In this document: positions 1-64,000 of the stretch, in pieces
How positions within the stretch are numbered: the first letter of the stretch is position 1
How the letters are laid out: the number at the start of each line of letters is the position of its first letter
Sequence record: OR538032.1
Direction: 5' to 3' (one strand)
DNA: 64,000 nucleotides
The notes under the pieces: generated by a model
Seen by the model: only the letters and a program-made list of their open reading frames with translations
Told to the model about the DNA's origin: nothing
The model's database searches: none
Program-made: the position numbers and the translations under genes

Positions 1-5
1 AAATT

Positions 6-887
6 ATGCAGGTAAGATGGACAGAAATGTTTTACAGCATTCAAGGCGAAGGGAAATACACTGGTCAAGCTAGTTTATTCTTTCGCTTCTGGGGTTGTAA
101 CTTAGAATGTCACGGCTTCGGGCAAGAAGATCCGACGAATAAAGATACATGGGTATTAGACTTCAAAGACTACGACCCGAAAGCTAACAACGTGACTTCA
201 GTCGAAGAACTGCCTGTATGGACTCGTGGATGTGACTCTTCTTACACGTGGGCTAAAAAGTATGCTCATCTTGCTTCAAAGTCTGAAGTTGCAGACGTAT
301 GCGAAGCAATGCTTGAGAAACTGCCTAATCGAGTTTGGGGAGATATTCATTGGGTAATTACAGGTGGTGAGCCGATGATGAATCAAGCTCAAATCATCGA
401 AATGATGAATTACTTCATCAAAATTGACAATTATCCAAAACATGTCACGATTGAAACTAATGGTACGCGAGAACTCAAGCCAGAATTTGCAGAGCGTTGG
501 GCGCTAATTCAGTGGAATACGCATCGTAATGTTCACTTGAGTTTCAGCGTGTCGGCTAAGTTGTACAACGTAACGGGCGAAGTGCATGAAAAAGCAATCA
601 AGCCAAAAGTTGTCAACAAGTATGCACGCATCGGAGAAGTCTGGCTCAAGCCAGTCGTCGTAGACAAGGAAGCGTGTTGGGACGAGCTTGATGCTGTGAT
701 CGCACAGTTCAAAGCAGAACGCAACTTACACAACGTTCCAGTGTATATCATGCCATGTGGTGCTACTCAAGAAGAGCAAGAGCAAGATGGTTATATGGCG
801 TCAATCGCAGGGAAAGCATTGGCGCGTGGTTACAACGTTTCTGTACGAACACACGTATGGATTTGGGGTAACGCGGTGGGCACGTAA
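6..887 (+). CDS. queE: 7-carboxy-7-deazaguanine synthase QueE (radical SAM)
   Basis: EMFYSIQGEG N-terminus, RFWGCNLEC...RGCDS Fe-S motif with insertion, ITGGEP, IETNGT, C-terminal RTHVWIWGN. Confidence 0.9.
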   Translation: MQVRWTEMFYSIQGEGKYTGQASLFFRFWGCNLECHGFGQEDPTNKDTWVLDFKDYDPKANNVTSVEELPVWTRGCDSSYTWAKKYAHLASKSEVADVCEAMLEKLPNRVWGDIHWVITGGEPMMNQAQIIEMMNYFIKIDNYPKHVTIETNGTRELKPEFAERWALIQWNTHRNVHLSFSVSAKLYNVTGEVHEKAIKPKVVNKYARIGEVWLKPVVVDKEACWDELDAVIAQFKAERNLHNVPVYIMPCGATQEEQEQDGYMASIAGKALARGYNVSVRTHVWIWGNAVGT

Positions 888-922
888 GTGCCCTTTTATT
901 CCCTTTGAAGTGAGAAATTATT

Positions 923-1177
923 ATGATTCTATTTGGTCACGTGGTTGGTACAATCGGTATGATTCTAATCTGTCTAGCATTCTGGATGGTGACGAGTGAA
1001 AAATATAAGCCTACCGATGATAAGTACTTGTGGACTAATATGTCGGGTGCTATACTGCTTACGATTAGCTTGCTAATCAACTTCAATCTCGGTAGCTTCA
1101 TGATTGAGCTATTCTGGATTTACATTAGCGGCACCGCGCTATACAAGAACTACAAATTGCGAAAAAACGCTAAATAG
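923..1177 (+). CDS. small membrane protein (about 3 TM segments)
   Basis: 84-aa hydrophobic ORF in ORF track. Confidence 0.6.
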   Translation: MILFGHVVGTIGMILICLAFWMVTSEKYKPTDDKYLWTNMSGAILLTISLLINFNLGSFMIELFWIYISGTALYKNYKLRKNAK

Positions 1178-1180
1178 TAG

Positions 1181-1208
1181 TTGATAAGCTTGTCGATTCG
1201 TGTATAAT
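1181..1208 (+). promoter_or_regulatory. sigma70-type early promoter
   Basis: TTGATA-N16-TATAAT with extended -10 TG. Confidence 0.65.
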
Positions 1209-1242
1209 CAACTGCGAATCGACAAACAAACTGGAGAATCTA

Positions 1243-1401
1243 ATGTCTAAAAATAAAAAGCCAAGCAATAAGCCACAAAACTTCGTTGCAAAGCACATGA
1301 ATACTTTCAATCATGCTTCAGTTGAAGAAGATAGAAAGAAGAAATCAAAGCGTTTAACTAAGCGCAAAATGAAACACAAAGGGAAAGCCTATGATGAATG
1401 A
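1243..1401 (+). CDS. small basic hypothetical protein (52 aa, MSKNKKPSNKPQNFVAKH...)
   Basis: GGAG RBS then ATG at 1243, TGA at 1399-1401; below ORF-track cutoff, translated by hand. Confidence 0.7.
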   Translation: MSKNKKPSNKPQNFVAKHMNTFNHASVEEDRKKKSKRLTKRKMKHKGKAYDE

Positions 1402-1690
1402 TGTTTTAGCTGGTATACCCATGCCGCCTCAGAAACCCAAGTTCATCCCAGAATCTGACGACCATCAATTCTTTCACGATTGTGCTGGGTTTGATTGGTT
1501 CTATCAATTCAGTGATGATCACAGCGTATATCTTCGCGGTGAACGTGAATTGTCTAAGCTAAAGTCGCGAATGACAAACGAACGCAGAAATAAAATCTAT
1601 GAAGCGTGGTGTCAGTATATGTTCAGCGGTCCCAATTTCGGGCTAGAGCAACACCCTGAACCAAAGTGGGAAGATTTTAAAGATGCATAA
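1391..1690 (+). CDS. hypothetical protein
   Basis: 99-aa ORF overlapping neighbours in operon fashion. Confidence 0.7.
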   Translation: MMNDVLAGIPMPPQKPKFIPESDDHQFFHDCAGFDWFYQFSDDHSVYLRGERELSKLKSRMTNERRNKIYEAWCQYMFSGPNFGLEQHPEPKWEDFKDA

Positions 1691-1952
1691 AGATGTACTC
1701 GGCAATGTAATCGAAATGAAAGATATTGTGTTTCGTCTTTCGAAAGAGAGATTATGCGTCGAACCGTGCATCGTAACCGGGTTTACACAGTACAAAGTGC
1801 TGTTAAATGATGGTCTTCAATGCGACCCAAATCGTGTCGTCGTTGTGACCGAACAAATTCAAAATAACGGTATCGACTTGTGGTCAAACACACTCGAATT
1901 CAAATATCGTGAGTATATCATCAAAGGCTATAAACGCCTGCAAAATAAGTGA
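1683..1952 (+). CDS. hypothetical protein
   Basis: 89-aa ORF, coupled to upstream stop. Confidence 0.7.
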   Translation: MHKDVLGNVIEMKDIVFRLSKERLCVEPCIVTGFTQYKVLLNDGLQCDPNRVVVVTEQIQNNGIDLWSNTLEFKYREYIIKGYKRLQNK

Positions 1953-1959
1953 GAAAAAC

Positions 1960-2232
1960 ATGACATTCTTTCAAAAACTAGTAGCAATCTTCACCAACAC
2001 TCCTCGTCCAACAGAAGACATTCTGGAAGACATGAATCAGAAAGCGAACGAACTTCGCGCACGTGCTCAATTTGACCAAGAACAAATTGAAGCAAACGAA
2101 GCTGAAGAGCGTCGCGCACGTGAAGAAGTAGAGCGTCGTGCGCAAGAACTAGCAGCGCGAAATGCCGTTCATGCGCAGTCTAAAGAGCGTGCAGAACGTG
2201 TTGCGAAGCGAGTTGAAGAATTCACTGCGTAA
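1960..2232 (+). CDS. coiled-coil hypothetical protein
   Basis: GAGA RBS before ATG 1960; Glu/Arg/Ala-rich helical sequence. Confidence 0.7.
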   Translation: MTFFQKLVAIFTNTPRPTEDILEDMNQKANELRARAQFDQEQIEANEAEERRAREEVERRAQELAARNAVHAQSKERAERVAKRVEEFTA

Positions 2233-2259
2233 TGTTCTAGAAACGTAACATAATCCCTA

Positions 2260-2310
2260 AAAAGCCCCGTTAATGTACTCATTCAGTAACATTATCACGG
2301 GGCTTTTTTG
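2260..2310 (+). terminator. rho-independent terminator with extended stem
   Basis: AAAAGCCCCGT-TAATGT...ACATTA-TC-ACGGGGC-TTTTTT. Confidence 0.8.
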
Positions 2311-2317
2311 TGTCTGT

Positions 2318-2325
2318 CATAAATA
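2318..2325 (+). promoter_or_regulatory. T4-type late promoter variant
   Basis: CATAAATA about 20 nt upstream of ATG 2347. Confidence 0.6.
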
Positions 2326-2346
2326 CAAATAAAATGTGAGGATGCA

Positions 2347-3465
2347 ATGAAAAATCTAAAATCTTTTATGGAAGAACTTCAATCATTGAACGAAGTCTTC
2401 ATTCGTGGCGGTCGACCACGAAACGGGTCTAAGGTTCTTGCGAACGGCAAGAACATTTGGGTATGGAATAGCGATAGAGAGTTCGAACGCCTAGCGCCAT
2501 TTATCAATCGCGAACTCGGAACCGACTTTGAAGAAGAGTACGATCTAGACTCTTGGTACGAAGAGGGCGCACAAGCGGTATACGCGACGATTGAAAACGG
2601 CAAGCTAGATATGCAAGGGCAATCATCTTATCGCCCGTCTGTAGCGTCTGACACGCTTCGCAAGACTATTAAAGCCCTTAACCTGAACGGCGTGACTCGT
2701 CGAACGCAATCATTTAACCCTGATTACGATGAAGTTGAGCACGATTTCGAGACCGACCGTCGAGAATTCAACAAGAAACTGTCTCAGAAGACGTTCTATC
2801 ACGGTACATCGACAACGTTCATCGAATCAATGTTGAAATTTGGTCTGAAACCGAATCCGAATGAAACTCAATTCGATAATATTGAACATGCTGATAAAGT
2901 CTTTATTACAACAGAACTTGACAAAGCAATGTTCCACGCGACACACTCAGCGAACCGAAACAACTCGTTCCCTGTGATTATCGAGCTACGCATTCCAGAC
3001 GAAAGCAAGCTTGTATCTGACTATGACGTTGTAATTGATGTTCTGGGCGCTAATTCAGAAGAAGCATCCGAGCTTGGGTATGCTGACATCTTCTATCAAA
3101 TGCCACATTCGCGTGGTGACGGTACGAAGTATCACCGAGACGACATCGAAAGTCGATTTGGTAAACGTCTAGGCGGATTGAGTACTCGCATCGGTATCTT
3201 CGGGTACAAAGGTCGAATCCCTGCAAGTCATTTCAATTTCATCTACGCTGACGGTGACGTGATCGAAGAGTCAATGCCAGAAATGTATTGGGAAATGGAC
3301 GGCGAATTCGACATGGCAGAAATGCGTACTGAATCAGTCAACCATCGTTCGTTCGACTACTGGGATCAATTCAAACCCACTAAATTCATTGCTCACTTCG
3401 AAGAACTTTGGGATGATCTCAAAGATGAATACGAAGACGAGGAAGAAGACGAAGATTGGGACTAA
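2347..3465 (+). CDS. ADP-ribosyltransferase-fold (Tpt1/PARP-like) protein with capsid-targeting-like N-terminus
   Basis: FYHGTS...KFGLKP, VFITT...A, PVIIELRIP motifs; N-terminus MKNLKSFMEELQSLNE; acidic tail. Confidence 0.6.
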   Translation: MKNLKSFMEELQSLNEVFIRGGRPRNGSKVLANGKNIWVWNSDREFERLAPFINRELGTDFEEEYDLDSWYEEGAQAVYATIENGKLDMQGQSSYRPSVASDTLRKTIKALNLNGVTRRTQSFNPDYDEVEHDFETDRREFNKKLSQKTFYHGTSTTFIESMLKFGLKPNPNETQFDNIEHADKVFITTELDKAMFHATHSANRNNSFPVIIELRIPDESKLVSDYDVVIDVLGANSEEASELGYADIFYQMPHSRGDGTKYHRDDIESRFGKRLGGLSTRIGIFGYKGRIPASHFNFIYADGDVIEESMPEMYWEMDGEFDMAEMRTESVNHRSFDYWDQFKPTKFIAHFEELWDDLKDEYEDEEEDEDWD

Positions 3466-3470
3466 ATACT

Positions 3471-3497
3471 AGGGAGCAATAACGCTCCCTTTTTTTA
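3471..3497 (+). terminator. rho-independent terminator
   Basis: AGGGAGC-AATAAC-GCTCCCT-TTTTTT. Confidence 0.8.
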
Positions 3498-3507
3498 GGA
3501 CTGAATC

Positions 3508-3993
3508 ATGTATAAATGTAAACATTTCAAAATCCAAGAGCTTGTAACTCCACAAATGCACGCTGCATGGGGTGAAAGATGTTGGTCACTTTTCGACGAC
3601 CGTCTATTACGCACGCTAGACGCGCTCAGAGAACGTTTCGGTCCCTGCACCATAAACGATTGGAGTTGGGGCGGATCGTTCAAATACAGCGGTTTCAGAG
3701 ACGAAAACTTCTACGGATCGACACAAAAGTACCTTGATAGCCGTTCTCAGCACAAATACGGTCGTGCAGCCGACTGCAAATTCAGAAATCACACCGCAGA
3801 TCAAGTGCGTAAATACATCTTAGAGAACCCAGAAGAATTCCCTTATGTGAAATTCATTGAATGTAGCCCGCTTGCAAACGGAACATCTATGTCATGGGTT
3901 CACATCGACGTACGTAACAGCGAAGATGTTCAATGTTGGTCTCCAAAAGAAGGCTTTATTGATGCTGGCGAAGTAATCCGCAGAAAACTTTAG
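3508..3993 (+). CDS. peptidase M15-family endolysin
   Basis: SQHKYGRAAD and WVHIDVR Zn-binding motifs. Confidence 0.85.
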   Translation: MYKCKHFKIQELVTPQMHAAWGERCWSLFDDRLLRTLDALRERFGPCTINDWSWGGSFKYSGFRDENFYGSTQKYLDSRSQHKYGRAADCKFRNHTADQVRKYILENPEEFPYVKFIECSPLANGTSMSWVHIDVRNSEDVQCWSPKEGFIDAGEVIRRKL

Positions 3994-4057
3994 TTTATCT
4001 GCCGATACATTGCCGTTACTATAAATCTGTCAAACAACACAACAAAAGGTCTACTAC

Positions 4058-4765
4058 ATGGGCAAAAAGAAGAACTCTGAAGAACGCACACTACAACGCA
4101 TTGAGTTACTGACCTTCAACCAAGAGCAATACGCGGCTGCATTGCAGGAAGAAGTCGGTGAAGACGGCTCAGGTGCATTTGTATTTGCGATTGGTTCTGC
4201 GGGTACAGGTAAGACATGGCTTGCAACGACTCTAGGTGCAGACATGTACTCAGCTTTTGACTACACCGAATTCATCATCTTGAAGCCGACGCTTTCATGC
4301 GGTGAAGAACTCGGTTACTTACCCGGTACTCTTGAAGAAAAGATGGAACCTTGGATTCAAACAGTAACGCAGCCATTGAAAGACCGACTAGGCGCAGATA
4401 AATTCAAATGCGACTGGAACAAACGCATTCACGCTGAACCTATTCAATTCGTTCGAGGCAAGACATTCGACAACTGTTTCATCGTCGTCGATGAAGCTCA
4501 GAACTTAACTAAAACTGAAATTCAGACCATCATGACTCGTATCGGCGAGAATACGAAAATGGTTTTCTGCGGCGACTTGAAACAAGACGACCATAAGATG
4601 ATCTATCGTACTGGTCAGAAAGAAATCAGTGGTCTAGCGTGGATGGTAAATGAAATTCGTAATCAGCAACGCTCAGGCATCGAGATTATTGAGTTCACAA
4701 ACAAGGACGTAGTTCGTTCTGGTGCTTGTAAGCTTGCTCTTGACATCATCGACAAGGCTCAATAA
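4058..4765 (+). CDS. phoH: PhoH-like ATPase
   Basis: GSAGTGKT, ELGYLPGTLEEKMEPW, FVRGKTF, VDEAQN, FCGD. Confidence 0.95.
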   Translation: MGKKKNSEERTLQRIELLTFNQEQYAAALQEEVGEDGSGAFVFAIGSAGTGKTWLATTLGADMYSAFDYTEFIILKPTLSCGEELGYLPGTLEEKMEPWIQTVTQPLKDRLGADKFKCDWNKRIHAEPIQFVRGKTFDNCFIVVDEAQNLTKTEIQTIMTRIGENTKMVFCGDLKQDDHKMIYRTGQKEISGLAWMVNEIRNQQRSGIEIIEFTNKDVVRSGACKLALDIIDKAQ

Positions 4766-5073
4766 TGGGAAAAATGATTGTAAATCAGACTGTGAAAATC
4801 ACTGATACAGGCAATTTCAATACACTAGTCAAGCACTGGTATTCAGTCGGCGGAACTAACGATTCGGTTGAGCTTCAATTAGAAGTCGGCGAAATCGTTA
4901 ACATCAAGTCGTTCCAAGACCCAACAGTTCCTGGTGGCGTGTATTCTCACATCACAAAAACTTCGAAACATTACACGAACGTGCTAGGCGTTTTAATTCA
5001 AGACCGTAATTCACCGGATTACGACATGAAGAAAGACCGACATAGAATTCAGGTAACTTCGAAACTCAATTAA
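4765..5073 (+). CDS. hypothetical protein
   Basis: TAATG coupling to phoH; terminator at 5075-5100. Confidence 0.7.
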   Translation: MGKMIVNQTVKITDTGNFNTLVKHWYSVGGTNDSVELQLEVGEIVNIKSFQDPTVPGGVYSHITKTSKHYTNVLGVLIQDRNSPDYDMKKDRHRIQVTSKLN

Positions 5074-5147
5074 CAAAGCGCCTCCGGGCGCTTTTTTTGT
5101 TTAGAACTCCCTAAACTTACATTAAAATATCTAGACGGGAGGTGTCG

Positions 5148-5363
5148 ATGAAAGACAAGCAACAATTGAAAGTTCGATGTTCTATTCATATCGCAGAACA
5201 ACTAATGCAGTTACCCGAATTTCGTGACATGTCGGTTACGAAAATCTTCCAAACACTATCTACAGATTATCTCAACAAGAGTGCGTTTCAGCACGTCGGG
5301 GCGATTAATGGAAAGAGCAGAAATCATCATTCCTACGAAAAGTGTAAGGAATGCGGGGTATGA
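5148..5363 (+). CDS. small hypothetical protein (possible DNA-binding)
   Basis: GGGAGG RBS before ATG 5148. Confidence 0.55.
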   Translation: MKDKQQLKVRCSIHIAEQLMQLPEFRDMSVTKIFQTLSTDYLNKSAFQHVGAINGKSRNHHSYEKCKECGV

Positions 5364-6039
5364 GTTCGAAGTGATCGATACTAGCAAACTCGATCACTAT
5401 CACGTGCGCTGTGTTACAAACACACTGTACGATAATAGAATCAAAGGGTCAAAACTAGATGGGTTCAGAGCAGAAATTACGCTAATGGACGCGGAATCAC
5501 TAGTTTTTTTAAACTCGATGAATCTATATGCTAACTTCACTGAATCTAACAGAGCAAACAACGGCATGAAGCGTATCAAATCGGCAAGATACGACTATCA
5601 TCATTATTATCAGCAACAAGAAGATTGGTTCAAATCAATATTACGTCAACACAAAATCAAAGTGAAATATCCAAACGGAGAGACTCGCGAGAAATTACCG
5701 ATGTTCTACACGTGCGGATTGCGACTTTCGAACGTTCGACGTTCAGCGGATAAAGCATGTGCAATGCTCGTTCTAGATGAGAATCAAAAGCCGAAGCTGT
5801 ATGCATTTGCAATAGGTAAACTTAGGTATGTTGTAGACGCTTATGACAAGACCGCTAACCTAAACTGTCCAGCGCAGATCGGGAAGAAGACGGTTGACGT
5901 TATTGAGTGTTTAGACTATAATGATGAAGACGATTGGAATGATGAAAATGAACTCGAAGAAGTTCACAAAAAGATTGTTATTCCAGATGTATCCGATTTA
6001 GATAAAGTATTAATGTCGTTAGACGAAGAAGAGTTTTAA
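5308..6039 (+). CDS. hypothetical protein, acidic C-terminus
   Basis: long ORF 5224-6039; ATG 5308 is the likely start. Confidence 0.7.
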   Translation: MERAEIIIPTKSVRNAGYEFEVIDTSKLDHYHVRCVTNTLYDNRIKGSKLDGFRAEITLMDAESLVFLNSMNLYANFTESNRANNGMKRIKSARYDYHHYYQQQEDWFKSILRQHKIKVKYPNGETREKLPMFYTCGLRLSNVRRSADKACAMLVLDENQKPKLYAFAIGKLRYVVDAYDKTANLNCPAQIGKKTVDVIECLDYNDEDDWNDENELEEVHKKIVIPDVSDLDKVLMSLDEEEF

Positions 6040-6042
6040 TTT

Positions 6043-6342
6043 ATGAAAGAAGTATCAACAACAACTTACAAAAGCACTCCAGAACTGGCTCTTGATATTG
6101 CAGCATATGCATCACTGTTAGTCAAGATGGGATATGATGAGTGTGTCACAAATCAGAAACTCTTTGTTGAAATGTGCAATGAAGCAGGATTTAGAACCAC
6201 AACGGGCAAAGAATTCACGCAGATGTCTTTTCGACAAATGTTTGCTCGTCTTCCGCAAGGGACTAAGCGCGAAGTTCGTGAATCGTTCTCGTGGGGTAAT
6301 GTCCCGCAAGGTGAATCAATTTTAGAAAGCATTTATGTTTAA
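6043..6342 (+). CDS. hypothetical protein; weak resemblance to serine-recombinase DNA-binding motif
   Basis: CNEAGFRTTTGKEFTQMSFRQMF resembles LN..G..T..G..W motif. Confidence 0.55.
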   Translation: MKEVSTTTYKSTPELALDIAAYASLLVKMGYDECVTNQKLFVEMCNEAGFRTTTGKEFTQMSFRQMFARLPQGTKREVRESFSWGNVPQGESILESIYV

Positions 6343-6350
6343 GGTAAATT

Positions 6351-6647
6351 ATGAATTTTGGAAATGCACTTGAATCTTTAAAAGCCGGTCGAAAAATATC
6401 ACGCGAAGGTTGGAATGGTAAGGGTATGTTTATCGTTCTTATGCCAGCACTTTACTTGCCGCCTTTTAGCACGCAAGACACAATGCGAAAAGTCAATGAT
6501 CGAACTGCAAAACACATCGGCGAAGATACGCCATTAGACAGTCAACCGTATATTGCAATGTTCACGGCTGAACAGAAATGGCAACCTGGGTGGGTAGCGT
6601 CTCAAGCTGATATTTTAGCTGAAGATTGGGTCGTTCACGACGAATAA
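6351..6647 (+). CDS. DUF2829 / Tad2-like anti-defence signal sponge
   Basis: MNFGNALESLKAGRKISREGWNGKGMFI...PYIAM...WVASQADILAEDW family signature. Confidence 0.85.
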   Translation: MNFGNALESLKAGRKISREGWNGKGMFIVLMPALYLPPFSTQDTMRKVNDRTAKHIGEDTPLDSQPYIAMFTAEQKWQPGWVASQADILAEDWVVHDE

Positions 6648-6649
6648 AG

Positions 6650-6686
6650 AAAAGGGAGAGTACAACTGTTACTCTCCCTTTTTTTG
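6650..6686. terminator. bidirectional terminator between convergent genes
   Basis: A-tract-GGGAGAG...CTCTCCC-T-tract. Confidence 0.75.
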
Positions 6687-6687
6687 G

Positions 6688-7263
6688 TCACTGTACTTTC
6701 TTAGTTCGCTTGTCAATCTCGTTAACTTTACTTTCAAGATTGTCAATACGAGTATTAAGCATTTCTCCATCTTTCCCCGTAAAGCGGTCAGTTGAATCAA
6801 TGTTAATCAATGTCTCGACTCTGGCTAAATCAGTCTCAATCTTAGAGTAACGTGAATGGGTACCGTCTATCTTAGTAATAATGGCGTTCTGAGTGTTTTT
6901 AATACTCTCCACTGAGTTTACTAGATTTTTGTCGCCCAACTCTGACGCACTCCTCAATGCTCTTACTTCGCTCTCAAGACTACCATAGTTTACAAGCACT
7001 TGATCTTGCTTTTTAACGATAAGAGCTTGCGCTCCTTCTAAGCCAATCAGTTGTTGTGCCTGCGTTGCGTTTGTTAGTTTGATGTCAGTTATTTCTTGCA
7101 TGATTTTAGCGTTTTGAGCAACTGCGGTTTTACCTTGTTCTTGGACAACTTGTAATGCTTCCTGCATACTACCGTAGTTTGTCGCCACGCTCATTGAGGT
7201 GATAGCCAGAGGGATAAGAATAGTACCTATAACAGCTAACAAAAATTGCGCCATTTTACTCAT
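6688..7263 (-). CDS. N-terminal TM plus coiled-coil late protein (holin- or spanin-like position)
   Basis: one hydrophobic segment then heptads; own TATAAATA; follows gene 37-like. Confidence 0.6.
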   Translation of the reverse strand: MSKMAQFLLAVIGTILIPLAITSMSVATNYGSMQEALQVVQEQGKTAVAQNAKIMQEITDIKLTNATQAQQLIGLEGAQALIVKKQDQVLVNYGSLESEVRALRSASELGDKNLVNSVESIKNTQNAIITKIDGTHSRYSKIETDLARVETLINIDSTDRFTGKDGEMLNTRIDNLESKVNEIDKRTKKVQ

Positions 7264-7310
7264 AGTATTGGTTCCTATGTTGGGTTATCTTATTCTCTGA
7301 CTGTCAGGTG

Positions 7311-7318
7311 TATTTATA
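7311..7318 (-). promoter_or_regulatory. T4 late promoter
   Basis: TATAAATA overlapping the upstream fibre stop codon. Confidence 0.75.
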
Positions 7319-10300
7319 AACGAAGCAACTTCTTCCACCATGGGCGTTTAAGCTCGTGTACTTCGTTCTGAAGCGTGTCTACTTTTGCATTAAGCTCTTT
7401 GATAGCTTCAATCAAAAGACCGTTCATATTGCCGTACGCGACTGATAGAATACGTTCTTCGTCGTCACTTTCCACCACTGCTTCTGGCAGTACTTTTTCC
7501 ACTTCTTGCGCAATCACACCCGTCTCACGAATATATTCGTCAGAATCGAATGAACTACGCTTGTCATATGTATACCCGTTTAATTCACCTACTTTATTGA
7601 GTGCATTATCAATAAGCTTGATGTTTTTCTTCAAACGTCGGTCTGAGTACGCTGTCACGTTACCCGGAGCAGTGAAGTTACCAGTTGAATACTGGAATGA
7701 CCATTGCTTAGTCGTTGAGCTATTCAGCGACGAAACGATCTGAGCCGTATGCGCGCCAGAAGAACTCAAAATAGCACCGAATGAGTGCTGATAACGACCA
7801 CCCGAGTGGTTAATATCACCTTTCATAAAAGCATGATATTCACTAGTACCCGAACTTGATTTGTAGTGATAAAATGGAGCTTGTGACGTGTAATGCGAAG
7901 CATATGCATAAGATGCCGCAGATCCGTAAGCCGTCATCCTACCCGTAGACAACAATGCACTTTGAACTGTTACATCAGTAAAGTCATTCCCATAGTTGAC
8001 AATCAAGTTTGACGTTGTACCTACTAATGCTCGCTTATCACGAATCTTGAAATCTTGACCGCCATTTGAGCTAATCAAAGAAGACCCGAGATAGGTTGCT
8101 GTGGTAGCAGTCGTAGCCGATGTCGCCGTCGTAGCGTTGCCACTCAGAGAACCCACGAATGTCGGCGCTGTTACACTATGCGCAAACACCGCAGTTCCGT
8201 TTTCGTTCAACCTGAAATCATCAGATGCACTACCGTTGTATCTAAACGCCATGACGCCGTTTTGATGGTCAAGCTGCCAGTAGTTATCGCTGTACGTACT
8301 GTCCATCAAGTTCAACTGAACGTTTGTGTGTCGAATCGTCAACTGTCCATTGATCGTATCCCCTGCTTTGCTAACCGCACCAATTTCAGCCAATGACCAT
8401 GCAACGTTAGCAGATCCGTTTACTGATTTGCCAGTATTACCGATTGTCAATGTACGAGCATTAGCCCACGTCGTCGCTGTACTTGCATTCCCACTCAGTG
8501 GGCCTACAAAGCTACCACTCATAGTCCCGCCGATAACTGATATATTACCAGACGAATTGCAGTCTAGGCGAATGTCATAATCAGCCGTGCTATTAGTCGT
8601 GTGGAAATCAATATATCTCGCAACTTCAAGCACACCAGCAGATGTAACTTTTGCTAGGTATTTGTTAACAATCCCTGCGAATGTTTGAGTTGTCGAGAAC
8701 TCGGAATTTTGTGCAAATCGAGCATCGGATTCAGATTCAGTGTAGTACCGACCATCGTGAGTATGAGAGTCATTTGCCACAGTAACTGTCATTGTCGCAT
8801 TTGAGCTACCGTCAAACGAAACTGCGCCACTTACATCGCCGTTTAGCGTCAGCGTACGAGCAGTAGTCCATTTGTCAGCATTTGGATGATAACCGTCATG
8901 AAACACATTGTTGCTTCCGTATTTCAAAACCCCATCAACTGAAGACAATACCCCGTCAATACCCCAGAAATTTGAGTGATAGTTGCCGCCCGTATTGACA
9001 AACTCATGGTAAACTTCAACAGTATAGTTCGATGTGTGCCATGTCGAAACAGCAGGATCGCCATCTACATCAATGAAGAAATTGATTCTATTACTACTTG
9101 CCGCAGATTGAGTAGTATTAACAACCGTCCATGCACCGTTGATATTAGTGAATGTCGCGCTAGATGCCGAGTCAGTAGTTCCAGTGCCCGTAATTACAGC
9201 TCGTACACGGATAGAACCTTGCGTAATCGCAGCCCCATTTTGGTCTAACAACTTAGCAGGAGCATTGATGTTTACTGCATAGTCTCGGCGATACTTGTAC
9301 ATCCCTCCGTAGAAATCACCCGTGATCTCTTTAGCTGTCCATGTTACATTACTCGTACCATCTACTGACTTACCAGTGTTACCGATTGTCAACGTCCTTG
9401 CAGTTGTCCATTTATCAGCATTCGGGTGATAAGCATCGTGAAACACACGTTGGTTTACTTTCGCGAAAATCTCACCTTCAACTTCAAGACCAGCAGGTGA
9501 AGCAACACCGCCATTCTGACGCAGAATCAATGCCTGACCATTACCACCAGCCGTGTTAATATCACCGTCAGTGATCTCGTGAATTAGCTCAAGGTTTTGA
9601 CCAGCACCTGTAATCCAGTTGATACCTGAATTGTTGTTTGCGTAATCAGTTTCATTGAAACTCAAACGCCCAGATGCTTTGCTGATTGCCACGTTACCAG
9701 TGAATGTGTCACCTGCCACGTTTGCAAATCGAGCATCAGATTCAGTCTCAGTGTAGTAACGCCCGTCGTGTGTATGTGAATCGTTCGCTACAGTAGCTGT
9801 AACGGTCACAGTTGCATTAGCCGACCCATCTATAGTCATAGACGCAGAACCGCTCACATCGCCCGTTAGAGTCGTTGTTAGAGTGCGTGCAGTTGTCCAC
9901 TTATCAGCATTTGGGTGATAGGCGTCGTGAAACACATTGTTATCTTTGTACTTGATCGCAGTTGTATTAACAACAAACCCACTTGCAGTCGCTGAACCGA
10001 CTTGCAACGTACCATCAGTACGAACTAGAGACGAGCCGAAGTATACGCCAGATGTAAATGCAGCTTGGTCATTGATTCTCAACCATGTATCGAACCCGCG
10101 AATTGCAGTTTTCGCGTTGATGTCAATGTTCTCAATGCCGAAGTTTGCTGCCGTTGCATCAATACGAAATCGAGTTGTCGCTGTATCATTTTCACGTAAA
10201 CTAAAATTGCCACCGTCGTTGATCAAATACCAACGTTTTGTACCGTCATTATCTTGAAGCAACAAACGAGGCGAAGCACCACGAATTTCAATTTCATTCG

Positions 10301-10571
10301 CCGTGTTTGTCAGTTTACCCGTCATCGTATCGCCGATCTTTTGAACGTAGCCACCGCCCGCAATCGGGGCAAATCGAGCATCAGATTCAGCTTTTGTAAA
10401 TGCAGAAGTCGTCCCACCGTTACCTAGTTCGCCTGGCAGTGGTGTGTCGTGTTCTGTGTAAATTTTGTAGCCTTGGTAGCGGATAGTCTCGCCTTGCGGG
10501 TCAAAGCGAAGATTTCCCCCGTGCCAGACTATATTACCACCAATTGCGGTAGTTGATCTTAGTTCTGCCAT
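7314..10571 (-). CDS. 37: long tail fibre distal subunit (gp37-like) with S74 intramolecular chaperone
   Basis: repeated YHPNADKWTTARTL and DSHTHDGRYYTE modules; YSDRRLKKNI...GYTY...GVIAQEV C-terminus. Confidence 0.85.
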   Translation of the reverse strand: MAELRSTTAIGGNIVWHGGNLRFDPQGETIRYQGYKIYTEHDTPLPGELGNGGTTSAFTKAESDARFAPIAGGGYVQKIGDTMTGKLTNTANEIEIRGASPRLLLQDNDGTKRWYLINDGGNFSLRENDTATTRFRIDATAANFGIENIDINAKTAIRGFDTWLRINDQAAFTSGVYFGSSLVRTDGTLQVGSATASGFVVNTTAIKYKDNNVFHDAYHPNADKWTTARTLTTTLTGDVSGSASMTIDGSANATVTVTATVANDSHTHDGRYYTETESDARFANVAGDTFTGNVAISKASGRLSFNETDYANNNSGINWITGAGQNLELIHEITDGDINTAGGNGQALILRQNGGVASPAGLEVEGEIFAKVNQRVFHDAYHPNADKWTTARTLTIGNTGKSVDGTSNVTWTAKEITGDFYGGMYKYRRDYAVNINAPAKLLDQNGAAITQGSIRVRAVITGTGTTDSASSATFTNINGAWTVVNTTQSAASSNRINFFIDVDGDPAVSTWHTSNYTVEVYHEFVNTGGNYHSNFWGIDGVLSSVDGVLKYGSNNVFHDGYHPNADKWTTARTLTLNGDVSGAVSFDGSSNATMTVTVANDSHTHDGRYYTESESDARFAQNSEFSTTQTFAGIVNKYLAKVTSAGVLEVARYIDFHTTNSTADYDIRLDCNSSGNISVIGGTMSGSFVGPLSGNASTATTWANARTLTIGNTGKSVNGSANVAWSLAEIGAVSKAGDTINGQLTIRHTNVQLNLMDSTYSDNYWQLDHQNGVMAFRYNGSASDDFRLNENGTAVFAHSVTAPTFVGSLSGNATTATSATTATTATYLGSSLISSNGGQDFKIRDKRALVGTTSNLIVNYGNDFTDVTVQSALLSTGRMTAYGSAASYAYASHYTSQAPFYHYKSSSGTSEYHAFMKGDINHSGGRYQHSFGAILSSSGAHTAQIVSSLNSSTTKQWSFQYSTGNFTAPGNVTAYSDRRLKKNIKLIDNALNKVGELNGYTYDKRSSFDSDEYIRETGVIAQEVEKVLPEAVVESDDEERILSVAYGNMNGLLIEAIKELNAKVDTLQNEVHELKRPWWKKLLRL

Positions 10572-10616
10572 GTTATTCTCTCATTGAGTACGTTTATCAT
10601 GTATTTATGAAGATAC

Positions 10617-10643
10617 AAAAAAAGCTCCCGAAGGAGCTTTTAT
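10617..10643 (-). terminator. terminator between the two fibre genes
   Basis: AAAAAAGCTCC-CGAA-GGAGCTTTT; late promoter variant CATAAATA at 10602-10609 follows. Confidence 0.8.
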
Positions 10644-13600
10644 TAACTTAGTAGTGCTTCTAGTCTAGCGATTCGTTCTTCAAGAGCTTCGCGTTTGCGC
10701 TTCTCTTCTTTAATACCCTCAATCAATAGACCAACCATGTTTCCATATGCAACTGCATAGTGACCGTCAGCATCGCCACCTGATTCAACAACAGCTTCTG
10801 GTAGAACTTCAAGAACTTCTTGAGCAATCACACCAGTTTGTCGTGGACATTCAACGTCTGTACGATCATATGTATAACCGTTCAGGCGGTCAATCTTCTC
10901 AAGCGGATTTGTGATTCGCTCAACGTTAGTCTTGACTCGCGCATCCGAGTATGCTGTAATATTACCAGCAGATTGAATGCTTTGGTAGTAGTAGAAACCA
11001 CTCGTCGCATCAGTTGAGTTATGAATCCATGATGTATTACGAGCACCGAAATGCCATGTCTTGCCGTTGTCAGAACGGAAAACCCAGCTTCCTTCGTTTG
11101 CCGAGTTTTGCATATAACGTGTCGTATCGCCACCCAATGCAATGACGTTCTTAACCATCAGGTTACCACCAGTCGTCAACGACATTGCACCATCAGTTGC
11201 TGCGTCACCCTCATCACGCCACAAGAATCCACGATCCGTATCGTTGTTCATTGTGAACGTCATTGCGTAGTCATTCAACCAACCAAAGGATTGTGCGCTT
11301 GCCATGCCGATTGTATATGAACCACTAGACCACACTCGAATCTTATCATAAGAAGAAACACCAGTTGAGATCAATGTCCCATTGACTGTGAAGCTCCCAT
11401 CAGAATGAGTATGATTATGTGAATCATCAGCAACCGCAACAGATAATGTAACGTTTGCACTACCGTCGATTGAAGCTGAACCACTTACATCACCATTCAG
11501 TGTCAGAGTACGAGCAGTAGTCCATTTATCAGCATTCGGGTGATAGTCATCCATGAAAATTCGCTGCGTACTTTCCCACGATGTCGAAAGACCACGTCGG
11601 AAATACAGTTCATTATCAGAAAGAGTATTACTACCACTTATCAATTGCCATACTTGATACGCATCACTCCAACCTTTAACAGTCAACGCAGAGTACCAAC
11701 TTGGAAGCCCACTCGGTCTGTCTAAGTTCGTGAATTGTGCCGATACTGTGCGATCCGGCAAATCATTCGGGACGACTGACGCTGCTCTAGTGTCTTGAAT
11801 TGAAATCGAATTATGTGTGTGCGAATCATTGATAACAGTAGCAACTAAAGTTACGTCCGAACTACCATTAATCGAAACCGAACCTGATAGATCCCCTGAT
11901 AGTGCCAATGTACGAGCATTAGCCCATGTCGTCGCTGTACTTGCATTACCACTCAATGCCCCGATGAATGTCGGTGCTGTGATATTGACAGTCGATGTAA
12001 TTGAAGTACTCTTAACTGAAAATTGTTTATTGTCAGCTAGTATACCACCGACGCCAAGAACAACCTCACCTGCCGCATTTGAGTTGTGCAAATACACCGC
12101 ACTGCGGTTACCAATCAAGCCAAATTTATCAACCTTAACCGTTTCAGATGCAGGAGCAGTATTACCAACAGAGTCAGTGATGAACAATGATGAACTCATC
12201 GTATCACCAGTTTTCTGCACGTAGCCACCACCCGCAATAGGCGCGAATCTTGCGTCGGCTTCAGTCTCGGTGTAGTAACGACCATCGTGCGTATGTGAGT
12301 CATTAGCAACCACAACAGACAAAGTAACGTTTGAGCTACCGTCGATTGAAGCTGAACCGCTCACGTCGCCATTCAATGTCAACGTTCTTGCAGTTGTCCA
12401 CTTATCAGCATTCGGGTGATATTCATCATCGAAAATCTTCATCCACGCTGAACTAACACCAGACTCTCGACGCTTCCACCATAGGCGATTACTATTCTGA
12501 CCCATTGCAAGAGTCATTGCATAACCGTTACCGTTGTTGTGCTCAGTATGAACGCCCCACATCCAACCAGTCTCTTCAGCAGGCGTACCAGTTATCGAAC
12601 TATTAACATCAATGAAGCCGCTTCGCTGATAATCATCAATGTCACCAGACGCCAATTGCATCGAGCCGATTTTACCCGCAGATGTCCCACCGAAGCCGTA
12701 AACAACGTTACTAGACTGAGCTTGAGTAGTAGGCACGTTCAAGTAACCAGTCATCGTATCGCCAGTCGCGTTTACGAAACGAGCATCAGATTCTGCTTCG
12801 GTGTAGTAACGACCATCGTGAGTATGAGAGTCGTCAGCAACTGTAACTGCGAGTGAAATATTCGAGCTACCATCAAACGAAACTGATCCACTAACATCAC
12901 CAGATAACGTTAACGTTCTTGCAGTTGTCCACTTATCGGCTTCTGGGTGATAGTCAGTATGGTACATGTAAACCCAGTCTTCCCACACGTCTGCGTATCT
13001 CGTACGAAGTGCAATTGTACCTGAGTTACCGCTTATACCATATGGATAAGCTACTTGAGTCGCGTTAGTAGTCGATCCATATGTCATTGTCTGAGCATAC
13101 CAGTAACCAGTAAACCCAACAGGTCGATTTAGACCTTGTGACAACTTGTTGTAAAATCCACCACGATAAAGAGTATCCCAGTCCACTGTAGTATCAACAC
13201 CCGATAGAGTACGCCCCGTAGCGATATACTCTGGGTTACTCGCGCTCAGACCGACTTCAGCGTATGTCGTATGATTCGGGACAACTGTACTAATCGTGAC
13301 GTTTGAACTACCATCAATTGAAACTGAACCAGTTACTTCGCCCGATAGAGTAAGCGTTCTTGCAGTCGTCCATTTATCGGCATTTGGGTGATAGTTGTCT
13401 GCAAAAATTCGCTGCGTTGTGTTTAGATACCCAATACCGTTGATAACAACGTTGTTGTTTGATCTAGAACCGTACATGACAACCGATTCAGAATTCGATT
13501 CACGTCTGATAATCTGCCATTGATTGACATCACCATCATAGTGATAACGCACACCGTGATTTCCGTTGTCTTCCGTTAGATATAGACTTGCATCGGTGTT

Positions 13601-13843
13601 TGCGGTACTGCTCAAATGCAATTGCGCAGTCGATTTAGCGATTTGCAAATCGCCACTCATGACATCACCAGCACGTTTAACAACAGACTCGGTTAAATCT
13701 GTATGAGGGTCTGGCTTGTCATTTTCTGTATAAAGTTTGTAGCCATTGTAAAGTACTGTTTCTCCTTGCGGATCGAAACGCAAATTACCGCCATGCCAAA
13801 CTATGTTACCGCCAATCGCGGTTGTTGAACGTAATTCTGCCAT
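10643..13843 (-). CDS. 37: second long tail fibre distal subunit paralog with S74 chaperone
   Basis: identical N-terminus MAELRSTTAIGGNIVWHGGNLRFDPQGET, same repeats, YSDARVKTNV S74 domain. Confidence 0.85.
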   Translation of the reverse strand: MAELRSTTAIGGNIVWHGGNLRFDPQGETVLYNGYKLYTENDKPDPHTDLTESVVKRAGDVMSGDLQIAKSTAQLHLSSTANTDASLYLTEDNGNHGVRYHYDGDVNQWQIIRRESNSESVVMYGSRSNNNVVINGIGYLNTTQRIFADNYHPNADKWTTARTLTLSGEVTGSVSIDGSSNVTISTVVPNHTTYAEVGLSASNPEYIATGRTLSGVDTTVDWDTLYRGGFYNKLSQGLNRPVGFTGYWYAQTMTYGSTTNATQVAYPYGISGNSGTIALRTRYADVWEDWVYMYHTDYHPEADKWTTARTLTLSGDVSGSVSFDGSSNISLAVTVADDSHTHDGRYYTEAESDARFVNATGDTMTGYLNVPTTQAQSSNVVYGFGGTSAGKIGSMQLASGDIDDYQRSGFIDVNSSITGTPAEETGWMWGVHTEHNNGNGYAMTLAMGQNSNRLWWKRRESGVSSAWMKIFDDEYHPNADKWTTARTLTLNGDVSGSASIDGSSNVTLSVVVANDSHTHDGRYYTETEADARFAPIAGGGYVQKTGDTMSSSLFITDSVGNTAPASETVKVDKFGLIGNRSAVYLHNSNAAGEVVLGVGGILADNKQFSVKSTSITSTVNITAPTFIGALSGNASTATTWANARTLALSGDLSGSVSINGSSDVTLVATVINDSHTHNSISIQDTRAASVVPNDLPDRTVSAQFTNLDRPSGLPSWYSALTVKGWSDAYQVWQLISGSNTLSDNELYFRRGLSTSWESTQRIFMDDYHPNADKWTTARTLTLNGDVSGSASIDGSANVTLSVAVADDSHNHTHSDGSFTVNGTLISTGVSSYDKIRVWSSGSYTIGMASAQSFGWLNDYAMTFTMNNDTDRGFLWRDEGDAATDGAMSLTTGGNLMVKNVIALGGDTTRYMQNSANEGSWVFRSDNGKTWHFGARNTSWIHNSTDATSGFYYYQSIQSAGNITAYSDARVKTNVERITNPLEKIDRLNGYTYDRTDVECPRQTGVIAQEVLEVLPEAVVESGGDADGHYAVAYGNMVGLLIEGIKEEKRKREALEERIARLEALLS

Positions 13844-13907
13844 TAGTTTCATTCCATTTATTGAAATTTTTCATATGACAGTATTTATTATGCCGTAAAA
13901 AAGGGCG

Positions 13908-14438
13908 CTATTTGCGCCCTTTACGATTTGCCTTATTTGCTTTTCTTTTTGCTCTACGCAACTCTTTGCGTTTTGCGATTTTGTCTGCACGTCTAACTGC
14001 ATCATAATCCGCAGCACACGACGCAGCAAACGCATCAGGCTTGAAAACGGGTTCTTGACCCACGTATCCCAAGATAGTGCCCTTAGCTTCGTTATACGCA
14101 ACGTGTGAACGATGGGATGGGTCTGGGTTGATGTCAACGTGAACTTCAAACCCACGAGTACCACACATTGGCTTAACACGCAGGGCGGTTTCACCTGCTT
14201 TATAGACTTCATTCATCAAACGACTACGAATACCATCTTTACAAGACATGTACGCTGGTTCAGTTTCGATAGATTTGAATACTTGAGCGCCTTTACTACC
14301 CTCAAGGTGAATGATGATTACAGTAGCGTAACTAATCATATCACTCTTACGCTTGCTATCACACCCAACATAAATCGTACTGTTCGGATGACTGTTATTG
14401 ATAGCTGTTTCAATTGCTTCCCAATCGAACATTTTCAC
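13908..14438 (-). CDS. RNase H-like protein, YkuK family
   Basis: YVGCDS, RLMNEV, EVHVDIN, FKPDAFAASCAAD. Confidence 0.8.
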   Translation of the reverse strand: MKMFDWEAIETAINNSHPNSTIYVGCDSKRKSDMISYATVIIIHLEGSKGAQVFKSIETEPAYMSCKDGIRSRLMNEVYKAGETALRVKPMCGTRGFEVHVDINPDPSHRSHVAYNEAKGTILGYVGQEPVFKPDAFAASCAADYDAVRRADKIAKRKELRRAKRKANKANRKGRK

Positions 14439-14482
14439 CTCTGTACAAAAAAGGGCAGCACAATGCCGCCCTTATCACTTAT

Positions 14483-15919
14483 TTAAAAGCTGTAGCGATC
14501 AACGCCTACAGTTTTCAGCATGATCTTGACTGGCTCAAGCTCACCACCTAACAGTGAAGTCAGGATAGATGGGCTACAACCCGATACCAGTGCAGTACCC
14601 GCTTCGCCAGCTTTAACCGGAACGTTGCCAAGACGACCACGAATGTTCCAGAAGACTAGTTGTGGCATTTCATAGCCAGCACGTGCGTACATAGCTTTGA
14701 TTGCGTCGAAGTTTGCACGTTCGCCGCGACCGTACCAGCCACCACCAGTATTTGCTTGGTCGAATTCCATGTCGCTCATGATAAGCAACTTAGTTGGCAT
14801 TTCTTCTTGTGAAAGATTTGCACGTTTTGCACGTTCTAACAGAACGTTGAAGCACTTACCGATGTTTGTGCTCATGTCTTCGCCTGAGCGATTCATGTTG
14901 TCAAGACGCTCTTTTAGTGAGCTACCGCGCAACTGGTGGAAGTGCGGATCGCTTGAGAACGAAATGAACTGATCTTTGAAGATGCCTTCATTGCGTTCAG
15001 CAACATAGATGCCAAGAGACATTGCAACTTGCTTACAAGTCACACCCGAACGATCTGTACCTGCGTTGATTGGCGTGCTCATAGAGCCAGATACGTCAAC
15101 AACAGGGATGATGCGCTCATCAGAGCCTTCCATGTAGTTCGGCAGAGCTTTCCATTGCTCGTTCGCTACAGACGCATTGCCATGACTAACGCTCTTAACG
15201 ACATCATATGGGAACAATGCACCAGCGTTGATCTTCGCTTCACCTTTTTGAAGTGACTCGATGTAGCTTGTGTAACGAGCAGAAGCGTTACGACCGAATG
15301 CTTGTTGATAACGAGCAGACGCTACAGATGGCAACTTACCAAAGTCGATTGCATCCCATTCTTGAGCACACATCTTCTGTTCAACAGTGTCAGACAAAAG
15401 TGCTAGAATCTTACGCCACTGCTTCGCAGTTACACCAAGAGACTTGATTGTGCGCTTGAACACATGACCGTTTTTGCTGTTTTCACGTGGGAACCACTTA
15501 GCAGCAAGACCGTTCTTGTCGTTTACAATCGCGTTTGACCACAATGTGATCGCGTCTTTCTCAAGACTTGTACCGAACGCAGAAATCAAGTCGTCGAAAC
15601 GACCTAGTTCTGGAATTTTCGACATTACAGCACGAGCTACGTCAGGCTGCTCATTACAAAGTTTAGTGAATAGAGTACGGAAAGTACCACGTTCACCCGC
15701 ACCACCGCGAACATCACGAGACCATAAAAGAATGCGTGTCGCTAGTTCGGGGTTTTCTGCAAACGCACGACCGAACAGTGTTTTAGACTGATCGTTACCA
15801 CGCATAGCAGCAATACCGAAGAACAAGTTTAGACACTCGTTACCTGAAGTGCTGTGAGTAACTGCACCGTTTGCTGTACGTGAATCGTTTGATTGCATAG
15901 CGTTCATAAATGCTGACAT
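14483..15919 (-). CDS. DUF2828 protein (TROVE/Ro60-like helical domain plus vWA)
   Basis: TANGAVTHSTSG, RDVRGGAGER, LAAKWFPRE; vWA MIDAS DVSGS, SDMEFD, VFWNI. Confidence 0.85.
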   Translation of the reverse strand: MSAFMNAMQSNDSRTANGAVTHSTSGNECLNLFFGIAAMRGNDQSKTLFGRAFAENPELATRILLWSRDVRGGAGERGTFRTLFTKLCNEQPDVARAVMSKIPELGRFDDLISAFGTSLEKDAITLWSNAIVNDKNGLAAKWFPRENSKNGHVFKRTIKSLGVTAKQWRKILALLSDTVEQKMCAQEWDAIDFGKLPSVASARYQQAFGRNASARYTSYIESLQKGEAKINAGALFPYDVVKSVSHGNASVANEQWKALPNYMEGSDERIIPVVDVSGSMSTPINAGTDRSGVTCKQVAMSLGIYVAERNEGIFKDQFISFSSDPHFHQLRGSSLKERLDNMNRSGEDMSTNIGKCFNVLLERAKRANLSQEEMPTKLLIMSDMEFDQANTGGGWYGRGERANFDAIKAMYARAGYEMPQLVFWNIRGRLGNVPVKAGEAGTALVSGCSPSILTSLLGGELEPVKIMLKTVGVDRYSF

Positions 15920-15967
15920 TGTTTATTCCTCATATTAAATTGCTGTAAAATGTCGTTTTGATGTGAT

Positions 15968-15996
15968 GATTATACACGGATTTGAACCCGTGTAAA
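15968..15996 (-). promoter_or_regulatory. T4-type early promoter for the DUF2828 gene
   Basis: GTTTAC-N17-TATAAT with TG and upstream A-tract. Confidence 0.8.
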
Positions 15997-16010
15997 CACT
16001 TTTTTCAATT

Positions 16011-16325
16011 TTATCGAAAATTCATTCGTGTGAGATTCGTACCGTTTTCGTAAATCTCAACGAGAACACGACCGCCCGTTTCGTAAGACGTGCGAAGAGA
16101 ACGATAACCATGCTCTTCGAAGAATGTACGAATAATAGTCGCACCACGCTTGTCTTTATCAGCAGCGTGAATAGGCACTTTCACGATGATAGGGAAACTA
16201 GACCCCGACTCAACTGCGTGCATGAATTCTTTCTCACATTCGCTCGTGTAATGCTCGGTAAGAATTCGTTTTTCTTCTGCTTCACGAGCGTGAATTTGTT
16301 GTTTGAGTTCATTATGATTAATCAT
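16011..16325 (-). CDS. hypothetical protein
   Basis: 104-aa ORF, coupled start/stop. Confidence 0.7.
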   Translation of the reverse strand: MINHNELKQQIHAREAEEKRILTEHYTSECEKEFMHAVESGSSFPIIVKVPIHAADKDKRGATIIRTFFEEHGYRSLRTSYETGGRVLVEIYENGTNLTRMNFR

Positions 16326-16657
16326 TGAAACCCCGCTTGTTTGTTTTCTCGAATTGTCAATTTGACAAAAGAATATGAGTAATCTCTCATATCACGCGGA
16401 TCGCCAGAGTAATGTCCGAACTGTGCGTCGAAGTTATGAAAACCCTCGCGTCGCATGACGCCTTTGATGAGAGACATCATTTCATCACAACATTCATTGC
16501 GGTCAACATTCACCTGAATCGTGATTGGAAACTGAAACCCAGCAACGCCACCGATTTTACGTTCGATTGCTTTGCGCATTTCAACTACGAAGAGTTCTTC
16601 ACGAGTTGAGCGATTCTGTTTGACTTTTTGAATTAATGTATCGTATAAATTACCCAT
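16322..16657 (-). CDS. hypothetical protein
   Basis: AGGA RBS before ATG 16657. Confidence 0.7.
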   Translation of the reverse strand: MGNLYDTLIQKVKQNRSTREELFVVEMRKAIERKIGGVAGFQFPITIQVNVDRNECCDEMMSLIKGVMRREGFHNFDAQFGHYSGDPRDMRDYSYSFVKLTIRENKQAGFQ

Positions 16658-17024
16658 CAATATATTCCTTAATCGGCTTAGAAAAGTGACGAATACAAGA
16701 ACTGTCAAGTCGTTTACGACCATCACCATCTATGTCTGGTAGCGTGTAATCGTCATTAAACGGCTGACCGCTTTCTTTCGCAATCTCATAGGAATCGGCT
16801 CGATTGAAGTATTCACCACAATAGTTGATAAAACCTTGACCGCGATCACCGAGTTCGTTTCGATGTTCATATGTACAACCTAGTTCTTTCAATAACTTAA
16901 AGACTGATTGCATGTTTCGACCGAAATGGCAGCTATCAGCAACAACAATGTCTCGCTGTTCGCCGTTCGGTAGCGTTACTCGAATTGCATTAGCAGCAGA
17001 CGATATTACATTGACGTGCGACAT
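16650..17024 (-). CDS. conserved phage hypothetical protein
   Basis: GFINYCGEYFNRADSYEIA motif. Confidence 0.7.
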   Translation of the reverse strand: MSHVNVISSAANAIRVTLPNGEQRDIVVADSCHFGRNMQSVFKLLKELGCTYEHRNELGDRGQGFINYCGEYFNRADSYEIAKESGQPFNDDYTLPDIDGDGRKRLDSSCIRHFSKPIKEYIDG

Positions 17025-17362
17025 GTATCGTACCTCATAAAAATTGAACCAACGCGCTTATACTGACCAGAGTGAGAAAGCAACAGAGCCATTTTACTAT
17101 GACCAACAGGATTGCTTGTCACTAGAACAACAGTGCGCGGAAAATTACGATGATCAATCGCATGAGAGAGAATATCGTATCCCTCTCTACCAACATCATC
17201 ACCTAGATCGTTATCCATGAATAGCGTGATGTCAGTTAGATTTGTGTGCTTGACGAAATTCATACCGTCTTCGAATGTTCGAAGTACGAGTTTTTCATCA
17301 TCACGTACGTAATCTGACGTGAACTTATTAATATCACGCAGATCATCAATCATAACGTACAT
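17006..17362 (-). CDS. cyclic-phosphate-processing receiver-like domain protein
   Basis: MIDDLR, LFMDNDLGD, EGYDIL, VTSNPVG. Confidence 0.7.
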   Translation of the reverse strand: MYVMIDDLRDINKFTSDYVRDDEKLVLRTFEDGMNFVKHTNLTDITLFMDNDLGDDVGREGYDILSHAIDHRNFPRTVVLVTSNPVGHSKMALLLSHSGQYKRVGSIFMRYDTCRTSM

Positions 17363-17424
17363 AATATTTCTCTTTCGTTAGTGTTGATAAATACATCATA
17401 CAGGTTCAACAAACGGAAGTCAAC

Positions 17425-17796
17425 ATGAACGACGAAAAAATTATTTCTTTTGATGAATATCTAAATGAAGGGTGGTTTGAAAGGCAATGGGCTAGATATA
17501 AGGCAGGTGAAGATGCACGCAGCATAAAGAAACTAGCTAAGATGCATACCAAGCTTCTGCACATCGAACAGAAAGCAAAGCAAAACAAATACCGATACGA
17601 AGCCGTACGGTTCAACTACGAACACATCAAAATGAATGTGCTCGATGCCAAGAAGATAATTAACAAGCTGCGATACAAGAAAGGAATTAGTCAAGAGCTA
17701 GTTCAGGCAATGGATAAACTAGACATTGAACTCGATAGACTCAACGACTTTGCCGTTGAGGGATTGCATGAGCTAATGATTCAACATAAGCTATAA
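17425..17796 (+). CDS. late protein, putative internal head protein
   Basis: GATAAATA at 17386-17393; N-terminus KIISFDEYLNE. Confidence 0.6.
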   Translation: MNDEKIISFDEYLNEGWFERQWARYKAGEDARSIKKLAKMHTKLLHIEQKAKQNKYRYEAVRFNYEHIKMNVLDAKKIINKLRYKKGISQELVQAMDKLDIELDRLNDFAVEGLHELMIQHKL

Positions 17797-17827
17797 AAGA
17801 AAAGCCCCGTTTTTGGGGCTTTTTTGT

Positions 17828-18040
17828 TTAATGTGAGTGGCGTAACTTCTTTTCGATCATTCGATCTACAATCGTGGAGTACATAAGATGCTCTTTGTAG
17901 TATTTCTCATCAACTCGGTTGCACTGGAATTGTCGAAAATCTTTGCGTAAGCGGGCAATGAATTTATTAAGTGCTTTGCGCACTTTGCAAACTTCAGACA
18001 GTTCCATGCTTTTTAGTGTATCTTCAGAAAGTATTTCCAT
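17828..18040 (-). CDS. hypothetical protein
   Basis: GAGG RBS, 70 aa. Confidence 0.65.
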   Translation of the reverse strand: MEILSEDTLKSMELSEVCKVRKALNKFIARLRKDFRQFQCNRVDEKYYKEHLMYSTIVDRMIEKKLRHSH

Positions 18041-18069
18041 GATTGTTCACCTCTTAGTTAATAGAATAC

Positions 18070-18114
18070 GGGAGACACGGGAATCGAACCCATTGCCTTG
18101 ACCACATATCTCCC
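18070..18114 (-). ncRNA. 45-nt anticodon-less tRNA-like element
   Basis: GGGAGAT/GTCTCCC acceptor plus ATGGG-TTCGATT-CCCGT T-arm with 14-nt linker. Confidence 0.6.
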
Positions 18115-18138
18115 ACTGAGAGTTACGCCAATCTGAGG

Positions 18139-18369
18139 TTAGTGTGCTAGACGCATCAAACGGCGCATACGTTCGCGTTCAGATAAATCTTCCAAATTTT
18201 CTTGTTTCACCTCTTTGATTTCTTCTTCGGGTTCTTCAGCTTCCTTTTTGATTTTTTCAGCATCGGGACCGATGTTTTTCCAAAGCGAAGCATTTCGCCA
18301 GTTATCGTTAAAACCATTACCTAAACCGCGCCCTTCACGCGCATGAGATTTTTGATGAATGTTTTTCAT
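18139..18369 (-). CDS. charged hypothetical late protein
   Basis: 76-aa ORF, TAATG coupling. Confidence 0.65.
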   Translation of the reverse strand: MKNIHQKSHAREGRGLGNGFNDNWRNASLWKNIGPDAEKIKKEAEEPEEEIKEVKQENLEDLSERERMRRLMRLAH

Positions 18370-18575
18370 TATTCGTTAGATTTCTTTGTTACTTGTCTTG
18401 CTATGCCAACAGCAGCAGCACCAGCAGCTACTTTAGCACCTGTTTTTGCCGCCTTACCGGCTTTTTTAGCGCCCGACTTGATACGATCTTTTACAGAACG
18501 TTTCTTTTTCTTTTTGTCTTCTGGGCGCGACTCTTCGATTTCTGACATGAATTTGTCAAAGGTTTTCTCACTCAT
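18369..18575 (-). CDS. Lys/Ala-rich small late protein, putative internal head protein
   Basis: CTAAATA at 18606-18612, GGAG RBS; N-terminus MSEKTFDKFMSEIEE. Confidence 0.65.
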   Translation of the reverse strand: MSEKTFDKFMSEIEESRPEDKKKKKRSVKDRIKSGAKKAGKAAKTGAKVAAGAAAVGIARQVTKKSNE

Positions 18576-18612
18576 GACCTATCTCCAGTTAATTGAGTTC
18601 ATTTGTATTTAG

Positions 18613-18990
18613 TCATGAGAAAATGTGTTTTCGGCTCAACTGCACATCAAATTCATTTTCGAAGCGACAGCGTTCAGTCCCGTAAAGTACATCATCAAGC
18701 GTGAATCGTTTTCGCTTTCGTGTGTGAAGGTTCATATAACGCTCTAGAGCAGTGTCTGAGTCGAATTCAATACGTTCACAACGTCTTTGTTCGGATGTCT
18801 GTGAATAATCGCTTACAGTGCGATACAGAAACAATCCGCGTACCACTACTGCGTTAAGTGTATTTGAACTTTTGATTGTCACGCCGTCAATATTTTCATA
18901 ACGACTCAAGGTAAAGATTATCTCTGAGTCTGGCATTTCAGCGACGCGCTTCATTTTGGATATTGATGTTCGTTTGTTTGATTTGTACAT
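18613..18990 (-). CDS. hypothetical protein
   Basis: GAGG RBS before ATG 18990; promoter TTTATA-N17-TACAGT upstream. Confidence 0.65.
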   Translation of the reverse strand: MYKSNKRTSISKMKRVAEMPDSEIIFTLSRYENIDGVTIKSSNTLNAVVVRGLFLYRTVSDYSQTSEQRRCERIEFDSDTALERYMNLHTRKRKRFTLDDVLYGTERCRFENEFDVQLSRKHIFS

Positions 18991-19038
18991 AGTTATCACC
19001 TCATAATGACTGTACATGATTTATCATGCGCTATAAAC

Positions 19039-19062
19039 AAAAAAACCTGCTCAAGGCAGGTT
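19039..19062 (-). terminator. terminator ending the tRNA/ncRNA operon
   Basis: AACCTGCC-TTGA-GCAGG-T7. Confidence 0.75.
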
Positions 19063-19074
19063 CTAATGTGCAAT

Positions 19075-19325
19075 ACACAGACATTCGAGAAGTGTTTTAT
19101 CGTCTTTGCTTAAATCTCAATTGACTATCTCGATGTTTCTCATCGAGAAAATACCCATGATTCGGCATGAGACCTATTTCGTTTTACAGTACGAACACCG
19201 TCTTAATGGTCATTTCCTACCACGAGAATGCGACAGGCTCACGTCATCACTGAGAAAGCAGCTAGTGCGCCTCATTACTATTAAAGTTTGCTTCTTTGAT
19301 TAGTAATATTGCTGTACAATGTCTT
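19075..19325 (-). ncRNA. about 250-nt structured ncRNA carrying the CWGCA motif (paralog 1)
   Basis: terminal stem AGACATT/AATGTCT; 3' block homologous to 21350-21566. Confidence 0.7.
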
Positions 19326-19335
19326 ATTGCGAATT

Positions 19336-19424
19336 TGGCGGAGATACTGGGAATCGAACCCAGAGAACGCTATTAACGTCCGACACCTTAGCAGGGTGCT
19401 GTCATACCTTTAGACCATATCTCC
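19336..19424 (-). tRNA. tRNA-Ser(GCT)
   Basis: cloverleaf, long variable arm, encoded CCA. Confidence 0.9.
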
Positions 19425-19429
19425 GTAGA

Positions 19430-19609
19430 TCATTTCTTACCACGCTCTGCTTTGCTAATCTCGACAGCAGCGATTTGCGCGTTGGCTTCTTTCTCAGTGT
19501 CATGAGTACCAAGTACTCGACCTTTAGATGAAAGAGCAACCCATTTGTCGCCACGCTTCTCGACTTTCTCAACAAGCTTGTGGTATTCATCAAACGTTTT
19601 AAGTTTCAT
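19430..19609 (-). CDS. 59-aa late protein MKLKTFDEYHKLVE..., putative internal head protein
   Basis: perfect TATAAATA at 19635-19642, GAGGGA RBS; translated by hand. Confidence 0.75.
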   Translation of the reverse strand: MKLKTFDEYHKLVEKVEKRGDKWVALSSKGRVLGTHDTEKEANAQIAAVEISKAERGKK

Positions 19610-19865
19610 TTGTCATCCCTCAGTTAGTTTATTGTATTTATAACTGAACGACTTTTAAACAGTGGCATGCTGCTCTCATGCTCAGACACATATTTGCTCT
19701 TATTGCAGGCGTGTGCCACGCGCAGCGCAGATCCCTTTTGATAATTTAATGACCAGCGGGACTCTTAGCAGGTCTTACACATAGCCTTTCAGCTATATCT
19801 TCTTTTAAGACCATAGTGTCGTACGGTCTAATCACTCTCTTTCGATTCGCGTTGCTAAGTGAATT

Positions 19866-19942
19866 TGGTGCCCAACCCGAGATTCGAACTCGGATCATCT
19901 AGTGTTTGAAACTAGCGCCTCTGCCAATTGGACTAGTTGGGC
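19866..19942 (-). tRNA. tRNA-Leu(CAA), short variable arm
   Basis: cloverleaf, CCA. Confidence 0.9.
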
Positions 19943-20057
19943 TTGAATGAGCTGCCGCAACTCTTTAATCCCTAACGCCTGTCAGCTTTCGCCCGGCTGA
20001 GACCGTTTTCAACGGCGGTAGTCTAGCTTCGTGTAGAACGCGGCTTATGCTAGAGTT

Positions 20058-20134
20058 TGGTACGCACGGGCGGATTCGAACCGCCATCCCTGAGATTTTA
20101 AGCCTCATGCCTCTGCCAATTGGACCACGTGCGC
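20058..20134 (-). tRNA. tRNA-Leu(TAA), short variable arm
   Basis: cloverleaf, CCA. Confidence 0.9.
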
Positions 20135-20136
20135 AG

Positions 20137-20210
20137 TGGAGCCCGAACAGAGAATCGAACTCTGACCGCGGGATTTGCAATCCCTCATACTTCCATTATA
20201 CGATTCGGGC
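20137..20210 (-). tRNA. tRNA-Cys(GCA)
   Basis: cloverleaf, U73, CCA. Confidence 0.9.
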
Positions 20211-20313
20211 AATTTGTTAGTGCATTGCATGGACTACTGGCGATCTTAATGGGTATCTCAAGCATTCAGAATTCCCATGCGCTACTACAATGCTTTTTTC
20301 GCTAAATGCACTT

Positions 20314-20390
20314 TGGGGTGACAGACGGGGATCGAACCCGCATCTTCCGGAATCACAACCCGGGGGTATTTCCACTTCACCCACTGCCAC
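20314..20390 (-). tRNA. tRNA-His(GTG)
   Basis: cloverleaf, C73, CCA. Confidence 0.9.
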
Positions 20391-20444
20391 ACCAAAGTAC
20401 ACTTTGGGATGTTTACGACATCAAACGAATGCGCTCCCTGTGCA

Positions 20445-20684
20445 TTAATCAGTTTTCTTTAAGTAGATACTATCAGGCGATAGCTCTCTCGTAAACATAT
20501 TTTTGAAATAAATTTCGATGTCATCAGAAGTTGTTGAAGACTCAATTTCAAGAGCACGTTCTAAAATCTTACCGCGTTTATAACCAGCGCGCCAACAGTC
20601 AAACATAAGTCTGTCCATGCGTTTCAGTTTTTCAATTTGGTTTTGATTTACGTATTCGTGAGTTTCAAGTAATACAGGCGTCAT
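20445..20684 (-). CDS. hypothetical protein in tRNA cluster
   Basis: 79-aa ORF filling the inter-tRNA gap. Confidence 0.6.
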   Translation of the reverse strand: MTPVLLETHEYVNQNQIEKLKRMDRLMFDCWRAGYKRGKILERALEIESSTTSDDIEIYFKNMFTRELSPDSIYLKKTD

Positions 20685-20707
20685 AATTTATTTCTCATCA
20701 TAAAGAA

Positions 20708-20781
20708 TGGTAGTCCCTAGTGGAATCGAGCCACTTCTTTCTCTGTGTAAAAGAGACGTACTGCCATTATACTAAGGGACC
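20708..20781 (-). tRNA. tRNA-Val(TAC)
   Basis: cloverleaf; C in place of T54. Confidence 0.85.
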
Positions 20782-20786
20782 AAAAT

Positions 20787-20860
20787 TGGAGCGGGTACAC
20801 GGACTCGAACCGAGACGAACGACTTGGAAGGACGTCATGCTACCATTACATCATACCCGC
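20787..20860 (-). tRNA. tRNA-Gly(TCC)
   Basis: cloverleaf, U73, CCA. Confidence 0.9.
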
Positions 20861-21047
20861 ATTGTTAATCTGAAGCGTCGAACAAATCACGTATTGCACG
20901 CAGATTCGTAAGCTCTACAGTAAGTGTTCTTATAAAGAACGGGTTGGTCTCTTTCGCGAGACGATTTTCAACACAGCGAATCTTATCGCGTATGTTGCCC
21001 TTGCTTAGTGTAAAGTAGTCATGCTTCTTATCCTCTTTGCTTGAATT

Positions 21048-21123
21048 TGGTGGAGACACCGATACTCGAAATCGGATCTAATGGCTTATGAGACCATTGC
21101 TCTACCACTTGAGCTACATCTCC
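21048..21123 (-). tRNA. tRNA-Met(CAT), elongator type
   Basis: cloverleaf, CCA. Confidence 0.85.
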
Positions 21124-21134
21124 AAAATCAGTAA

Positions 21135-21348
21135 TTAACTCATTTAATCGCACACGGGCTGACACCATATATTCATGGTCTGAGCGAGGAACCACATAGT
21201 GGGTACTGTCACCTCATCTTAGTTTTGATTGTTTTACATGACGATAACTAGAAACGTTCATAATAATGCCACGCGATACTTCCTGTATCACGGCTAACTG
21301 AGTTAGCAAACTTGCCTTGCGGCTGTAGTGTCGTTTCCGACGAATTAA
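21135..21348 (-). ncRNA. about 214-nt structured ncRNA with GNRA hairpins
   Basis: closing stem TTAATTCGT/ATGAGTTAA; GTCG-GAAA-CGAC, GCC-GCAA-GGC and other hairpins. Confidence 0.55.
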
Positions 21349-21349
21349 G

Positions 21350-21566
21350 TACAGACAATACCGAAGTGTTTTTCGTCTTTTGCATTAATCGGAGTTGACT
21401 AGCTTATTGATTCTCAACAAGCAAATATCGTCTGTTTCAGCGACGCGCCTATCTGACTATTTCTAGGCAGAGAGAATCTTTCCTTTCAAGCTGCGCCGAA
21501 GCACTGCCCAGGTTAAGATCATTACCATTTTTAAGTAATTTTCAATTGTTTGCTGTATATTGTCTC
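21350..21566 (-). ncRNA. about 215-nt structured ncRNA carrying the CWGCA motif (paralog 2)
   Basis: terminal stem AGACAATA/TATTGTCT; 3' block homologous to 19075-19325. Confidence 0.7.
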
Positions 21567-21626
21567 TCTACCATACTCATGATATGCCGAAGCAAAGTAT
21601 CATTCGCCGCATGATAGAGCTTAATT

Positions 21627-21702
21627 TGGCACGCCGTATGAGATTCGAACTCATAACCCCATCCTTAGAAGGGACGTGCTCTTCCAATTGAGCTAACAGC
21701 GC
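21627..21702 (-). tRNA. tRNA-Arg(TCT)
   Basis: cloverleaf, CCA. Confidence 0.9.
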
Positions 21703-21778
21703 ATTAAAAGAATTCGATCCATGAGCTATTGCGCAGACGATGGTAGTAAAGAGACTCTGCACTCATGTGATCGAAATT

Positions 21779-21853
21779 TGGTGGACACGCAGGGAGTCGA
21801 ACCCTATCTTCCTCATTGCAAGTGAGGCGCTTTCCCAATTAAGCTAACGGCCC
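21779..21853 (-). tRNA. tRNA-Ala(TGC)
   Basis: G3-U70, anticodon TGC; irregular acceptor stem. Confidence 0.8.
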
Positions 21854-21864
21854 AATGTTCGTTT

Positions 21865-22074
21865 TTACAACTGTGTGATTGAGATATGATCCCAGCCGTA
21901 TAAACCTTCAAGTTCTTCAATAGGCTCACAAACAATGTCAGAAATATATTCAGCAACTTTTGCTTCAATTTCTTCATCAGATAGCTTTTCATCAATTGCA
22001 AAAGCATCTTCATTATTGTTGCCACCGAAATAGCCACCAATGTCATATTCACACCATACTGAAATATAGTTCAT
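21865..22074 (-). CDS. acidic hypothetical protein (69 aa)
   Basis: GAGA RBS before ATG 22074. Confidence 0.6.
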   Translation of the reverse strand: MNYISVWCEYDIGGYFGGNNNEDAFAIDEKLSDEEIEAKVAEYISDIVCEPIEELEGLYGWDHISITQL

Positions 22075-22098
22075 GTTATTCTCACAGTTGTTTGAAAA

Positions 22099-22174
22099 TG
22101 GTGCCCTGACACGGATTTGAACCGCGAACCTGCTCATTACAAGTGAGCTGCACTGCCAATTGTGCTATCAGGGC
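22099..22174 (-). tRNA. tRNA-Thr(TGT)
   Basis: cloverleaf, CCA. Confidence 0.9.
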
Positions 22175-22180
22175 GTTACT

Positions 22181-22293
22181 GAGTGTTATTACTTGCGTCG
22201 TCCAGACCAGAGATACCAACTCTGAAAGGGAATCGAACCCCAAACATTTCTTTTCGTAAGAAGAATATTAGTAATTGTTTGCTGAAAACACTC
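22181..22293 (-). ncRNA. circularly permuted tRNA-like RNA (YrlA/Y-RNA-like architecture)
   Basis: terminal stems with bulged TTCAGCAAACA, internal T-arm GGGG-TTCGATT-CCC, loop-closed acceptor-like stem. Confidence 0.7.
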
Positions 22294-22302
22294 TTCGGTA
22301 TT

Positions 22303-22376
22303 TGGCAGGGGATAACGGATTCGAACCGGTACTGCGTGAGTCAAAGTCACGTATGCTGCCTTTACATCAATCCCCT
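22303..22376 (-). tRNA. tRNA-Gln(TTG)
   Basis: cloverleaf, G73, CCA. Confidence 0.9.
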
Positions 22377-22395
22377 ATTATTCTTAAATTATCTT

Positions 22396-22471
22396 TGGCG
22401 GAACCGACGGGTTTCGAACCCGCTACCTTCTCCGTGACAGGGAGACATGCAACCACTTACACCTCGGCTCC
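22396..22471 (-). tRNA. tRNA-Asp(GTC)
   Basis: cloverleaf, G73, CCA. Confidence 0.9.
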
Positions 22472-22694
22472 CCAAAGACAACTTAATAGTTGCTTTGTGC
22501 TCGTGCAAACCAAACACTAGCTGAACGACTTCTTGATTTCTTAGTTTTACTACACATTCCCTCGCTAAAGGGCATCATCGTTCTTGTTTTTAACAAATGC
22601 TATGAAAGTGAGATCTTGCTATGCAGGAGGTTTCAAATCTCTGCACACAAGCAGACATCGCAACCAACGCTCTCAAACATTGTCATGGTCAAAC

Positions 22695-22769
22695 TGGCGC
22701 TCCGTGTAGGACTCGAACCTACAGCCTTTCGGTTAACAGCCGATTGCTCCACCATTGAGCTAACGAAGC
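22695..22769 (-). tRNA. tRNA-Asn(GTT)
   Basis: cloverleaf, G73, CCA. Confidence 0.9.
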
Positions 22770-22772
22770 GTA

Positions 22773-23150
22773 TTATTTATTCGATGCGTGTTCTTCTCTG
22801 TGGCAATTCGCACATAACATGATGCATTTATCAAGCTCTGGGACAATTCTCTCCCATCGTTTGCAACCGCCACTAGCAATGCCAAAGTCTTTCCCATTCG
22901 GGTCTGTATGATGAAACTCTAATGCTTCAATGCACTTATCATACCCACATCGTTCACAGCAACCACCTTTATATTCAACCGCCCTCAATTTAGTACGGCG
23001 TCTATATGATACCACTGCTTCTTTATTCTTTTGTTTTCTCTCGTCATCTGTTCGAAATTTCAATTTCTTACCGTTGTATAAACCAGCACATCGACGACTA
23101 CAGAATTTATTGTTGTGTGTTTCTGCACCACACTCTAAGCATTTATTCAT
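22773..23150 (-). CDS. HNH endonuclease (homing-endonuclease-like)
   Basis: CLECG...FCSRRC zinc motif; CERCG...EFHH...LCANCHREEH. Confidence 0.85.
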   Translation of the reverse strand: MNKCLECGAETHNNKFCSRRCAGLYNGKKLKFRTDDERKQKNKEAVVSYRRRTKLRAVEYKGGCCERCGYDKCIEALEFHHTDPNGKDFGIASGGCKRWERIVPELDKCIMLCANCHREEHASNK

Positions 23151-23290
23151 CTGAATTACTCAATTAATAGTTAATAAAGTAACCCAAAGGAGAGTATAGC
23201 CCGCCACATTCGTAAGTGAATGACTCTATTACTACTTAGCAATTACATTCAAGCGTTACCAAGAACCATGCCACGTAGCTTTAAATTAAA

Positions 23291-23349
23291 CAGCAATCCT
23301 TTTCTCTTTTTCCAAATAAAAGTTTTGTATTGTTTGCTGAAAGATTGCT
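23291..23349 (-). ncRNA. short hairpin RNA carrying the CWGCA motif
   Basis: AGCAATCTTT/AAGGATTGCT stem, CAGCAAACAAT bulge. Confidence 0.55.
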
Positions 23350-23355
23350 TAATTC

Positions 23356-23429
23356 TGGCAGGGACATAGAGATTCGAACTCTAACGAACGGGTTTGGAAT
23401 CCGTCATGCTGCCGTTACATCATGTCCCT
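23356..23429 (-). tRNA. tRNA-Trp(CCA)
   Basis: cloverleaf, G73, CCA. Confidence 0.9.
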
Positions 23430-23435
23430 AAAATT

Positions 23436-23509
23436 TGGTAGCCCCAGACAGACTCGAACTGTCAACGTGCGATTATCGGTCGCGTGTTTTACCGTTAAAC
23501 TATGGAGCT
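23436..23509 (-). tRNA. tRNA-Ile(GAT)
   Basis: cloverleaf; C at position 33. Confidence 0.85.
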
Positions 23510-23573
23510 AAAGTGAGCACATTTCAGTGCTCGTGTTAATCGGTTAAGTGACTAAACTTCCCGGTTAACTAAT

Positions 23574-23672
23574 TGGCGGAAGACTAGGGATTCGAACCCT
23601 AACATCACCTCCCGGTGACCGACGGTTTTCAAGACCGTTGCCGCTACCCAGAATCTTTCGGCTAAGCCTTCC
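23574..23672 (-). tRNA. tRNA-Ser(TGA), enlarged D-loop
   Basis: long variable arm, G73, CCA; 99 nt. Confidence 0.85.
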
Positions 23673-23679
23673 ATTAATT

Positions 23680-23756
23680 TGGTTGCGTGGGGCTGGATTC
23701 GAACCAGCGTTCTCCGGCTTATGAGACCGACGAGATGACCACTTCTCTACCCCGCA
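23680..23756 (-). tRNA. tRNA-Met(CAT), initiator-like
   Basis: TGCGGGG acceptor with bulge, fMet-like D arm, CAT anticodon. Confidence 0.75.
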
Positions 23757-23764
23757 ATTATTCA

Positions 23765-23853
23765 ACAGCTTGCGTTCTTTGGTCTGTTTATCGCTGTCTG
23801 AACTGAGTTCGCCGAGCGATCAATAGATTAAGTTAAATTGCAGTATGCAAGCT
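23765..23853 (-). ncRNA. about 87-nt RNA carrying the CWGCA motif
   Basis: AGCTTGC/GCAAGCT stem followed by ATACTGCAA; inner ATCGCT/AGCGAT stem. Confidence 0.6.
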
Positions 23854-23858
23854 AAATT

Positions 23859-23944
23859 TGGTGGAGCGTAGAGGAATCGAACCTCTCTTCCCATTACGGG
23901 ACACGGATTTACAGTCCGCTGCGCCACCTTGGCGCATACGCTCC
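23859..23944 (-). tRNA. tRNA-Tyr(GTA)
   Basis: long variable arm, CCA. Confidence 0.9.
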
Positions 23945-23950
23945 GGAATT

Positions 23951-24024
23951 TGGTACTCGATACGGGAGTCGAACCCGTCCTACTTCCTTGAAAGGGAAGT
24001 GACCTACCGATAGTCGAATCGAGC
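23951..24024 (-). tRNA. tRNA-Glu(TTC)
   Basis: cloverleaf, CCA. Confidence 0.9.
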
Positions 24025-24087
24025 ATTAAATTGTATATTGATTTGCAAGCTAATCAACTCGCAAAGCGATACACAATGTATCTAATT

Positions 24088-24164
24088 TGGTACGCCGCCC
24101 TGGACTCGAACCAGACACCTGAGAGTTAAAAGCTCCCTGCTCTTCCATGATGAGCTACCGACGC
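24088..24164 (-). tRNA. tRNA-Lys(TTT)
   Basis: cloverleaf, CCA. Confidence 0.9.
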
Positions 24165-24175
24165 ATTATAAAATC

Positions 24176-24250
24176 TGGTGGGTCGCAAGAGATTCGAACT
24201 CTCACCGTTCTGGTTAAAAGCCAGATGTACTACCGTTATACGAACGACCC
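24176..24250 (-). tRNA. tRNA-Lys(TTT), second divergent copy
   Basis: cloverleaf, CCA. Confidence 0.9.
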
Positions 24251-24256
24251 AGAATG

Positions 24257-24331
24257 TGGTGCACCCCCTCGGAATCGAACCGAGCACTGCGGGACTTCAA
24301 TCCGCCGCTTTTCCTGATAAGCTAAGGGTGC
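24257..24331 (-). tRNA. tRNA-Phe(GAA)
   Basis: cloverleaf, CCA. Confidence 0.9.
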
Positions 24332-24341
24332 ATGGTACGCA

Positions 24342-24418
24342 TGGTACGCATGAAGAGATTCGAACTCTTAACTTCTGGCTTCTAAGACCAGTGCCTCTGC
24401 CAATTGGGCTACATGCGC
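24342..24418 (-). tRNA. tRNA-Leu(TAG), short variable arm
   Basis: cloverleaf, CCA. Confidence 0.9.
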
Positions 24419-24454
24419 ATTATTCGTTTTTGAACGTTACTTCGTTCTTCTTCA

Positions 24455-24650
24455 TTGTACATGATGTTTATATCGTTGTAAACATCGTTTTTGAAAAATT
24501 TTCATTCAGTTTTGAATGAGATTTCGCTTTTCTCTATTGTACATGATGTTTTCGTCATTGTAAACATCTTTCTGAATTTATTTTGAAGAACTTAACGTTT
24601 TCATTTTTCTATGTGTTAATCTTAACACTCGCTCAAGACATCTTAAACAC
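24455..24650 (-). promoter_or_regulatory. three tandem early promoters driving the downstream tRNA block
   Basis: two near-duplicate TTTACA-N17-TACAAT and one TTTAAG-N17-TAAGAT. Confidence 0.7.
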
Positions 24651-24728
24651 TAATTTGTGAAAAAGTTCGTTAAATTCTATCATCACGACAGTACTTAACG
24701 AGATACGGTCCTAAGCGTATCATATCAA

Positions 24729-24856
24729 TTCAGAATGGTGAGACTTGAACTCACTTCGAGTAATAGCGTAAACTAACAGTTGTTGCCAGAGGCTATCAAT
24801 TATTCTCTACCGAGTATGTTGCAACTCTGCATTTCCCCATTTCTAGGCATTCTGAA
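24729..24856 (-). ncRNA. 128-nt RNA with tRNA-like acceptor and T-arm and expanded interior
   Basis: TTCAGAATG/CATTCTGAA stem; GTGAG-TTCAAGT-CTCAC; no CCA. Confidence 0.6.
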
Positions 24857-24859
24857 ATA

Positions 24860-24935
24860 TGGCACCCAATACAAGATTCGAACTTGTAACCTTCGCCTTC
24901 GTAGGGCGCTGCTCTTCCAATTGAGCTAATCGGGC
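24860..24935 (-). tRNA. tRNA-Arg(ACG)
   Basis: cloverleaf, CCA. Confidence 0.9.
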
Positions 24936-24943
24936 ATTAAAAC

Positions 24944-25020
24944 TGGTCCGTGACAAGCGATTCGAACGCTTAACTTCTCCGCCCCAAACGGAGTACTCTA
25001 CCAGATTGAGCTAGTCACGG
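24944..25020 (-). tRNA. tRNA-Pro(TGG)
   Basis: C1-G72, G37, CCA. Confidence 0.9.
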
Positions 25021-25029
25021 ATTTTAAAT

Positions 25030-25103
25030 TGGTCGGGACGAAGAGACTCGAACTCTTACCACATGCTCCCAAAGCATGAACGCTGCCTTTACGCCACGTC
25101 CCG
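25030..25103 (-). tRNA. tRNA-Pro(TGG), second divergent copy
   Basis: C1-G72, CCA. Confidence 0.9.
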
Positions 25104-25471
25104 TTTGTTCTTTAACTTTGTTTATCATACTCTGCTTTCAAAGTACGTTAAACAAAATTTTTTGATTTCCTTCGCCCATAAAAAAGGACGCTACGTGCGT
25201 CCTCAAGTATACTTCTATGTTATACTATTGGACTACGTTTGTGGAGACCACTCTTGTTTCGCACACGGATTCGCTAGATACACGAATTCTGAGCGCAGAA
25301 AATCGCTGCGTAAAATCATATCAGAATGTGTATTCGAATGTGTCATGGAAACTCTCTAAACGTTAAAAATAAAAATGTTTTTGTTTGTATAATAGTACTT
25401 ATAACACCAAATTTGACGATTTGCGGTATTTTCGCAGAAAATTGAAAAAAATTCAACTTTCTGCGATTTTC

Positions 25472-25705
25472 TTATCGACCTAGGTGTTTTCGCTTGTTCA
25501 TTTCAACGAGAATTTCATCGTTGTAATGGCGGTTCAGTTCAACATACTTCTTGTGTTGTTCTGAAGTCAACTCGTTAGTGTCATTCAGATGCTTCAAGAA
25601 CCCAAGAGGCTTGCGAAACGACTTGCGATATTCGTTCAGACGCTCGTCCGTTAGATTATGCAGTTGTTTCGGAGTCAGTAACGTTTTATTGATGTCAAAA
25701 CTCAT
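25472..25705 (-). CDS. hypothetical protein
   Basis: GAGG RBS before ATG 25705. Confidence 0.65.
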   Translation of the reverse strand: MSFDINKTLLTPKQLHNLTDERLNEYRKSFRKPLGFLKHLNDTNELTSEQHKKYVELNRHYNDEILVEMNKRKHLGR

Positions 25706-25729
25706 GTTGTACCTCACTTGTTATTAAAA

Positions 25730-25845
25730 TGGTAGTCGGGGCTGGATTCGAACCAGCGACCACGTGCTTAACAGGCAATTGAAGGAGTGCTGGAGCGATA
25801 CTTGTCAGTATCATTCTTCGTGCTCTACCACTGAGCTACCCGACT
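25730..25845 (-). ncRNA. tRNA-Asn(GTT) scaffold with 41-nt motif insertion in the anticodon stem
   Basis: deleting 25778-25818 gives a regular 75-nt cloverleaf with CCA. Confidence 0.8.
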
Positions 25846-25850
25846 ATGAA

Positions 25851-26372
25851 TTATTTAACTTTGAACTTCAAATTACGCCAGTCAAAGTTTCGTTTGTTCT
25901 TTGTGTTGTAGAACGTGCCCCAATCAATAGCAATCGGACAGTTCTTACTACCTACACGAGCGATAAATACATCGTGAGTCTCGCTGTAACGCTCTCTAAG
26001 CTCCTTTAAACGCTTATCGTAGTTAGCGATATACTCAGCACACGCTTTGTTGTAAGCTGCTTTAGAGAAGCGTTCGTTACTCGAAAATACATTACCTAGA
26101 TAAGGTCGAATAACACGAACTCGTTCTTTAGACCAACCCATACTAAAGCTGTTTTCAATCTCACCTGAGATTTCACCAGTCTTCTTACATCTAGCAAGAA
26201 TGACCCAGCAACGTTCACGCCGAAAATCTTTTCGTACATACACGTTAACGTGCTTGTCAATGTACTCTTGATAACGAGCGTTATACTCAGCACGCAGTTT
26301 ATTGCGCACTTCAGGCGACATTGCAGCTCGTTCTTCTTTCGAAAACGCTTGTGCAAATTTCAATGGTTTCAT
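25851..26372 (-). CDS. basic hypothetical protein (173 aa)
   Basis: GAGGA RBS before ATG 26372. Confidence 0.7.
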   Translation of the reverse strand: MKPLKFAQAFSKEERAAMSPEVRNKLRAEYNARYQEYIDKHVNVYVRKDFRRERCWVILARCKKTGEISGEIENSFSMGWSKERVRVIRPYLGNVFSSNERFSKAAYNKACAEYIANYDKRLKELRERYSETHDVFIARVGSKNCPIAIDWGTFYNTKNKRNFDWRNLKFKVK

Positions 26373-26385
26373 TATAATTTCCTCT

Positions 26386-26625
26386 TGGCGCCGCTCGTGT
26401 GAATCGAACACACGTCAAACACAACACCTCGTCCACCCAATTAGAGTTTCGAAGTAAGAGCTAATCAGCATTTCGGAGCAATCGAGCGTTATTTCTACGA
26501 GTGAGCTTTCGACAACTCACACGCACTTTCTACTCGGTCCCAGTGATTCGGTACCAACGCAGGTTGCGAACCTACGTCTGCACTAATGTTGGGAAAACAC
26601 TGCGTATTGTACACCAGTTAGCGGC
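26386..26625 (-). ncRNA. 240-nt RNA with a tmRNA-like tRNA-like domain
   Basis: GCCGCT/AGCGGC acceptor, G73-CCA, GAC-GTGTG-TTCGATT-CACAC, P2-like ACAATAC/GTGTTGT. Confidence 0.7.
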
Positions 26626-26628
26626 ATT

Positions 26629-26859
26629 TTAAAGATAGCTATCAAAGACAGCATCATCAACTTCTTCAATATTGATGTCAGCGTAACATTCGTTCGCAAT
26701 TGCTTGAATCTCACCTATTGAAACTGTACCTGAGTACAAAACAACAGCATCATTCGGAATCACGACATCACACATGTATTTGTTAAACATTGCAGTTCTG
26801 AAATCAGAATCAACAGAGTAACCGTGCAACGACGTGATAACTAGCAATTTATGTGACAT
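26629..26859 (-). CDS. hypothetical protein
   Basis: GAGGA RBS; promoter TTGACA-N17-TAGTAT at 26890-26918. Confidence 0.7.
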   Translation of the reverse strand: MSHKLLVITSLHGYSVDSDFRTAMFNKYMCDVVIPNDAVVLYSGTVSIGEIQAIANECYADINIEEVDDAVFDSYL

Positions 26860-26938
26860 AATGTTTTCCTCGTGTAGTTGATAATGTGTATACTACACGT
26901 TGATGAAACGCATGTCAACAACTTTTTCAAATTATTTT

Positions 26939-27015
26939 TGGTAGCCCCTCTCGGATTCGAACCGAGAACCTGACGATTATGAGTCGTCTGCTACTACCGT
27001 TACAGCTAAGGGGCT
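26939..27015 (-). tRNA. tRNA-Ile2(CAT, lysidine type) or tRNA-Met
   Basis: AGCCCCT acceptor and GACGA-CTCATAA-TCGTC arm resemble ileX. Confidence 0.8.
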
Positions 27016-27382
27016 ATCGTTCTAGAAATCTACCAACTTTAGCAGCGAAGATGTTTGCTTCTTCGGCAATCAAAGCAGTTGATTTTATTTGATGAAAAGC
27101 GTCTTGTTGATGCAGAACATCTAGTTTACCAGCGCATTTCATCAGTTCTTTTACTGATTGCATAATCTCAATGTTATCAAGCTGACTAGCATCAGGGTGA
27201 TAATTGAGACTATCTAAGACAGGGAGTACTTGTTGATAGTAACCCATGCCGATGAAGTTTATCATAAGTCTGTATTGCATTTCAACAGCAAATGTACAAT
27301 ATTTTCGAAGATTGCGCTTTACAATCTCACAACGATGCAATATACAATCAAGCTCGTCATTTATGTCATCAAACTTATTCAT
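27014..27382 (-). CDS. hypothetical protein
   Basis: GAGG RBS before ATG 27382. Confidence 0.6.
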   Translation of the reverse strand: MNKFDDINDELDCILHRCEIVKRNLRKYCTFAVEMQYRLMINFIGMGYYQQVLPVLDSLNYHPDASQLDNIEIMQSVKELMKCAGKLDVLHQQDAFHQIKSTALIAEEANIFAAKVGRFLER

Positions 27383-27395
27383 AAAACCTCGAAAG

Positions 27396-27517
27396 TGGTG
27401 GAGAGTACGGGATTCGAACCACGTGACCAAAAGATTTACCTAGTTAGGGTTTGCAGCATGAATGCTTATCAGAATTCTTTAACATTCTTTTGCTCTACCA
27501 GACTGAGCTAACTCTCC
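27396..27517 (-). ncRNA. tRNA-scaffolded RNA A (motif module in place of anticodon loop)
   Basis: GGAGAGT/ACTCTCC-ACCA, D arm, T arm, about 50-nt insert. Confidence 0.75.
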
Positions 27518-27523
27518 AGAATT

Positions 27524-27641
27524 TGAGGGTGAAGTACAGGACTCGAACCTGCGACCTCCGGCGTGCATAAAATGCAGCATGAAATCTTAACAGACTTCTA
27601 TTGTTTAGACCGGCATTCTAACCAACTGAACTAACTTCACC
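27524..27641 (-). ncRNA. tRNA-Asp-like scaffolded RNA B
   Basis: GTTCAGTTGGTTAGAATGCCGG...CACGCCGGAGGTCGCAGGTTCGAGTCC with insert in the anticodon loop. Confidence 0.75.
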
Positions 27642-27649
27642 ATAAAAAC

Positions 27650-27782
27650 ATATTGAGCAGGGTGCAGGACTCGAACCTGCGTCACGATCTTGAAATGATA
27701 TGCGAATTGATTGCAGAATACAAACTTAACAGCTTGCGTTTATGCTACGTGTGCTAGCCACTACACCAACCCTGCTCAATAT
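27650..27782 (-). ncRNA. tRNA-scaffolded RNA C with 14-bp terminal stem
   Basis: ATATTGAGCAGGGT inverted repeat, D and T arms, motif insert. Confidence 0.75.
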
Positions 27783-28032
27783 GTTCTTGGGCGTGCTTAC
27801 GCAGATCGATTCTTCACTACGTAAGCACAAAATCCTCTAGTTTATATTTGCCTTAGCTAATCACAACACAATCTGGAATCGTGCGCTTTAATTACGGGAT
27901 GAATGACCCGTTCGCATGTGATTAGCGTAGAACAGCTACGCACCGTTTCTTCTTCAATGTCCAAGGCAAAGAGGACTATGAATACTAGTGCGAGAAGATA
28001 TACAATCAAATTGCTCACCTCGCTTAATAAGT

Positions 28033-28179
28033 GAGAGTACATTGGTCGAGTGTAACGGAATCGAACCGTTCCCACGATCTCCCTATGATATGCGTAAATT
28101 GGTTGCTGAATATAATCATGTCTGATTACAGTATGCTACGTGTGCTGCCACTACACCAACACTCGACCAATGTACTCTC
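28033..28179 (-). ncRNA. tRNA-scaffolded RNA D with 21-bp terminal stem, paralog of C
   Basis: GAGAGTACATTGGTCGAGTGT perfect inverted repeat, D and T arms, motif insert. Confidence 0.75.
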
Positions 28180-28180
28180 G

Positions 28181-28332
28181 ATATTTTAAATGTGCGCTAC
28201 TTGCACGCCGACTGAGCGAATTTTAACTCAGCTAGTTTTTGATTGAGACCTCGTCCGCTAAGACTATTCCCTACACGCCAGAACTTATACTGGCTCTATG
28301 TATTCATTGCGGCTAACGCACATTTAAAATAT
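28181..28332 (-). ncRNA. about 150-nt structured RNA with 16-bp terminal stem
   Basis: ATATTTTAAATGTGCG perfect inverted repeat plus two internal hairpins. Confidence 0.55.
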
Positions 28333-28334
28333 TA

Positions 28335-28438
28335 CTCATCTTCAGCGAAGAGACAGAAACGATGAGTCTAGTCTGTTTAATCAATGTTGTTCATCTTCAA
28401 GAAGAGGCGAGAACGATGAACTTAGCTCGCTTAATCAA
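28335..28438 (-). repeat. two 55-nt-period repeats, each a predicted H-type pseudoknot
   Basis: compensatory changes ACAGA/TCTGT vs GCGAG/CTCGC and CTCATC/GATGAG vs TTCATC/GATGAA. Confidence 0.75.
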
Positions 28439-28446
28439 CTGTGTTA

Positions 28447-28567
28447 ATCTTATCAGCTTCTCAGCGAAAGTCAACATCTTTTTCAAATATTTCATCGAGT
28501 TGAAAGTTTGTTTTCTGTCTCTCGACTCGATGAAATACATTCTACATCCTTTTCAGATGAAGTCAAC
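28447..28567 (-). promoter_or_regulatory. tandem promoters heading the RNA operon
   Basis: GTTGAC-N17-TAGAAT (28539-28567) and GTTGAC-N17-TAAGAT (28447-28475). Confidence 0.75.
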
Positions 28568-28582
28568 AACTATTTTAACTTT

Positions 28583-28837
28583 TTAAACGGAAATGATAAT
28601 GCCGCTTTCAGTCTCACCTCGTTCAAGCGCAGCGTGCTTGATCTGAAGTTGTGATACTGCTTGCTGAAGTTCAATAATAGCTTTGTCATAAAGCTTGTTG
28701 TTCTCTTTAAGCAAAGCAATTTGATCGGTCTGCATACCAATGATGTACGTTAGTAGAACAACGTTCTCATCAGTCGTCAGCGTTTCAGGCGCTTCATTGT
28801 ACTTCTTCAGCACCGCTTCGGTAGATAGATCAGTCAT
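28583..28837 (-). CDS. coiled-coil hypothetical protein
   Basis: TAATG coupling to 57B. Confidence 0.65.
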   Translation of the reverse strand: MTDLSTEAVLKKYNEAPETLTTDENVVLLTYIIGMQTDQIALLKENNKLYDKAIIELQQAVSQLQIKHAALERGETESGIIISV

Positions 28838-29285
28838 TATTAGCAACCCATTCTAGATCTAGTGGTTCGATATATTCATCGACAAGACGAACCTCTGTAT
28901 TGATGAACATAGGGGTGATTACGTCGTCATAAGACAATGTGACGTGCGGAGTATAGTCAGGGTAATCGTGAGTACCACCGATAGAGATAAGGTCTTCGTG
29001 ACGTTCTACAAGAGCAGGACATGACATCTTAGCAACGACCGCGTGTTTACCGTCTTGCGTTTTCCAACAGTCAACTTGTTCAACAGTGGCAACGAAAGTG
29101 GTATCTACAACAGGCACATCAATTTGCTTACGACTATAAAGCACAGTCACGTGAAATTTATCTGGATCTAACGGATTTTTTAGACGAAGCGTTTTTTGCA
29201 AGCGAACTAGCTCTTGCTTACTTGCTTCGTCTAATTTGATACCAACGTAAGTTCCCTGACTCTCAAGGAACTTAGATAGTTTCAT
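28830..29285 (-). CDS. 57B: gp57B / Acb1 2H-phosphoesterase (anti-CBASS nuclease)
   Basis: HVTVLYSR and YTPHVTLSY HxT motifs, WKTQDG, EYIEPLDLEW; synteny with 57A and 1. Confidence 0.9.
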   Translation of the reverse strand: MKLSKFLESQGTYVGIKLDEASKQELVRLQKTLRLKNPLDPDKFHVTVLYSRKQIDVPVVDTTFVATVEQVDCWKTQDGKHAVVAKMSCPALVERHEDLISIGGTHDYPDYTPHVTLSYDDVITPMFINTEVRLVDEYIEPLDLEWVANND

Positions 29286-29551
29286 TATTCAGCTTCTTTC
29301 TCTTTTTCGCCGTCGCCTTCTACAGGGCGTTCAGCTTTACCGGTTAGATAAGCGACTTCATCAACATAGTTCTGTAGAGAACTTGCTTTTTCTTGATCGA
29401 AGTCTAGCAGTTGAGCTAGTACACCAACGAATTGACCAAATGAATTGCGTTCAGCTTGAAGTGCTTCTTGCAAGTCAAATGTACGAACTTTCAGATCTTT
29501 GATTTGCGCTTCTTTCTGTTCGATTACTTGTTCTGGAGTTTGTTGTGACAT
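29285..29551 (-). CDS. 57A: gp57A tail fibre chaperone
   Basis: acidic coiled coil between genes 1 and 57B. Confidence 0.7.
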   Translation of the reverse strand: MSQQTPEQVIEQKEAQIKDLKVRTFDLQEALQAERNSFGQFVGVLAQLLDFDQEKASSLQNYVDEVAYLTGKAERPVEGDGEKEKEAE

Positions 29552-29560
29552 TTCTTCACC

Positions 29561-30199
29561 TTAAAATAATTTGTTGATTTGTTCATGTAGTTCTTCAAGA
29601 GAACCATTATTGTCTATTTGAATTGCGCCTTCAATAAAACCCAATTCAGTATCGCTAACGTGATTAGATGCAAGCGAACCTTCTCGGTTAACTTGAAGCA
29701 TCGTGCCACCAAGCTCTTGTACCAATTCTAATTCGTTTTGAAAACGAACATCAGTGATTATAAACACCAAATCCGGGTTTTTAAACACTAGCTCATTGTA
29801 TTTATTACGTGCGTAATTGATCCAATGTTGATCATCAAGCGAACGTGCAACGTCAGTTCCAGTCATTTGCAGTAAATCACGAATGCTGAACAGTTTCGTG
29901 TGAGGGAGCAACGTGTAGTAGACATAATCATAATCAGCGTCTACATTCGCGTACTCACAACAAGTCAAAACAAGTTCAATTGCTTCGTCGAGGGTAAATG
30001 TCGGGACTTCTCTATCAAAATTGTTTTGCCCGTCGATGTCTGCATACTCATAGCCATATTCTTTCAATCCAATGTACAAACCCTCTTTAATCGGGTCTGC
30101 AAACTTGTAAATGTAAGCATTATCACTATGAATATCTTGAATGGCTTGAGCTACAGTATCTTTGCCTGAGCGTTTTTGTCCATTTATTCCTATTATCAT
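29561..30199 (-). CDS. 1: dNMP kinase
   Basis: GQKRSGKDT, FADPIK, RDLLQMTGTD, ITDVRFQNE; promoter TTTAGA-N17-TATAAT upstream. Confidence 0.9.
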   Translation of the reverse strand: MIIGINGQKRSGKDTVAQAIQDIHSDNAYIYKFADPIKEGLYIGLKEYGYEYADIDGQNNFDREVPTFTLDEAIELVLTCCEYANVDADYDYVYYTLLPHTKLFSIRDLLQMTGTDVARSLDDQHWINYARNKYNELVFKNPDLVFIITDVRFQNELELVQELGGTMLQVNREGSLASNHVSDTELGFIEGAIQIDNNGSLEELHEQINKLF

Positions 30200-30297
30200 A
30201 ATGAGTTACCAGTCAATAGTGTGTTTCGTCTCTTGATTATACGACGAAAGTGCTATCTTCTAAACATGCACCAGCCATACTAGTTTCTCTAATATTT

Positions 30298-30385
30298 CTA
30301 ATATCCCTAACTTCACTAAAACTACTAATACTACTAAGATGATGCCCAATTTTTGGGCCTCAAATCCAAACCTGCCGCTTCGCTC
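30298..30385 (-). repeat. intergenic element copy 1 (second copy at 56300-56386)
   Basis: GAGCGAAGCGG...hairpin...TCATCTTAGTAGTATTAGT..TTTAGTGAAGTTAG. Confidence 0.8.
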
Positions 30386-30432
30386 TAGATTCAGATACAA
30401 AAAAAGCCCCGATAGGGGCTTATTGCTTGTGT

Positions 30433-30966
30433 CTAACCCATATAGGGTGTGATGACTTCTTCTTTGCCATCGACTTTATGGATCATTTCAAAGTATGAGT
30501 ATTCAAACTCAACATCACACGTTACAGTTTCAACATCACCTGCTTCAGTGTAGTTCCATTCAATAGCACTTAGAGACTTTGGAAACGCATTGACAAAGCG
30601 ATACGTTGCAACAATCTTGTCTTTGTTATTGTCTAAAACATGAAGCAACATAGTAACTGGAACAATCCCGTCACTTGTACTAGCACCAGTTGGGTTATTC
30701 ATAGTGATTAACCACTTGTATAACTCAGCATAAGTACGCATTTCTTCATCGACCAGAAACTGAATCGACAGGTCATCGTAAGATGTACCAGAACCTGCTA
30801 CATGGTTGTTAGCTAGTTTGGCATATTTGGGACCTCGTGTAATACTTGCAATTTCCATATTAACACCCGGGATAGTGGCAGTTTGAATCTGCCACTGAAA
30901 CGTTTGTGTTGCGTTGTTATCTGGGATGTCGATTCGGAAATTATTCTTCATCGTCAAGTTTTTCAT
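30433..30966 (-). CDS. 3: gp3 tail completion / tube terminator
   Basis: NNFRIDIP, TATIPGV, YDDLSIQFLVDEE, YKWL. Confidence 0.9.
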   Translation of the reverse strand: MKNLTMKNNFRIDIPDNNATQTFQWQIQTATIPGVNMEIASITRGPKYAKLANNHVAGSGTSYDDLSIQFLVDEEMRTYAELYKWLITMNNPTGASTSDGIVPVTMLLHVLDNNKDKIVATYRFVNAFPKSLSAIEWNYTEAGDVETVTCDVEFEYSYFEMIHKVDGKEEVITPYMG

Positions 30967-32936
30967 TAGTTCACGTTACCTCTTGTAGACGGAATCTTAG
31001 CTTCACCGCTTGTAGTCAATGGACGAGTGAAGTTGGTTGTATTTTGCACTGAGCTTACAGCGTTGTTGACGAAGTTCGTCCCAACTTCTTTTGTTTGCTG
31101 TGCTGCTCTGTATGCTGCTTCACGCGCTGCTACAGCTTCTAAGATTACTGAACGCTTAATCTCTTGGAATGGCTTAATCAACCCTTCTTCAATCATACGT
31201 TGTCTCTCAGCAGCAACGATAGCGTCTTCTTGCATTTGCTTCTTCTCAACTTCAGCCGCTAGGAACTTGTCTAGGGATTCAGTTGAACTTGCTAATGACT
31301 CGACAGGTCGTTTGATTGCATCGGCAGCGTTCTTAGCACCGTCTATAACCGCTTGTGCTGTATTCTTAGCACCGTCTACGATCATATCCCCTGCTTTCCC
31401 TAGATAGTCAGTTTGATAGCGTGCATTGAGTCTGTCCTTGACTTCAGCCTTGCTTGCGTCAATACGCGCTCGGTTGCCTTCGATGTCTGCGCCAGCAATG
31501 AACTTCTCCATGCCTTCTGACTTCAGAAAATCAGGTAGTGCATTTAATGCATTCACGACGAACTCTTTAACGTTTAACATTAGGTCATCTATTGCTAACA
31601 TAAGAAGTCTGAATGAGTCAGGAATTGATAGCCAACTTGCAATGATCTTATTAACCGCATTGACATACATTTGAAACGCACTTCTAACGAAAGAAGTTAC
31701 TTTCTCGAAGCCAGATACGATTCCCTCAACTGCGCCTTCTGGTACAGCGTCTTTGATGTTTTCACCAACGATTCCAAACCATTCACCAATCCCTCGAACC
31801 ATATCCGTGAACCAGTTCGAGATTATACTGAATAGCATTGCTCGTTTTTCGGGGTCGCTAAAAATGTTCTTCAGTGCGGCGAAGATTCTGTCTAGCTCTT
31901 CTTCGAAGATTTTGTAAATACCATAACCTGCAACCATTGCAACTAGAGCCGCTGGGTTTAGCATTATCGCAACCATTCTACCTAGACCTAAGAATAATTG
32001 ACGAACAACAGTCCACATCCACCCTTTTATAGTGCCGCTCATATCAGTAGCAAGAGCTTGAACTATATTACCTGTTCCTTTACTAAACTTACCGAACCCT
32101 AGAAGAATGTTAGATGCGATTTTACCGAGCGTTCCGAATTTCGTTGCAGTCGAAGCAGCCATTGCCATTGATGTACTGAATGTTACCAATTGACCGCCTA
32201 ACATTACTAACCCAACACCGACAAGTCTGAATAATTTAGCAATCCAGCCTAGTTTTTCACCAGCAAGGTGATTCGCGATACGTCGCAGATCACTAGCTTG
32301 ATTGCGCTGAACTTTCATATTCTCTTTGTAGCGTAGTTGTTCAGTCTTACGATTGCGAGTTTCGGTAACGACTTGATACGCGAAAATTTTCTTGTACAAT
32401 GCGCTTATAAAGCCCACAGTCAACGGAGCGTTGTTACCCGCACCGTTCTGTAGAAAACTGTTTAAATCGTCGGCAGCCGTCTTCTGAAGCCCTATAACGC
32501 GCTTCATGTCGTTGACTCTAAAGATCAGACGTTCAAACCAACGATTAAAGCCCTCCTGCATACGTGCGAACTGCATTTTTGCAGTTAAGCGCATTTCTTG
32601 AATGCCACGATCAATACGAGACAAATGTCCTTTAAAGTCAAGAGTAGTCTTGATAATATCCGTTAGTGATATAATCGAAGCACGAACTTTATTGGAAGTT
32701 TGCTCAAAGTTTTCGATAACGCGCTGAAACAGATTCTTTTGCTGCGCCACCGCCTTTTCGTTTGTTTTAAACACCGACTGCATAGTTTCGAGCATAGACG
32801 TGGTCGTAATATCAATGTTGTTGATATGACGAGCGACACGCTGCATCGTATAAACTTCAGGTCGGTCTTCTTGTTGGAGAATGATATGATCTAATCTTCC
32901 GATTATCTCATTCATTTTCTTGTCGTCAGCCGCCAT
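30966..32936 (-). CDS. tail length determinator / hub subunit (gp29-like)
   Basis: 656-aa helical protein with hydrophobic core, next to 51 and 26. Confidence 0.6.
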   Translation of the reverse strand: MAADDKKMNEIIGRLDHIILQQEDRPEVYTMQRVARHINNIDITTTSMLETMQSVFKTNEKAVAQQKNLFQRVIENFEQTSNKVRASIISLTDIIKTTLDFKGHLSRIDRGIQEMRLTAKMQFARMQEGFNRWFERLIFRVNDMKRVIGLQKTAADDLNSFLQNGAGNNAPLTVGFISALYKKIFAYQVVTETRNRKTEQLRYKENMKVQRNQASDLRRIANHLAGEKLGWIAKLFRLVGVGLVMLGGQLVTFSTSMAMAASTATKFGTLGKIASNILLGFGKFSKGTGNIVQALATDMSGTIKGWMWTVVRQLFLGLGRMVAIMLNPAALVAMVAGYGIYKIFEEELDRIFAALKNIFSDPEKRAMLFSIISNWFTDMVRGIGEWFGIVGENIKDAVPEGAVEGIVSGFEKVTSFVRSAFQMYVNAVNKIIASWLSIPDSFRLLMLAIDDLMLNVKEFVVNALNALPDFLKSEGMEKFIAGADIEGNRARIDASKAEVKDRLNARYQTDYLGKAGDMIVDGAKNTAQAVIDGAKNAADAIKRPVESLASSTESLDKFLAAEVEKKQMQEDAIVAAERQRMIEEGLIKPFQEIKRSVILEAVAAREAAYRAAQQTKEVGTNFVNNAVSSVQNTTNFTRPLTTSGEAKIPSTRGNVN

Positions 32937-33103
32937 TATTGTTGTTCCTTATTCTTTTCTTGAATGTAATGTATAAGCTGTGCGGCATAGATTTCACGCT
33001 CGAATAGAACCATCGTTTCTAAGTCGTGAAGAGAAAAATTGCCATGAGTGATCATGGCAAAGTTTTCCTTGTAATACTCTTCAAGTGAGTATCTACCGAG
33101 CAT
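32936..33103 (-). CDS. 51: gp51 baseplate hub assembly catalyst (55 aa)
   Basis: YSLEEYYKENFAM...FSLHDLETMVLFEREIY; TAATG overlaps; translated by hand. Confidence 0.8.
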   Translation of the reverse strand: MLGRYSLEEYYKENFAMITHGNFSLHDLETMVLFEREIYAAQLIHYIQEKNKEQQ

Positions 33104-33948
33104 TATACGAAAAAATCTTCGATGCCTCTTAGCGTAACTTTCTCGTGATTACCACACTTAGGACATTTCACGTCAACGTATGTCGTGATGCGTGGAACTG
33201 AATCGACGAATGTCTGAACTTTTTTGAATGCTGCCGTATCAAGTTCGCCCATGATGTTCACAAGCTGCCCTTGCTCTTCAAGTTCTTCTTTGGTGTAAAC
33301 AGTATCACCAACATGAACTTCTTTAATTGATTCAACCGCAATATTGAACAGACCTTGTGGTGTATTCGGGTCGTTGTTCTCATACACTCGAATTGTCGGG
33401 TGTTGGAGTTTGATAACAACTTTTGGGTTGACTCGAACTGTATCTTCACCTGTAAATTCAGGCACGAAAGCAGCTTTCAAGTCGATGTTGGTTCTGATAC
33501 GCTCACCGCATAAGTGCTTCTCAGGTGCAAACACTGCTTCAATCGCTTCTTCGTTTGATTGATTCATAATCTCGGCAAAAATATCATCAGCAGATTTAGC
33601 CAGTTCAGCCTCTTCTTCAGAAAGCTTTTGAAGTTCTTCTTCGGACTTCGGAGCACAGCAGTTGTATTCTGCTTGAATGTTAGTCACACCGTTACTGTTC
33701 ATATACATATGCAGAAACAGATACTCAGAGTCACCAACCGTCAGGTCATCCATTTTGATGTCAGATACAATGCAGTTTTCAAGACACTGTTCGATTGCGT
33801 CAATCTTCTCATCAGATTCATTTGCGATAAGCAATGCTTTATGCTCTTTTGCAAGCATTGCACGCAGTTTAATTTCTTCACCAGTTGATGGTAGTTTTAC
33901 AGTATATTGTGGCGCAGCAAGTACGCTAATATCAAATGCTTTAGTCAT
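33103..33948 (-). CDS. 26: gp26 baseplate hub subunit
   Basis: YTVKLPSTGEEIKLRAMLAKEHKALL, C-terminal CPKCG. Confidence 0.85.
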   Translation of the reverse strand: MTKAFDISVLAAPQYTVKLPSTGEEIKLRAMLAKEHKALLIANESDEKIDAIEQCLENCIVSDIKMDDLTVGDSEYLFLHMYMNSNGVTNIQAEYNCCAPKSEEELQKLSEEEAELAKSADDIFAEIMNQSNEEAIEAVFAPEKHLCGERIRTNIDLKAAFVPEFTGEDTVRVNPKVVIKLQHPTIRVYENNDPNTPQGLFNIAVESIKEVHVGDTVYTKEELEEQGQLVNIMGELDTAAFKKVQTFVDSVPRITTYVDVKCPKCGNHEKVTLRGIEDFFV

Positions 33949-33959
33949 GATGTTTTACC

Positions 33960-34706
33960 TTAGAATAGACCTGAAATGGCTTCAGCGCCTGTATTGAAAA
34001 AGCTGTTATATGTTTTCTCGAAGTTTTGAGTAATACCCAGTTTATCCGAGATTGTGCTTGATAGATCTTCAGTCATGTATGTTGCGCTTTCGTAAACAAA
34101 CTCGACTTCGAATTCAGCCACTGCGTTGTTATTCTCGTATCCTAACTGAACCCCACCTACTCGAATTGGATACGCATTCTTCAAGCTAGTCATCGTAACC
34201 ATTTCTGCGTTACGATTGTATGTGTAAATCTCAATTGTTCGAGCATAGTTCGAGAAGAAACCGACTTGAGCAGAATCATTCGAATAAATCTGCTTAAACC
34301 AACCAAGTAACATTTTACGTTCTGGGTGTGTTGGTGACAGATACAATGACATGGTCACTGTTTCGTCGGTTTTCGCTTTTACTACGTGATGTGGCTTACG
34401 TCGAGTTTTATCTACGTCAGTTTCGTATGACGACCCTGGGATATTAACTGATTTCACCATCATTCCGATGTTTCGTTCGAACTCAAACCCTGAGCCGAAA
34501 AGAGAAGCAGTTGACGCAAGGGCATCTTGTACCCCTACGCCTTTGATGTCTGAAAAGTCAGCATTCAAAAATGACTCGCCTGTATTCATCAACTGCTTTG
34601 CTGTATCTTGTAGCGATGCAAATCGCACCGCATACAAGTTTTGTCTGGCTAAGTCGTTCTTTGTAATTTGAGATAAGAACTTCTTAACATCTATTCCGAT
34701 TGCCAT
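33960..34706 (-). CDS. 54: gp54 baseplate tail tube initiator
   Basis: DLARQNLYAVRF, MVKSVNIPG, tube-like fold motifs. Confidence 0.75.
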   Translation of the reverse strand: MAIGIDVKKFLSQITKNDLARQNLYAVRFASLQDTAKQLMNTGESFLNADFSDIKGVGVQDALASTASLFGSGFEFERNIGMMVKSVNIPGSSYETDVDKTRRKPHHVVKAKTDETVTMSLYLSPTHPERKMLLGWFKQIYSNDSAQVGFFSNYARTIEIYTYNRNAEMVTMTSLKNAYPIRVGGVQLGYENNNAVAEFEVEFVYESATYMTEDLSSTISDKLGITQNFEKTYNSFFNTGAEAISGLF

Positions 34707-34709
34707 TCG

Positions 34710-35306
34710 TTATCTCCTTCTATAACGATCATCGTAAGCACGAACAGCAGAAATGTTGCGACCATTTTTAGCAACGAATTGTTGCAATGGCATGTGAATA
34801 ACGTTGTACCAGTCATGTGGCTTGACTTCTTCAAGCGACCCTTTAATTCGCTTGAGAATGTATAATTTCACCATATGTTTACTGAACTTGATGTTTTTCA
34901 CTCGACCCCAATCGATCATTAATCGTGTGGAGTTGCTCACTGTTTTCGTGTTAGCATATCTAAGTAATGTGGTTAAAAATTTCTCGCGATCTTTGGGTGG
35001 GATGTAATGCAAGTTCAAGCCTAGCATATAGCCTTTTTGTTGCCCCAAGCAGATGATGCACGGAAATTTATCCCAGTATGGTAACTGGTGTTTAGTTTTT
35101 GCGTCGTACGCGAAAACATACATGTTGCCTTTGTGAGGAACTTGCACTTTTCGACTACGAATTGCATCATGAACGCGCTTTTTGAACCACGCCAGTGATT
35201 TGCGCTGATTCTTTGCAATTGGAGTACGACCAAGCTCGTGTGTTTGAGCTTTGAAGCTGTCAAGAAGACTCTCTTTTTTCTTCTTTGCTCTTTCTGGTCT
35301 AGCCAT
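34710..35306 (-). CDS. 2: gp2 DNA end protector
   Basis: MYVFAYDAK, LPYWDKFP, LGLNLHYIPP. Confidence 0.9.
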   Translation of the reverse strand: MARPERAKKKKESLLDSFKAQTHELGRTPIAKNQRKSLAWFKKRVHDAIRSRKVQVPHKGNMYVFAYDAKTKHQLPYWDKFPCIICLGQQKGYMLGLNLHYIPPKDREKFLTTLLRYANTKTVSNSTRLMIDWGRVKNIKFSKHMVKLYILKRIKGSLEEVKPHDWYNVIHMPLQQFVAKNGRNISAVRAYDDRYRRR

Positions 35307-35761
35307 TACACTCTCAGTCCTATTAGTTTACGAAGTCCGACTTCAGTCAAGACTTTGAATTGCCATCCCTTCTGCTTTGCGAATTTAATCGCAGCAGCCC
35401 ACTTATCTTGGTTTACTTGATACGTATATATCTCTTTCAGTAAACGCTTCTTAGCTTTTTCAGTAAGTCTCTGTGGTTTCTCGGGTGGCAACGTTTCTTT
35501 GTTGGGTTTGATCTCGAATATGAATTCTCGACCGTCACTGAACTTCACGTAAAAGTCCATGAAATATCTACGTTTTTTCCCACCGTCAGCAGAACTAACA
35601 TAAGGGATAACGATTTCTTCAGAGTTCCAGCGAACTACATGCGGGTTGTTGTCACACCAGCGCATGAAAGACAATTCCCATGAGCTTCTGTACTCAATTT
35701 TCTGATAGTTGCCTTTGTATTTCGATTTGTTTGTTGGAACGTATTTGCCAGAATATGCCAT
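35306..35761 (-). CDS. 4: gp4 head completion protein
   Basis: MAYSGKY.P.NKSKYKG, YRSSWE, RYFMDF. Confidence 0.9.
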   Translation of the reverse strand: MAYSGKYVPTNKSKYKGNYQKIEYRSSWELSFMRWCDNNPHVVRWNSEEIVIPYVSSADGGKKRRYFMDFYVKFSDGREFIFEIKPNKETLPPEKPQRLTEKAKKRLLKEIYTYQVNQDKWAAAIKFAKQKGWQFKVLTEVGLRKLIGLRV

Positions 35762-35779
35762 AAAACGCCTCCTTTCATT

Positions 35780-35801
35780 TATTTAGTATCGAGTCTAAAT
35801 A
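35780..35801. promoter_or_regulatory. divergent late promoter variants (genes 4 and 48)
   Basis: CTAAATA on both strands. Confidence 0.6.
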
Positions 35802-35827
35802 CAGATATATTTTAAAGGAGATCTAAC

Positions 35828-36967
35828 ATGGGATTTTTAAGTTACGTCGGTCTTAACGGAAAACAAAGTGATACTCTTGATCGTGTACTGTCTTTTGATG
35901 GGGGCGTTGAAAGTAGCACAACTGAGATTACCCAAGACACAGATCAGGGCAGAGTTAGCACGTCTAATATAGTTGCACTGACATATCCGCCCAATCTTGG
36001 CGCGAGATCTGGACACTCGAACTTTTTTATTTTTCGAGCGTATGACTTGGCTAGCACAACAAAGCAACATTACACTGACATGCGGCAGTCATTCACAGCA
36101 TCATCGAAAGAATCTAAGCAGGCGTCTGAAATTCCTAGTGAGTTGATGGCAACTATGGCTCTTTACGCGCCAAACTTAGTTGAAGAAGTTTCGCATGAAT
36201 ATGACAAAACACCGACTTCAGTTTTAAATGACTTCTTAGCCGCAGCCGCTACAGCAGCCGGTGCAGATACTGTTTCTCAGGGTGTGGAAGCGGGTAAGAA
36301 AGCCGTAGCAACCGCAGCCGGTGCTACGTTAGCACAGATCAAGCGTTCATTCATTCAATCAAATGCTGCCGGTCAGCTTGAGAAGAACAGCAGCGTAGTT
36401 ACGGATAACGTTACTGTAACTGCATACAAAGGGACCGCTCAACGTCAGCAAACATTGATGTATCAATTTCACCCGAAATCACTAGATGAACTGAAGATCG
36501 TCGGTGAGGTCATTAAAACATTCTATCGACTTTCTCTACCAGTGAAAGGTCAGATTAGTTCTGATTTGCTAGATACTGGTAATGCTGCATTAGGTTCAGG
36601 GTTTTCAAATGGCTTTGCGAAGTATGCAACGCTATTGAAAACGCCGCCAGTGTGGATGATTGAAGAAGTTTCAGATGTTGACGCGACACGATACACCCCG
36701 CGATTCGTTTTCGGACCTGCGGGTATCACGTCAGTGAAATTAAACAGAACACCAGATCAGTATTGGCGCACATTTCGCGGTACAGCAGGCGACCCAGCAG
36801 GTATTGAACTTGAAGTAACGTTCACTGAGCTTATCCCTATGGATCGTGCAATGTACGAGCGAGATCAAGCAAGTAGCATTCGTGGTTACGACAATGGTAC
36901 CACTACTGCAAGTGGTAACCGTAATGATTCTGGTTCATTCTTTGGTGATATTGGGAGTTTATTCTAA
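35828..36967 (+). CDS. 48: gp48 baseplate tail tube cap
   Basis: LTYPPNL, YQFHPKS..E, ELEVTFTEL; synteny. Confidence 0.75.
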   Translation: MGFLSYVGLNGKQSDTLDRVLSFDGGVESSTTEITQDTDQGRVSTSNIVALTYPPNLGARSGHSNFFIFRAYDLASTTKQHYTDMRQSFTASSKESKQASEIPSELMATMALYAPNLVEEVSHEYDKTPTSVLNDFLAAAATAAGADTVSQGVEAGKKAVATAAGATLAQIKRSFIQSNAAGQLEKNSSVVTDNVTVTAYKGTAQRQQTLMYQFHPKSLDELKIVGEVIKTFYRLSLPVKGQISSDLLDTGNAALGSGFSNGFAKYATLLKTPPVWMIEEVSDVDATRYTPRFVFGPAGITSVKLNRTPDQYWRTFRGTAGDPAGIELEVTFTELIPMDRAMYERDQASSIRGYDNGTTTASGNRNDSGSFFGDIGSLF

Positions 36968-37545
36968 TGATTTTCGCGATATTTGACAAGACTGAATATC
37001 TTGGTGTTGAAACTGCGAATATTTTCAAGAATTTGAATTATTATCATAAGCAGATCATCCCATCATTCACGACTATTCAGTACAAAATCAGGGGCGACTA
37101 TCGCCCTGAACAGATTGCATATGAACTGTATGGCGATACGTCGTTATACTGGTTGATTATGCTTCTAAACGAACGAGTTGACCCTTTTTATGATTGGGTT
37201 CAGCCCAACGAATCGGTTTCTGAGAACGCTATTTATCGTTATCAGTTTATTGGCGGCAACGAGCAAGTTCATCATCACGTAGATGAGCAAGGTCGATGGT
37301 GGTATGACGTGGTCGAAGACCCAGAAAATCCTCGAAATTGGTACAATAAATTCGATTGGGAAAACAACGCGCCTGAAGAAGGGCAGGAAGATTATCGTGA
37401 GCTTCTATATCACGGCGTGATGATCCCTGTTTCCGTTGACGAATATGAATTCAACCGAAACGAAGAAAATCGCGTAATCAATGTACTATCGAGGGATGAT
37501 GTTAGTACTTACATTAGCACATTCATGAAATTAGCAGGGGTATAA
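36967..37545 (+). CDS. 53: gp53 baseplate wedge subunit
   Basis: RPEQIAYELYGDTSLYWLIMLLN LysM-like motif. Confidence 0.9.
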   Translation: MIFAIFDKTEYLGVETANIFKNLNYYHKQIIPSFTTIQYKIRGDYRPEQIAYELYGDTSLYWLIMLLNERVDPFYDWVQPNESVSENAIYRYQFIGGNEQVHHHVDEQGRWWYDVVEDPENPRNWYNKFDWENNAPEEGQEDYRELLYHGVMIPVSVDEYEFNRNEENRVINVLSRDDVSTYISTFMKLAGV

Positions 37546-37546
37546 C

Positions 37547-38818
37547 ATGTTTGAAATGCGCTCCGCTAACCCAATTGAGAACTTTGTGGTTAGCAAGATT
37601 CACATACGCGGTCTTGATTTTGCAGCGTCGGTGGAGAATGAAATCACACACATGGAAATTTATGAATCGCTTAACGGGTTGGTTTCTGGCATGTTCATGT
37701 TCAAGGATTCGATTGGCGTCGTTGACACAATTCGAATGACTGGGTTTGAAGCAATTGACGTTGAATTTGCGTCGTATGTCGGGGAGCAAGCAAACCGAGT
37801 CTATCAAAAATCATTTCGTGCAACGGGTATTTCTAGAATGCCCGCACGTACTGGTGGGTTTGAGACTGTATTGGTGCGTTTCACAAATAACTTACTGACT
37901 CTTAACGATTACGTTAAACGACCTTATGTATTCAAGAAGACTAGTATTTCGAATATCATAAAAGCGATTTTGGATAATCTGGGCGATGAGAAGCCAGAAT
38001 ATGAAATTGAAACGTCTTTATATCAACGTGATTTTGTGACGAAGATTGGTAAACCGTACGACATTATTAAAAGTATCGTCGATCATGCTAGTACAGACGT
38101 GAATAACAGTTGTAAATTCATGTTCTATGAAGACCGCGACTCAGTTAAATTCGCATCACTTGGGTCAATTCGTGACAAAGAATATGAATACATCATCCGT
38201 AAGGGTGCTGATACGGGCGATGGTAAATGGACTTCTGGCAACACGAATACAATTACAGCATTGCGGGTTGTGGTGAAGGAACAATCTAATATGCACGAGA
38301 TTTCTAGTGGTTTATTCGGATCTAGAACATATTCGCATAGTTTAATTCGGAAGAAATTGACTACAAAAGATGTTCGTAGAAATGATTATATTGCTCAAGT
38401 TGGAATTTTGAATGACCGCGCTCATATGTACACTAATGAACTTGAGTTTGCAAGCGAAGTTCCTGAAACTGAGCAGCCATTAAACAGCATTCAGCTACTC
38501 CCGAACGATGGTTTTTACGAACATGACAACAAACACCCACTGGGGTCTATTCACGGCGTATCTCTTATGGAGGAGACGTATTTGAAAGCTAAACAGATCA
38601 TCGTTGAAATACCCGGGAACACTAACATCACGGTTGGTGACGTTGTATTTCTTGATTATCACGCGGTGACTGGTGAGAATCATTCTAGTTTAGACGCATC
38701 GGGTCGTTGGATTGTTCATGAGTTGAAGCACCGTGTTGAACCCAACTCATTTATAACTACTCTTGAATTGTCTAGTGATTCATCGGTTAATATCGCAATT
38801 GCGGGGAGCAAGAAATAA
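37547..38818 (+). CDS. baseplate hub subunit (gp27-like)
   Basis: 423 aa between 53 and 5; IPGNTNITVGD motif. Confidence 0.6.
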   Translation: MFEMRSANPIENFVVSKIHIRGLDFAASVENEITHMEIYESLNGLVSGMFMFKDSIGVVDTIRMTGFEAIDVEFASYVGEQANRVYQKSFRATGISRMPARTGGFETVLVRFTNNLLTLNDYVKRPYVFKKTSISNIIKAILDNLGDEKPEYEIETSLYQRDFVTKIGKPYDIIKSIVDHASTDVNNSCKFMFYEDRDSVKFASLGSIRDKEYEYIIRKGADTGDGKWTSGNTNTITALRVVVKEQSNMHEISSGLFGSRTYSHSLIRKKLTTKDVRRNDYIAQVGILNDRAHMYTNELEFASEVPETEQPLNSIQLLPNDGFYEHDNKHPLGSIHGVSLMEETYLKAKQIIVEIPGNTNITVGDVVFLDYHAVTGENHSSLDASGRWIVHELKHRVEPNSFITTLELSSDSSVNIAIAGSKK

Positions 38819-40083
38819 TGTTTATGGGATTAGATGGGTTTGAGTGGTGGACTGGCGTTGTCGAAGATCGAACAACCGACCCACTCAAACTTGGTAGAAT
38901 TAAAGTTCGAATGATTGGTCTGCACCCAGATAAGAAAAGTTCAGAACAAGGTATTCGAACTGAAGAACTGCTTTGGGTTCATCCCATGCAGTCTCTTGAT
39001 AATGCAGCAATGAACGGAATCGGGAATGCTCCTATAGGCGTCGTTGAGGGAACGTGGGTTTTTGGTTTCTTCAGAGACAAGTTGCGTCAAGATGCAGTCG
39101 CCATGGGTGTATTGCCCGGGATTCCCGAAGATTTGCCGAACGGTAGCGTTGGGTTTAATGACCCGAATGAGAAATATCCGTTAGCAGATAAGCTTAATGA
39201 GCCAGATACAAACCGTCTAGCTCGTAATGACGTTGATCCTGACGTATATGACGAAAGTCAATCTCAGACTGCGTTTGATAACGGTGAAGCGCCTTATGTA
39301 TATCGACCGCACCCGATCATTGCAAGTAAAAGAGCGGCTGAAGAGAAAGAAATCCCACTTGCTGGTTACAATGCAGAGGGTCCGAAGTACGATGAGAAAG
39401 GCACGCCGTATGCAGCACAGTATCCGTACAATCATGTTCGTGAATCAGAATCAGGACACATTCATGAGATTGATGACACAGAGGGAGCAGAGCGTCTTCA
39501 TACGTATCACAGAACTGGAACGTTTGAAGAAATTCACCCAGATGGTAGTCGAGTGACAAAGATTATAGGCGATGATTTTGAGATTGTACATAAGAATCAA
39601 AATGTGTACATCAAAGGCAACTTGAATATCACCGTTGTTGGCGACGCGACTTTTTACTGTCAGCAAAACGTTACTCAACAGATTGACGGGGACTTGAAAC
39701 AGCACGTCAAGGGTAATGTTGATCAGCACGTCGAAATGAACGTGACTCAAACAGTTGACAAAGACGTTACGCAAGTCGTTCATCAGAACGTTACACAAAC
39801 CGTCGATATGAATGTCACTCAGACAGTGCATCAGAACGTTACACAGACGGTTGACGGGGATGTTAATCAAACTGTGGGCGGTAACGTTCAAAGTAACGTC
39901 ACGGGCGATTACACGCAGAATATCAGCGGTAATTACACAATCACAGTGGGCGGTTCTATGTCTGAAAGTGTTAGTTCATCGTATACTCGTTCAGCAGCAT
40001 CAATAAGTGATGATGGTGGTGGCGCAACTTTGAATTTAGCAGGTTCAGCAGCATTGGACGGCACAACAGTAAGTCTAGGTTAA
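38818..40083 (+). CDS. 5: gp5 baseplate spike without lysozyme domain
   Basis: WWTGVVEDR.DP..LGR OB fold, YPYNHV.ESESGH, 8-aa VxxxVTQT beta-helix repeats. Confidence 0.9.
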   Translation: MFMGLDGFEWWTGVVEDRTTDPLKLGRIKVRMIGLHPDKKSSEQGIRTEELLWVHPMQSLDNAAMNGIGNAPIGVVEGTWVFGFFRDKLRQDAVAMGVLPGIPEDLPNGSVGFNDPNEKYPLADKLNEPDTNRLARNDVDPDVYDESQSQTAFDNGEAPYVYRPHPIIASKRAAEEKEIPLAGYNAEGPKYDEKGTPYAAQYPYNHVRESESGHIHEIDDTEGAERLHTYHRTGTFEEIHPDGSRVTKIIGDDFEIVHKNQNVYIKGNLNITVVGDATFYCQQNVTQQIDGDLKQHVKGNVDQHVEMNVTQTVDKDVTQVVHQNVTQTVDMNVTQTVHQNVTQTVDGDVNQTVGGNVQSNVTGDYTQNISGNYTITVGGSMSESVSSSYTRSAASISDDGGGATLNLAGSAALDGTTVSLG

Positions 40084-40087
40084 TTGA

Positions 40088-40573
40088 ATGGCTAGTATTA
40101 CACCAACAACATTGCCAATCATTGCAGAGGGTGAGAACGTCGATGTGACGTTCTTCGCTGTTATGGATGAAGGCGAAACATTGGTTGACATAAACATCAC
40201 GAATTTTATACCAAATACGGGCATCACGATTGAGGGTGCTCGTTATTACGGTCAGTATCAGGATTCGTTTGATTTGGGACCAAGTGGCTTGAAGTATCGC
40301 GACACGCGAGACAATAGCTATCATGAAGTGAGTAAATTCAGTGATTTGCCAGCGAATCCGGCTCATGGTCACGTGTATCGCTTCGAAGCGCCTAGTCCGC
40401 TGTCAACTGATTACACATACGAAGTCACAGTCAATTACGAGTATGAAGATCCACTTGTGCCTGGTGTTATCGAAGAGCGTCAGCTAATCGAAACGTTCAG
40501 TCAGACCGTAAAGGGTAAATGGGATAATTGGGCACAGCAACTTAGAGATTATATAGCAGCGGGAGGTAATTAA
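40088..40573 (+). CDS. gp5.1-like protein
   Basis: position between 5 and PAAR gene. Confidence 0.6.
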   Translation: MASITPTTLPIIAEGENVDVTFFAVMDEGETLVDINITNFIPNTGITIEGARYYGQYQDSFDLGPSGLKYRDTRDNSYHEVSKFSDLPANPAHGHVYRFEAPSPLSTDYTYEVTVNYEYEDPLVPGVIEERQLIETFSQTVKGKWDNWAQQLRDYIAAGGN

Positions 40574-40869
40574 TGCCAGCTTTAGCAGGGGCAGACGAAC
40601 CGACTACTGGTCACGGAACATATCCACCGACAGTAGTAACAGGGGGTAGCGGGAGAGTTACAGTACAAGGCAAACCTGCGTTATCAAAAGATAACATGGT
40701 TCATGTTACGCATTGTAACACAGTTCCGAATCATGATTGTCACGCCGGTAGTGCAGCAACGTTTAGTCCGAAAGTGTTTATTGAGGGGAGTAATGCAATC
40801 CGTATCGGCGACACATTGACGTGCGGCGATACGGTAGCAGGTGGTGCGGGGAAGGTTACTAGTTCGTAG
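40573..40869 (+). CDS. 5.4: PAAR spike-tip protein gp5.4
   Basis: TTGHGTYPP, HTHC..., KVFIEG, RIGD.L.CG. Confidence 0.85.
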   Translation: MPALAGADEPTTGHGTYPPTVVTGGSGRVTVQGKPALSKDNMVHVTHCNTVPNHDCHAGSAATFSPKVFIEGSNAIRIGDTLTCGDTVAGGAGKVTSS

Positions 40870-41218
40870 CGTTGTGCGATTTGATTCGCTCTTCACTATT
40901 CAGAGTCGTAACGTCAACTTCTTCAGCTTTGAATGAATTATCGACCATTTTTGGTGCTTCGACAGTCGTCATTGGATCGACTTTGTATTTTGCAGTGTCG
41001 TTTACGACTTCGGTCGCTGTAGGGCGTGTGATTGGTGATGTGAACACTTTAAACGCACCAGCAGCAAGTGTCAGAACTAGAGCTACTGCAATGATTTTGC
41101 CGTAAGGTAGTTTCAAATCAAACTTGAAGATCTTTGACAAGATGAACGCAACAAGCAAGATTAGCAGTAATGAAACGAATACGCCAACGACTGGTGCGAG
41201 AACTAATAAAAATTCCAT
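40859..41218 (-). CDS. two-TM membrane protein
   Basis: hydrophobic N-terminal half. Confidence 0.7.
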   Translation of the reverse strand: MEFLLVLAPVVGVFVSLLLILLVAFILSKIFKFDLKLPYGKIIAVALVLTLAAGAFKVFTSPITRPTATEVVNDTAKYKVDPMTTVEAPKMVDNSFKAEEVDVTTLNSEERIKSHNATN

Positions 41219-41272
41219 TGTATTTTCCTATTTCGTGTGAAACAAAGGGGCGACATAGCCGCCCCGTTTTGA

Positions 41273-42148
41273 TTATTTAATCGGAGTTTGCACTGCGATT
41301 TTGTCAAGCATTTCGGTAGGTACGAATACCTTGTTGTTTGATTTCGCAAGCTCACGTAGAGTTTTTTGCTCTTCTAGGAAGCGTACGTTGTTGTTCATCA
41401 GCTTGTCAGCAACCAGTTTCTTGGTTTCTGCTTCGTACAGTTCGATTTCGCGTTGACGTTTTGAAACTTCTTCACGAGTCGCAATCTGTAGCAGGTCAAG
41501 TTTACGTTGTGCTTTTACAGTATCTTCTTGCTGACGACGTTCAGCCGATGCTTCTTGCGCAGCAGTAATCGTTTTAGGGTAAACTACGTCAGTAACACCC
41601 ACGACTTTAAGAACGAATGGCGTATCTTTCAGTTCTTGATTAAGACGCTGTTTCACGAACTGGTTAAGCTTTTCACGGTTAGATGCGACTTCCGAAATGC
41701 TGTATTCAGCAATGATTGACGGAATAATCGTGTTCAGTTTAGCTCGTGCATAACGAACGAACACATCTTGCTGTGAAATCACACCTAATTGATCAGTCTG
41801 CGATTTGAACGGCACCTTCGCAAAAACGAAGTTGTATTTCGCAGGATCGACCGCCATGGTCATTTCAACGTCGTACTTCAGCATTAGTTCGTCTTTCGGC
41901 ATGAAAGTGTCAAACTTCATTTCGTAGAAGCTGTCAGATACATCAAGCAGTACTAGACGATCTGGGTAGCGCCATGCCCAATCAAGACGGAACTTAGATG
42001 GTTGACGTGGCTCTTGAGTCAAATCGAAGCCGTCTTTAGTCTGAATCTTACCAACGAAGCCGGTTGGGATTTCAGCAGGAGTACCACAGCCAGTTAGTGC
42101 GAAGCCCAGTGCTGCTACTGAAAGAAGTTTAGCGATATTTTTAAACAT
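41273..42148 (-). CDS. SPFH/band-7 family lipoprotein
   Basis: lipobox LTGC, IPTGFVG, coiled-coil tail; TTGACA-N17 promoters upstream. Confidence 0.75.
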   Translation of the reverse strand: MFKNIAKLLSVAALGFALTGCGTPAEIPTGFVGKIQTKDGFDLTQEPRQPSKFRLDWAWRYPDRLVLLDVSDSFYEMKFDTFMPKDELMLKYDVEMTMAVDPAKYNFVFAKVPFKSQTDQLGVISQQDVFVRYARAKLNTIIPSIIAEYSISEVASNREKLNQFVKQRLNQELKDTPFVLKVVGVTDVVYPKTITAAQEASAERRQQEDTVKAQRKLDLLQIATREEVSKRQREIELYEAETKKLVADKLMNNNVRFLEEQKTLRELAKSNNKVFVPTEMLDKIAVQTPIK

Positions 42149-42302
42149 GTTTTGCTCTCTTAGTTAAGTTGACGATGTGAATGATACGTTGTGTAGTTCA
42201 GCATGTCAAGTTGTTTTTCACAAATTTCTCATTTTGTTTGTGCGCTTCGTTGCGCTGAGGAGTACATAGTAGGCAAAACAAATACCCCTGTCAACACTTT
42301 TC

Positions 42303-42310
42303 TATAAATA
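42303..42310 (+). promoter_or_regulatory. T4 late promoter
   Basis: TATAAATA. Confidence 0.8.
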
Positions 42311-42333
42311 AATTTAAAATTCGGAGAAAATCT

Positions 42334-42753
42334 ATGGCAATTGCAGAGTTGAACACTCTAAAGCCAGGGAGTTACTACTTCAGTGACATCCCAGCAAATT
42401 TCGGCAAGAGTGTTGTAAACAATGACTTGAGCGCATCATATGACTTGAAAGCAATACAAGAATCAATCATCGGAATCGTGAGTACAAAGAAAGGCGAGCG
42501 ACCTTTCAATCCCGAATTCGGATGTGACATCAGCAATCAGCTATTTGAAAATATTTCGCCTGCAAGTGCGTTTGCAATCAAATACAGTATTGAGAACGCG
42601 ATTTCTAAATGGGAACCGCGTGTGGTGATTCAAAAGATTGAAGTTCTACCGCTTTATGACAAGAACACATACGAAATTGTGGTTCAGTATCATCTACGCA
42701 CCAACTTTGATCGACTGTTTGCGCTTAAAACAAGACTTGTGAATCGTCTTTAA
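42334..42753 (+). CDS. 25: gp25 baseplate wedge subunit
   Basis: KGERPFNPEFGC, WEPRV. Confidence 0.9.
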   Translation: MAIAELNTLKPGSYYFSDIPANFGKSVVNNDLSASYDLKAIQESIIGIVSTKKGERPFNPEFGCDISNQLFENISPASAFAIKYSIENAISKWEPRVVIQKIEVLPLYDKNTYEIVVQYHLRTNFDRLFALKTRLVNRL

Positions 42754-42837
42754 TGAACAGCCCGCCATTGTGCGGGCTTTTTTGTGCATTAAATATAAGA
42801 AACGAAATTTACATAATTTTACCAACAGGGGAATAAC

Positions 42838-44796
42838 ATGACAACTAACTCGAATTTGCCTGTTAGTTCTGGCTCGTTTGAGACAATCAAACAAGACCTT
42901 ATTCAATATCTGAAAGGTCAAGACGAGTTCAAGGATTACGACTTTAAAGGTAGTCGCCTGAACGTACTAACAGATTTGCTTGCATACAACACAATGTATC
43001 TTCAGCACTACTCGAATGCAGCACTATTCGAGGGATTTATTCGCACTGCACAGAAACACAGCAGTGTGGTTCAGCACGCTCAAGATATGGGTTATGCTCC
43101 AAGCTCTTTGTCGGCAGCAACACATACTATCGGTATCAAAGCGTATCACGCTGAAAACCCAGTTGAGATCACATTAGGTACAGGTACTCGATTCAGCGCA
43201 GATGTTGATGGTGTTGATTACTACAGCTACATCGTATGGGAACCTCATATTCTAATCGGTGCGAAACAAGACCCGCTTGATCCTGCGAGTCCCTTAGTGT
43301 ATCAAGACCAGATTGATTTGGTTCAAGGAACACTAGGTCGCTATGAAACGATTTTCAGTGAAAGTGAGTCGATTACGATCAAAGACCCGGATTTAGACAG
43401 AAATTATGTTCGTGTGTTCGTAGATAATGCAGAATGGACTAACTGGACTGACAAATCAATCGTGAACGTAACTGGTGGCTCGAATGTATTCTATCTTCGC
43501 GAAACAGTAGACGGGTACACTGAGGTTTACTTCGGCGAGGGTGTTCTGACTGATTTTACCGAGAACGCAGGTGCATACAATCCCGGTTATATCGGTGGTT
43601 TGCGACCAATTGAAGGTCAGCGCATTCGTGTTCAATACGTGAAAACATCGGGACCGCTTGCGAACGGTTCACAACGTTTCACATGGGCAGATGACATCCC
43701 GAATTTCCAATTGGATGACAAGAACATCGACGACAATCCGAATAACGATGAGAACTTCGTGGGATCTATCGGCGGTGGCTATGCTGAAGGCACAGAACGT
43801 ATTAGAGAACTCGCACCGATTTTCCGCGAGTCGCAACGTCGATGCGTGACTAAACTTGACTATGAAACGTTCGTTTCTCAGAAGTTCGGTAATATCGTTC
43901 AGGCTGTTCAAGCGTTCGGTAGCTCAGACAAGCCGGGATATGTGTTCATTTCGATTAAACCGAAAAGCGGATTGACTCTGCCTCAAGTTGCTCGTAATGA
44001 CATCGAAGAATATCTGAAAGAATTTAATATTGTAACAGTAACACCTAAAGTTGTTGACCCAGATTACTTGTACATCAAGCACAATCTGAGAATCAACTAC
44101 CGTACCGGTTCATTGGCTGAGGGTGCTGACTATCTGAAAGCTCAGATCATCAATGCGATTTCAGATTACTACTACAATGAAGTGGAGATTTTCAACGCAT
44201 CGTTTCACGTGTCAAAGATGTTGAGCTACGTAGATGACGCGCACCCGTCTATTCTAGGTTCACGCTGTGACATCAGCTTGATTCGCGAATTGACCAACTT
44301 TGCACAAACTCCTATGAGTGGCTACAGTTTCTTGAACCCAATTACACCAGCAACTGTGAAGTCCGAAGACATCACGTTTACCCCGGGTAATTACAAAGTT
44401 CAAATGAGAACAACTGAAGCTCGTACTGCGCCGACACAAGAAGATATTGGTACAATTCTATTGGGTCCATTTGCAGCAGGTGACATCACAGCGCCAGTTG
44501 ACCCAGAGACTGGCTTGCCAACTGGCGCATACACAGACAACGACTTTGATCGCGAAGTAATTGGCGGTCGCAGTCTATATTACCGTGTAGGTACAATTAA
44601 CTACGCATCAGGCATGATGGACTATGACTTCATCAACTTGGGTATCAACTCATCAGATTGGGATGTTACTGGCAACCTGATCGTGTCAGCAACGCCAACA
44701 CGTGTGAATATATACACAGATGACGGTAGCTTGATTGTATATGAGAACGAGCTGCGTCCTCAATACACAGACATCGTCCTAGAGGGTATTTCTTAA
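42838..44796 (+). CDS. 6: gp6 baseplate wedge subunit
   Basis: FKDYDFKGS.LNVL.D.LAYNT, RCVTKLDYE. Confidence 0.9.
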   Translation: MTTNSNLPVSSGSFETIKQDLIQYLKGQDEFKDYDFKGSRLNVLTDLLAYNTMYLQHYSNAALFEGFIRTAQKHSSVVQHAQDMGYAPSSLSAATHTIGIKAYHAENPVEITLGTGTRFSADVDGVDYYSYIVWEPHILIGAKQDPLDPASPLVYQDQIDLVQGTLGRYETIFSESESITIKDPDLDRNYVRVFVDNAEWTNWTDKSIVNVTGGSNVFYLRETVDGYTEVYFGEGVLTDFTENAGAYNPGYIGGLRPIEGQRIRVQYVKTSGPLANGSQRFTWADDIPNFQLDDKNIDDNPNNDENFVGSIGGGYAEGTERIRELAPIFRESQRRCVTKLDYETFVSQKFGNIVQAVQAFGSSDKPGYVFISIKPKSGLTLPQVARNDIEEYLKEFNIVTVTPKVVDPDYLYIKHNLRINYRTGSLAEGADYLKAQIINAISDYYYNEVEIFNASFHVSKMLSYVDDAHPSILGSRCDISLIRELTNFAQTPMSGYSFLNPITPATVKSEDITFTPGNYKVQMRTTEARTAPTQEDIGTILLGPFAAGDITAPVDPETGLPTGAYTDNDFDREVIGGRSLYYRVGTINYASGMMDYDFINLGINSSDWDVTGNLIVSATPTRVNIYTDDGSLIVYENELRPQYTDIVLEGIS

Positions 44797-47700
44797 TGGC
44801 AAATGTATTACAGGCACCGCCAATTATGGAAGTGTCGATTAACAAATTGACACGAAACTATGCTGAACTTTCGTGGACAACCGTGGGTGAGAATTTCCGT
44901 TATGAAATTCACGTGCGCTCGGCGGTCAGTGCTGAACTGCTTTTAACGCAGCCTTTCGCGCCGTTATACCCAAACCCGTTCACGGCTGAAACACGTCTGT
45001 TTACAAACATTAACGAATCAGTGCGCTACTATCAGTGGCGCATTCGTTCAGTTTATCAAGGATTTAATCCGAGTGAATGGATTCAGTCAGACATCGGTTA
45101 CACGTCTGAAACAAACGATTACGATATTGTCACGCAAGACGAATTCACGCCTGCTAGTTCATTTATAGAAGCGCGTCTTAACAACGATAACGATCAGTAT
45201 CTTAACAGCCGCAACCAGTTGCAAGCAACCTTAGTAAGACCAGGGTTTGAATTTGACCCAAATATGTTCAATGCTGATTCAGCCGCGTATTGGTTCGTTA
45301 CTAACCCAGGATTTAGCGCAAATTACGGGAAAGTGCCGTCAGTTTGTCAGAGCAATAGTCGAGTGATCCCGTCGGTGATCGACGATGTGATATATGCATT
45401 CGAGCGTTGGCAACAAGTTTGTAAAGTATCAAACGACGGTGGGAAAACATGGCAGACATACAAGGCAACCAACTCGCGTCTAGGTAGCCCTGTGTACGAC
45501 TGTATCTGTAAGCAGTCTAACACGTTTAGTTATCTTCTAGGGTACGATTACCTTATTCAGGGCGTTTCGTCTACTGACGTTGATTACTCGCATGATAACG
45601 GACTGGAATACTCACACGCTTCGGTTGATCTTACGTTCGATAAACTAGACTTTGACTTGGGTTTTGGTTTTGATGTTGAGCGTTTCAAAGATCTTGCTAT
45701 TTTACCACCACAAGTGCGTCATAAAGCAGATGCGTTCGGGGTTGATGATGTAATGACCGTTGTAACATACGGAAACACATACGTATGGCACAACAATAGA
45801 ATCCCGCGTATTTTCGACAACGTTCAATCTGACCTATACGGTGAACGTATTTTCGAAACAGTAGGTGAGCTTGACAATGAGCCGGTCTATTTCGAAGCTC
45901 GTATTGTTCAGAACGATATTAGTCGCCCAGATTTCGACGAAAATACTGCCGATGTTTGCGTGAAAAAGATTCAGTACTTTGATGATCCTGAGCAAGGTCT
46001 TGATTATCAAGATGGTCACATGTATGCGCTGGTTATAGGTGAGTGGGAGCATGATAGTAACGGCAAACGAATCGGAACTTCTGATCCAAATGAGATTCGC
46101 GGCGTATATCGTCTGAATCGCACCGCTATCATGAACGGCGACATCGTTGTAGGCTATTCAGGTCTATCTTGGGAGCGCGTATACGGTAATATTGCTGAAG
46201 AGCGTTTGCTGCTAAACGAACGTTCGGTTATTTCTCGCGATAACACTCATCTAATCGTTGGGCATGACTTGACAAAGAACTATGGTGAAGAAGGCAACCC
46301 TGCTTATGATAATCGTCAAGAATCTAGCGGCGCGCCTGGCAACTATCACTCAACTCTCGGTAGCAATTACGGCACAGTCGATGACCCGTACCTAGTTGCA
46401 GACAACGATGAAGTTGACGAAGCAGTTCGCATGTTTACTAAGCCGTTCTTTACGACTTATGTTAAGCCGATGACTCAGATTATCGCAACGAAAGACGGGA
46501 ATACGTGGGATTATAAGCCACAAGATTACTACGGTTCAGCGCACTTTAACTGGATGCAGCGTGCAGAAACGCGAGATTGGAAATCGTGGGCAAACGAAAT
46601 CATGTACTACAAGAAAGAGTCTATCTTCCGCCATGATTTTGCTGATCTTGATGATGTTCGTTGGAAAGAAACGTTTAACGAAGGCGAATACACATTTGAA
46701 GCACCGAACTTATCTATTTTCGGTTTCAATGGGTATGCGGCAGGTGCAATCATTCACTCAAAGAATGATAACAAAGTGATTGGTTACTACAAGTTCCCTT
46801 ATCGCGTTGACATCACCGCACCGATTCGTTGGTCGCCAGAGCGTCGTGTGATAACTGCTAGTCTGTCAAATTACACACCTGTAATCATCGAGCCGCCAGC
46901 AGAAGATCCAACGACTATGCTCGATCCTACGTTGACGCCACTGATTTACAAAATGATGCCAGAAAACTACTTAGATGCAGACGGATTTTACAAGCAATTC
47001 GCGAAGCACTACTTGGATTTCATCAGTAAAGGCGACGGAACAGCGTATAATAACGTGTACAACTTGCTGAACAGCAAAAACCCGTTAGATGACCATTACA
47101 CTGAATACTTGCACAAGCTTGTATATGAGCGAAATCGTATCTTAGAGCCAGAGAAGCGCGACGCAGTTGTTAAGTTCTTCTTAGCACGCAGAGCAGACTT
47201 TTACAGCACGAAGGGTATTTTGGACTCATACAAGTTTCTGTTCAAGTTACTGTACAACGAAGATGTTGAAGTTGAGATTGAATCGCTTAACACATTTGAG
47301 TATGCAATTGTGGTGAATTCAAATGATGTAACAGATGATATTGTCGGTCGACGTATCTACTCAGGTACAGGCAATGCGGATGTTACGTATATCTCTAGAC
47401 ATTACATTGAGGGTAAACGTTACTGGAAATTGACGTTGAACAACTTAATCGGTGAATTGAACATCGGTGATGTTTTGTCAATTGACGGTCTGGATTTTAC
47501 CGCTACCGCGATCACTCGCGTACAAGGTGAACGAATCGACTACGACTCAAACGAGTTCTTAGATCGAAGCAAGTCATACTACGTGATGAAATTGCGTTCT
47601 GAAATGCAATTGAGTCAGTACAAAGATGATGTAATTCGATTTGTGCATCCAATTGGATTTGGGTTTTTGGGTATTACGCTACTAACCGTACTGATCAATC

Positions 47701-48293
47701 ATGGTATCTCAGTAGAGCACCATGAAACAATCGTTGATTCGTATCGTTTGATTAGATACGACAATGGTATCGGTCTAAACTTCACAGAAGAAACGTCATT
47801 ACTTGACATGTATGAAGAGCGTGTTTACAACTCGTTCGGTGAGCTTCAAGTGAAGCCGCATCCGTTAGCTCTTGAAAATCCGTTAGACCATGTGATTCAT
47901 GATCGTATTCTGAACACGCAAGGCGTGACAATCACAGAATACAACGACTACTGGCGTAATGATCGCGTAATCGCCCTTGACGAATCGGTTGCGATTGATG
48001 AGCAACGATATATAGAGACAGATACGGGTGATATTAATGACATTTGGGGTGGGAAACAGCGCGTTCTTAACCCGAATTACAACCCAACTGCGAAAATTCA
48101 ACCAGCAGACGCGAACAACTCAGAGCAATGGGGAATGACGCCGTACGAACGTGCGCCTGCATTCATGTTTGACTGGTCGACAGGGGCAACGAGTATTTCA
48201 GATATGTACGAGGATACTGACTACAGACTGAAAGACAACGTAGGTAACCCATACGACCCAGAAACGCCGACTCAAAAACAAATAGGTGAATAA
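44796..48293 (+). CDS. 7: gp7 baseplate wedge initiator
   Basis: FYSTKG..SYKFLFKLLYNE, FVHPIGFG; synteny. Confidence 0.85.
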   Translation: MANVLQAPPIMEVSINKLTRNYAELSWTTVGENFRYEIHVRSAVSAELLLTQPFAPLYPNPFTAETRLFTNINESVRYYQWRIRSVYQGFNPSEWIQSDIGYTSETNDYDIVTQDEFTPASSFIEARLNNDNDQYLNSRNQLQATLVRPGFEFDPNMFNADSAAYWFVTNPGFSANYGKVPSVCQSNSRVIPSVIDDVIYAFERWQQVCKVSNDGGKTWQTYKATNSRLGSPVYDCICKQSNTFSYLLGYDYLIQGVSSTDVDYSHDNGLEYSHASVDLTFDKLDFDLGFGFDVERFKDLAILPPQVRHKADAFGVDDVMTVVTYGNTYVWHNNRIPRIFDNVQSDLYGERIFETVGELDNEPVYFEARIVQNDISRPDFDENTADVCVKKIQYFDDPEQGLDYQDGHMYALVIGEWEHDSNGKRIGTSDPNEIRGVYRLNRTAIMNGDIVVGYSGLSWERVYGNIAEERLLLNERSVISRDNTHLIVGHDLTKNYGEEGNPAYDNRQESSGAPGNYHSTLGSNYGTVDDPYLVADNDEVDEAVRMFTKPFFTTYVKPMTQIIATKDGNTWDYKPQDYYGSAHFNWMQRAETRDWKSWANEIMYYKKESIFRHDFADLDDVRWKETFNEGEYTFEAPNLSIFGFNGYAAGAIIHSKNDNKVIGYYKFPYRVDITAPIRWSPERRVITASLSNYTPVIIEPPAEDPTTMLDPTLTPLIYKMMPENYLDADGFYKQFAKHYLDFISKGDGTAYNNVYNLLNSKNPLDDHYTEYLHKLVYERNRILEPEKRDAVVKFFLARRADFYSTKGILDSYKFLFKLLYNEDVEVEIESLNTFEYAIVVNSNDVTDDIVGRRIYSGTGNADVTYISRHYIEGKRYWKLTLNNLIGELNIGDVLSIDGLDFTATAITRVQGERIDYDSNEFLDRSKSYYVMKLRSEMQLSQYKDDVIRFVHPIGFGFLGITLLTVLINHGISVEHHETIVDSYRLIRYDNGIGLNFTEETSLLDMYEERVYNSFGELQVKPHPLALENPLDHVIHDRILNTQGVTITEYNDYWRNDRVIALDESVAIDEQRYIETDTGDINDIWGGKQRVLNPNYNPTAKIQPADANNSEQWGMTPYERAPAFMFDWSTGATSISDMYEDTDYRLKDNVGNPYDPETPTQKQIGE

Positions 48294-49317
48294 AGTGGCA
48301 AAAATTTACAGATCAACAATCACAACAGAATATCGAGTTAACAACTTGATGAACTTCTACGAAAACGTAGGTGATGAAGACGACAAGAACACAATTTACC
48401 TTATGTTCGGTCGTAATGAGCCTTGGTCAGATCGCGAAGATGAAATAAACTTCGCGCCACCTTACCCGAACGACAGCCCAGACGGAAAAGCCGACGTTTG
48501 GGCGCGTGCGCTCGGTCTGATCAAGATTCCAAAATCACAGCTTCGCCCTGTTCTTCCTCGTAAGGACTGGGGCGACCCTGATTTGAATAACTCGCTTCGA
48601 TTCACATTCGGTGATATTGTAACAGTTAACACTATGCCGATCAATAGTCACCCAAGTGCATTGAACGGCTACATGGTTTATCGTTGCATAGACATCCCAG
48701 AAACAGACCCGAACAACACAAACATTCGCGGTACGTGTTCGATTGCGACAGTAACGAACAAAAATGACTGTGTAGCAGTCGGCGGTGAATGGAATGCACC
48801 GTCATCACCAGGTAACCAAGAAAACATCCCACACGGCACAGGGAATGCAATCGAAACAGGTGATGGGTACGTATGGGAATATCTTTACACTATTCCACCG
48901 AGTGAAGTTCTTACGAACGTAACTCAAGAATACATCGTTTGCCCGTTCCCTGAAGACATTATCGCTGATCGTGTTGCATGGGGTCTAGATCAGAACATCG
49001 TTTTCAATGAAAACTACGATGAGACGATTTACAGTGTAGGCGCAGTGCAGTTGCGTTTTCGAGCTAAACTAGCAGGTGCAGACTTCATTCACTTGTTTGG
49101 TCCCGGCAATCAGGGCTATCGCCAGATTTCGCTGGTTCAAAACCCGTTGCTAGTTCGAGAAGAAGGCGCAACGTCGGATACGAAAGCGACTGAAACACGT
49201 TATGACCCACACGAGATTCAAGCAGGGACTGGTCAGATAATTTACATGGAAAATCGCCAGCCGATTCGTAAAACACTTGACCAAGTAGAAGAGTTCAACT
49301 TGATCTACAACTTCTAA
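48286..49317 (+). CDS. 8: gp8 baseplate wedge subunit
   Basis: GDGYVWEYLYTIP, ENRQPI.K..DQ.EE. Confidence 0.9.
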   Translation: MNKVAKIYRSTITTEYRVNNLMNFYENVGDEDDKNTIYLMFGRNEPWSDREDEINFAPPYPNDSPDGKADVWARALGLIKIPKSQLRPVLPRKDWGDPDLNNSLRFTFGDIVTVNTMPINSHPSALNGYMVYRCIDIPETDPNNTNIRGTCSIATVTNKNDCVAVGGEWNAPSSPGNQENIPHGTGNAIETGDGYVWEYLYTIPPSEVLTNVTQEYIVCPFPEDIIADRVAWGLDQNIVFNENYDETIYSVGAVQLRFRAKLAGADFIHLFGPGNQGYRQISLVQNPLLVREEGATSDTKATETRYDPHEIQAGTGQIIYMENRQPIRKTLDQVEEFNLIYNF

Positions 49318-49372
49318 TAAATAAAGTAAACAACTCATTAGGCGCGTGTTCGCGCCTTTCTTGGAGATTAAG

Positions 49373-50329
49373 ATGGGACGACAAAGATTAGAAACTGGTA
49401 CTGCGGGTTCGGTTGGTACTGGTGATACAATTCACAACGGTGGTAATAAGCTGCGTGACAACTCTGACGAGTTCTACCACATTAACGCAGACTTTGAACT
49501 AACTGAAGCAGGTGAAAACTATATCCCTGCTTACAATGACACGTCGCCACGCCCTTTTGCAGGTGGCTATTGGCAGAGAATTCCGCCAAGCTCAACTGCG
49601 GGTGGTTCAGGTGGTCCGAACAACACTAACTTGCTAACATCAATCATTACTGGTGGTAAGTATGACATTGACACGTCAGCACTAGGCGGCGGGGCATCAA
49701 TGACATTAAACTTGCCGAAAATCGGTACAACAGCGGGTATGGCAAAGCGCGGTGAGAGAATTGAATTTCAAAACACGACTGCGACTCTAGACACAAACCC
49801 GATTGTTATCGCACCATCAGCAGGTGATGCAATTGTTGGTGCGACTGAACTAAACGGCACACAAATCGTTCGTAACAATTACTGCCACATAATCTGTACA
49901 GTAATTGATGATGGTACTGGTCTAGCAGGCACACCTCAGTGGGGTATTAAAATCATCCCAATTTTAGGTGACTTCGGTGCGCCAGTTAACGACACGATTT
50001 ACACAATCCCAGAGACAGTGACAGTCACAATGCCGCTATTTGATACTTTATCGTATGCAGCGTGTAAGTTGATGGTTTACGCAGAAAACAGCGACCCAGC
50101 TCAGGGTGGTGCGGTTACTCGTCGTATGTCATCAGAATTGTTGCTGCTAAATAATGTAACAGACGTTTATATTGATGAATACTCAGTAATCAATACAGAC
50201 AAAGATTTCGGTAACTTGGTTCTAATTGAACCGCGAGTTGATAACGGAACAATCGTTCTCGATATTACATCAAATGACGATAACGTGTCAATTTCAATCA
50301 AATCTATCGAAACAATCAGACTATCGTAA
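49373..50329 (+). CDS. 9: gp9 long tail fibre connector
   Basis: GTGDTIHNGGNKL N-terminus; GGAG RBS. Confidence 0.8.
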   Translation: MGRQRLETGTAGSVGTGDTIHNGGNKLRDNSDEFYHINADFELTEAGENYIPAYNDTSPRPFAGGYWQRIPPSSTAGGSGGPNNTNLLTSIITGGKYDIDTSALGGGASMTLNLPKIGTTAGMAKRGERIEFQNTTATLDTNPIVIAPSAGDAIVGATELNGTQIVRNNYCHIICTVIDDGTGLAGTPQWGIKIIPILGDFGAPVNDTIYTIPETVTVTMPLFDTLSYAACKLMVYAENSDPAQGGAVTRRMSSELLLLNNVTDVYIDEYSVINTDKDFGNLVLIEPRVDNGTIVLDITSNDDNVSISIKSIETIRLS

Positions 50330-50338
50330 GGGACAATA

Positions 50339-52585
50339 ATGAAACAGACGATCAACGTCGGGCAAATTGTTGATGACGGTACTGGTGATTACCTACGACA
50401 AGGTGGCATTAAGACCCGTGACAATTTCGACGAAATATACAGTCACTTAGGCGACGGTAGCAGACTCTATGCTGCCGGTGCTTGGCGCAATTGGAAATTT
50501 GCTTCTACATATCTAAACGGTGATACATCGTACAACCCTGCTAACGCTGAACTGTATTTCGACGAGAACGGCGATGGTCAGGGTCCTGAACTACATACGA
50601 ATTTCGGCGAGTCATGGACAGTCGATACGTCGCTTGGTGCAGTCGATGTGTATCTCCCAAGTGGTGTTGAAGAAGCAGACTACGGTAAAGCGATTCGCGT
50701 TCGTGATGTTAAGGGTACATGGGACAAACAGCTTGTAACAATATACCCAGATTCGAAAGACTCAATCAAACGTGTTGCAGGTTCAACTCAGAACGAACTA
50801 GGCTCAGGTGCTGAATTCAGCAACGCATATCAAGATCTTGAGCTAGTGTTTACGCCACCCCGCCATTGGGAATATGTTGCTCAGAAATACGTAAACGGGC
50901 TGACATTTGGCGATGTTCCGAGCGTATTACGTCGTGCAATTATTGCACGTCAAGATCAGCGTGATTTCAACATGTCACTTGAATTGAATGGTGGCGTGTA
51001 CAACCAAGCTGCGGTTGAAGTATATCGCCGCGGTAACTTGCTGTACTTCGGAAACGACCTGAATGACTTCAGTGACTACGGCTCAGTTCCGCTTCACACA
51101 GTCGAACCGTGGGTTGCTAATAACCCTGAAACGTATTACGTAGGTGACTTAGTTCGAGGGGACGTGGTTACAGGTCGTGATGACCGAGTATGGCAGTGTA
51201 TTGTTGAACACAACAGCATCGGTACGTGGGAAGAGAACAACTGGGCAGAATTTGCAGATTTTCCTGATTATCAACCACATGCAGGTTCAACTGCATATTC
51301 AGTAGGTGATGTGGTTACTCAAGTTGTAGGCGGTTTTGTTCAAACATTTGAATGCTTGATTTCACACACATCAGCGGCGGGTACAACTGACTTAACTACT
51401 GATAATCGCTGGAAGCAATTGACAAATGACGACTTAGCACCACTTGATGGTCGTACAATCCGTCTTCGATTGCCTGCAAATGAAGCAGACCCGGTCGCAA
51501 TGGTCACTTATTTGAGTGACGTATCGAGCTTCCGTAGCAGTTATGTTCTGAAGTCAATCAAAGTGATTGATGAAAATAACTATGGCGTTCAAGAATCACC
51601 GGGCGCGGTTGTTAAAAAAGATTTCGTACCGGGAATGCAAGTTACACTATCAGATTTTGGTCTTCCTGAATATACTCAGTTCAATACAGAAACTCTTGAA
51701 GTTCTCCTGAACGGTACTCAGTTGACAAAATCAAACACTGCGGGTAATGGTGACAGTCAGAACGGCGGTGATTATGATTATGACTACATTCAAGATGCTG
51801 AAGGGCGCTGGAATACAATCGTGTTTGCAGAAGCATTAGCTGATAGTGATGTAATCACAGTCAGATGGTACGATAACGTAATCGGAACGCTTTTGACGTG
51901 GGATGAAGGCGATGACAACTTGCAAGAGCGTACACGTGAGATTTTCGTTTCTCGTGACGACTGGGCAGACGTTCGTCGATTCAACAAGATCATTTACACT
52001 GATCCACAAAACCCGTCTGCGGCTGTTACTGAAGTTCTACCGGACCCAGAGACATTTGCACCGGGCGGAACGCTAGTTTCGTTATTTGAAAGTATCTTCC
52101 CGATTGGCTCAGTGTATACGAATGCAAACAACCCGAACAACCCCGCCGATTACATGGGATTCGGTACTTGGGTTCGCTATGCGCCAGGTCGTACAATCGT
52201 GGGATGGAACCCAAATGATGATGGGAAATTCCATCGAAACAATAACAACGAAAACATTGTTCAAGCAGGTGGTACAGGCGGTTCGATTGGTGTGACTCTT
52301 ACTAAAGAGAACATCCCTGAGCTAATAAGTACAACAAACCCTGACTACAACAGTGAAGGCGAACGCGACATTGGAAATGTCAACGAGCAATATAGCTTAG
52401 TTGCGCGTTCAGCAACATCGGGTGGTGACATTAACTTGAACGGCTGTCTTGGTGATCCAGAGAACACAGTTCCTCTAGCTTACTACAAAGAAGAGCCAAT
52501 CAAAGTCAACCACGGTCAAATCGCACAAGCAGTTGACGTAACTCAGCCATACATCACTGCATACACTTGGTTAAGGACTGCATAA
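50339..52585 (+). CDS. 10: gp10 baseplate wedge / tail pin
   Basis: DDGTGDYLRQGG.K; FPIGSVY...QPYITAYTWLRTA. Confidence 0.9.
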   Translation: MKQTINVGQIVDDGTGDYLRQGGIKTRDNFDEIYSHLGDGSRLYAAGAWRNWKFASTYLNGDTSYNPANAELYFDENGDGQGPELHTNFGESWTVDTSLGAVDVYLPSGVEEADYGKAIRVRDVKGTWDKQLVTIYPDSKDSIKRVAGSTQNELGSGAEFSNAYQDLELVFTPPRHWEYVAQKYVNGLTFGDVPSVLRRAIIARQDQRDFNMSLELNGGVYNQAAVEVYRRGNLLYFGNDLNDFSDYGSVPLHTVEPWVANNPETYYVGDLVRGDVVTGRDDRVWQCIVEHNSIGTWEENNWAEFADFPDYQPHAGSTAYSVGDVVTQVVGGFVQTFECLISHTSAAGTTDLTTDNRWKQLTNDDLAPLDGRTIRLRLPANEADPVAMVTYLSDVSSFRSSYVLKSIKVIDENNYGVQESPGAVVKKDFVPGMQVTLSDFGLPEYTQFNTETLEVLLNGTQLTKSNTAGNGDSQNGGDYDYDYIQDAEGRWNTIVFAEALADSDVITVRWYDNVIGTLLTWDEGDDNLQERTREIFVSRDDWADVRRFNKIIYTDPQNPSAAVTEVLPDPETFAPGGTLVSLFESIFPIGSVYTNANNPNNPADYMGFGTWVRYAPGRTIVGWNPNDDGKFHRNNNNENIVQAGGTGGSIGVTLTKENIPELISTTNPDYNSEGERDIGNVNEQYSLVARSATSGGDINLNGCLGDPENTVPLAYYKEEPIKVNHGQIAQAVDVTQPYITAYTWLRTA

Positions 52586-53271
52586 TGACAACTAAAGCAA
52601 GACATGCGTCACGAGTGTGGAGCAATGACTCGCGCATGAAGATTTTCGATCAAACAGCAATTGACGACTCGGGTTTATTCCCGGGTGGTCGCTTCAATTT
52701 CCGCGGTGCGGTATTAGGCGATTCAACAATTGACGAAATTCAAGAAGGCGCGTGGGACCCGAACGTTCAAGCTGCGATCATGCAGCTTGCAATGGCAGCA
52801 ATTTTGCCAGTCGGTACTATTATCTCGTCAACAGACGCAACGAACCCGTTTAACACGAACCAGTTCAACGAAACAATTACATTCACTGGGACTTCGGCAG
52901 TTGATAACATCAGCTTATATGGCGTTTCAGTGCAGTTGACTGTAGGCGATTCGGATAATGACATTGCAGAAAAAGTTTTCACGGCTCTGCACGCATCGAA
53001 TCTGTTTGACACTGTTCCGACAGATCACGTCGCACCGTCAAACACGTTTCTATTGAAGCACCGCAGTTCTAGACCGCACAATCCTGCGTACTCAACGACG
53101 TTTGAAGACATTTTAGACCCAGAAGGTAGTCCAACTGGGATTCAAGCTAAAAGCGTCGTCACGGGTTCGTCAGACGGTCAGAAGAGCTTAGGTTACGGGG
53201 AATGGGAATTGTATCACACTGATACAACAACATTCACTGATACTGTATATTACTACAGAAGGATTGCATAA
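52585..53271 (+). CDS. 11: gp11 short tail fibre connector
   Basis: synteny 10-11-12; TAATG coupling. Confidence 0.75.
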   Translation: MTTKARHASRVWSNDSRMKIFDQTAIDDSGLFPGGRFNFRGAVLGDSTIDEIQEGAWDPNVQAAIMQLAMAAILPVGTIISSTDATNPFNTNQFNETITFTGTSAVDNISLYGVSVQLTVGDSDNDIAEKVFTALHASNLFDTVPTDHVAPSNTFLLKHRSSRPHNPAYSTTFEDILDPEGSPTGIQAKSVVTGSSDGQKSLGYGEWELYHTDTTTFTDTVYYYRRIA

Positions 53272-54809
53272 TGTCAGGAACAAACATATTCACGCACGCG
53301 AGTGACGAGGCAAAATATGTTTACCTGCAACCGTTCACTTCTCCCGGTTCAGCTTTTGAAGCGGGAGGAGATGTTCAGAGTATTTTGGAGCAAATTGATC
53401 CAAGCGCATTGCTACCACTGCCGCCGTTACCTTATGCAACTCCGACTGAGGACGGTGCAGTTGAGTACTCGACTCAAGCAGAAGCTAATGCACTTGATGA
53501 TTTATTGACTGTTCTTACACCCGAAACATTAGACGGTGTTGATCAGTTTGTATCACCAGCAACCGATACTCAGCTAGGTAACTTACTTGAATTACGTTCA
53601 AGTGATTTGACTCGAACATATGCATCGTCAGATGCTAGTCGTTTGCTTTCATATCGTCGTCTTGAAGAAATGATGACGACTAGAAATGCACTTGCCGATG
53701 ACACAACTAATGAATCTCAGGGGTTTGCTCAGTTTGCAACTCTAGCTGAATCATTAGCATACAACCCATCACGCATAATCTCGCCTATGCGAACGTGGAA
53801 CTTGATTAAAAAAGAAATTCCAAACCCGTGGGCGCAAGCAACCGAGACATCAACCGGTGTCGTTAGAACAGTAGCACCGAGTGATTCATTGAAATCAGAT
53901 GCTTCTATCGCGATTAGTGTCAAAGGGTTGAATCATGTATCAGCAACAACTTCAAAGCGAGGTGCGTTTAAGTTAACACAAAACAACTATGATCGCAATG
54001 CAAGTGATGCAAACGAATATGCAATAACTCCCGGTACAATTGATAATTTATTGGCTACGAGTGATAAGGTCGGATTCTTTCAACTCCCTGCTACGTTCAC
54101 AAACGACTCAACTCAAGCAACTAGTGCGGCATTAGGCTACGAACTTGCAAATAAACTGGGTCCAGATGGTGGTACGATTACAGGTACGCTTCAATGTGAC
54201 AACATTTACAGTAATATTGTTACGAGACAAAAGCAATACAGCTATGGCGGCTCATATTACGTTAATGTAAGAGAAACGCGAGAAGTATTCCCGAACAATC
54301 AACTTGACGCTAAAATCGGCTTAGCAGGTCGACCAGTCGGGAGCATTTTCCATTGTACCGAAAATGTAGACCCGAATGTTGTATTTGGGGGCGTGTGGTA
54401 TAGAATCAGAGCAGGTCAAACAATGATTGGTCAAGGCACGGGCGACGATGGCGTGCGTCGTCGTTACTTCTCGGCAGGGACATATCGCGATGACGACCGA
54501 GTTACATTGTACGAGCGCCATTTGCCTAGTCATAGTCACAAAAGCTGGGGTGAAACATACTCGGGTTCTAAATCTGCATGTGTTAAGTACGGTACATATC
54601 GAAACCCGTATGGCGTGACGTATTACTGTAAAGAATACAGCTACGTTGATTATTGGAGATTTGGTAAATCTGGCTCTCGCAATAATATAGGCATGGGTTC
54701 TACTGACCGAGATAATTACATGTATTACACATCACCGGTAGGTGGCGGTCAAGCTCATGAAAACATGATGCCATTCTATCCCGTTTATATTTGGAGACGA
54801 GTTAAATGA
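53271..54809 (+). CDS. 12: short tail fibre (gp12-like) paralog 1
   Basis: ATxxxxG repeats, RPVGSIF, LPSHSH, HENMMPF. Confidence 0.75.
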   Translation: MSGTNIFTHASDEAKYVYLQPFTSPGSAFEAGGDVQSILEQIDPSALLPLPPLPYATPTEDGAVEYSTQAEANALDDLLTVLTPETLDGVDQFVSPATDTQLGNLLELRSSDLTRTYASSDASRLLSYRRLEEMMTTRNALADDTTNESQGFAQFATLAESLAYNPSRIISPMRTWNLIKKEIPNPWAQATETSTGVVRTVAPSDSLKSDASIAISVKGLNHVSATTSKRGAFKLTQNNYDRNASDANEYAITPGTIDNLLATSDKVGFFQLPATFTNDSTQATSAALGYELANKLGPDGGTITGTLQCDNIYSNIVTRQKQYSYGGSYYVNVRETREVFPNNQLDAKIGLAGRPVGSIFHCTENVDPNVVFGGVWYRIRAGQTMIGQGTGDDGVRRRYFSAGTYRDDDRVTLYERHLPSHSHKSWGETYSGSKSACVKYGTYRNPYGVTYYCKEYSYVDYWRFGKSGSRNNIGMGSTDRDNYMYYTSPVGGGQAHENMMPFYPVYIWRRVK

Positions 54810-56227
54810 GTAAAGGAACTCAAATTTTCAATCACGTGATTGATGATGCGGGTACGGTTACAGTTGAAGTCGCTGGTACTGCCTTTGACGGGCAGACTGG
54901 CGGCAACGATGATCTTCAGACGTGCCTTGAATTGATTCAAGATCACGCTGTTCAGCCGTTACCTGATTATCCAGTCGCGTCAACGACTGTGGCTGGTATT
55001 ACGAAATTAAGTGATGAAGCCGCTGTAGTTGACCCGCTAAACACAGATAGCGCGGTTACGCCAAGTTCGCTTGATTATTGGATGCAAAATCACGCAACTG
55101 CGACTGAATTGCAGTATGGTTTCGTAAAGCTGATAACCGAAAGCACAATCGACACAGTAGCACCGTCAGACCCCGTAGAAGCTGCACAAAAGCACGCATT
55201 CACGTTAAAAACGCTGAACTACGCCCTTAACACTCGATTTTACGCGACTGAATCTGATCCGGGTGCTGTGCGTCTCGCGACGAATGCGCAAGCAACGACA
55301 ACAGGCACACTTTCAACGACTGTAGCAATGACGCCGCAGCGAGTTAAAGAAATGCTTGATGTATGGGCAAACACAACTGCATCAGACGCATCCGAAACTA
55401 CAAAGGGGTTGATTCGACTAGCGAATGGGACTGAAGTCAACAGTACATTAGCGACTGAAGATAACTTGGCAATTTCGCCATATCGCTTTAACTTTAGAAC
55501 AGCAACTACGACTCGTAAGGCAGGGTTTTATCTACCCGACGCTACAGTTGCCAACGCTCGTGCGTCGAACGAACATGCAGTTACAGTGGGCACATTGAAT
55601 CTATTCAGTGCAAATAGTTCTCGTGTGGGTGTTGCTAAAATAGCAAACAATCTGACGACGAATGATCCGTTACAAGCTCTAAGCGCAGCAATGGGTTATA
55701 AGTTGAACAACGAGAAGATTGGCGATGCAGGCGGTACAGTCACGGGTACTCTGAAGATCAACAATGTTCAGTCAGTTGGCGGAACTCAGTTGATGACTAA
55801 TGGTCTAATTGAATCACAAGCAATGCTTAATATGTATCCAGTCGGTTCAGTTTACATGTCGTTAGTATCAACATCACCTGCTACACTTTTCGGTGGTACA
55901 TGGGCTAGATTGGCACAAGGTCGTGTTCTTGTTTCAGAGGGTTCATATGGCGGGAGAACTTTTGCAGTTCGTCAGACTGGCGGTGAGTATGAGGTTCAGC
56001 TAACTGAAGCAACAATACCAGCTCATAAACACGCTGGTTGGGGTGAACATTACGACGGTAACGGTATCGGGTTTGGCGTTGCGAAGCAATACGGGCGTAA
56101 TAACCCAGGTTCTCGTAGAACAGACAGTGACAACTATCTATACTACACGTCACCGGTCGGTGGTAACCAAGCACACAACAACGTACAGCCATACTATACT
56201 GTTTACATGTGGGAAAGAACTGCATAA
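54806..56227 (+). CDS. 12: short tail fibre (gp12-like) paralog 2
   Basis: ASETTKGLIRLA repeats, YPVGSVY, IPAHKH, HNNVQPY. Confidence 0.8.
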   Translation: MSKGTQIFNHVIDDAGTVTVEVAGTAFDGQTGGNDDLQTCLELIQDHAVQPLPDYPVASTTVAGITKLSDEAAVVDPLNTDSAVTPSSLDYWMQNHATATELQYGFVKLITESTIDTVAPSDPVEAAQKHAFTLKTLNYALNTRFYATESDPGAVRLATNAQATTTGTLSTTVAMTPQRVKEMLDVWANTTASDASETTKGLIRLANGTEVNSTLATEDNLAISPYRFNFRTATTTRKAGFYLPDATVANARASNEHAVTVGTLNLFSANSSRVGVAKIANNLTTNDPLQALSAAMGYKLNNEKIGDAGGTVTGTLKINNVQSVGGTQLMTNGLIESQAMLNMYPVGSVYMSLVSTSPATLFGGTWARLAQGRVLVSEGSYGGRTFAVRQTGGEYEVQLTEATIPAHKHAGWGEHYDGNGIGFGVAKQYGRNNPGSRRTDSDNYLYYTSPVGGNQAHNNVQPYYTVYMWERTA

Positions 56228-56299
56228 AGACAAGCATAGTATAACGCATATGTCAATGTGAATAAACGGGTGAGATTGATTTCTCACCCTTTTTTGTAT

Positions 56300-56386
56300 G
56301 AGCGAAGCGGTAGAAACGGATCGAGGCGGAAAAATTCCGTCTCATCTTAGTAGTATTAGTGGTTTTAGTGAAGTTAGAGATATTAG
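56300..56386 (+). repeat. intergenic element copy 2
   Basis: homologous to reverse complement of 30298-30385. Confidence 0.8.
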
Positions 56387-56478
56387 TATGATTAGTATTA
56401 AATACTTGTTTAAACCCATGAATGTGCCTGCTATTATAAACGCATAAAGACATCTCCCTCCTTGATCCTTTGTATTGC

Positions 56479-56486
56479 TATAAATA
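56479..56486 (+). promoter_or_regulatory. T4 late promoter
   Basis: TATAAATA. Confidence 0.8.
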
Positions 56487-56525
56487 GTAGTAAGCTATGT
56501 TCATTTACAATACAAGGGAACAAAA

Positions 56526-58205
56526 ATGACAATTCAAAAGCCTATCATTACAGAGCTTAGATATGTAAATGGTCAACCAGATCCTTCTCAACGTCCCGAT
56601 CAAACTCGAATTAACTGGGCTAAGAATGGTGAAAGCATCAATGGTGCTTCTGGTGACACGGTTTCTGACGGTGTGCTAAACCGCGCAGGAGTACAGATCC
56701 AAGAAAACGTTCTGAACACACATTATAATACAAAAGCACAGCAAACGACAATCGAAGAACTTGTCGATACCGTAAACGAACTGACGGGTGGTGGCGACGC
56801 AAACCTTGGTGCTCGTGTTTCTCAGACTGAATTCGATATTGATGTTCTTGAAAATCAAGTAGATGATCTTCAAGACAATGTTGGTGTACCGTCTACTATT
56901 GATGTTATGGCAACCGGTTTATATCGTCGCGCTGAAGACATCGAAGCTGATATTGGTGTTCGTAACCCAAATGACATCCCAAATGACGTTGAGAATAATG
57001 ACACGATTCGTAAAGACTTGTATTTCATCAAACGTCGTATCGGTAACGACCGTAACTACGATGTCAACGGGAATTCATCTCCGAGTACAAACCCAACTGG
57101 TATGAAATATCAGATTGAAGATTTGTACAACAAAACTGCAACGATCAATGCTGAAATTGGTGAAAACACAATCCCGTTGACAATCAATGGTCGTCTGTAT
57201 GAGTTGGAGCAAAACTCACAAGTTGGTGACGTTGCTGAACTTCGTAGCGAAATCGGCGATTCTCAAGATGCAGATCCTGCTCGTACGATTTATTTGCGCC
57301 TTGACGACGCAGAGAGTGCGATTAGTGACAACTCATCAGACATAAATTTGTTGCAACAAGAAATCGAAACTCCAACAACTGGTCTAATTGATCGCGTTTC
57401 GGCTAATGAAACTGCAATTTCAGACGGTCAGACTCAAATCACGGCTAATGCTCAGTCAATTAATGACATTACAACTGACCTTGGCTCGTACTCAGTAGGT
57501 GACGTGTATGCAGGTACGGTTAAAGCTCGTCTATCGACGTTTAACGACGACATTTCTAATCTATGGAGCCGTTTAGGGGCTACTGACGCAGAGACTGGCA
57601 CAGTGTCGTACAGAGTGGCAGGATTAGAGGCTAGTCTAGGGGATCGCGATAGTCCGGTTGAATTCACAGCGTGGTACACTATTCAAGAAAACCGTGGTCT
57701 GATTGACTCAGCTCAGTCGGATGTTGATGGTCTATTGACTGTAGTCGGTCAGAGTGATACTGAAGTGGGTACTTTGCGTGCTCGTGTTCTTGAGCTTGAA
57801 GCCAACTTGGATTATGCAATGTTGACTTCAGACACGCCAAACACGGCATCGTTGACAACAACACCGACAGACATGTTCAGTTTATTCAACGTTGAATCAG
57901 ACGTAAGTGGTTTCACATACACAGGTGGTGTTTTGACTAGAACTGGTCTTGGTATTAAAAAGCCGATCATGTTGAACTGGGTAGTTGTTTCGCCAACTAC
58001 AACAACACTTACGATTAAGATTGATATTGTCAATCCGTCTGGTAGTGTTACTATTGAAAAAACACGTACGCTTCGTGCAGGTGCAGTTACGCCGATCAAT
58101 ATTGTTCACGTTGCTGACATTGAAGACACTGGTGACATTAGTATTCTTGCTAGTACTGCGGCAAACGTTACGATTGAACACGAATCGTTCTTCATGCAAC
58201 TATAA
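56526..58205 (+). CDS. wac: fibritin (whisker)
   Basis: RINWAKNGE.INGA, LNRAGVQIQEN, segmented coiled coil. Confidence 0.85.
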   Translation: MTIQKPIITELRYVNGQPDPSQRPDQTRINWAKNGESINGASGDTVSDGVLNRAGVQIQENVLNTHYNTKAQQTTIEELVDTVNELTGGGDANLGARVSQTEFDIDVLENQVDDLQDNVGVPSTIDVMATGLYRRAEDIEADIGVRNPNDIPNDVENNDTIRKDLYFIKRRIGNDRNYDVNGNSSPSTNPTGMKYQIEDLYNKTATINAEIGENTIPLTINGRLYELEQNSQVGDVAELRSEIGDSQDADPARTIYLRLDDAESAISDNSSDINLLQQEIETPTTGLIDRVSANETAISDGQTQITANAQSINDITTDLGSYSVGDVYAGTVKARLSTFNDDISNLWSRLGATDAETGTVSYRVAGLEASLGDRDSPVEFTAWYTIQENRGLIDSAQSDVDGLLTVVGQSDTEVGTLRARVLELEANLDYAMLTSDTPNTASLTTTPTDMFSLFNVESDVSGFTYTGGVLTRTGLGIKKPIMLNWVVVSPTTTTLTIKIDIVNPSGSVTIEKTRTLRAGAVTPINIVHVADIEDTGDISILASTAANVTIEHESFFMQL

Positions 58206-58215
58206 GGGGTAATTT

Positions 58216-59139
58216 ATGCAAGCGTATAACGCCACATCGCCTCGTGAAATGAAAGATTTGATTTTAAGGCGCCTAGGTGCGCCTATTGTCAACGTCGAAG
58301 TATCTGAAGATCAGGTATACGACTGTATTTCTCGTGCGCTTGAATTATACATTGAGTATCACCCAGACGGTGTTAATAAAACGTATTCTATCATTTCATT
58401 ATCTGAAGAGCAAGCTCAGACAGGCATCATCGACTTGGATATCCCTGCGACTGCTATCACTAAGATTTTGCGTGCAGAAAGTTCGTTTTTCACTATGGAT
58501 GGTAATGCTACTTACTCATGGTTTAGTGATTTTCTACAAGGTCTAGCTGGCGGTCCCGGTGCGGGGTCGTGTAACTCATATCATCAGGGGATGTTAGGTC
58601 AAGGTAGTCTAAGTGACTACTGGAACTTGATGTCATACAAAAATATGTTGACTGACTTGTTATCACCTGAATACGATTATTGGTATAATGGCGTAAACAA
58701 GCAGCTTCGTATCAATGCAAACTTGAGTGCAGGTGAGCTTATTGTAGTTGAAGCATTTGTTCCTAGTGCGTTGTTGGTTTCTGAATCGGCAACTGGTATT
58801 ATTGGTAACAAAGCAGCTACTATCGGCTCATATGAAGATACGACTGCACAAGAGCGTTGGGATGACCCATACAGCATTCTTCGTCAGAACAACACAATCG
58901 GTAACCCGAACCAATTCGCTGAACAAAATGCTTATTCAGTTCGCTGGGTTAAAGACATGGCAACCGCTATGACTAAGCAAATGAACGGCATTATCTTGAA
59001 GAAACATCAAGGGTTGCAATTGCCAGGTGGAATTACAATTGATGGTAAGGAAATTTACGATGAGGCAACTCAAGAGATTGAGAGGCTACGTGAAGAGCTA
59101 ATGTCATTGACTGTTCCACTAGGCGTATTCATGGGGTGA
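58216..59139 (+). CDS. 13: gp13 neck protein
   Basis: LRRLGAPIVNVEV, LPGGITIDG. Confidence 0.9.
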   Translation: MQAYNATSPREMKDLILRRLGAPIVNVEVSEDQVYDCISRALELYIEYHPDGVNKTYSIISLSEEQAQTGIIDLDIPATAITKILRAESSFFTMDGNATYSWFSDFLQGLAGGPGAGSCNSYHQGMLGQGSLSDYWNLMSYKNMLTDLLSPEYDYWYNGVNKQLRINANLSAGELIVVEAFVPSALLVSESATGIIGNKAATIGSYEDTTAQERWDDPYSILRQNNTIGNPNQFAEQNAYSVRWVKDMATAMTKQMNGIILKKHQGLQLPGGITIDGKEIYDEATQEIERLREELMSLTVPLGVFMG

Positions 59140-59142
59140 TTT

Positions 59143-59979
59143 ATGGGAGCATACGACACTAATACGGGTGGTATGTTCGCTAAGTTAGAAAGTCAAAAAG
59201 GGTATGATCAGATTTACAACAATCACTTGGTCAACCCTTATTTTAACTGGGTGAATCATACTAATGAGCAGAATCTAACGGACATGCTCGTAGCAGAATC
59301 AATCATCAACCGAGGGGTTGAATGTGTGTATCTGCGAAGAGAAATGGAAAAGGTCGATCTTGTGTTCGGCGAAGACCCAATGAGTAAATTCACTCAGAAC
59401 TTTCGAATGTCTCTTTACGTCGAATCATTTGAAGGGTGGGATGGTGACGGCGATTGGTACAGTAAATTCGGATTTCAAGTGAATGATGAAATGAACGTCT
59501 GTATCAACCCGAAATTGTTCGCTCAACAAGGCGACGGTAAGCAGCCGTTAATGGGTGATTTAATTTACTTCCCTCTTGCAAATAGTCTTTTTGAGATTAG
59601 TTGGATTGAGCGCGAAGACCCTTGGTATATGAACGGTGTTCTACCTATGCGCAAGATGAAAATGACTAAATTCGTTTACTCCGGTGAAGAAATTAATCTT
59701 GAGAAGCCAGAGGCAGTCATTGATTCAATTGACGATATTCTAAACTTTGGAGAAGATACTGACGAAATGATTGACATTGACAAAATCAATGCACTTGACG
59801 GGCGTTGGGATATTGGTATCGAACAAGGTGCTGAAATTACTCAAATCGAAGATGAAGTTGACAAGTTCTATGAGTCTGAGCAAGTCGTGCCTAGCGGCAG
59901 TGACGTTCAGCCTACAGACCCGCGCAACGCAACGATTGGTTTCAATGTAAATAACAGTAATCCATTCGACAGTTTTTAA
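59143..59979 (+). CDS. 14: gp14 neck protein
   Basis: LVAESI...G, VFGED, GDLIYFP. Confidence 0.9.
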   Translation: MGAYDTNTGGMFAKLESQKGYDQIYNNHLVNPYFNWVNHTNEQNLTDMLVAESIINRGVECVYLRREMEKVDLVFGEDPMSKFTQNFRMSLYVESFEGWDGDGDWYSKFGFQVNDEMNVCINPKLFAQQGDGKQPLMGDLIYFPLANSLFEISWIEREDPWYMNGVLPMRKMKMTKFVYSGEEINLEKPEAVIDSIDDILNFGEDTDEMIDIDKINALDGRWDIGIEQGAEITQIEDEVDKFYESEQVVPSGSDVQPTDPRNATIGFNVNNSNPFDSF

Positions 59980-59988
59980 GGGGGCATC

Positions 59989-61341
59989 GTGAAAGGGTAT
60001 TTCTATCACAGATCGATACGAAAATACGTTCTCTTGATGGGAAACTTGTTCTCTAACATATACGTGTCTCGCGGAGACGGGTATAGAAAGGTGCCAATTA
60101 CAGTTTCATCAAAGGAGCACTTTGTTGCATCTTTGAACAGTCAAGAGCTTAACGGCGACGGTAGCGTGGCAAATGTAGCTACGCTGCTACCAAGAATTGG
60201 CTTGGACATGGTTTCGTGTACGTATGACGCTACTCGAAAGACAAACATTGCAAATCGTAAGCTGACACGTGACTTTACGGGAGACCGACCTAAGTCGAAC
60301 AAGTTGTTTAACCCTGTCCCTTACGACTTCGAATTTGAAGTGAGCGTTTATACGCGACATCAGGATGATGCATTTCAGATTATAGAACAAATACTACCAT
60401 ACTTTCAACCTCAGTTCAATACAATGATCAAAGAGCTTGATGAAAATGAAGTTGTGGTAGACCAGCGTGATATTCCGATCATCTTAGAATCGGCTGTTCC
60501 TGAGACAACGTTCGAGGGTGCGGCTGGTGATATGAGACACATCGAATGGACGCTTAACTTGCGAATGAAAGGTTGGCTATATCCGCCTACAAACGCACAG
60601 TTTGGTGAAATCAGAACGATTTACCTAAACTTTCAAGATGAAGAACAAACGATCATTCACGCAGAGCGCGAAGCGGTTACAAGCTCTTACGACATTCTTT
60701 GGAAAGTTCGCTCAGAGGTTGAAGCACTTACTACGTTCGGATGGCGTCATAGCGTTGATAGTCTATACGGTCTTGTATGGAACACACGTGGCGATATTGT
60801 CAGCGATCTTGAAATTGACTGGAATCGTCGATTCAGCATCACAGATGCATTGCAAATTGATTGGTCAACACGTTCAAGCGCGAGTTCTGAGCTATTGGTT
60901 GATTGGAATATTCGTGATGTCGTCGGTCGAGACTACGATGTTGACTGGTACAACCGTCAGATCATTGAAAGCACATACGACTCGCCTTGGGGCGTATCAC
61001 CAATTGCTTCTAATGAACTGGCAATCGACTGGGATACACGTGAGTTTGTTGAACTCAACACCGACATTCAGTGGTCAGAGGGTGCAATTGCTGAAAGTAG
61101 CTTAGATGTTGATTGGAATCGTTCTCAATATGTTGAAGCAGTGTCAGACATAGATTGGTCGACTCGCGCAGTCGTAACATCGGTCAATGACATAGATTGG
61201 TCAACACGTTCTGAACTATCGGCATCTACTGATATTAACTACAACATGTCTTCACAAGTAACAAGCAGCTACGAAATGTACTACCTACCGGGTGAACTTG
61301 CTTGGAACTTCACTGACGTGACGTACAACATTGAAAACTAA
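59989..61341 (+). CDS. 15: gp15 tail sheath stabilizer with C-terminal repeat extension
   Basis: YFYHRSIRKY, PVPYDF, EQILPYFQP; 14-aa IDWxTR repeats. Confidence 0.9.
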   Translation: MKGYFYHRSIRKYVLLMGNLFSNIYVSRGDGYRKVPITVSSKEHFVASLNSQELNGDGSVANVATLLPRIGLDMVSCTYDATRKTNIANRKLTRDFTGDRPKSNKLFNPVPYDFEFEVSVYTRHQDDAFQIIEQILPYFQPQFNTMIKELDENEVVVDQRDIPIILESAVPETTFEGAAGDMRHIEWTLNLRMKGWLYPPTNAQFGEIRTIYLNFQDEEQTIIHAEREAVTSSYDILWKVRSEVEALTTFGWRHSVDSLYGLVWNTRGDIVSDLEIDWNRRFSITDALQIDWSTRSSASSELLVDWNIRDVVGRDYDVDWYNRQIIESTYDSPWGVSPIASNELAIDWDTREFVELNTDIQWSEGAIAESSLDVDWNRSQYVEAVSDIDWSTRAVVTSVNDIDWSTRSELSASTDINYNMSSQVTSSYEMYYLPGELAWNFTDVTYNIEN

Positions 61342-61395
61342 TACGTATGGTCTTCTAAATATGAAGACCATCCTTATCTTTTTGGAGAGCTAACA

Positions 61396-61944
61396 ATGCC
61401 TATCGTAACAGGTGATTTGAAATTTAAGAAAAGTCTGCACGTAGTTGCAGCGGGACCGGGTAACGGCAATACGCATGATCTAGAAATTGATTCACTTGGT
61501 GGCGGTATTAGTGCTACTGAATTAGTGTCTGGTGAATTGCACGGTCTTTTTGATGCTGTGCCGTCAGCGGAAGCAGCATCAGGACGTGTTGAGTATCGTT
61601 TGATTTACGTACAGAACACACACGCTACATTGACACTGTATGATGCGAAAGTATTCATCTTTGCAAATACAGCATCGCCAGATTCAACAATCGAAATCGG
61701 TCTGGACCCTGTAGCAGGCAATGGCGTTGACTCGCTGATCTTGCTAGATGATGAAGTTGACTCAGGTAATGAATTGTCTGCGGTAGTATTCGGTGAACAT
61801 TCTGATTTCGCATCAGGTCTAGACATCGGTAATCTACAAGCAGGTGAACAACGCGCCGTTTGGGTTCGTCGTACAATCAGTCCGGGTGCAGCGGCAGCGG
61901 CAGAAACTGCAACAATATCATTGCGCGGTGACACTGACGCTTAA
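61396..61944 (+). CDS. beta-rich virion-associated hypothetical protein
   Basis: LFDAV...EA..G.VEYR.IYV.N, VWVRRTI motifs; between 15 and 16. Confidence 0.7.
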   Translation: MPIVTGDLKFKKSLHVVAAGPGNGNTHDLEIDSLGGGISATELVSGELHGLFDAVPSAEAASGRVEYRLIYVQNTHATLTLYDAKVFIFANTASPDSTIEIGLDPVAGNGVDSLILLDDEVDSGNELSAVVFGEHSDFASGLDIGNLQAGEQRAVWVRRTISPGAAAAAETATISLRGDTDA

Positions 61945-62055
61945 ATGCTTATTTTAACGCTGTGTGCAGCTCGTACGCAGCGTTTGTCTATTTTATTGAG
62001 TGTTTGTACTCATATTATTGAAAAGACGCTCACAGAGCGTTTTAGAGAGGAACGT

Positions 62056-64000
<1,945 letters not shown>

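Follow-up and report, generated by a model that had tools for sequence, protein, structure and literature searches.

A candidate Y-RNA-like small-RNA family and a Ro60-like protein gene near the tRNA cluster of a KVP40-like Vibrio phage

The window analyzed here is a 64,000-nucleotide stretch of sequence record OR538032.1, from the KVP40-like Vibrio phage PG216. Its minus strand carries a tRNA cluster (19336..27015), where ARAGORN finds 27 tRNAs and Rfam 30; the RNAs referred to below as B, C, mini, and E lie within it. RNA A (19077..19325, minus strand; ~249 nt) starts 11 nt past the last gene of the cluster (tRNA-Ser, 19336) and ends the transcription unit. An intrinsic terminator (19042..19064, minus strand) directly follows it, in agreement with a preliminary description of this DNA that had made A the last RNA ahead of the terminator, and in phage F86 a G+C-rich hairpin and then a T run likewise stand right after RNA A. 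RNA B (21351..21566, minus strand; ~216 nt) is a paralog of A. Beyond the cluster, also on the minus strand, are genes for a cREC_REC (cyclic-phosphate processing receiver) protein (17006..17362), a Ro60-like protein of 478 amino acids (14483..15919), and, directly 3' of the latter, an RNaseH-like protein (PF04308; 13908..14438), a neighbor conserved in related Vibrio phages. The start codon of the Ro-like gene lies 3.2 kb beyond the end of RNA A, and RNA B is 5.4 kb from the gene.

The preliminary description had proposed two paralogous noncoding RNAs, each closed by a terminal helix, and had located both correctly; both are on the minus strand. RNA A starts with AAGACATTGTACAGCAA at 19325 and ends with AATGTCTGT at 19077, and RNA B starts with GAGACAATATACAGCAA at 21566 and ends with ATTGTCTGT at 21351. 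In A, the initial AAG (19325-19323) leads into the 5' stem strand AGACATT (19324-19318) and the motif GTACAGCAA (19317-19309); the 3' stem strand, AATGTCT (19085-19079), is followed by GU (19078-19077). The corresponding parts of B are AGACAAT (21565-21559), ATACAGCAA (21558-21550), ATTGTCT (21359-21353), and GU (21352-21351). The ends thus pair in a closing helix, AGACATT/AATGTCT in A and AGACAAT/ATTGTCT in B, with the 3' strand just before the trailing GU. Related phages show compensatory changes in the helix of RNA B, which reads AGGCAAT/ATTGCCT in F86 and AGATAAT/ATTATCT in 1.081.O. The exact 16-nt 5' block and a 22-nt 3' block each occur at only two sites in the window, A and B; for the 3' block, 0.12 matches are expected by chance, and two matches were reached in none of 100 shuffles. 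Pairwise alignment of A with B bore out the homologous terminal blocks, of which the 3' one spans roughly 50 nt, and the differing interiors that had been noted earlier. An ATTACT...GTAAT hairpin is present in the minimum-free-energy folds of both RNAs, whose z-scores are -2.0 (A) and -2.8 (B).

Both RNAs are kept in all 13 phages examined (KVP40, nt-1, 6E35, and F86 types). Open reading frames of 65 amino acids (19106-19303, plus strand) and 45 amino acids (21248-21385, minus strand) overlap them, and some depositors have annotated a "hypothetical protein" over B, as would be expected if these regions encoded small proteins; alternatively, they might be decayed tRNAs or repeats arisen by chance, and in none of these cases functional RNAs. 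Among relatives, however, the alignments of A and of B contain indels whose lengths are not multiples of three, breaking the frame even in close relatives, and the regions are therefore noncoding. The helix covariation, the retention of the ends in 13 phages, and the lack of a tRNA-model match at A or B also make such an explanation highly improbable. On the basis of conservation, covariation, and context, A and B are confirmed as real conserved RNAs. At the gathering threshold, Rfam found only tRNAs in the whole window, and at E ≤ 10 over positions 18900 to 21750 it gave no match at A or B. Weak matches to YrlA in the window were dismissed, as their spans cover neighboring tRNAs.

A and B appear to be long forms of a larger family, with at least five RNAs and one mRNA leader in the window. 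Its common element, which we call the handle, consists of an (A)AG start, a 7-bp helix between the two termini, an unpaired (U)UACAGCAA motif directly adjoining the 5' helix strand, and a CUGU end. The helix is free in sequence except that its second pair is always G-C. RNA C (22178..22295, minus strand; ~118 nt) lies between tRNA-Gln and tRNA-Thr and has the handle GAGTGTT/AACACTC with UUUCAGCAA; its body holds two hairpins, one like a T arm (GGGGTTCGATTCCC) and one like a D arm (CAGAGTTGGTATCTCTG). The mini RNA (23290..23350, minus strand; ~61 nt) starts 6 nt past tRNA-Trp and comprises the handle and a short A-rich loop. RNA E (23765..23854, minus strand; ~90 nt), between tRNA-Tyr and tRNA-Met, has the handle AGCTTGC/GCAAGCT and a variant motif, UACUGCAA. 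Every member in the window lies directly 3' of a tRNA, with spacers of 6 to 60 nt, or directly precedes one. A scan of the window with the pattern [7-nt stem][3 nt]C(A/T)GCAA...[complement]G gave four minus-strand matches, all inside the tRNA cluster and all starting with AG, compared with a mean of 1.2 on both strands together in shuffled sequence. One of four plus-strand matches, a "closed" motif at 32251-32459, is antisense within a 656-amino-acid open reading frame and was set aside as chance. We also rejected a promoter reading of TACAGCAA, because phages of unrelated hosts, and amoebae as well, retain the motif and because promoter-like sites are no commoner than in shuffles. A covariance model of the handle, R1, scored the mini RNA at 60 bits. 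It gave no match at A and aligned part of the 5' motif of B without its helix; since R1 is unable to span long bodies, the membership of A and B rests on shared ends read from the sequence.

The 478-amino-acid protein matches DUF2828 and DUF7788 in Pfam, where the TROVE model gave no match, and phrog_850 ("RNA-binding protein"). PDB searches by sequence and profile returned only designed armadillo repeats and one marginal TROVE chain (E = 1.7, metal-site segment only), and the fold was therefore searched. The predicted structure is of moderate confidence (pLDDT 75.8, pTM 0.70). In Foldseek its full-length matches were Ro60/TROVE proteins only: all of the top seven were of this kind (E values of 5e-7 to 2e-5, TM scores of 0.49 to 0.59; among them phiLo Ro60 9kop and 9l5y, Xenopus Ro60 2i91 and 1yvr, and 9nep), and isolated vWA domains ranked next. 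The model thus folds like Ro60, with a predicted TROVE-type helical-repeat ring and a C-terminal vWA domain. The vWA metal-site residues (DxSxS...T...D: D275, S277, S279, T351, and D383) do not vary among 32 homologs. The best 120 to 150 homologs listed for the protein are all phage-like. Among sequenced phage isolates, 710 encode the protein; their hosts include E. coli K-12, Salmonella, Listeria, Staphylococcus, and Mycobacterium.

The 5' leader of the Ro-like gene contains a handle-like hairpin (15915..15955, minus strand; 13.4 bits with R1), formed by GACATT (15954-15949) followed by UUACAGCAA (15948-15940) and the 3' strand AATGTC (15920-15915). A sigma70-like TTTACA-16-TATAAT lies upstream of it, and leader-type copies of the handle are also present in other lineages. 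The hairpin encloses the Shine-Dalgarno sequence, and the ATG start codon is within its 3' strand. This arrangement suggests that the Ro-like protein may repress its own translation via the leader handle.

R1 was applied to 159 distant loci and gave 107 matches: 71 in 79 IMG/VR loci (E ≤ 0.01), which encode relatives of the Ro-like protein with 46 to 55% identity, and 36 in 80 loci from bacterial and archaeal genomes (E ≤ 0.1). All 107 lie on the strand of the Ro-like gene, with none on the opposite strand among the 71 from IMG/VR. Matches were present in 52 of the 79 IMG/VR loci, the other 27 having no short-form match. Fifteen of the IMG/VR matches begin 16 to 24 nt past the Ro-like stop codon, and four lie 9 to 14 nt ahead of its start codon. 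In the covariance model-based alignment the handle helix is 99.5% paired, with both-sided changes in six of seven pairs and a covariation score of 0.844 (0.19 in shuffles). Long forms also occur elsewhere, with the handle and a body matching Rfam YrlA (38.0 and 34.8 bits in locus L043). Mycobacteriophage Jubie encodes a protein 33.6% identical to that of the window and annotated "Ro-like RNA binding protein"; downstream of its gene stand three handle RNAs in tandem, of which the middle one matches YrlA at 39.3 bits. This is a large family of predicted small phage RNAs that travels with a Ro60-like gene and is unrecorded in Rfam, and our literature search found no description of small RNAs of KVP40. 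The larger family, the Ro60-like gene downstream, and a subthreshold match to RF01414 go beyond the preliminary description.

The Ro-like gene adjoins a tRNA cluster in phages of E. coli, Listeria, Campylobacter, and Cronobacter and a single tRNA-Tyr gene in the mycobacteriophage. Handle RNAs were found by R1 in four of these five tRNA-adjoining loci, the Cronobacter S13 locus giving no match at E ≤ 1. With gene and RNAs both beside tRNA clusters in many phages, the linkage between them could be indirect. The handle might then be a processing or stability signal, its terminal helix and ACAGCAA guiding a nuclease that excises spacer RNAs from polycistronic tRNA transcripts or capping the ends against exonucleases, and A and B would be stable by-products or RNAs of unrelated role; that all window members adjoin tRNAs fits this idea. 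It is, however, an unlikely one, given how many IMG/VR elements sit within 25 nt of the Ro-like stop or start codon, the strand agreement of every one of the 107 matches, and the retention of the motif in phages that infect Vibrio, E. coli, Listeria, Campylobacter, and Mycobacterium, among which processing enzymes vary.

A and B share a 3' module directly preceding their ends (19079..19127 in A and 21353..21401 in B, both minus strand). It consists of TAGTCAA (21401-21395 in B) and then a hairpin, P2, stacked on the closing helix. In A, GAGA (19118-19115) pairs with TCTC (19090-19087) and encloses a conserved, A-rich loop of ~26 nt; in B, CCGA (21392-21389) pairs with TCGG (21364-21361). P2 is 100% paired, with both-sided changes in two of its four pairs, and its single-stranded 26-nt loop is nearly invariant across phages and between the paralogs. 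A pseudoknot between the upstream AGUC and GAC in the P2 loop is proposed tentatively: it has a single covarying pair, from one lineage, and a mismatch at another position in 14 of 16 sequences. An exact-pattern scan of IMG/VR for the module yielded 21 stretches, with the rest of the RNA present only in KVP40 and VH7D; the remaining 19, which have neither the downstream block nor the closing helix, were discarded. The module was found only in KVP40-type phages, and its role is therefore not generalizable.

Such a loop has the pattern typical of a seed or binding surface, and the tRNA-like relatives suggest mimicry. Both would suit RNAs that act mainly through their bodies, by base pairing in trans or as decoys for host anticodon nucleases, RNases, or defense sensors, the Ro-like protein merely stabilizing them or being irrelevant. 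We give this little credence, as it leaves unexplained why the same handle occurs on many unrelated bodies and why, next to the gene, it is the handle by itself, in mini RNAs and leader copies, that is best conserved. A handle that would dock on the Ro-like protein, combined with a variable body, recalls the Y RNAs.

Y RNAs are encoded on the same strand as Ro60 and at most 4 kb away, and they mimic tRNAs (PMC4201824). A phage precedent has been demonstrated biochemically, a Ro60 that binds two Y-like RNAs as well as the host PNPase (PMC12135203). Like YrlA and YrlB (RF02553) and Yrl1 and Yrl2 of phiLo, the phage family maps close to a Ro60-type gene, in the same orientation; many of its members elsewhere are less than 25 nt from the Ro-like gene. 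By the 4-kb proximity of Chen et al. (2014), A falls within the range and B outside it. Bacterial and phage Y RNAs and this family share a stem formed by the two ends and, beside its 5' strand, a conserved single-stranded motif (here the 7-bp terminal helix, with strong covariation, and UACAGCAA), a modular build with a protein-binding stem (putative here) and a variable effector body, and several paralogs per genome, and some phage-family members carry a T-arm/D-arm tRNA mimic matching the YrlA model. Metazoan Y RNAs (RF00019) are alike in having a Ro60 partner (proposed here), a terminal stem, and a variable loop.

There are also clear differences. The Ro-binding motif of Y RNAs is GNCGAA(N0-1)G, CGAA, or GGUCCGA, whereas here it would be (U)UACAGCAA, that is, ACAGCAA. 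At 216 to 249 nt, A and B are about twice as long as known Y RNAs (80 to 130 nt), and unlike YrlA they have neither a tRNA-like domain nor an Rfam match. The gathering cutoff of YrlA is 69 bits; related long forms reach only 35 to 39 bits, and A and B give no match at E ≤ 10. The partner belongs to a DUF2828/DUF7788 branch outside the Pfam TROVE model, in contrast to the Ro60 of Y RNAs, and the phage RNAs lie within a tRNA operon, whereas bacterial Y RNAs are in an rsr-rtc operon. Metazoan Y RNAs have no sequence or model similarity to the family, are Pol III transcripts, and have a bulged Ro-binding helix with GGUCCGA. The solely genomic nature of the association, the size of A and B, the motif, the missing Pfam TROVE match, the distance of B, and the 27 loci of 79 without a match would count against a Y-RNA interpretation. 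On balance, we find it fairly likely that the phage Ro-like protein has A and B as long-form Y-RNA-like partners, in a family with a shared handle.

The preliminary description had raised kinship with the stable RNAs C and D of T4. T4 rnaC and rnaD (species 1 and 2) occupy the matching place in a related phage, being small stable RNAs encoded far from the promoter in a T4-type tRNA cluster, ahead of the terminator. They nevertheless share no motif, closing helix, or 3' block with A and B: they lack the AAG-stem-ACAGCAA start, the complementary CUGU end, and the 3' block. In the T4 tRNA locus (5 kb), R1 gave no match at E ≤ 10 and no relative of the Ro-like gene is annotated. Kinship between the T4 RNAs and A and B is thus very improbable.

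A likeness to the handle was found in Dictyostelium. Class I RNAs (RF01414) start with AAG, have a 6- to 7-bp terminal stem conserved in structure and not in sequence, with an invariant 5'-most G and CUUACAGCAA directly after the 5' strand, and continue through an A-rich variable middle to a CUGU end, ~60 nt in total (PMC7919456). The phage handle has the same architecture in the same letters. RNA A reads AAG-stem-GUACAGCAA...stem-CUGU and RNA B reads GAG-stem-AUACAGCAA...stem-CUGU, so that both carry the Class I ends and the ~11-nt motif. Phage mini RNAs align over the full RF01414 (Dicty_Class_I_RNA) model at 27 to 31 bits (27.4 in the window, 28.2 in locus L016, 30.8 in L043), below its gathering cutoff of 41.5 bits, and A and B have no match. 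Class I RNAs are 42 to 65 nt long, which fits the mini RNA (61 nt) and most relatives (50 to 70 nt) and not A (249 nt) or B (216 nt), with their 150 to 190 nt of extra body. The preliminary description had named a match to a characterized RNA family as grounds against its proposal; such a likeness holds for the end module, which resembles known families below the Rfam threshold, and not for the bodies of A and B.

Class I RNAs are abundant, ~60-nt RNAs whose molecular function has long been unexplained, and Avesson et al. reportedly named four proteins that bind them in 2011. Their DUSE promoter, ~60 nt upstream, is eukaryote specific, whereas the phage RNAs lie in a bacterial-type tRNA operon. 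They have been reported as unique to dictyostelids, whereas the phage family occurs in phages and prokaryotes, and their sole proven binder, Rnp1A, is an RRM protein and not Ro-like. In our literature search, no paper connected Ro60/TROVE with Class I RNAs. The handle (AAG, terminal stem, UUACAGCAA, and CUGU) may be the module that defines Class I RNAs, the likeness reflecting common descent or a shared partner, a possibility that we put forward with reservation. If this is true, Class I RNAs would be Y-RNA-like partners of a DUF2828 (Ro-like, TROVE plus vWA) protein, one ancient RNP family would extend over phages of many bacterial phyla, prokaryotic assemblies, and amoebae, possibly via horizontal transfer, and A and B would be its largest known members. 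It would also be a first molecular lead on the Dictyostelium Class I RNAs.

In the model that we favor, the handle would be the docking site for the Ro60-like protein, as their genomic association suggests, and the body between its strands would vary and carry a second function. This body is a short A-rich loop in the mini RNA and a putative T-arm/D-arm tRNA mimic in RNA C and YrlA-like relatives; in A and B, the multiple hairpins and conserved 3' hairpin probably form a platform for another protein or RNA. The RNAs would be cotranscribed with the tRNAs and released by tRNA-processing nucleases, with A ending the unit at the terminator. By analogy with Rsr-Y RNA-PNPase, the rsr-yrlBA-rtcBA repair operon, and the Ro60-Yrl of Thermus phage phiLo, which attenuates host PNPase, the particle probably serves RNA quality control or repair around phage tRNAs; it may survey, repair, or shield structured RNAs, chiefly phage tRNAs, during infection. 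These findings offer an identity and a candidate partner for two conserved, unannotated RNAs of KVP40-type phages and for more than 100 similar RNAs elsewhere. The compact motif, a 7-bp helix with ACAGCAA, predicts RNA partners for the Ro-like protein across the 710 phage isolates. By linking the Ro-like protein of phages with their tRNA clusters, the analysis points to a possible role in tRNA surveillance, repair, or protection in infection.

Over the 2.6 kb surrounding RNA A and RNA B, the sequence matches Vibrio phage PG216 at 100% identity and the T4-related Schizotequatrovirus KVP40 at 98%. Both RNAs lie in a large tRNA cluster whose tRNAs are all on the minus strand (27 by ARAGORN, 30 by Rfam), and the depositors' annotation of KVP40 and phi-pp2 has nothing at either RNA. 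RNA A (19325-19077, minus strand) and RNA B (21566-21351, minus strand) both start with (A/G)AG-ACAwT-rTA-CAGCAA, and their 3' ends are homologous over roughly 50 nt, up to a final AwTGTCT-GU; in each, the closing helix is formed by the initial 7 nt and the 7 nt that precede GU. A 16-nt block at the 5' end and a 22-nt block at the 3' end (0.12 chance matches expected for the latter) were each found at two sites only in the window, those of A and B. The two interiors are divergent and form multi-hairpin folds with z-scores of -2.0 and -2.8. Both RNAs were present in all relatives examined (the KVP40 group, ValKK3/VH7D, nt-1/CZ01, 1.081.O, 6E35/K566, and F86), the lowest identity being about 70%, and the closing helix of B shows two-sided changes (AGGCAAT/ATTGCCT in F86, AGATAAT/ATTATCT in 1.081.O). 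The shared end blocks, the conservation in relatives, and the compensatory helix changes confirm the preliminary description of two paralogous ncRNAs with a terminal helix, and alignment and folding bear out the different multi-hairpin interiors ascribed to them. RNA A was also correctly placed as the last RNA before the terminator, since an intrinsic terminator (19064-19042, minus strand) follows it directly. Very likely, both function as RNAs and truly belong to the family described below. A coding or chance origin was rejected; indels among the relatives break any reading frame. A possible relation of A and B to T4 rnaC and rnaD was likewise rejected, as these lack the 5' motif and the closing helix and a covariance model of the shared end structure had no match in the T4 tRNA locus at an E value of ≤10. 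The finding is real and of more interest than first stated.

When 13 B and 12 A sequences were analyzed with RNAalifold, the terminal helix was retained and a 4-bp helix, P2, was detected within the shared 3' block. On the minus strand, P2 pairs GAGA (19118-19115) with TCTC (19090-19087) in A and CCGA (21392-21389) with TCGG (21364-21361) in B. In a joint alignment of 20 of these 3' modules, P2 was 100% paired, with two-sided changes at two of the four pairs (GC/CG/GU and CG/AU/UA). This helix closes a 26-nt A-rich loop that hardly varies, and it is stacked on the terminal helix; a weakly supported AGUC-GAC pseudoknot is possible in the same module. The interior of B contains 15 compensatory pairs, and that of A contains fewer. 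An exact-pattern scan of IMG/VR did not find the 3' module outside KVP40-type phages.

The region has other features. Three oversized tRNA-model matches of 113 to 119 nt (25733-25845, 27399-27517, and 27528-27640, minus strand; 50 to 52 bits) received no ARAGORN call, and their equivalents carry a pseudo-tRNA annotation in KVP40; possible identities are tRNAs with introns or tRNA-like RNAs. Small open reading frames of 59 to 90 amino acids lie among the tRNAs (19430-19609, 20445-20684, 20865-21059, and 21865-22137, minus strand) and are annotated as hypothetical proteins in KVP40. Eight Klebsiella phage genomes matched part of the 2.6-kb query at 80 to 90% identity, presumably because of tRNA genes.

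The 5' motif of A and B is repeated on the minus strand, and the repeats are kept across relatives. They include a 61-nt mini RNA (23350-23290), which starts 6 nt past tRNA-Trp; RNA C (22295-22178), which lies between tRNA-Gln and tRNA-Thr and has T-arm-like and D-arm-like hairpins; and RNA E (23854-23765), whose motif reads CUGCAA instead; all three are on the minus strand. A further copy, in which GACATT pairs with AATGTC, is located on the same strand in the 5' leader of a downstream gene (14483-15919); the start codon falls inside the AATGTC strand, and the Shine-Dalgarno sequence lies within the hairpin. All members in the window share a terminal module, here called the handle, composed of an initial (A)AG, a 7-bp helix of RNA-specific sequence that joins the two ends, an unpaired (U)UACAGCAA right after the 5' strand, and a terminal CUGU. 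The handle was found at at least six sites in the window, and the helix of the mini RNA covaries among phages (AGCAATC/GATTGCT, AGTAATC/GATTACT, and AGAATGT-type/GCATTCT). The mini RNAs are best read as bare handles, C as a tRNA-mimic form, and A and B as a long-bodied subfamily specific to KVP40-type phages.

The sole non-tRNA Rfam match at any family member in the window is Dictyostelium Class I RNA (RF01414). The mini RNA aligned to the whole model at 27.4 bits and relatives at 28.2 and 30.8 bits, all below the cut-off of 41.5. The Rfam consensus of RF01414 is GaUcuC-CUUACAGCAA-...-GagAuC-UG. Class I RNAs are 42 to 65 nt long, with a terminal stem conserved in structure and not in sequence, an 11-nt motif beside its 5' strand, an AAG start, and a CUGU end, and they were concluded to be unique to dictyostelids (Kjellin et al. 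2021, PMC7919456). The phage handle likewise has the stem, the 5'-side motif, the AAG start, and the CUGU end. It closely resembles Class I RNAs, with an Rfam match below threshold, and we hypothesize that the two may be homologous.

The gene whose leader carries a handle encodes a 478-amino-acid protein that matches Pfam DUF2828 and DUF7788 and phrog_850, "RNA-binding protein." PDB sequence searches with this protein were uninformative. With 32 homologs as input, AlphaFold gave a model of pLDDT 75.8 and pTM 0.70; in a Foldseek search with it the seven best full-length matches were all Ro60/TROVE structures (E values of 5e-7 to 2e-5; TM scores of 0.49 to 0.59), among them Thermus phage phiLo Ro60, Xenopus Ro60, and a Ro60-misfolded RNA complex; isolated vWA domains came next. 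The residues of the vWA metal site are invariant in this Ro-like protein. Its gene neighbors encode an RNaseH-like protein (PF04308) and a cREC_REC "cyclic-phosphate processing receiver" protein, and connections to RNA-repair systems have been described for both families. The Ro-like gene has a sigma70-like promoter whose spacer is filled by a T-arm-like hairpin (ACACGGGTTCAAATCCGTGT; 15976-15993, minus strand); the leader handle follows just downstream. In the subgroup of ValKK3, VH7D, and phi-Grn1, RNA A is immediately followed by a 1.7-kb gene on the opposite strand that has a fibritin-like note, and the spacing from A to the Ro-like gene is therefore variable.

Linkage between handle and gene was analyzed in 80 IMG/VR loci with Ro-like relatives, each with the gene set to the plus strand; one was the VH7D genome and the other 79 held relatives 46 to 55% identical. 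A simple handle scan gave 150 plus-strand and 50 minus-strand matches, and in most loci it detected a 55- to 61-nt element just past the Ro-like stop codon. A covariance model of the short form (R1), built from 47 of these elements, had 71 matches at an E value of ≤0.01 in the 79 loci (1.25 Mb), all 71 on the strand of the gene and distributed over 52 loci. In a model-based alignment, the handle helix was 99.5% paired, with two-sided changes at six of its seven pairs and G-C throughout at the second; its covariation score was 0.844 versus 0.19 in shuffles. Thirty-eight matches lie within 666 nt of the stop codon, 15 matches begin 16 to 24 nt past it, and four lie 9 to 14 nt upstream of the start codon. 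Such positions, together with the retention of the handle across hosts with differing RNases, weaken the alternative that the handle is purely a processing or stability signal.

Bacterial and archaeal genomes gave a similar picture: in 80 loci with relatives 34 to 47% identical, 36 of 36 matches at an E value of ≤0.1 were on the strand of the gene, frequently in arrays of three or four. The Ro-like protein is encoded in 710 isolated phage genomes, five of which were opened. The gene adjoins a tRNA cluster in E. coli K-12 phage skuden, Listeria phage A511, Campylobacter phage CPX, and Cronobacter phage S13 and lies near a single tRNA-Tyr gene in mycobacteriophage Jubie. R1 handle RNAs were present next to the gene in four of these five loci; the S13 locus gave no R1 match at an E value of ≤1. 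In skuden there are three such RNAs, set among the tRNAs immediately past the gene on its downstream side. The same-strand co-occurrence of handle RNAs and the Ro-like gene in distant lineages is strict, and the handle defines a family that is widespread and unrecorded in Rfam. Two loci had further features. In A511, a ROOL RNA match (RF03087; L197 2507-3058; 87.5 bits, just under the cut-off of 99.1) separates the tRNAs from the two handle RNAs that precede the Ro-like gene gp57. In one relative (L073 1652-3687), the Ro-like gene match is 2,036 nt long rather than about 1,430 nt, a length that points to an insertion (intron, intein, or mobile element).

Long-form elements of other lineages keep the handle and vary in their bodies, several of which have a T-arm followed by a D-arm. 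Two such elements in one locus (L043) match Rfam YrlA, one at 38.0 bits (E value of 1.5e-6) and one at 34.8 bits over the full model. About 6 kb downstream of the Ro-like gene, this locus has a tandem array of six handle RNAs (11770-12535), some of the mini type and some long and tRNA-like, with tRNAs between them; an identical array is present in L044. The Jubie protein, annotated as "Ro-like RNA binding protein," is 33.6% identical to that of the window, and its gene is followed by three tandem RNAs, each GGAC-nnn-nACAGCAA...nnn-GUCC-AGU, the middle one being a YrlA match (39.3 bits). In 22 phages, YrlA RNAs are encoded on the same strand as a neighboring TROVE gene and no more than 4 kb from it (Chen et al. 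2014, PMC4201824), and one phage Ro60 was shown to bind host PNPase as well as two Y-like RNAs (Hu et al. 2025, PMC12135203). On the basis of the YrlA-like bodies, the linkage to the Ro-like gene, and these phage precedents, the best reading of the window family is that it stands in for Y RNAs as the partner of the DUF2828 branch of Ro-like proteins. Among RNAs of this kind, A and B form a new variant with long bodies.

A and B probably bind their predicted partner, the Ro-like protein, with the handle as its putative binding site. Action of A and B through their bodies, as sRNAs or decoys, is compatible with the Y-RNA reading and fits alongside it, yet leaves the handle unexplained. The handle RNAs would be cotranscribed with the tRNAs and cut out by tRNA-processing enzymes, their bodies may recruit or mimic further factors, and the leader copy would allow autoregulation of the Ro-like gene. 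More tentatively, the resulting particle may survey, repair, or protect structured RNAs, chiefly tRNAs, during infection.

What the first reader, a model, noticed from the sequence alone, without database searches (positions are those of the whole stretch)
22181..22293. Circularly permuted tRNA mimic with YrlA-like architecture
The 113-nt - strand RNA reads: terminal stems GAGTGTT/AACACTC and ATTACT/AGTAAT with an 11-nt bulge TTCAGCAAACA (the motif), a variable-arm-like hairpin, T-arm GGGG-TTCGATT-CCC, an acceptor-like stem closed by a loop (TCAGAG-TTGGTAT-CTCTGG), then a D-loop-like CTGG segment. This order is a tRNA opened at the anticodon, the layout described for bacterial YrlA Y RNAs. It sits between two real tRNAs, so tRNA processing would release it.
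Basis: partly seen in the sequence, partly recalled or inferred. Interest (0 to 1): 0.85.

Follow-up and report, generated by a model that had tools for sequence, protein, structure and literature searches.

The report
Phage Y-RNA-like tRNA mimic
A 113-base unannotated gene in the tRNA cluster of a KVP40-type Vibrio phage encodes a conserved structured RNA laid out like a bacterial Y RNA, and the same phage encodes a protein with the fold of Ro60, the usual Y RNA partner.

Summary
Window 22181-22293 (- strand) lies between tRNA-Gln and tRNA-Thr of Vibrio phage PG216, a KVP40-type phage. It reads as described and is conserved in 48 related phage records. Compensatory changes support the T arm, the hairpin after it and the upstream hairpin. 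The terminal stem is invariant among the Vibrio phages. The inner stem ATTACT/AGTAAT is not supported outside close KVP40 relatives.

No Rfam family matches, YrlA included, and the YrlA motif GNCGAAN0-1G is absent. The layout is still YrlA-like.

ORF 14483-15919, on the same strand 6.3 kb downstream, carries DUF2828 and DUF7788. Its predicted structure best matches Ro60 structures.

A covariance model built from the element finds RNAs of the same layout beside DUF2828 genes in other phages. They include a mycobacteriophage, a Felix-O1-like coliphage and metagenomic contigs. Three of these RNAs get sub-threshold Rfam YrlA hits.

All share a motif, (U)UACAGCAA, immediately after the 5' strand of the terminal stem. 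The motif recurs in other RNAs of this cluster and in the leader of the DUF2828 mRNA.

Best reading: a diverged Y-RNA-like partner of a phage Ro60-like protein. Binding and function are untested.

The parts
22181..22293 (-). The whole Y-RNA-like element, 113 nt
   Evidence: Sequence. Conserved in 48 phage records. Covariation. Model R1 scores it 136.6 bits by construction.
22287..22293 (-). 5' strand of the terminal stem, GAGUGUU
   Evidence: Pairs with 22181-22187. Invariant in the Vibrio phages except one U-A to U-G change. In other phages the stem sequence differs but stays complementary, for example GGACCCC/GGGGUCC, GACCGUU/AACGGUC and GGAUUCU/AGAAUCC.
22276..22286 (-). 5' motif UUCAGCAAACA; the family core is (U)UACAGCAA
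   Evidence: 8 matches in the window at up to 1 mismatch against 2.6 expected, 6 of them on the - strand. CAGCAA is invariant in the 15-sequence family alignment.
22248..22265 (-). V-position hairpin UUCUU-CUUACGAA-AAGAA
   Evidence: Predicted by RNAalifold, with one U-A to G-C compensatory change in 1.081.O.
22227..22241 (-). T-arm mimic GGGG-UUCGAUU-CCCU
   Evidence: The loop fits the tRNA T loop. The stem covaries, with 5 pair types at the outer pair and full replacement in 1.081.O.
22208..22224 (-). Hairpin CAGAG-UUGGUAU-CUCUG, either acceptor-like or the D-arm homologue
   Evidence: 3 of 5 pairs covary. The loop is nearly invariant. It resembles D arms such as GUGU-AGUGGUA-GCAC in relatives.
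22197..22207 (-). Mini hairpin GUC-UGGAC-GAC with a conserved GG
   Evidence: Only 3 bp, with one U-A to U-G change. This is weak support.
22187..22193 (-). 3' motif AGUAAUA, directly 5' of (and overlapping by one base) the 3' strand of the stem
Evidence: Corresponds to GUAAACA / AAAAAC in relatives. AAGUAAUA is identical in L067 9424-9552.
22181..22187 (-). 3' strand of the terminal stem, AACACUC
22303..22376 (-). tRNA-Gln, upstream flank
   Evidence: ARAGORN and Rfam.
22099..22174 (-). tRNA-Thr, downstream flank
   Evidence: ARAGORN and Rfam, 68.7 bits.
14483..15919 (-). Gene for the 478-aa DUF2828 + DUF7788 protein, the proposed protein partner, with a Ro60-like fold
   Evidence: Pfam matches. 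AlphaFold2 model with pLDDT 84.7 and pTM 0.87. The top 7 Foldseek PDB hits are all Ro60/TROVE structures. PHROG 850 is named 'RNA-binding protein'.
15940..15947 (-). Copy of the motif (UACAGCAA) in the leader of the DUF2828 mRNA, about 10 nt before the Shine-Dalgarno sequence
   Evidence: Sequence. Conserved at -26/-27 from the start codon in VH7D and 1.081.O, and at -41 in Aeromonas phage 4_4572.

Best explanation
The element is a small non-coding RNA of the Y RNA kind, close in layout to YrlA and derived from tRNA.

Proposed steps, with their status:
1. It is transcribed within the polycistronic tRNA precursor of the phage (inferred).
2. It is cut out by the enzymes that mature the neighbouring tRNA-Gln and tRNA-Thr (inferred).
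3. Its two ends pair into a 7-bp stem. The conserved motif UUCAGCAAACA follows that stem on the 5' side and AGUAAUA precedes it on the 3' side. The interior folds into a T arm plus one or two small GG-containing hairpins that imitate the elbow of a tRNA (shown by covariation for the T arm and the next hairpin).
4. The stem-and-motif module is the binding site of the phage's Ro60-fold protein, encoded at 14483-15919 (inferred from co-occurrence across phages and from the motif in that protein's own mRNA leader).
5. The tRNA-like module recruits or occupies a factor that recognises tRNA (by analogy only). In other systems this is host PNPase; RNA-repair enzymes are an alternative.

The resulting particle would serve surveillance, repair or decay of tRNAs and other structured RNAs during infection. 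The motif copy in the mRNA leader would let free protein repress its own synthesis.
For: RNA structure: conservation and compensatory changes.

Protein:
- DUF2828 + DUF7788.
- AlphaFold2 model with pLDDT 84.7 and pTM 0.87.
- The Foldseek top 7 are all Ro60/TROVE: 9KOP, 9L5Y, 2I91, 1YVR and 9NFA, with E from 6e-9 to 2e-6 and TM 0.50-0.62 over 510-574 columns.
- D275, S277 and S279 are invariant; read here as the DxSxS MIDAS signature of vWA domains (my assignment, no MIDAS test was run).

Association across phages:
- Model R1, built only from Vibrio-phage copies, hits the strand of the DUF2828 gene in L067 (33.6 bits, E 2e-4), L089 (32.4), coliphage EC6 (28.3), L063 (25.1) and mycobacteriophage MsGreen (23.5).
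- A descriptor scan gives 17 hits on the gene's strand against 2 on the other strand. Shuffled sequence gives about 1.
- These RNAs have a terminal stem, UACAGCAA, a T arm, an AS hairpin and a canonical D arm.
- Rfam YrlA hits three of them at 38-39 bits, E 4e-5 to 8e-5.

Motif in the protein's own leader.

Transcription unit: promoter-like sites at about 24.5 kb, a terminator-like site at 19042-19064, and none between them on the - strand.

Precedent:
- YrlA RNAs lie beside Ro60 genes in 254 bacteria and 22 phages (PMC4201824).
- Thermus phage phiLo Ro60 binds two phage-encoded Y-like RNAs and host PNPase (PMC12135203).

Neighbouring genes with RNA-end chemistry: a cREC_REC ORF, an RNaseH_like ORF and an Acb1/2H phosphoesterase.
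Against: - No Rfam hit for the element, YrlA included, at E <= 10.
- The YrlA motif GNCGAAN0-1G is absent.
- There is no canonical D arm.
- The protein does not match Pfam TROVE even at E <= 10. A profile of it reaches PDB Ro60 sequences only at E = 0.21. The Ro60 link therefore rests on a predicted fold.
- The gene is 6.3 kb away. In the published YrlA survey nearly all best matches lay within 4 kb of the Ro60 gene.
- Only 10 of 78 metagenomic DUF2828 loci gave a strict hit.
- I found no expression, binding or modification data.
- I could not build a model that excludes the Vibrio sequences, so the family link runs in one direction only, apart from the Rfam overlap.
Confidence: 0.65

Rival explanations
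1. A tRNA-elbow decoy that works without the DUF2828 protein. The RNA would soak up or distract a host factor that recognises the tRNA elbow, such as a tRNA-targeting nuclease of a defence system, a modification enzyme or RNase P. The shared motif would serve another purpose.
For: - T arm and GG-loop hairpins conserved by covariation.
- Location in a cluster of about 30 tRNAs, plus five further long tRNA-like genes.
- Phage RNA-repair and anti-defence genes nearby, for example Acb1.
Against: - It does not explain why the same motif-plus-stem module travels with DUF2828 genes in unrelated phages.
- It does not explain why the motif sits in the DUF2828 mRNA leader.
- There is no anticodon arm or acceptor end for a nuclease or synthetase to act on.
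Confidence: 0.12
2. A cis-acting spacer structure that only guides the folding or cleavage order of the polycistronic tRNA precursor and does not accumulate as an RNA of its own.
For: - It lies 9 nt and 6 nt from the flanking tRNAs.
- There is no - strand terminator within the cluster.
- The bases just after the stem (AGU) are invariant.
Against: - Other tRNA spacers in the cluster are 2-20 nt and need no such structure.
- RNAs of the same layout stand alone directly beside DUF2828 genes, without flanking tRNAs, in MsGreen, L078, L096 and L067.
- An invariant 11-nt single-stranded motif is more than a processing spacer needs.
Confidence: 0.08
3. A decaying tRNA pseudogene with no function.
For: - In phage 1.081.O the Rfam tRNA model scores the homologous spot 34.9 bits. 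The V hairpin there has a 5-bp stem and a 7-nt loop like an anticodon arm.
- This points to descent from a tRNA.
Against: - Compensatory changes keep three helices intact.
- The motif and loops are invariant at 75% overall identity, while the flanking spacers vary.
- The tRNA-type acceptor pairing is not conserved in the KVP40 group.
Confidence: 0.03
4. A functional circularly permuted tRNA gene that is re-joined after processing, as in some algae.
Against: - The hairpin at the acceptor position has 5-6 bp and a closed 7-nt loop, with no discriminator or CCA.
- There is no anticodon loop. The ends form a 7-bp stem with an 11-nt motif.
- ARAGORN and the Rfam tRNA model do not call it.
- The splicing endonuclease route used for permuted tRNAs is not known in bacteria or phages (general knowledge).
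Confidence: 0.02
5. The motif is DNA, not RNA. Its reverse complement, TGTTTGCTGAA, resembles a T4 MotA box ((a/t)(a/t)TGCTT(t/c)A) followed 12 nt later by TATTTG. That would make a middle promoter firing antisense to the tRNAs.
For: - The + strand reads TTTGCTGAA-12 nt-TATTTG.
- The phage has AsiA (KVP40 annotation).
Against: - The same motif, in the same RNA context and orientation, occurs in a mycobacteriophage, a Felix-O1-like coliphage and Aeromonas phages.
- The spacing to any -10-like hexamer is not conserved at the other copies.
- It would drive transcription into the antisense strand of tRNA genes.
Confidence: 0.02

Closest known systems
YrlA, the bacterial Y RNA with a tRNA-like domain (Rfam RF02553; Chen et al. 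2014, PMC4201824)
   Same: - A 5'/3' terminal stem with a conserved single-stranded motif immediately after the 5' strand.
- An interior in the order V hairpin, T arm, further arm(s), which is a tRNA opened at the anticodon side.
- Length about 110 nt.
- Encoded on the same strand as a ring-shaped Ro60-type protein with a vWA domain.
- An A-rich segment before the 3' strand (AAAAC in the Rfam consensus; GUAAACA or AGUAAUA here).
   Different: - No Rfam match at E <= 10.
- The motif is (U)UACAGCAA, not GNCGAAN0-1G.
- The D arm is reduced to a 3-bp or 5-bp hairpin.
- An acceptor-like stem may be missing.
- The partner protein is DUF2828/DUF7788, not Pfam TROVE.
- It sits inside a tRNA cluster 6.3 kb from the protein gene, not within the rsr operon.
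Yrl1 and Yrl2 of Thermus phage phiLo with phiRo60 (PMC12135203; PDB 9KOP, 9L5Y)
   Same: - A phage-encoded Ro60-fold protein plus phage-encoded Y-like RNAs upstream on the same strand.
- The phiLo protein is the best structural match of the window's protein.
   Different: - The phiLo RNAs were picked by a CGAA motif and a stem-bulge-stem shape.
- Sequence identity between the proteins is only about 16%.
- No tRNA cluster context is described there.
T4 species 1 and species 2 RNAs (rnaC, rnaD)
   Same: - Small stable RNAs of unknown function, encoded in the tRNA cluster of a T4-type phage and matured with the tRNAs.
- rnaC carries a T arm (CCGGG-UUCGAAU-CCCGG).
   Different: - No detectable sequence or layout similarity. 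rnaC has no CAGCAA motif. rnaD has only ACAGCAGAAAC.
- I did not test whether T4 has a DUF2828 gene.
The long tRNA-like genes of the same window, annotated in KVP40 as tRNA-Pseudo-3, -4 and -5
   Same: They carry the same module (A-rich segment, helix, UUCAGCAAC-type motif, second hairpin) joined to T and D arms.
   Different: They are the opposite circular permutation. The acceptor stem is open with a CCA-type end, and the motif helix is closed by a loop in place of the anticodon loop.

Membership tests
YrlA (Rfam RF02553) | Scores at or above the family's gathering score of 69 bits | tested here: not met
   cmscan of 22170-22305 at E <= 10 gives no YrlA match. The library does hold the family.
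YrlA (Chen et al. 2014) | The 5' and 3' ends pair into a long stem | tested here: met
   7 bp, GAGUGUU/AACACUC. RNAalifold predicts it. It pairs in 100% of cells. Relatives have different but complementary stems.
YrlA (Chen et al. 2014) | GNCGAAN0-1G motif near the 5' end | tested here: not met
   The sequence after the stem is UUCAGCAAACA, and there is no GNCGAA in the first 30 nt. A different invariant motif, CAGCAA, takes its place.
YrlA (Chen et al. 2014) | T stem-loop resembling a tRNA T arm | tested here: met
   GGGG-UUCGAUU-CCCU. The stem covaries, and GUUCGA is invariant across the family.
YrlA (Chen et al. 2014) | [quoted passage not shown] | tested here: inconclusive
   A covarying hairpin follows the T arm. 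Its loop, UUGGUAU, looks like a D loop, and relatives L067a, L067b and L078 lack an AS hairpin.
YrlA (Chen et al. 2014) | A conserved D stem-loop of the type GCUCAGUUGGUAGAGC | tested here: not met
   No canonical D arm is present. There is only CAGAG-UUGGUAU-CUCUG and/or GUC-UGGAC-GAC. Canonical D arms are present in the relatives.
YrlA (Chen et al. 2014) | Encoded near a Ro60 orthologue on the same strand (nearly all best matches within 4 kb in the published survey) | tested here: inconclusive
   Same strand, 6.26 kb from the gene at 14483-15919. The protein has a Ro60 fold by prediction but no Pfam TROVE match.
YrlA (Chen et al. 2014) | Bound by Ro60, with psi55 and dihydrouridine modifications | not testable with these tools
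   Needs immunoprecipitation and modification mapping.
Provisional family: Y-like RNAs associated with DUF2828 (defined here) | A 6-7 bp terminal stem, then (U)UACAGCAA within 0-4 nt, a T loop 28-60 nt further on, all on the strand of a DUF2828 gene | tested here: met
   The finding fits this description. 17 further hits lie on the gene's strand against 2 on the opposite strand and about 1 in shuffles. R1 hits carry E from 2e-4 to 6e-2.
tRNA (RF00005) | Cloverleaf with an open 7-bp acceptor stem and an anticodon arm | tested here: not met
   Not called by ARAGORN or by Rfam at any threshold. The homologue in 1.081.O scores 34.9 bits, through an acceptor pairing that is not conserved.
Ro60 / TROVE (for the partner protein) | Matches the Pfam TROVE domain | tested here: not met
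   Only DUF7788, DUF2828 and weak VWA_CoxE match at E <= 10.
Ro60 / TROVE (for the partner protein) | HEAT-repeat ring plus a vWA domain with a MIDAS site | tested here: met
   The Foldseek top 7 are all Ro60 structures, with probability 1.00 and TM 0.50-0.62 over the full length. D275, S277 and S279 are invariant. This rests on a predicted model.

The most novel reading that the evidence does not exclude
DUF2828-type proteins may define a second, phage-borne branch of Ro60-like ribonucleoproteins.
- The branch would have its own RNA recognition module: a helix flanked by UACAGCAA on one side and an A-rich segment on the other.
- The module is carried by RNA partners of two opposite circular permutations. 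One is Y-like and open at the anticodon side, as in the finding. The other is a long tRNA-like RNA, open at the acceptor end with the module closed by a loop.
- There are also minimal stem-only versions, and a copy in the protein's own mRNA leader that could give autoregulation.
- The system sits in or beside the tRNA clusters of many large phages: KVP40-type, Felix-O1-type, Aeromonas phages and mycobacteriophages. It would act in tRNA surveillance or repair, or against host tRNA-targeting defences.
Probability: 0.45. Interest if true: 0.8.

Novelty: new variant of a known kind. Interest (0 to 1): 0.7.

Why it matters
- Homologues of the DUF2828 protein occur in 711 of 50,697 phage records. 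They are usually labelled only 'hypothetical' or 'RNA-binding protein', and they often lie next to tRNA clusters.
- Showing that these proteins have a Ro60 fold and travel with Y-like, tRNA-mimicking RNAs would give a testable function to a common phage gene. It would also account for several 'pseudo-tRNA' genes and unannotated spacers.
- It offers a simple sequence handle, CAGCAA next to a helix, for binding studies.
- It extends Y RNA biology to T4-type and Felix-O1-type phages that grow on laboratory hosts.
- It raises the question of what a phage gains from a Ro-type particle built around its own tRNA genes.

Tried and rejected
- Rfam at gathering and at E <= 10: nothing on the element.
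- The weak YrlA hit at 27468-27587 (31 bits) spans the 3' half of one long tRNA-like gene and the 5' half of the next. This is the dimeric-tRNA artefact that Chen et al. warn about.
- Single-sequence folding energy is not informative, z = -1.17.
- A pattern scan of IMG/VR for the T loop plus the UUGGUAU hairpin found only KVP40 and VH7D themselves.
- No match in E. coli genomes.
- phmmer of the protein against PDB sequences found no Ro60. The profile reached 9KOP/9L5Y only at E = 0.21. The fold search was needed.
- I tried to build a second covariance model without the Vibrio sequences. The MAFFT alignments A6 and A7 misplace the 3' strands. The R1-guided alignment A8 is contaminated by partial tRNA hits. 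I abandoned this.
- T4 rnaC and rnaD show no convincing similarity.
- The MotA-box reading of the reverse complement is rejected (see the rival explanations).
- The supplementary tables of Chen et al. and two Wolin reviews are not held, so I could not check whether any DUF2828-type phage was in their list of 22 phages.
- Literature searches for DUF2828, for YrlA with phage, for TROVE with phage, and for KVP40 pseudo-tRNAs found no description of this RNA.

Full report
**Where we are.** The window is 100% identical over the 3 kb compared to Vibrio phage PG216 and 96% identical to KVP40, a T4-type phage of the genus Schizotequatrovirus. Coordinates 19.3-27.0 kb hold 27 tRNA genes called by ARAGORN and 30 Rfam tRNA matches, all on the - strand. 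The finding lies between tRNA-Gln (22303-22376) and tRNA-Thr (22099-22174). The KVP40 record annotates nothing there.

**The observation.**
- GAGUGUU, the 5' strand of the terminal stem
- UUCAGCAAACA, the motif
- AUUACU
- AAUA
- UUCUU-CUUACGAA-AAGAA
- AUGUUU
- GGGG-UUCGAUU-CCCU
- UU
- CAGAG-UUGGUAU-CUCUG
- GUC-UGGAC-GAC
- GCA
- AGUAAU
- AACACUC, the 3' strand of the terminal stem

The fold of this single sequence is not remarkable: -23.5 kcal/mol and z = -1.17. The case rests on comparison with relatives.

**Conservation and covariation.**
- blastn finds the element in 48 phage records, at 100% down to 75% identity.
- I aligned 11 of them and later added the more distant Vibrio phage 1.081.O.
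- On the structure I imposed, 98.3% of cells pair and 6 pairs change on both sides. None of 500 column shuffles reaches that number. Sliding the 3' partners by 1 to 3 columns drops pairing to 46-68%.
- RNAalifold, given no structure, predicts the same helices: the terminal stem, the V hairpin, the T arm, the next hairpin and the mini hairpin. Seven of its pairs covary.
- The outer T-stem pair occurs as G-U, A-U, C-G, G-C and U-A.
- The next hairpin occurs as CAGAG/CUCUG, CAGUG/CACUG, UAGAG/CUCUA and CUGAG/CUCAG.
- In 1.081.O the T stem is GCGAG/CUCGC, the next hairpin is GUGC-UUGGUAU-GCAC, and the V hairpin is UUCGU/ACGAA.
- The inner stem AUUACU/AGUAAU is the one part that fails. D482, K566 and 1.081.O lack it, and RNAalifold omits it.

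**Rfam.** No family matches the element at E <= 10. YrlA (RF02553) is in the library. It gives a 31-bit hit at 27468-27587, but that hit spans two adjacent tRNA-like genes and is the known dimeric-tRNA artefact.

**The protein.**
- ORF 14483-15919 (- strand, 478 aa; KVP40.0300, annotated 'RNA-binding protein') carries DUF2828 and DUF7788. It does not match Pfam TROVE even at E <= 10.
- Sequence searches against the PDB do not reach Ro60 convincingly.
- An AlphaFold2 model built on 35 homologues has pLDDT 84.7 and pTM 0.87.
- Its seven best Foldseek matches in the PDB are all Ro60: Thermus phage phiLo (9KOP, 9L5Y), Xenopus Ro60 (1YVR, 2I91) and 9NFA. E runs from 6e-9 to 2e-6 and TM from 0.50 to 0.62 over the whole length. 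Isolated vWA domains follow only from E = 6.5e-3 and above.
- D275, S277 and S279, which form a DxSxS MIDAS pattern, are invariant.
- So the phage encodes a Ro60-fold protein on the same strand, 6.3 kb downstream of the RNA.

**The same RNA next to the same protein elsewhere.**
- Homologues of the protein occur in 711 phage records. They often lie beside tRNA clusters and RNA ligase or RtcB genes. Examples are Campylobacter CP81, Listeria AG20, the Felix-O1-like coliphage EC6, Aeromonas phages, and mycobacteriophages where the gene is called 'Ro-like RNA binding protein'.
- I fetched 80 further loci from IMG/VR.
- Model R1, built only from the Vibrio-phage copies, was searched over 1.44 Mb. 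Its best hits outside the Vibrio phages used to build it are all on the strand of the protein gene: L067 8362-8461 (E 2e-4), L089 9284-9400 (5e-4), EC6 6895-7024 (5e-3), L063 6571-6705 and MsGreen 6043-6174.
- A simple descriptor asks for a 6-bp stem, CAGCAA within 4 nt, a T loop 28-60 nt later, and the stem partner 60-150 nt later. It gives 17 hits on the gene's strand in 10 of 78 loci, 2 on the other strand, and 0-3 in shuffles.
- Folded, these RNAs show the full YrlA layout. One example is L089: GGAUUCU-UACAGCAAC-...-CAGAGG-UUCGAGU-CCUCU-(AS hairpin)-GUA-GCUC-AGUUGGUA-GAGC-ACGUAAACA-GAAUCC.
- Their terminal stems all differ in sequence and all pair.
- Rfam YrlA hits three of them below threshold, at 38-39 bits and E 4e-5 to 8e-5. 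These hits overlap the R1 hits, and the MsGreen RNA lies 106 nt after the 'Ro-like' gene.
- The finding is therefore a reduced member of this set. It keeps the stem, the motif, the V hairpin and the T arm, but its D arm has shrunk.

**Acceptor-like or D-like?**
- The invariant loop UUGGUAU overlaps the D-loop core AGUUGGUA.
- The 1.081.O version, GUGC-UUGGUAU-GCAC, is close to the D arm GUGU-AGUGGUA-GCAC of L067b.
- L067a, L067b and L078 pass from the T arm to the D arm without an AS hairpin.
- On the other hand, 1.081.O also has a D-like remnant, GGUGCGCUGGUA, after this hairpin.
- I leave this open. Either way, T-loop and GG-loop elements that could form a tRNA-like elbow are present.

**The motif.**
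- TTCAGCAAACA at up to 1 mismatch occurs 8 times in the window, against 2.6 expected, and 6 of the 8 are on the - strand.
- CAGCAA is invariant in the 15-sequence family alignment.
- Before the 3' strand of the stem there is an A-rich segment: AGUAAUA here, GUAAACA or AAAAAC elsewhere, and AAAAC in the Rfam YrlA consensus.
- The motif also sits in the leader of the protein's own mRNA. The order there is promoter-like TTTACA (15991-15996), a 16-nt spacer, TATAAT (15969-15974), UACAGCAA (15940-15947), GAGGA and AUG.
- The leader copy is conserved in VH7D, 1.081.O and Aeromonas phage 4_4572, but not in most other loci.
- This is what one would expect of a binding site used for autoregulation. That reading is inference.

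**How it probably works.** Promoter-like sites lie at about 24.5 kb and a terminator-like hairpin at 19042-19064. There is none between them on the - strand. The element is therefore probably part of a polycistronic tRNA precursor, freed by RNase P at tRNA-Thr and by 3' maturation of tRNA-Gln (inferred). By analogy with Rsr-Y RNA-PNPase in Deinococcus and Salmonella (background in PMC4201824) and with phiLo Ro60-Yrl-PNPase (PMC12135203), I propose two roles. The stem-and-motif module binds the DUF2828 ring. The tRNA-like module engages a tRNA-recognising factor. Nearby genes with RNA-end chemistry fit an RNA surveillance or repair theme: cREC_REC at 17006-17362, RNaseH_like at 13908-14438 and Acb1/2H at 28830-29285 (PMC7824862). 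None of the binding or functional steps has been shown.

**Comparison with what is known, and novelty.**
- Y RNAs with tRNA-like domains next to Ro60 genes are known in bacteria and in 22 phages.
- New here: the partner protein family (DUF2828, not TROVE by sequence), a different conserved motif, a reduced tRNA-like domain, placement inside a tRNA cluster of a T4-type phage, and apparent sister forms in the same cluster.
- I found no description of any of this in the held literature. I could not check the 2014 supplementary phage list.
- I rate it a new variant of a known kind.

**Limits.**
- Only 10 of 78 metagenomic loci gave strict hits.
- The family link is shown from the Vibrio model outward, plus the Rfam overlap, and not by a model that excludes the Vibrio sequences.
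- The Ro60 assignment rests on a predicted structure.
- There are no expression data.

Noticed in passing
window 28043-28165, 27655-27775, 27527-27640, 27397-27518, 25730-25845 (all - strand): Five long tRNA-like genes of 114-123 nt. Each has a normal acceptor stem, D arm and T arm, but carries an insert in the anticodon loop (22-50 nt by ARAGORN, which delimits it more narrowly; 44-54 nt by the Rfam tRNA alignment for the three it matches). KVP40 annotates three of them as tRNA-Pseudo-3, -4 and -5. The insert has the order A-rich segment, hairpin, motif, second hairpin. The motif variants are UUCAGCAAC, UUCUGCAAUC, UUCAUGCUGCA and UCCAGCAC. This looks like the opposite circular permutation of the Y-like RNA. 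The same kind occurs in Aeromonas phages that also have DUF2828 (L018 2030-2149; L022 13029-13149; L062 14028-14148).
   Followed up: partly
window 23292-23349 (-): A 58-nt stem-plus-motif element immediately after tRNA-Trp: AGCAAUC-UUUCAGCAAACA-...-GAUUGCU. It has no tRNA-like part, rather like YrlB. In VH7D the stem is AGUAAUC/GAUUACU, a compensatory C-G to U-A change. MsGreen has a similar small element (GGACACA-GACAGCAAUUAC-...-UGUGUCC) just before its YrlA-like RNA.
   Followed up: partly
window 21466-21572 (-): After tRNA-Arg there is a (GA)n/(UC)n stem, GGUAGAGAGA...UCUCUCUGCC, enclosing AUACAGCAAACA and two hairpins. It is present in KVP40 and VH7D. The stem is of low complexity, so the pairing is weak evidence.
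   Followed up: partly
window about 19150-19330 (-) and about 23838-23845 (-): Two further motif copies: AAGACAUUG-UACAGCAAU after tRNA-Ser, at the 3' end of the cluster just before a terminator-like hairpin, and UACUGCAAU after tRNA-Tyr. The first is conserved in KVP40, VH7D and 1.081.O. The string GACAUUnUACAGCAA is shared with the leader of the DUF2828 mRNA.
   Followed up: no
window 15969-15996 (-): The promoter-like TTTACA-16 nt-TATAAT in front of the DUF2828 gene has a spacer that reads like a tRNA T arm: ACACGG-GUUCAAAU-CCGUGU.
   Followed up: no
window 17006-17362 (-), 13908-14438 (-), 28830-29285 (-): Three genes with RNA-end or nucleotide chemistry lie around the cluster. They are a cREC_REC (cyclic-phosphate processing receiver) ORF, an RNaseH_like (PF04308) ORF directly after the DUF2828 gene, and an Acb1/2H-phosphoesterase ORF (the T4 57B position).
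   Followed up: partly
window 21782-21853 (-): Rfam calls a tRNA here at 44.9 bits that ARAGORN does not report. KVP40 annotates the homologous position as tRNA-Pseudo-1.
   Followed up: no
window 22773-23150 (-): A 125-aa ORF with no Pfam match in my scan. Relatives (PVA8, PC-Liy1, nt-1) annotate an HNH endonuclease within the 3-kb stretch compared. KVP40 aligns to only 82% of that stretch, so there is mobile-gene variation inside the tRNA cluster.
   Followed up: no
L021 (Vibrio phage 1.081.O, MG592456.1) 33-4204: The record annotates its tRNAs on the strand opposite to the one on which Rfam finds them. The Rfam tRNA model also scores the Y-like homologue at 593-661 as a 34.9-bit tRNA.
   Followed up: partly
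L103 (T4) 1554-1672 (-): T4 rnaD (species 2 RNA) contains ACAGCAGAAAC near its 3' end, a faint echo of the motif. rnaC has a clear T arm. No further similarity was found.
   Followed up: partly

What the first reader, a model, noticed from the sequence alone, without database searches (positions are those of the whole stretch)
25730..25845. Regular tRNA-Asn scaffold interrupted by a 41-nt motif cassette inside the anticodon stem
Deleting 25778-25818 gives a clean 75-nt cloverleaf with anticodon GUU and CCA (discriminator A rather than the usual G). The insert AAGAA-TGATAC-TGACAA-GTATCG-CTC-CAGCA-CTCCTTCAAT is the motif hairpin. A canonical tRNA-Asn also exists at 22695. The motif therefore behaves as a portable module grafted onto tRNA: either a protein tether on an intact tRNA body or an unusual excisable intron.
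Basis: seen in the sequence. Interest (0 to 1): 0.8.

Follow-up and report, generated by a model that had tools for sequence, protein, structure and literature searches.

The report
tRNA-shaped partner RNA for phage Ro60-like protein
The "interrupted tRNA-Asn" is real, and it is one of five tRNA-shaped RNAs in this Vibrio phage carrying a conserved hairpin-plus-CNGCA cassette that, across hundreds of phages and prophages, sits beside a Ro60-like RNA-binding protein gene, so it is most likely a new kind of Y-RNA-like partner rather than a broken or intron-bearing tRNA.

Summary
Removing 25778-25818 from 25730-25845 gives a clean 75-nt tRNA-Asn(GUU).

The window is a KVP40-type Vibrio phage. KVP40's GenBank record calls this gene "tRNA-Pseudo-3".

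It is not a pseudogene. It is 97-100% identical in relatives whose flanks are 77-85% identical. A distant ortholog has changed 5 of 7 acceptor pairs, all by compensation.

The cassette is a 6-bp hairpin with a GNNN tetraloop, followed by an invariant C-N-G-C-A. It recurs in four more tRNA-like genes in the window (B-E, 27398-28165) and in more than 200 distinct tRNA-like genes from other phage contigs and bacterial assemblies.

About half of a dereplicated set of these keep an anticodon-like hairpin. The rest have none, which argues against an intron.

These RNA genes lie next to, and always on the same strand as, a ~480-aa DUF2828/DUF7788 protein gene (window 14486-15919). Its predicted fold best matches Ro60/Rsr.

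Best reading: a Y-RNA-like RNA in native tRNA topology, with the cassette as the Ro60-like protein's docking site. Binding, processing and biological role are inferred, not shown. I found no paper in the held library that makes this link.

The parts
25730..25845 (-). RNA A: tRNA-Asn-like scaffold carrying the cassette (116 nt including encoded CCA); corresponds to KVP40 tRNA-Pseudo-3
   Evidence: Rfam tRNA 49.8 bits. Family model R1 88.1 bits, against at most 41 bits for ordinary tRNAs. KVP40 annotation.
25819..25845 (-). 5' tRNA part: acceptor 5' strand, D arm, and the first two nucleotides (CG) of the anticodon stem
   Evidence: Sequence; cloverleaf after deletion.
25778..25818 (-). 41-nt cassette inserted between the 2nd and 3rd nucleotide of the anticodon-stem 5' strand
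   Evidence: Deleting it gives tRNA-Asn(gtt). The insert sits after stem nucleotide 2 or 3 in 43 of 55 members that can be 'spliced' in silico.
25797..25812 (-). Cassette hairpin: 6 bp (GAUACU/AGUAUC) with a GACA tetraloop
   Evidence: All 6 pairs covary across 93 sequences; 86% of cells are paired on an alignment not fitted to the structure. 100 distinct stem sequences.
25788..25792 (-). Invariant C-N-G-C-A (here CAGCA) 3' of the hairpin
   Evidence: C, G, C and A are invariant in 93 of 93 diverse members.
25763..25777 (-). Distal anticodon hairpin (UGC / CUGUUAA / GCA) plus CG, which closes the proximal two pairs; anticodon GUU at 25770-25772
   Evidence: The same loop is kept in the distant lineages L002, L012, L013, L035 and L071.
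25730..25762 (-). Variable loop, T arm, acceptor 3' strand, discriminator A, CCA
   Evidence: Acceptor and T stems show compensatory changes in the 6E35.1a/D482 orthologs.
27527..27640 (-). RNA B (KVP40 tRNA-Pseudo-5): tRNA-like, cassette replaces the anticodon loop, no CCA
   Evidence: R1 70.8 bits; Rfam tRNA 52.4 bits with a 44-nt insert.
27398..27517 (-). RNA C (KVP40 tRNA-Pseudo-4): tRNA-like, cassette in the anticodon loop, CCA encoded
   Evidence: R1 72.1 bits; Rfam tRNA 51.9 bits.
27655..27775 (-). RNA D: tRNA-like with a 9-bp terminal stem and the cassette; not annotated in KVP40
   Evidence: R1 74.9 bits; sequence.
28045..28165 (-). RNA E: paralog of D with a 10-15-bp terminal stem and the cassette
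   Evidence: R1 59.9 bits; sequence.
14483..15919 (-). Gene for the 478-aa Ro60-like protein (DUF2828 + DUF7788; ortholog of KVP40.0300 'RNA-binding protein'), proposed protein partner
   Evidence: Pfam; phrog_850. AF2 model pLDDT 73. Top Foldseek PDB hits are 9kop, 9l5y and 2nvo, i.e. Ro60/Rsr, E 1.5e-8 to 8e-6. Linkage statistics.

Best explanation
RNA A is a functional, selectively maintained non-coding RNA. It is neither a dead tRNA nor an intron-bearing one. It belongs to a widespread family of phage and prophage RNAs that keep the native tRNA fold (acceptor, D and T arms, often a distal anticodon-like hairpin). These RNAs carry a side module in the anticodon arm: a short hairpin with a GNNN tetraloop followed by single-stranded C-N-G-C-A. 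The family is genetically coupled to a Ro60-like (HEAT-repeat ring plus vWA/MIDAS) protein gene. By analogy with Ro60/Rsr and its Y RNAs, the most likely mechanism has three steps. First, the RNA is transcribed with the tRNA cluster and matured by tRNA-processing enzymes through its tRNA body. Second, the Ro60-like protein docks on the cassette. Third, the tRNA-shaped remainder acts as gate or tether, bringing the ring together with tRNA-recognising or RNA-degrading and repair factors during infection. Shown here: conservation, structure by covariation, family breadth, gene linkage, and fold similarity of the protein. Inferred: physical binding, the cassette as the binding determinant, and the downstream role (RNA quality control, tRNA repair, or counter-defence).
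For: (1) Purifying selection. A is 97.4-100% identical in relatives whose flanks are 77-85% identical. The 6E35.1a/D482 ortholog changes 5 of 7 acceptor pairs, all compensatorily, and keeps the cassette. (2) The cassette recurs in 5 genes in the window: R1 scores 60-88 bits against at most 41 bits for ordinary tRNAs. (3) An IMG/VR pattern scan found at least 114 loci. 196 of 223 distinct long tRNA-like genes carry hairpin+CNGCA. (4) Covariation on 93 diverse sequences: 94.9% of cells paired against 62.3% in shuffles, 0 of 500 shuffles as high, and all 6 cassette-hairpin pairs show double-sided changes. (5) The only protein family enriched near these RNAs is DUF2828/DUF7788, present in 75 of 115 loci. 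All 83 RNA-protein pairs are on the same strand, mostly 50-1000 nt apart. (6) Reverse test starting from the protein. Module-bearing RNAs occur in 42 of 80 viral loci (95 hits, all on the protein strand) and in 49 of 80 bacterial-genome loci (114 hits, all on the protein strand, mostly directly upstream in arrays of 2-5). (7) The window encodes the ortholog at 14486-15919 on the same strand. Its model matches phage phiLo Ro60 and D. radiodurans Rsr over the full length, and it has a DVSGS MIDAS-like motif. (8) Precedent. Y RNAs with tRNA-like domains are encoded next to Ro60 in bacteria and phages (PMC4201824). Two Y-like RNAs sit upstream of phage phiLo Ro60 and bind it (PMC12135203).
Against: No binding or expression data exist. 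In the window the protein gene lies 10-12 kb from the RNAs rather than adjacent. Homology of the protein to Ro60 rests on a medium-confidence model (pLDDT 73, TM about 0.48). The sequence profile does not reach Ro60 (E=1.3), and Pfam TROVE is not hit. The cassette does not resemble the bulged-helix Ro60 site of known Y RNAs. About 40% of protein-anchored loci showed no RNA within 2.5 kb. Two RNA-anchored loci (L115, L132) have more than 3.8 kb of flank on both sides without the gene. The perfectly kept Asn anticodon loop of A is not explained by docking alone.
Confidence: 0.62

Rival explanations
1. Excisable intron. A is a pre-tRNA-Asn whose 41-nt insert is cut out and the halves rejoined, for example by a nuclease plus phage RNA ligase or repair enzymes, to give a decoding tRNA-Asn. 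The Ro60-like protein might assist or be unrelated.
For: Deletion gives a perfect cloverleaf with GUU and CCA. 55 of 106 dereplicated members can be 'spliced' in silico to a 5-bp stem plus 7-nt loop with U33 and R37, against 1.7% in shuffles, and the insertion site is fixed. Anticodon-like loops of Asn, Thr, Lys, Ile, Arg and Ser type recur.
Against: 51 of 106 members, including B-E in the window, have no anticodon loop at all yet keep the cassette under selection. Many 'loops' are not anticodon-like, e.g. AUNGGGA. The invariant nucleotides are internal and not at the junctions. The insert is too short for group I and no ribozyme family matches. By inspection there is no bulge-helix-bulge at the junctions. 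No insert-free allele was seen in the 30 related phages that hold most of the query. A canonical tRNA-Asn is already present.
Confidence: 0.12
2. Stand-alone tRNA mimic or decoy. The RNAs sponge or mislead host tRNA-targeting factors (anticodon nucleases, modification enzymes) through their anticodon-like hairpins, independently of the Ro60-like protein.
For: The distal loops and cassette loops look like anticodon loops. Among the clearly tRNA-like loops, NNU anticodons (ANN decoders such as Asn, Lys and Thr) predominate. My own knowledge, not tested here: such tRNAs are common targets of anticodon nucleases.
Against: This does not explain the strict same-strand linkage to the Ro60-like gene. 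It does not explain the invariant CNGCA. The two central loop positions of the cassette hairpin vary freely among orthologs: GACA, GUCA, GAUA.
Confidence: 0.1
3. Decaying pseudo-tRNA hit by a small selfish insertion (the existing 'tRNA-Pseudo' annotation), with no function.
For: KVP40 annotation as tRNA-OTHER/pseudo. ARAGORN and tRNAscan-type tools fail or assign inconsistent identities (Val, Ile) in different records.
Against: Near-perfect conservation against diverged flanks. Compensatory changes. Family-wide conservation and gene linkage.
Confidence: 0.03
4. Unspliced decoding tRNA with an extra arm, used on the ribosome as it is.
For: Intact acceptor, T and D arms, anticodon loop and CCA.
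Against: Established knowledge, not tested here: the anticodon stem is closely contacted in the ribosomal A and P sites, so a 41-nt branch at stem nucleotides 28/29 should clash. Paralogs without anticodons share the cassette.
Confidence: 0.03

Closest known systems
Bacterial and phage Y RNAs of the YrlA type with Ro60/Rsr (Rfam RF02553; Chen et al. 2014, PMC4201824; phage phiLo Yrl1/Yrl2, PMC12135203)
   Same: Small RNAs with a tRNA-like domain, encoded in one or several copies next to and on the same strand as a ring-shaped HEAT+vWA protein gene. Found in phages as well as bacteria.
   Different: The connectivity here is that of a true tRNA: 5' and 3' ends in the acceptor stem, module in the anticodon arm. 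YrlA is circularly permuted, with its ends in a long Ro-binding stem. The conserved element is hairpin+CNGCA, not a bulged helix or CGAA loop. The Rfam YrlA model gives only 31 bits (gathering score 69), and that match straddles two genes. The protein is DUF2828/DUF7788, not Pfam TROVE.
D. radiodurans Yrn1 Y RNA
   Same: As described in PMC4201824, it has some tRNA-like features, including an 'anticodon arm' with a 5-bp stem and a 6-nt rather than 7-nt loop. This is reminiscent of the cassette hairpin, which can also be read as a 6-nt loop (UGNNAA).
   Different: Yrn1 lacks a full D arm, and its partner is a canonical TROVE Rsr.
Canonical tRNA / tRNA-Asn(GUU)
   Same: All tRNA core elements, the GUU anticodon loop and CCA are present. 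The Rfam tRNA model scores above its gathering threshold.
   Different: A 41-nt structured cassette interrupts the anticodon stem. The canonical phage tRNA-Asn is a different gene (22695-22769).
T4 stable RNAs species 1 and 2 (rnaC, rnaD)
   Same: Small stable RNAs of unknown function in the syntenic tRNA region of a T4-type phage.
   Different: The family model gives 14.8 bits for rnaC and nothing for rnaD. No cassette is present, and as far as I know T4 lacks the Ro60-like gene (not checked here).
tRNA introns (bacterial group I in anticodon loops; archaeal bulge-helix-bulge; 'enigmatic' Lak megaphage tRNA introns, PMC6784885)
   Same: An intervening sequence in a tRNA gene whose removal restores a cloverleaf.
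   Different: The 41-55 nt length is too short for group I. The insert is in the stem, not the loop. No bulge-helix-bulge is seen. Half the family has nothing to restore. The one Lak intron whose size I saw in the held supplement is about 93 nt, and ACAGCAA does not occur in the held (truncated) intron table.

Membership tests
tRNA (RF00005) | Scores above the Rfam gathering threshold with a cloverleaf | tested here: met
   49.8 bits against a gathering score of 29, but only with a 54-nt gap in the anticodon arm.
tRNA (RF00005) | Contiguous 5-bp anticodon stem and 7-nt loop in the gene | tested here: not met
   ARAGORN finds nothing unless the 41 nt are deleted.
tRNA (RF00005) | Aminoacylation and use in decoding | not testable with these tools
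   Needs charging and polysome assays.
Y RNA / YrlA (RF02553) | Encoded close to, and co-oriented with, a Ro60-type protein gene | tested here: met
   83 of 83, 95 of 95 and 114 of 114 RNA hits are on the protein strand. In the window it is the same strand, 10-12 kb away.
Y RNA / YrlA (RF02553) | Contains a tRNA-like domain (D and T arms, acceptor-like stem) | tested here: met
Y RNA / YrlA (RF02553) | 5' and 3' ends pair in a long stem that carries the Ro60 site (permuted tRNA-like module) | tested here: not met
   The ends form a 7-bp acceptor stem and the conserved module is internal.
Y RNA / YrlA (RF02553) | Reaches the Rfam YrlA gathering score | tested here: not met
   31 bits against 69; the match spans the 3' half of B plus the 5' half of C.
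Y RNA / YrlA (RF02553) | Physically bound by the Ro60 ortholog | not testable with these tools
   Needs RIP, CLIP or EMSA.
Ro60 / Rsr (TROVE + vWA) protein | HEAT-repeat ring followed by a vWA domain with MIDAS | tested here: met
   The AF2 model is helical at the N-terminus and alpha/beta at the C-terminus, and carries DVSGS. The top four Foldseek hits are Ro60/Rsr over the full length, probability 1.0, TM 0.39-0.48. This is a medium-confidence model.
Ro60 / Rsr (TROVE + vWA) protein | Sequence-level match to TROVE (Pfam) or to solved Ro60 structures | tested here: not met
   Pfam gives DUF2828 + DUF7788 only. A profile search against PDB sequences gives E=1.3 to phiLo Ro60.
Group I tRNA intron | Catalytic core of about 200 nt or more, inserted in the anticodon loop | tested here: not met
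   41 nt, in the stem; no Rfam intron or ribozyme match at E<=1.
Archaeal-type tRNA intron | Bulge-helix-bulge at the two junctions | tested here: not met
   By inspection only: the junction nucleotides are flanked by the 2-bp and 3-bp stem segments, with no 3-4-3 motif. No dedicated search was run.
T4 rnaC/rnaD stable RNAs | Sequence and structure similarity to the T4 species 1 and 2 RNAs | tested here: not met
   R1 gives 14.8 bits for rnaC and nothing for rnaD.

The most novel reading that the evidence does not exclude
The Ro60-like ring plus its set of tRNA-shaped RNAs is a phage and prophage system aimed at tRNA-level conflict. In this reading the RNAs present authentic-looking anticodon arms, mostly of ANN-decoding types such as Asn, Lys and Thr, as bait or template. 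The ring docked on the cassette would then capture, shield, degrade or help repair tRNAs attacked by host anticodon nucleases. A variant reading is that A-type members are latent tRNAs released on demand. Either would be a new RNP-based counter-defence mechanism and a new use of the tRNA fold.
Probability: 0.17. Interest if true: 0.88.

Novelty: new variant of a known kind. Interest (0 to 1): 0.7.

Why it matters
It would explain a class of "pseudo", "intron-containing" or inconsistently named tRNA genes that has been in phage annotations since KVP40 (2003). It would give the large DUF2828/DUF7788 protein family an RNA partner: at least 556 relatives in IMG/VR and 226 in bacterial genome assemblies. 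It would extend the Ro60/Y-RNA paradigm to a second, unpermuted tRNA architecture with a distinct recognition element. It also supplies a defined, testable RNA-protein pair in a culturable T4-type phage. Practically, the covariance model separates these RNAs from real tRNAs, which matters for counting phage tRNA repertoires.

Tried and rejected
- **Rfam families.** A scan at E<=1 found only tRNA, apart from a weak YrlA match that straddles B and C. No ribozyme, riboswitch or tmRNA was found.
- **Mini-tmRNA idea.** GCA could be a resume codon followed by a short ORF. This works by eye only for RNA C and its orthologs, not for A or B or for other lineages, and none has G3:U70.
- **CNGCA pairing with a T-stem or D-stem strand.** I found suggestive matches in A and B by eye, but they are not kept in C or across lineages.
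- **A P1 helix closing the insert.** It is present in some members (A weakly, L026, 6E35) but not in general.
- **T4 rnaC/rnaD as relatives.** Rejected.
- **Lak megaphage tRNA introns.** These appear different: about 93 nt for the one I saw, and the motif is absent from the held, truncated table.
- **Other co-occurring ORF clusters.** Clusters 1-3 are antisense ORFs inside the Ro60-like gene, so they are spurious.
- **Sequence search of the protein against PDB.** It gave only designed armadillo repeats, or E=1.3 to Ro60; only fold comparison connects them.
- **Single-sequence MFE folding of A, B and C.** Uninformative, z -1.2 to -2.9.
- **Promoter and terminator scan.** Not above background.
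- **The KVP40 genome paper (PMC180978) and the Sim et al. review (PMC10870794).** Neither could be read.

Full report
**What is there.** The window is a KVP40-type T4-like Vibrio phage, 100% identical to PG216 and 97% to KVP40 over the test stretch. It carries a minus-strand tRNA cluster of 27 ARAGORN tRNAs.

The finding lies on the minus strand. The Rfam tRNA model matches 25733-25845 at 49.8 bits, but with a 54-nt gap in the anticodon arm. ARAGORN finds nothing there. Once the 41 nt at 25778-25818 are removed, it calls a clean 75-nt tRNA-Asn(gtt) with ACCA.

The canonical tRNA-Asn at 22695-22769 is a different gene, about 47/75 identical in a rough ungapped comparison. KVP40's GenBank record already lists this locus as "tRNA-Pseudo-3". 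Other records call it tRNA-Val, tRNA-Ile, or nothing. What was open is what the gene is.

**Not a pseudogene.**
- The 116-nt gene is 97.4-100% identical in VH7D, ValKK3, nt-1, VS1 and QD01, while 400 nt of flank on each side are only 77-85% identical.
- In the more distant Vibrio phages 6E35.1a and D482, the acceptor stem differs at 5 of 7 pairs, all compensated.
- In D482 a T-stem pair is also compensated.
- The cassette is retained there with a U-G wobble in its hairpin and a different tetraloop.
- No insert-free allele appeared among the 30 related phages that hold most of the query.

**The cassette is a shared module.** Rfam tRNA also matched two other over-long genes, B (27528-27640) and C (27399-27517). 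Reading upstream showed two more, D and E.

All five carry the same elements: a short hairpin, 1-4 nt, then C-N-G-C-A. In A this is GAUACU-GACA-AGUAUC, then GCU-C, then CAGCA.

Two IMG/VR pattern scans showed this is general.
- One scan fixed the tRNA-Asn exons and left the insert free. It found the same insertion site in unrelated contigs.
- The other asked for D arm ... CWGCAA ... T loop.

Across all loci gathered, 196 of 223 distinct long tRNA-like genes have hairpin+CNGCA, with 100 different stem sequences and mostly GNNN tetraloops closed by U-A or U-G.

In a MAFFT alignment of 93 dereplicated members, C, G, C and A of the motif are invariant. RNAalifold recovers acceptor, D, cassette-hairpin and T helices, and 21 of 22 pairs show compensatory changes. 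Overall, 94.9% of cells are paired against 62.3% in column shuffles and about 38-46% when partners are slid. The cassette hairpin alone is 86% paired with double-sided changes at all six pairs.

A covariance model built from this alignment scores A-E at 60-88 bits and every ordinary tRNA of the window at 41 bits or less.

**Intron or payload?** For 55 of 106 dereplicated members, ignoring the insert gives a 5-bp stem and a 7-nt loop with U33 and R37, against 1.7% in shuffles. In 43 of those 55 the insert sits after the 2nd or 3rd nucleotide of the 5' strand. The architecture is therefore a side branch on an otherwise continuous anticodon arm.

Against an intron:
- 51 of 106 members, including B-E, have no such loop.
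- Many loops that do exist are not anticodon-like (AUNGGGA).
- The invariant residues are inside the insert, not at its junctions.
- The size and the Rfam scans exclude known ribozymes.

The module is thus the conserved payload and the tRNA body is its carrier.

**The partner.** I clustered all ORFs from 115 loci. The only broadly shared family is a ~490-aa protein found in 75 loci, with Pfam domains DUF2828 + DUF7788. The next clusters are antisense artefacts inside that same gene.

Linkage holds from both directions.
- **From the RNA.** In all 83 RNA-protein pairs the RNA is on the protein's strand, usually 50-1000 nt away. Of 74 RNA-anchored loci, 54 contain the gene. Of the 20 that lack it, only two have more than 3.8 kb of flank on both sides.
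- **From the protein, viral contigs.** Starting from the protein (at least 556 relatives in IMG/VR), the RNA model finds 95 members in 42 of 80 loci, all on the protein strand. Many of these have D arms that the earlier DNA pattern could not have selected.
- **From the protein, bacterial assemblies.** In bacterial genome assemblies, mostly Clostridia MAGs and possibly prophages, it finds 114 members in 49 of 80 loci. All are on the protein strand, mostly in arrays of 2-5 directly upstream of the gene.

The window has the ortholog at 14486-15919 on the minus strand, 36-45% identical to the others. This is KVP40.0300, annotated "RNA-binding protein", and phrog_850.

Its AlphaFold model (pLDDT 73, pTM 0.72) is an N-terminal helical repeat followed by an alpha/beta domain bearing DVSGS. 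The four best PDB matches, all over the full length, are:
- the TROVE crystal structure 9kop;
- two chains of the cryo-EM structure 9l5y of Thermus phage phiLo Ro60;
- D. radiodurans Rsr (2nvo).

E-values run from 1.5e-8 to 8e-6. After these come only isolated vWA domains. Sequence methods do not reach Ro60, so the relationship is remote and rests on fold.

**Mechanism proposed.** Ro60/Rsr proteins bind Y RNAs encoded next to them. [quoted passage not shown] Phage phiLo Ro60 binds two upstream Y-like RNAs and can assemble with host PNPase (PMC12135203). Iyer et al. noted TROVE proteins "with a tRNA-like partner" in some jumbo phages (PMC7824862).

On that precedent, A-E would be the RNA subunits of a Ro60-like RNP, with the cassette as docking site and the tRNA body as maturation signal and tether. 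I give this 0.62 overall. By part: family membership and function as an RNA about 0.95; partnership with the protein about 0.75; the cassette as the binding determinant about 0.6; any particular downstream role 0.3 or less.

**What this model does not explain.** It does not account for why A-type members keep such good anticodon arms, most often Asn GUU and otherwise mainly other NNU anticodons. That leaves room for a bait or latent-tRNA role.

**Comparison and novelty.** The system works like Ro60/Y RNA but is not a member of YrlA. The topology is unpermuted, the conserved element differs, and the Rfam YrlA model fails: 31 against 69 bits, on a match that fuses two genes. T4 rnaC and rnaD are not relatives.

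Searches of the held literature for DUF2828, KVP40 with Ro60/TROVE, phage tRNA introns and tRNA mimics found no description of this RNA class or of its link to the protein. Two key papers could not be read, so prior mention cannot be excluded. I rate it a new variant of a known kind.

Noticed in passing
window 27398-28165 (-): Four further cassette-bearing tRNA-like genes lie upstream of the finding: C 27398-27517, B 27527-27640, D 27655-27775, E 28045-28165. D and E are not annotated in KVP40, are not hit by Rfam tRNA, have 9-15-bp terminal stems, and share a long conserved 3' segment (…CGCAUAUCAU…AGAUCGUG).
   Followed up: yes
window 14483-15919 (-): Ro60-like (DUF2828+DUF7788) gene just beyond the tRNA cluster, next to a gp37-like tail-fibre gene (10646-13852).
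   Followed up: yes
window 21782-21853 (-): An ordinary-length tRNA-like gene that ARAGORN misses (Rfam tRNA 44.9 bits). It corresponds by position to KVP40 tRNA-Pseudo-1. The family model gives it only 15.5 bits, so it is not a cassette RNA.
   Followed up: partly
window 19336-27015 (-): The 27-tRNA cluster has no tRNA-Ala. It has three CAU tRNAs, and two each of Pro(UGG) and Lys(UUU).
   Followed up: no
window ~28330-28440 (-): Two tandem copies of about 58 nt, each with a UUCAUC…GAUGAA-type hairpin, lie just upstream of E. Rfam gives only a weak partial tmRNA-like match (28333-28434, 15 bits). Unexplained.
   Followed up: no
L008 ~800-870 and L009 ~1230-1335 (ValKK3, VH1_2019): Some relatives carry another structured element near B or in its place. 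It has a 9-bp terminal stem, a T-arm-like AAGGUUCGAAUCCUU, and a hairpin whose loop contains CCUGACAAG. It may be a permuted relative of the family.
   Followed up: no
L011 9679-9805(-) and 9495-9620(-) (359-kb IMG/VR contig): A tRNA-Asn(GUU) gene and an apparent tRNA-Val(UAC) gene are interrupted at the same stem position by a different ~55-nt insert (shared …UCG(A/U)UUUC…GAAA(U/A)UGGUUAUC, no CNGCA). This is a second insert type at the same site.
   Followed up: partly
family-wide: Where the distal hairpin looks like a real anticodon loop, anticodons ending in U (ANN decoders: Asn GUU most often, then Thr, Lys, Ile, Arg UCU/CCU, Ser GCU) account for about 29 of 55. A few members have 8-nt loops (e.g. 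L065 CUGGUUAA).
   Followed up: partly
L004, L007 (nt-1, QD01) versus L005 (VS1): B and C are variably present: nt-1 and QD01 have D-B but no C, VS1 has D-C but no B, and KVP40-type phages have both. This suggests partial redundancy among paralogs.
   Followed up: partly
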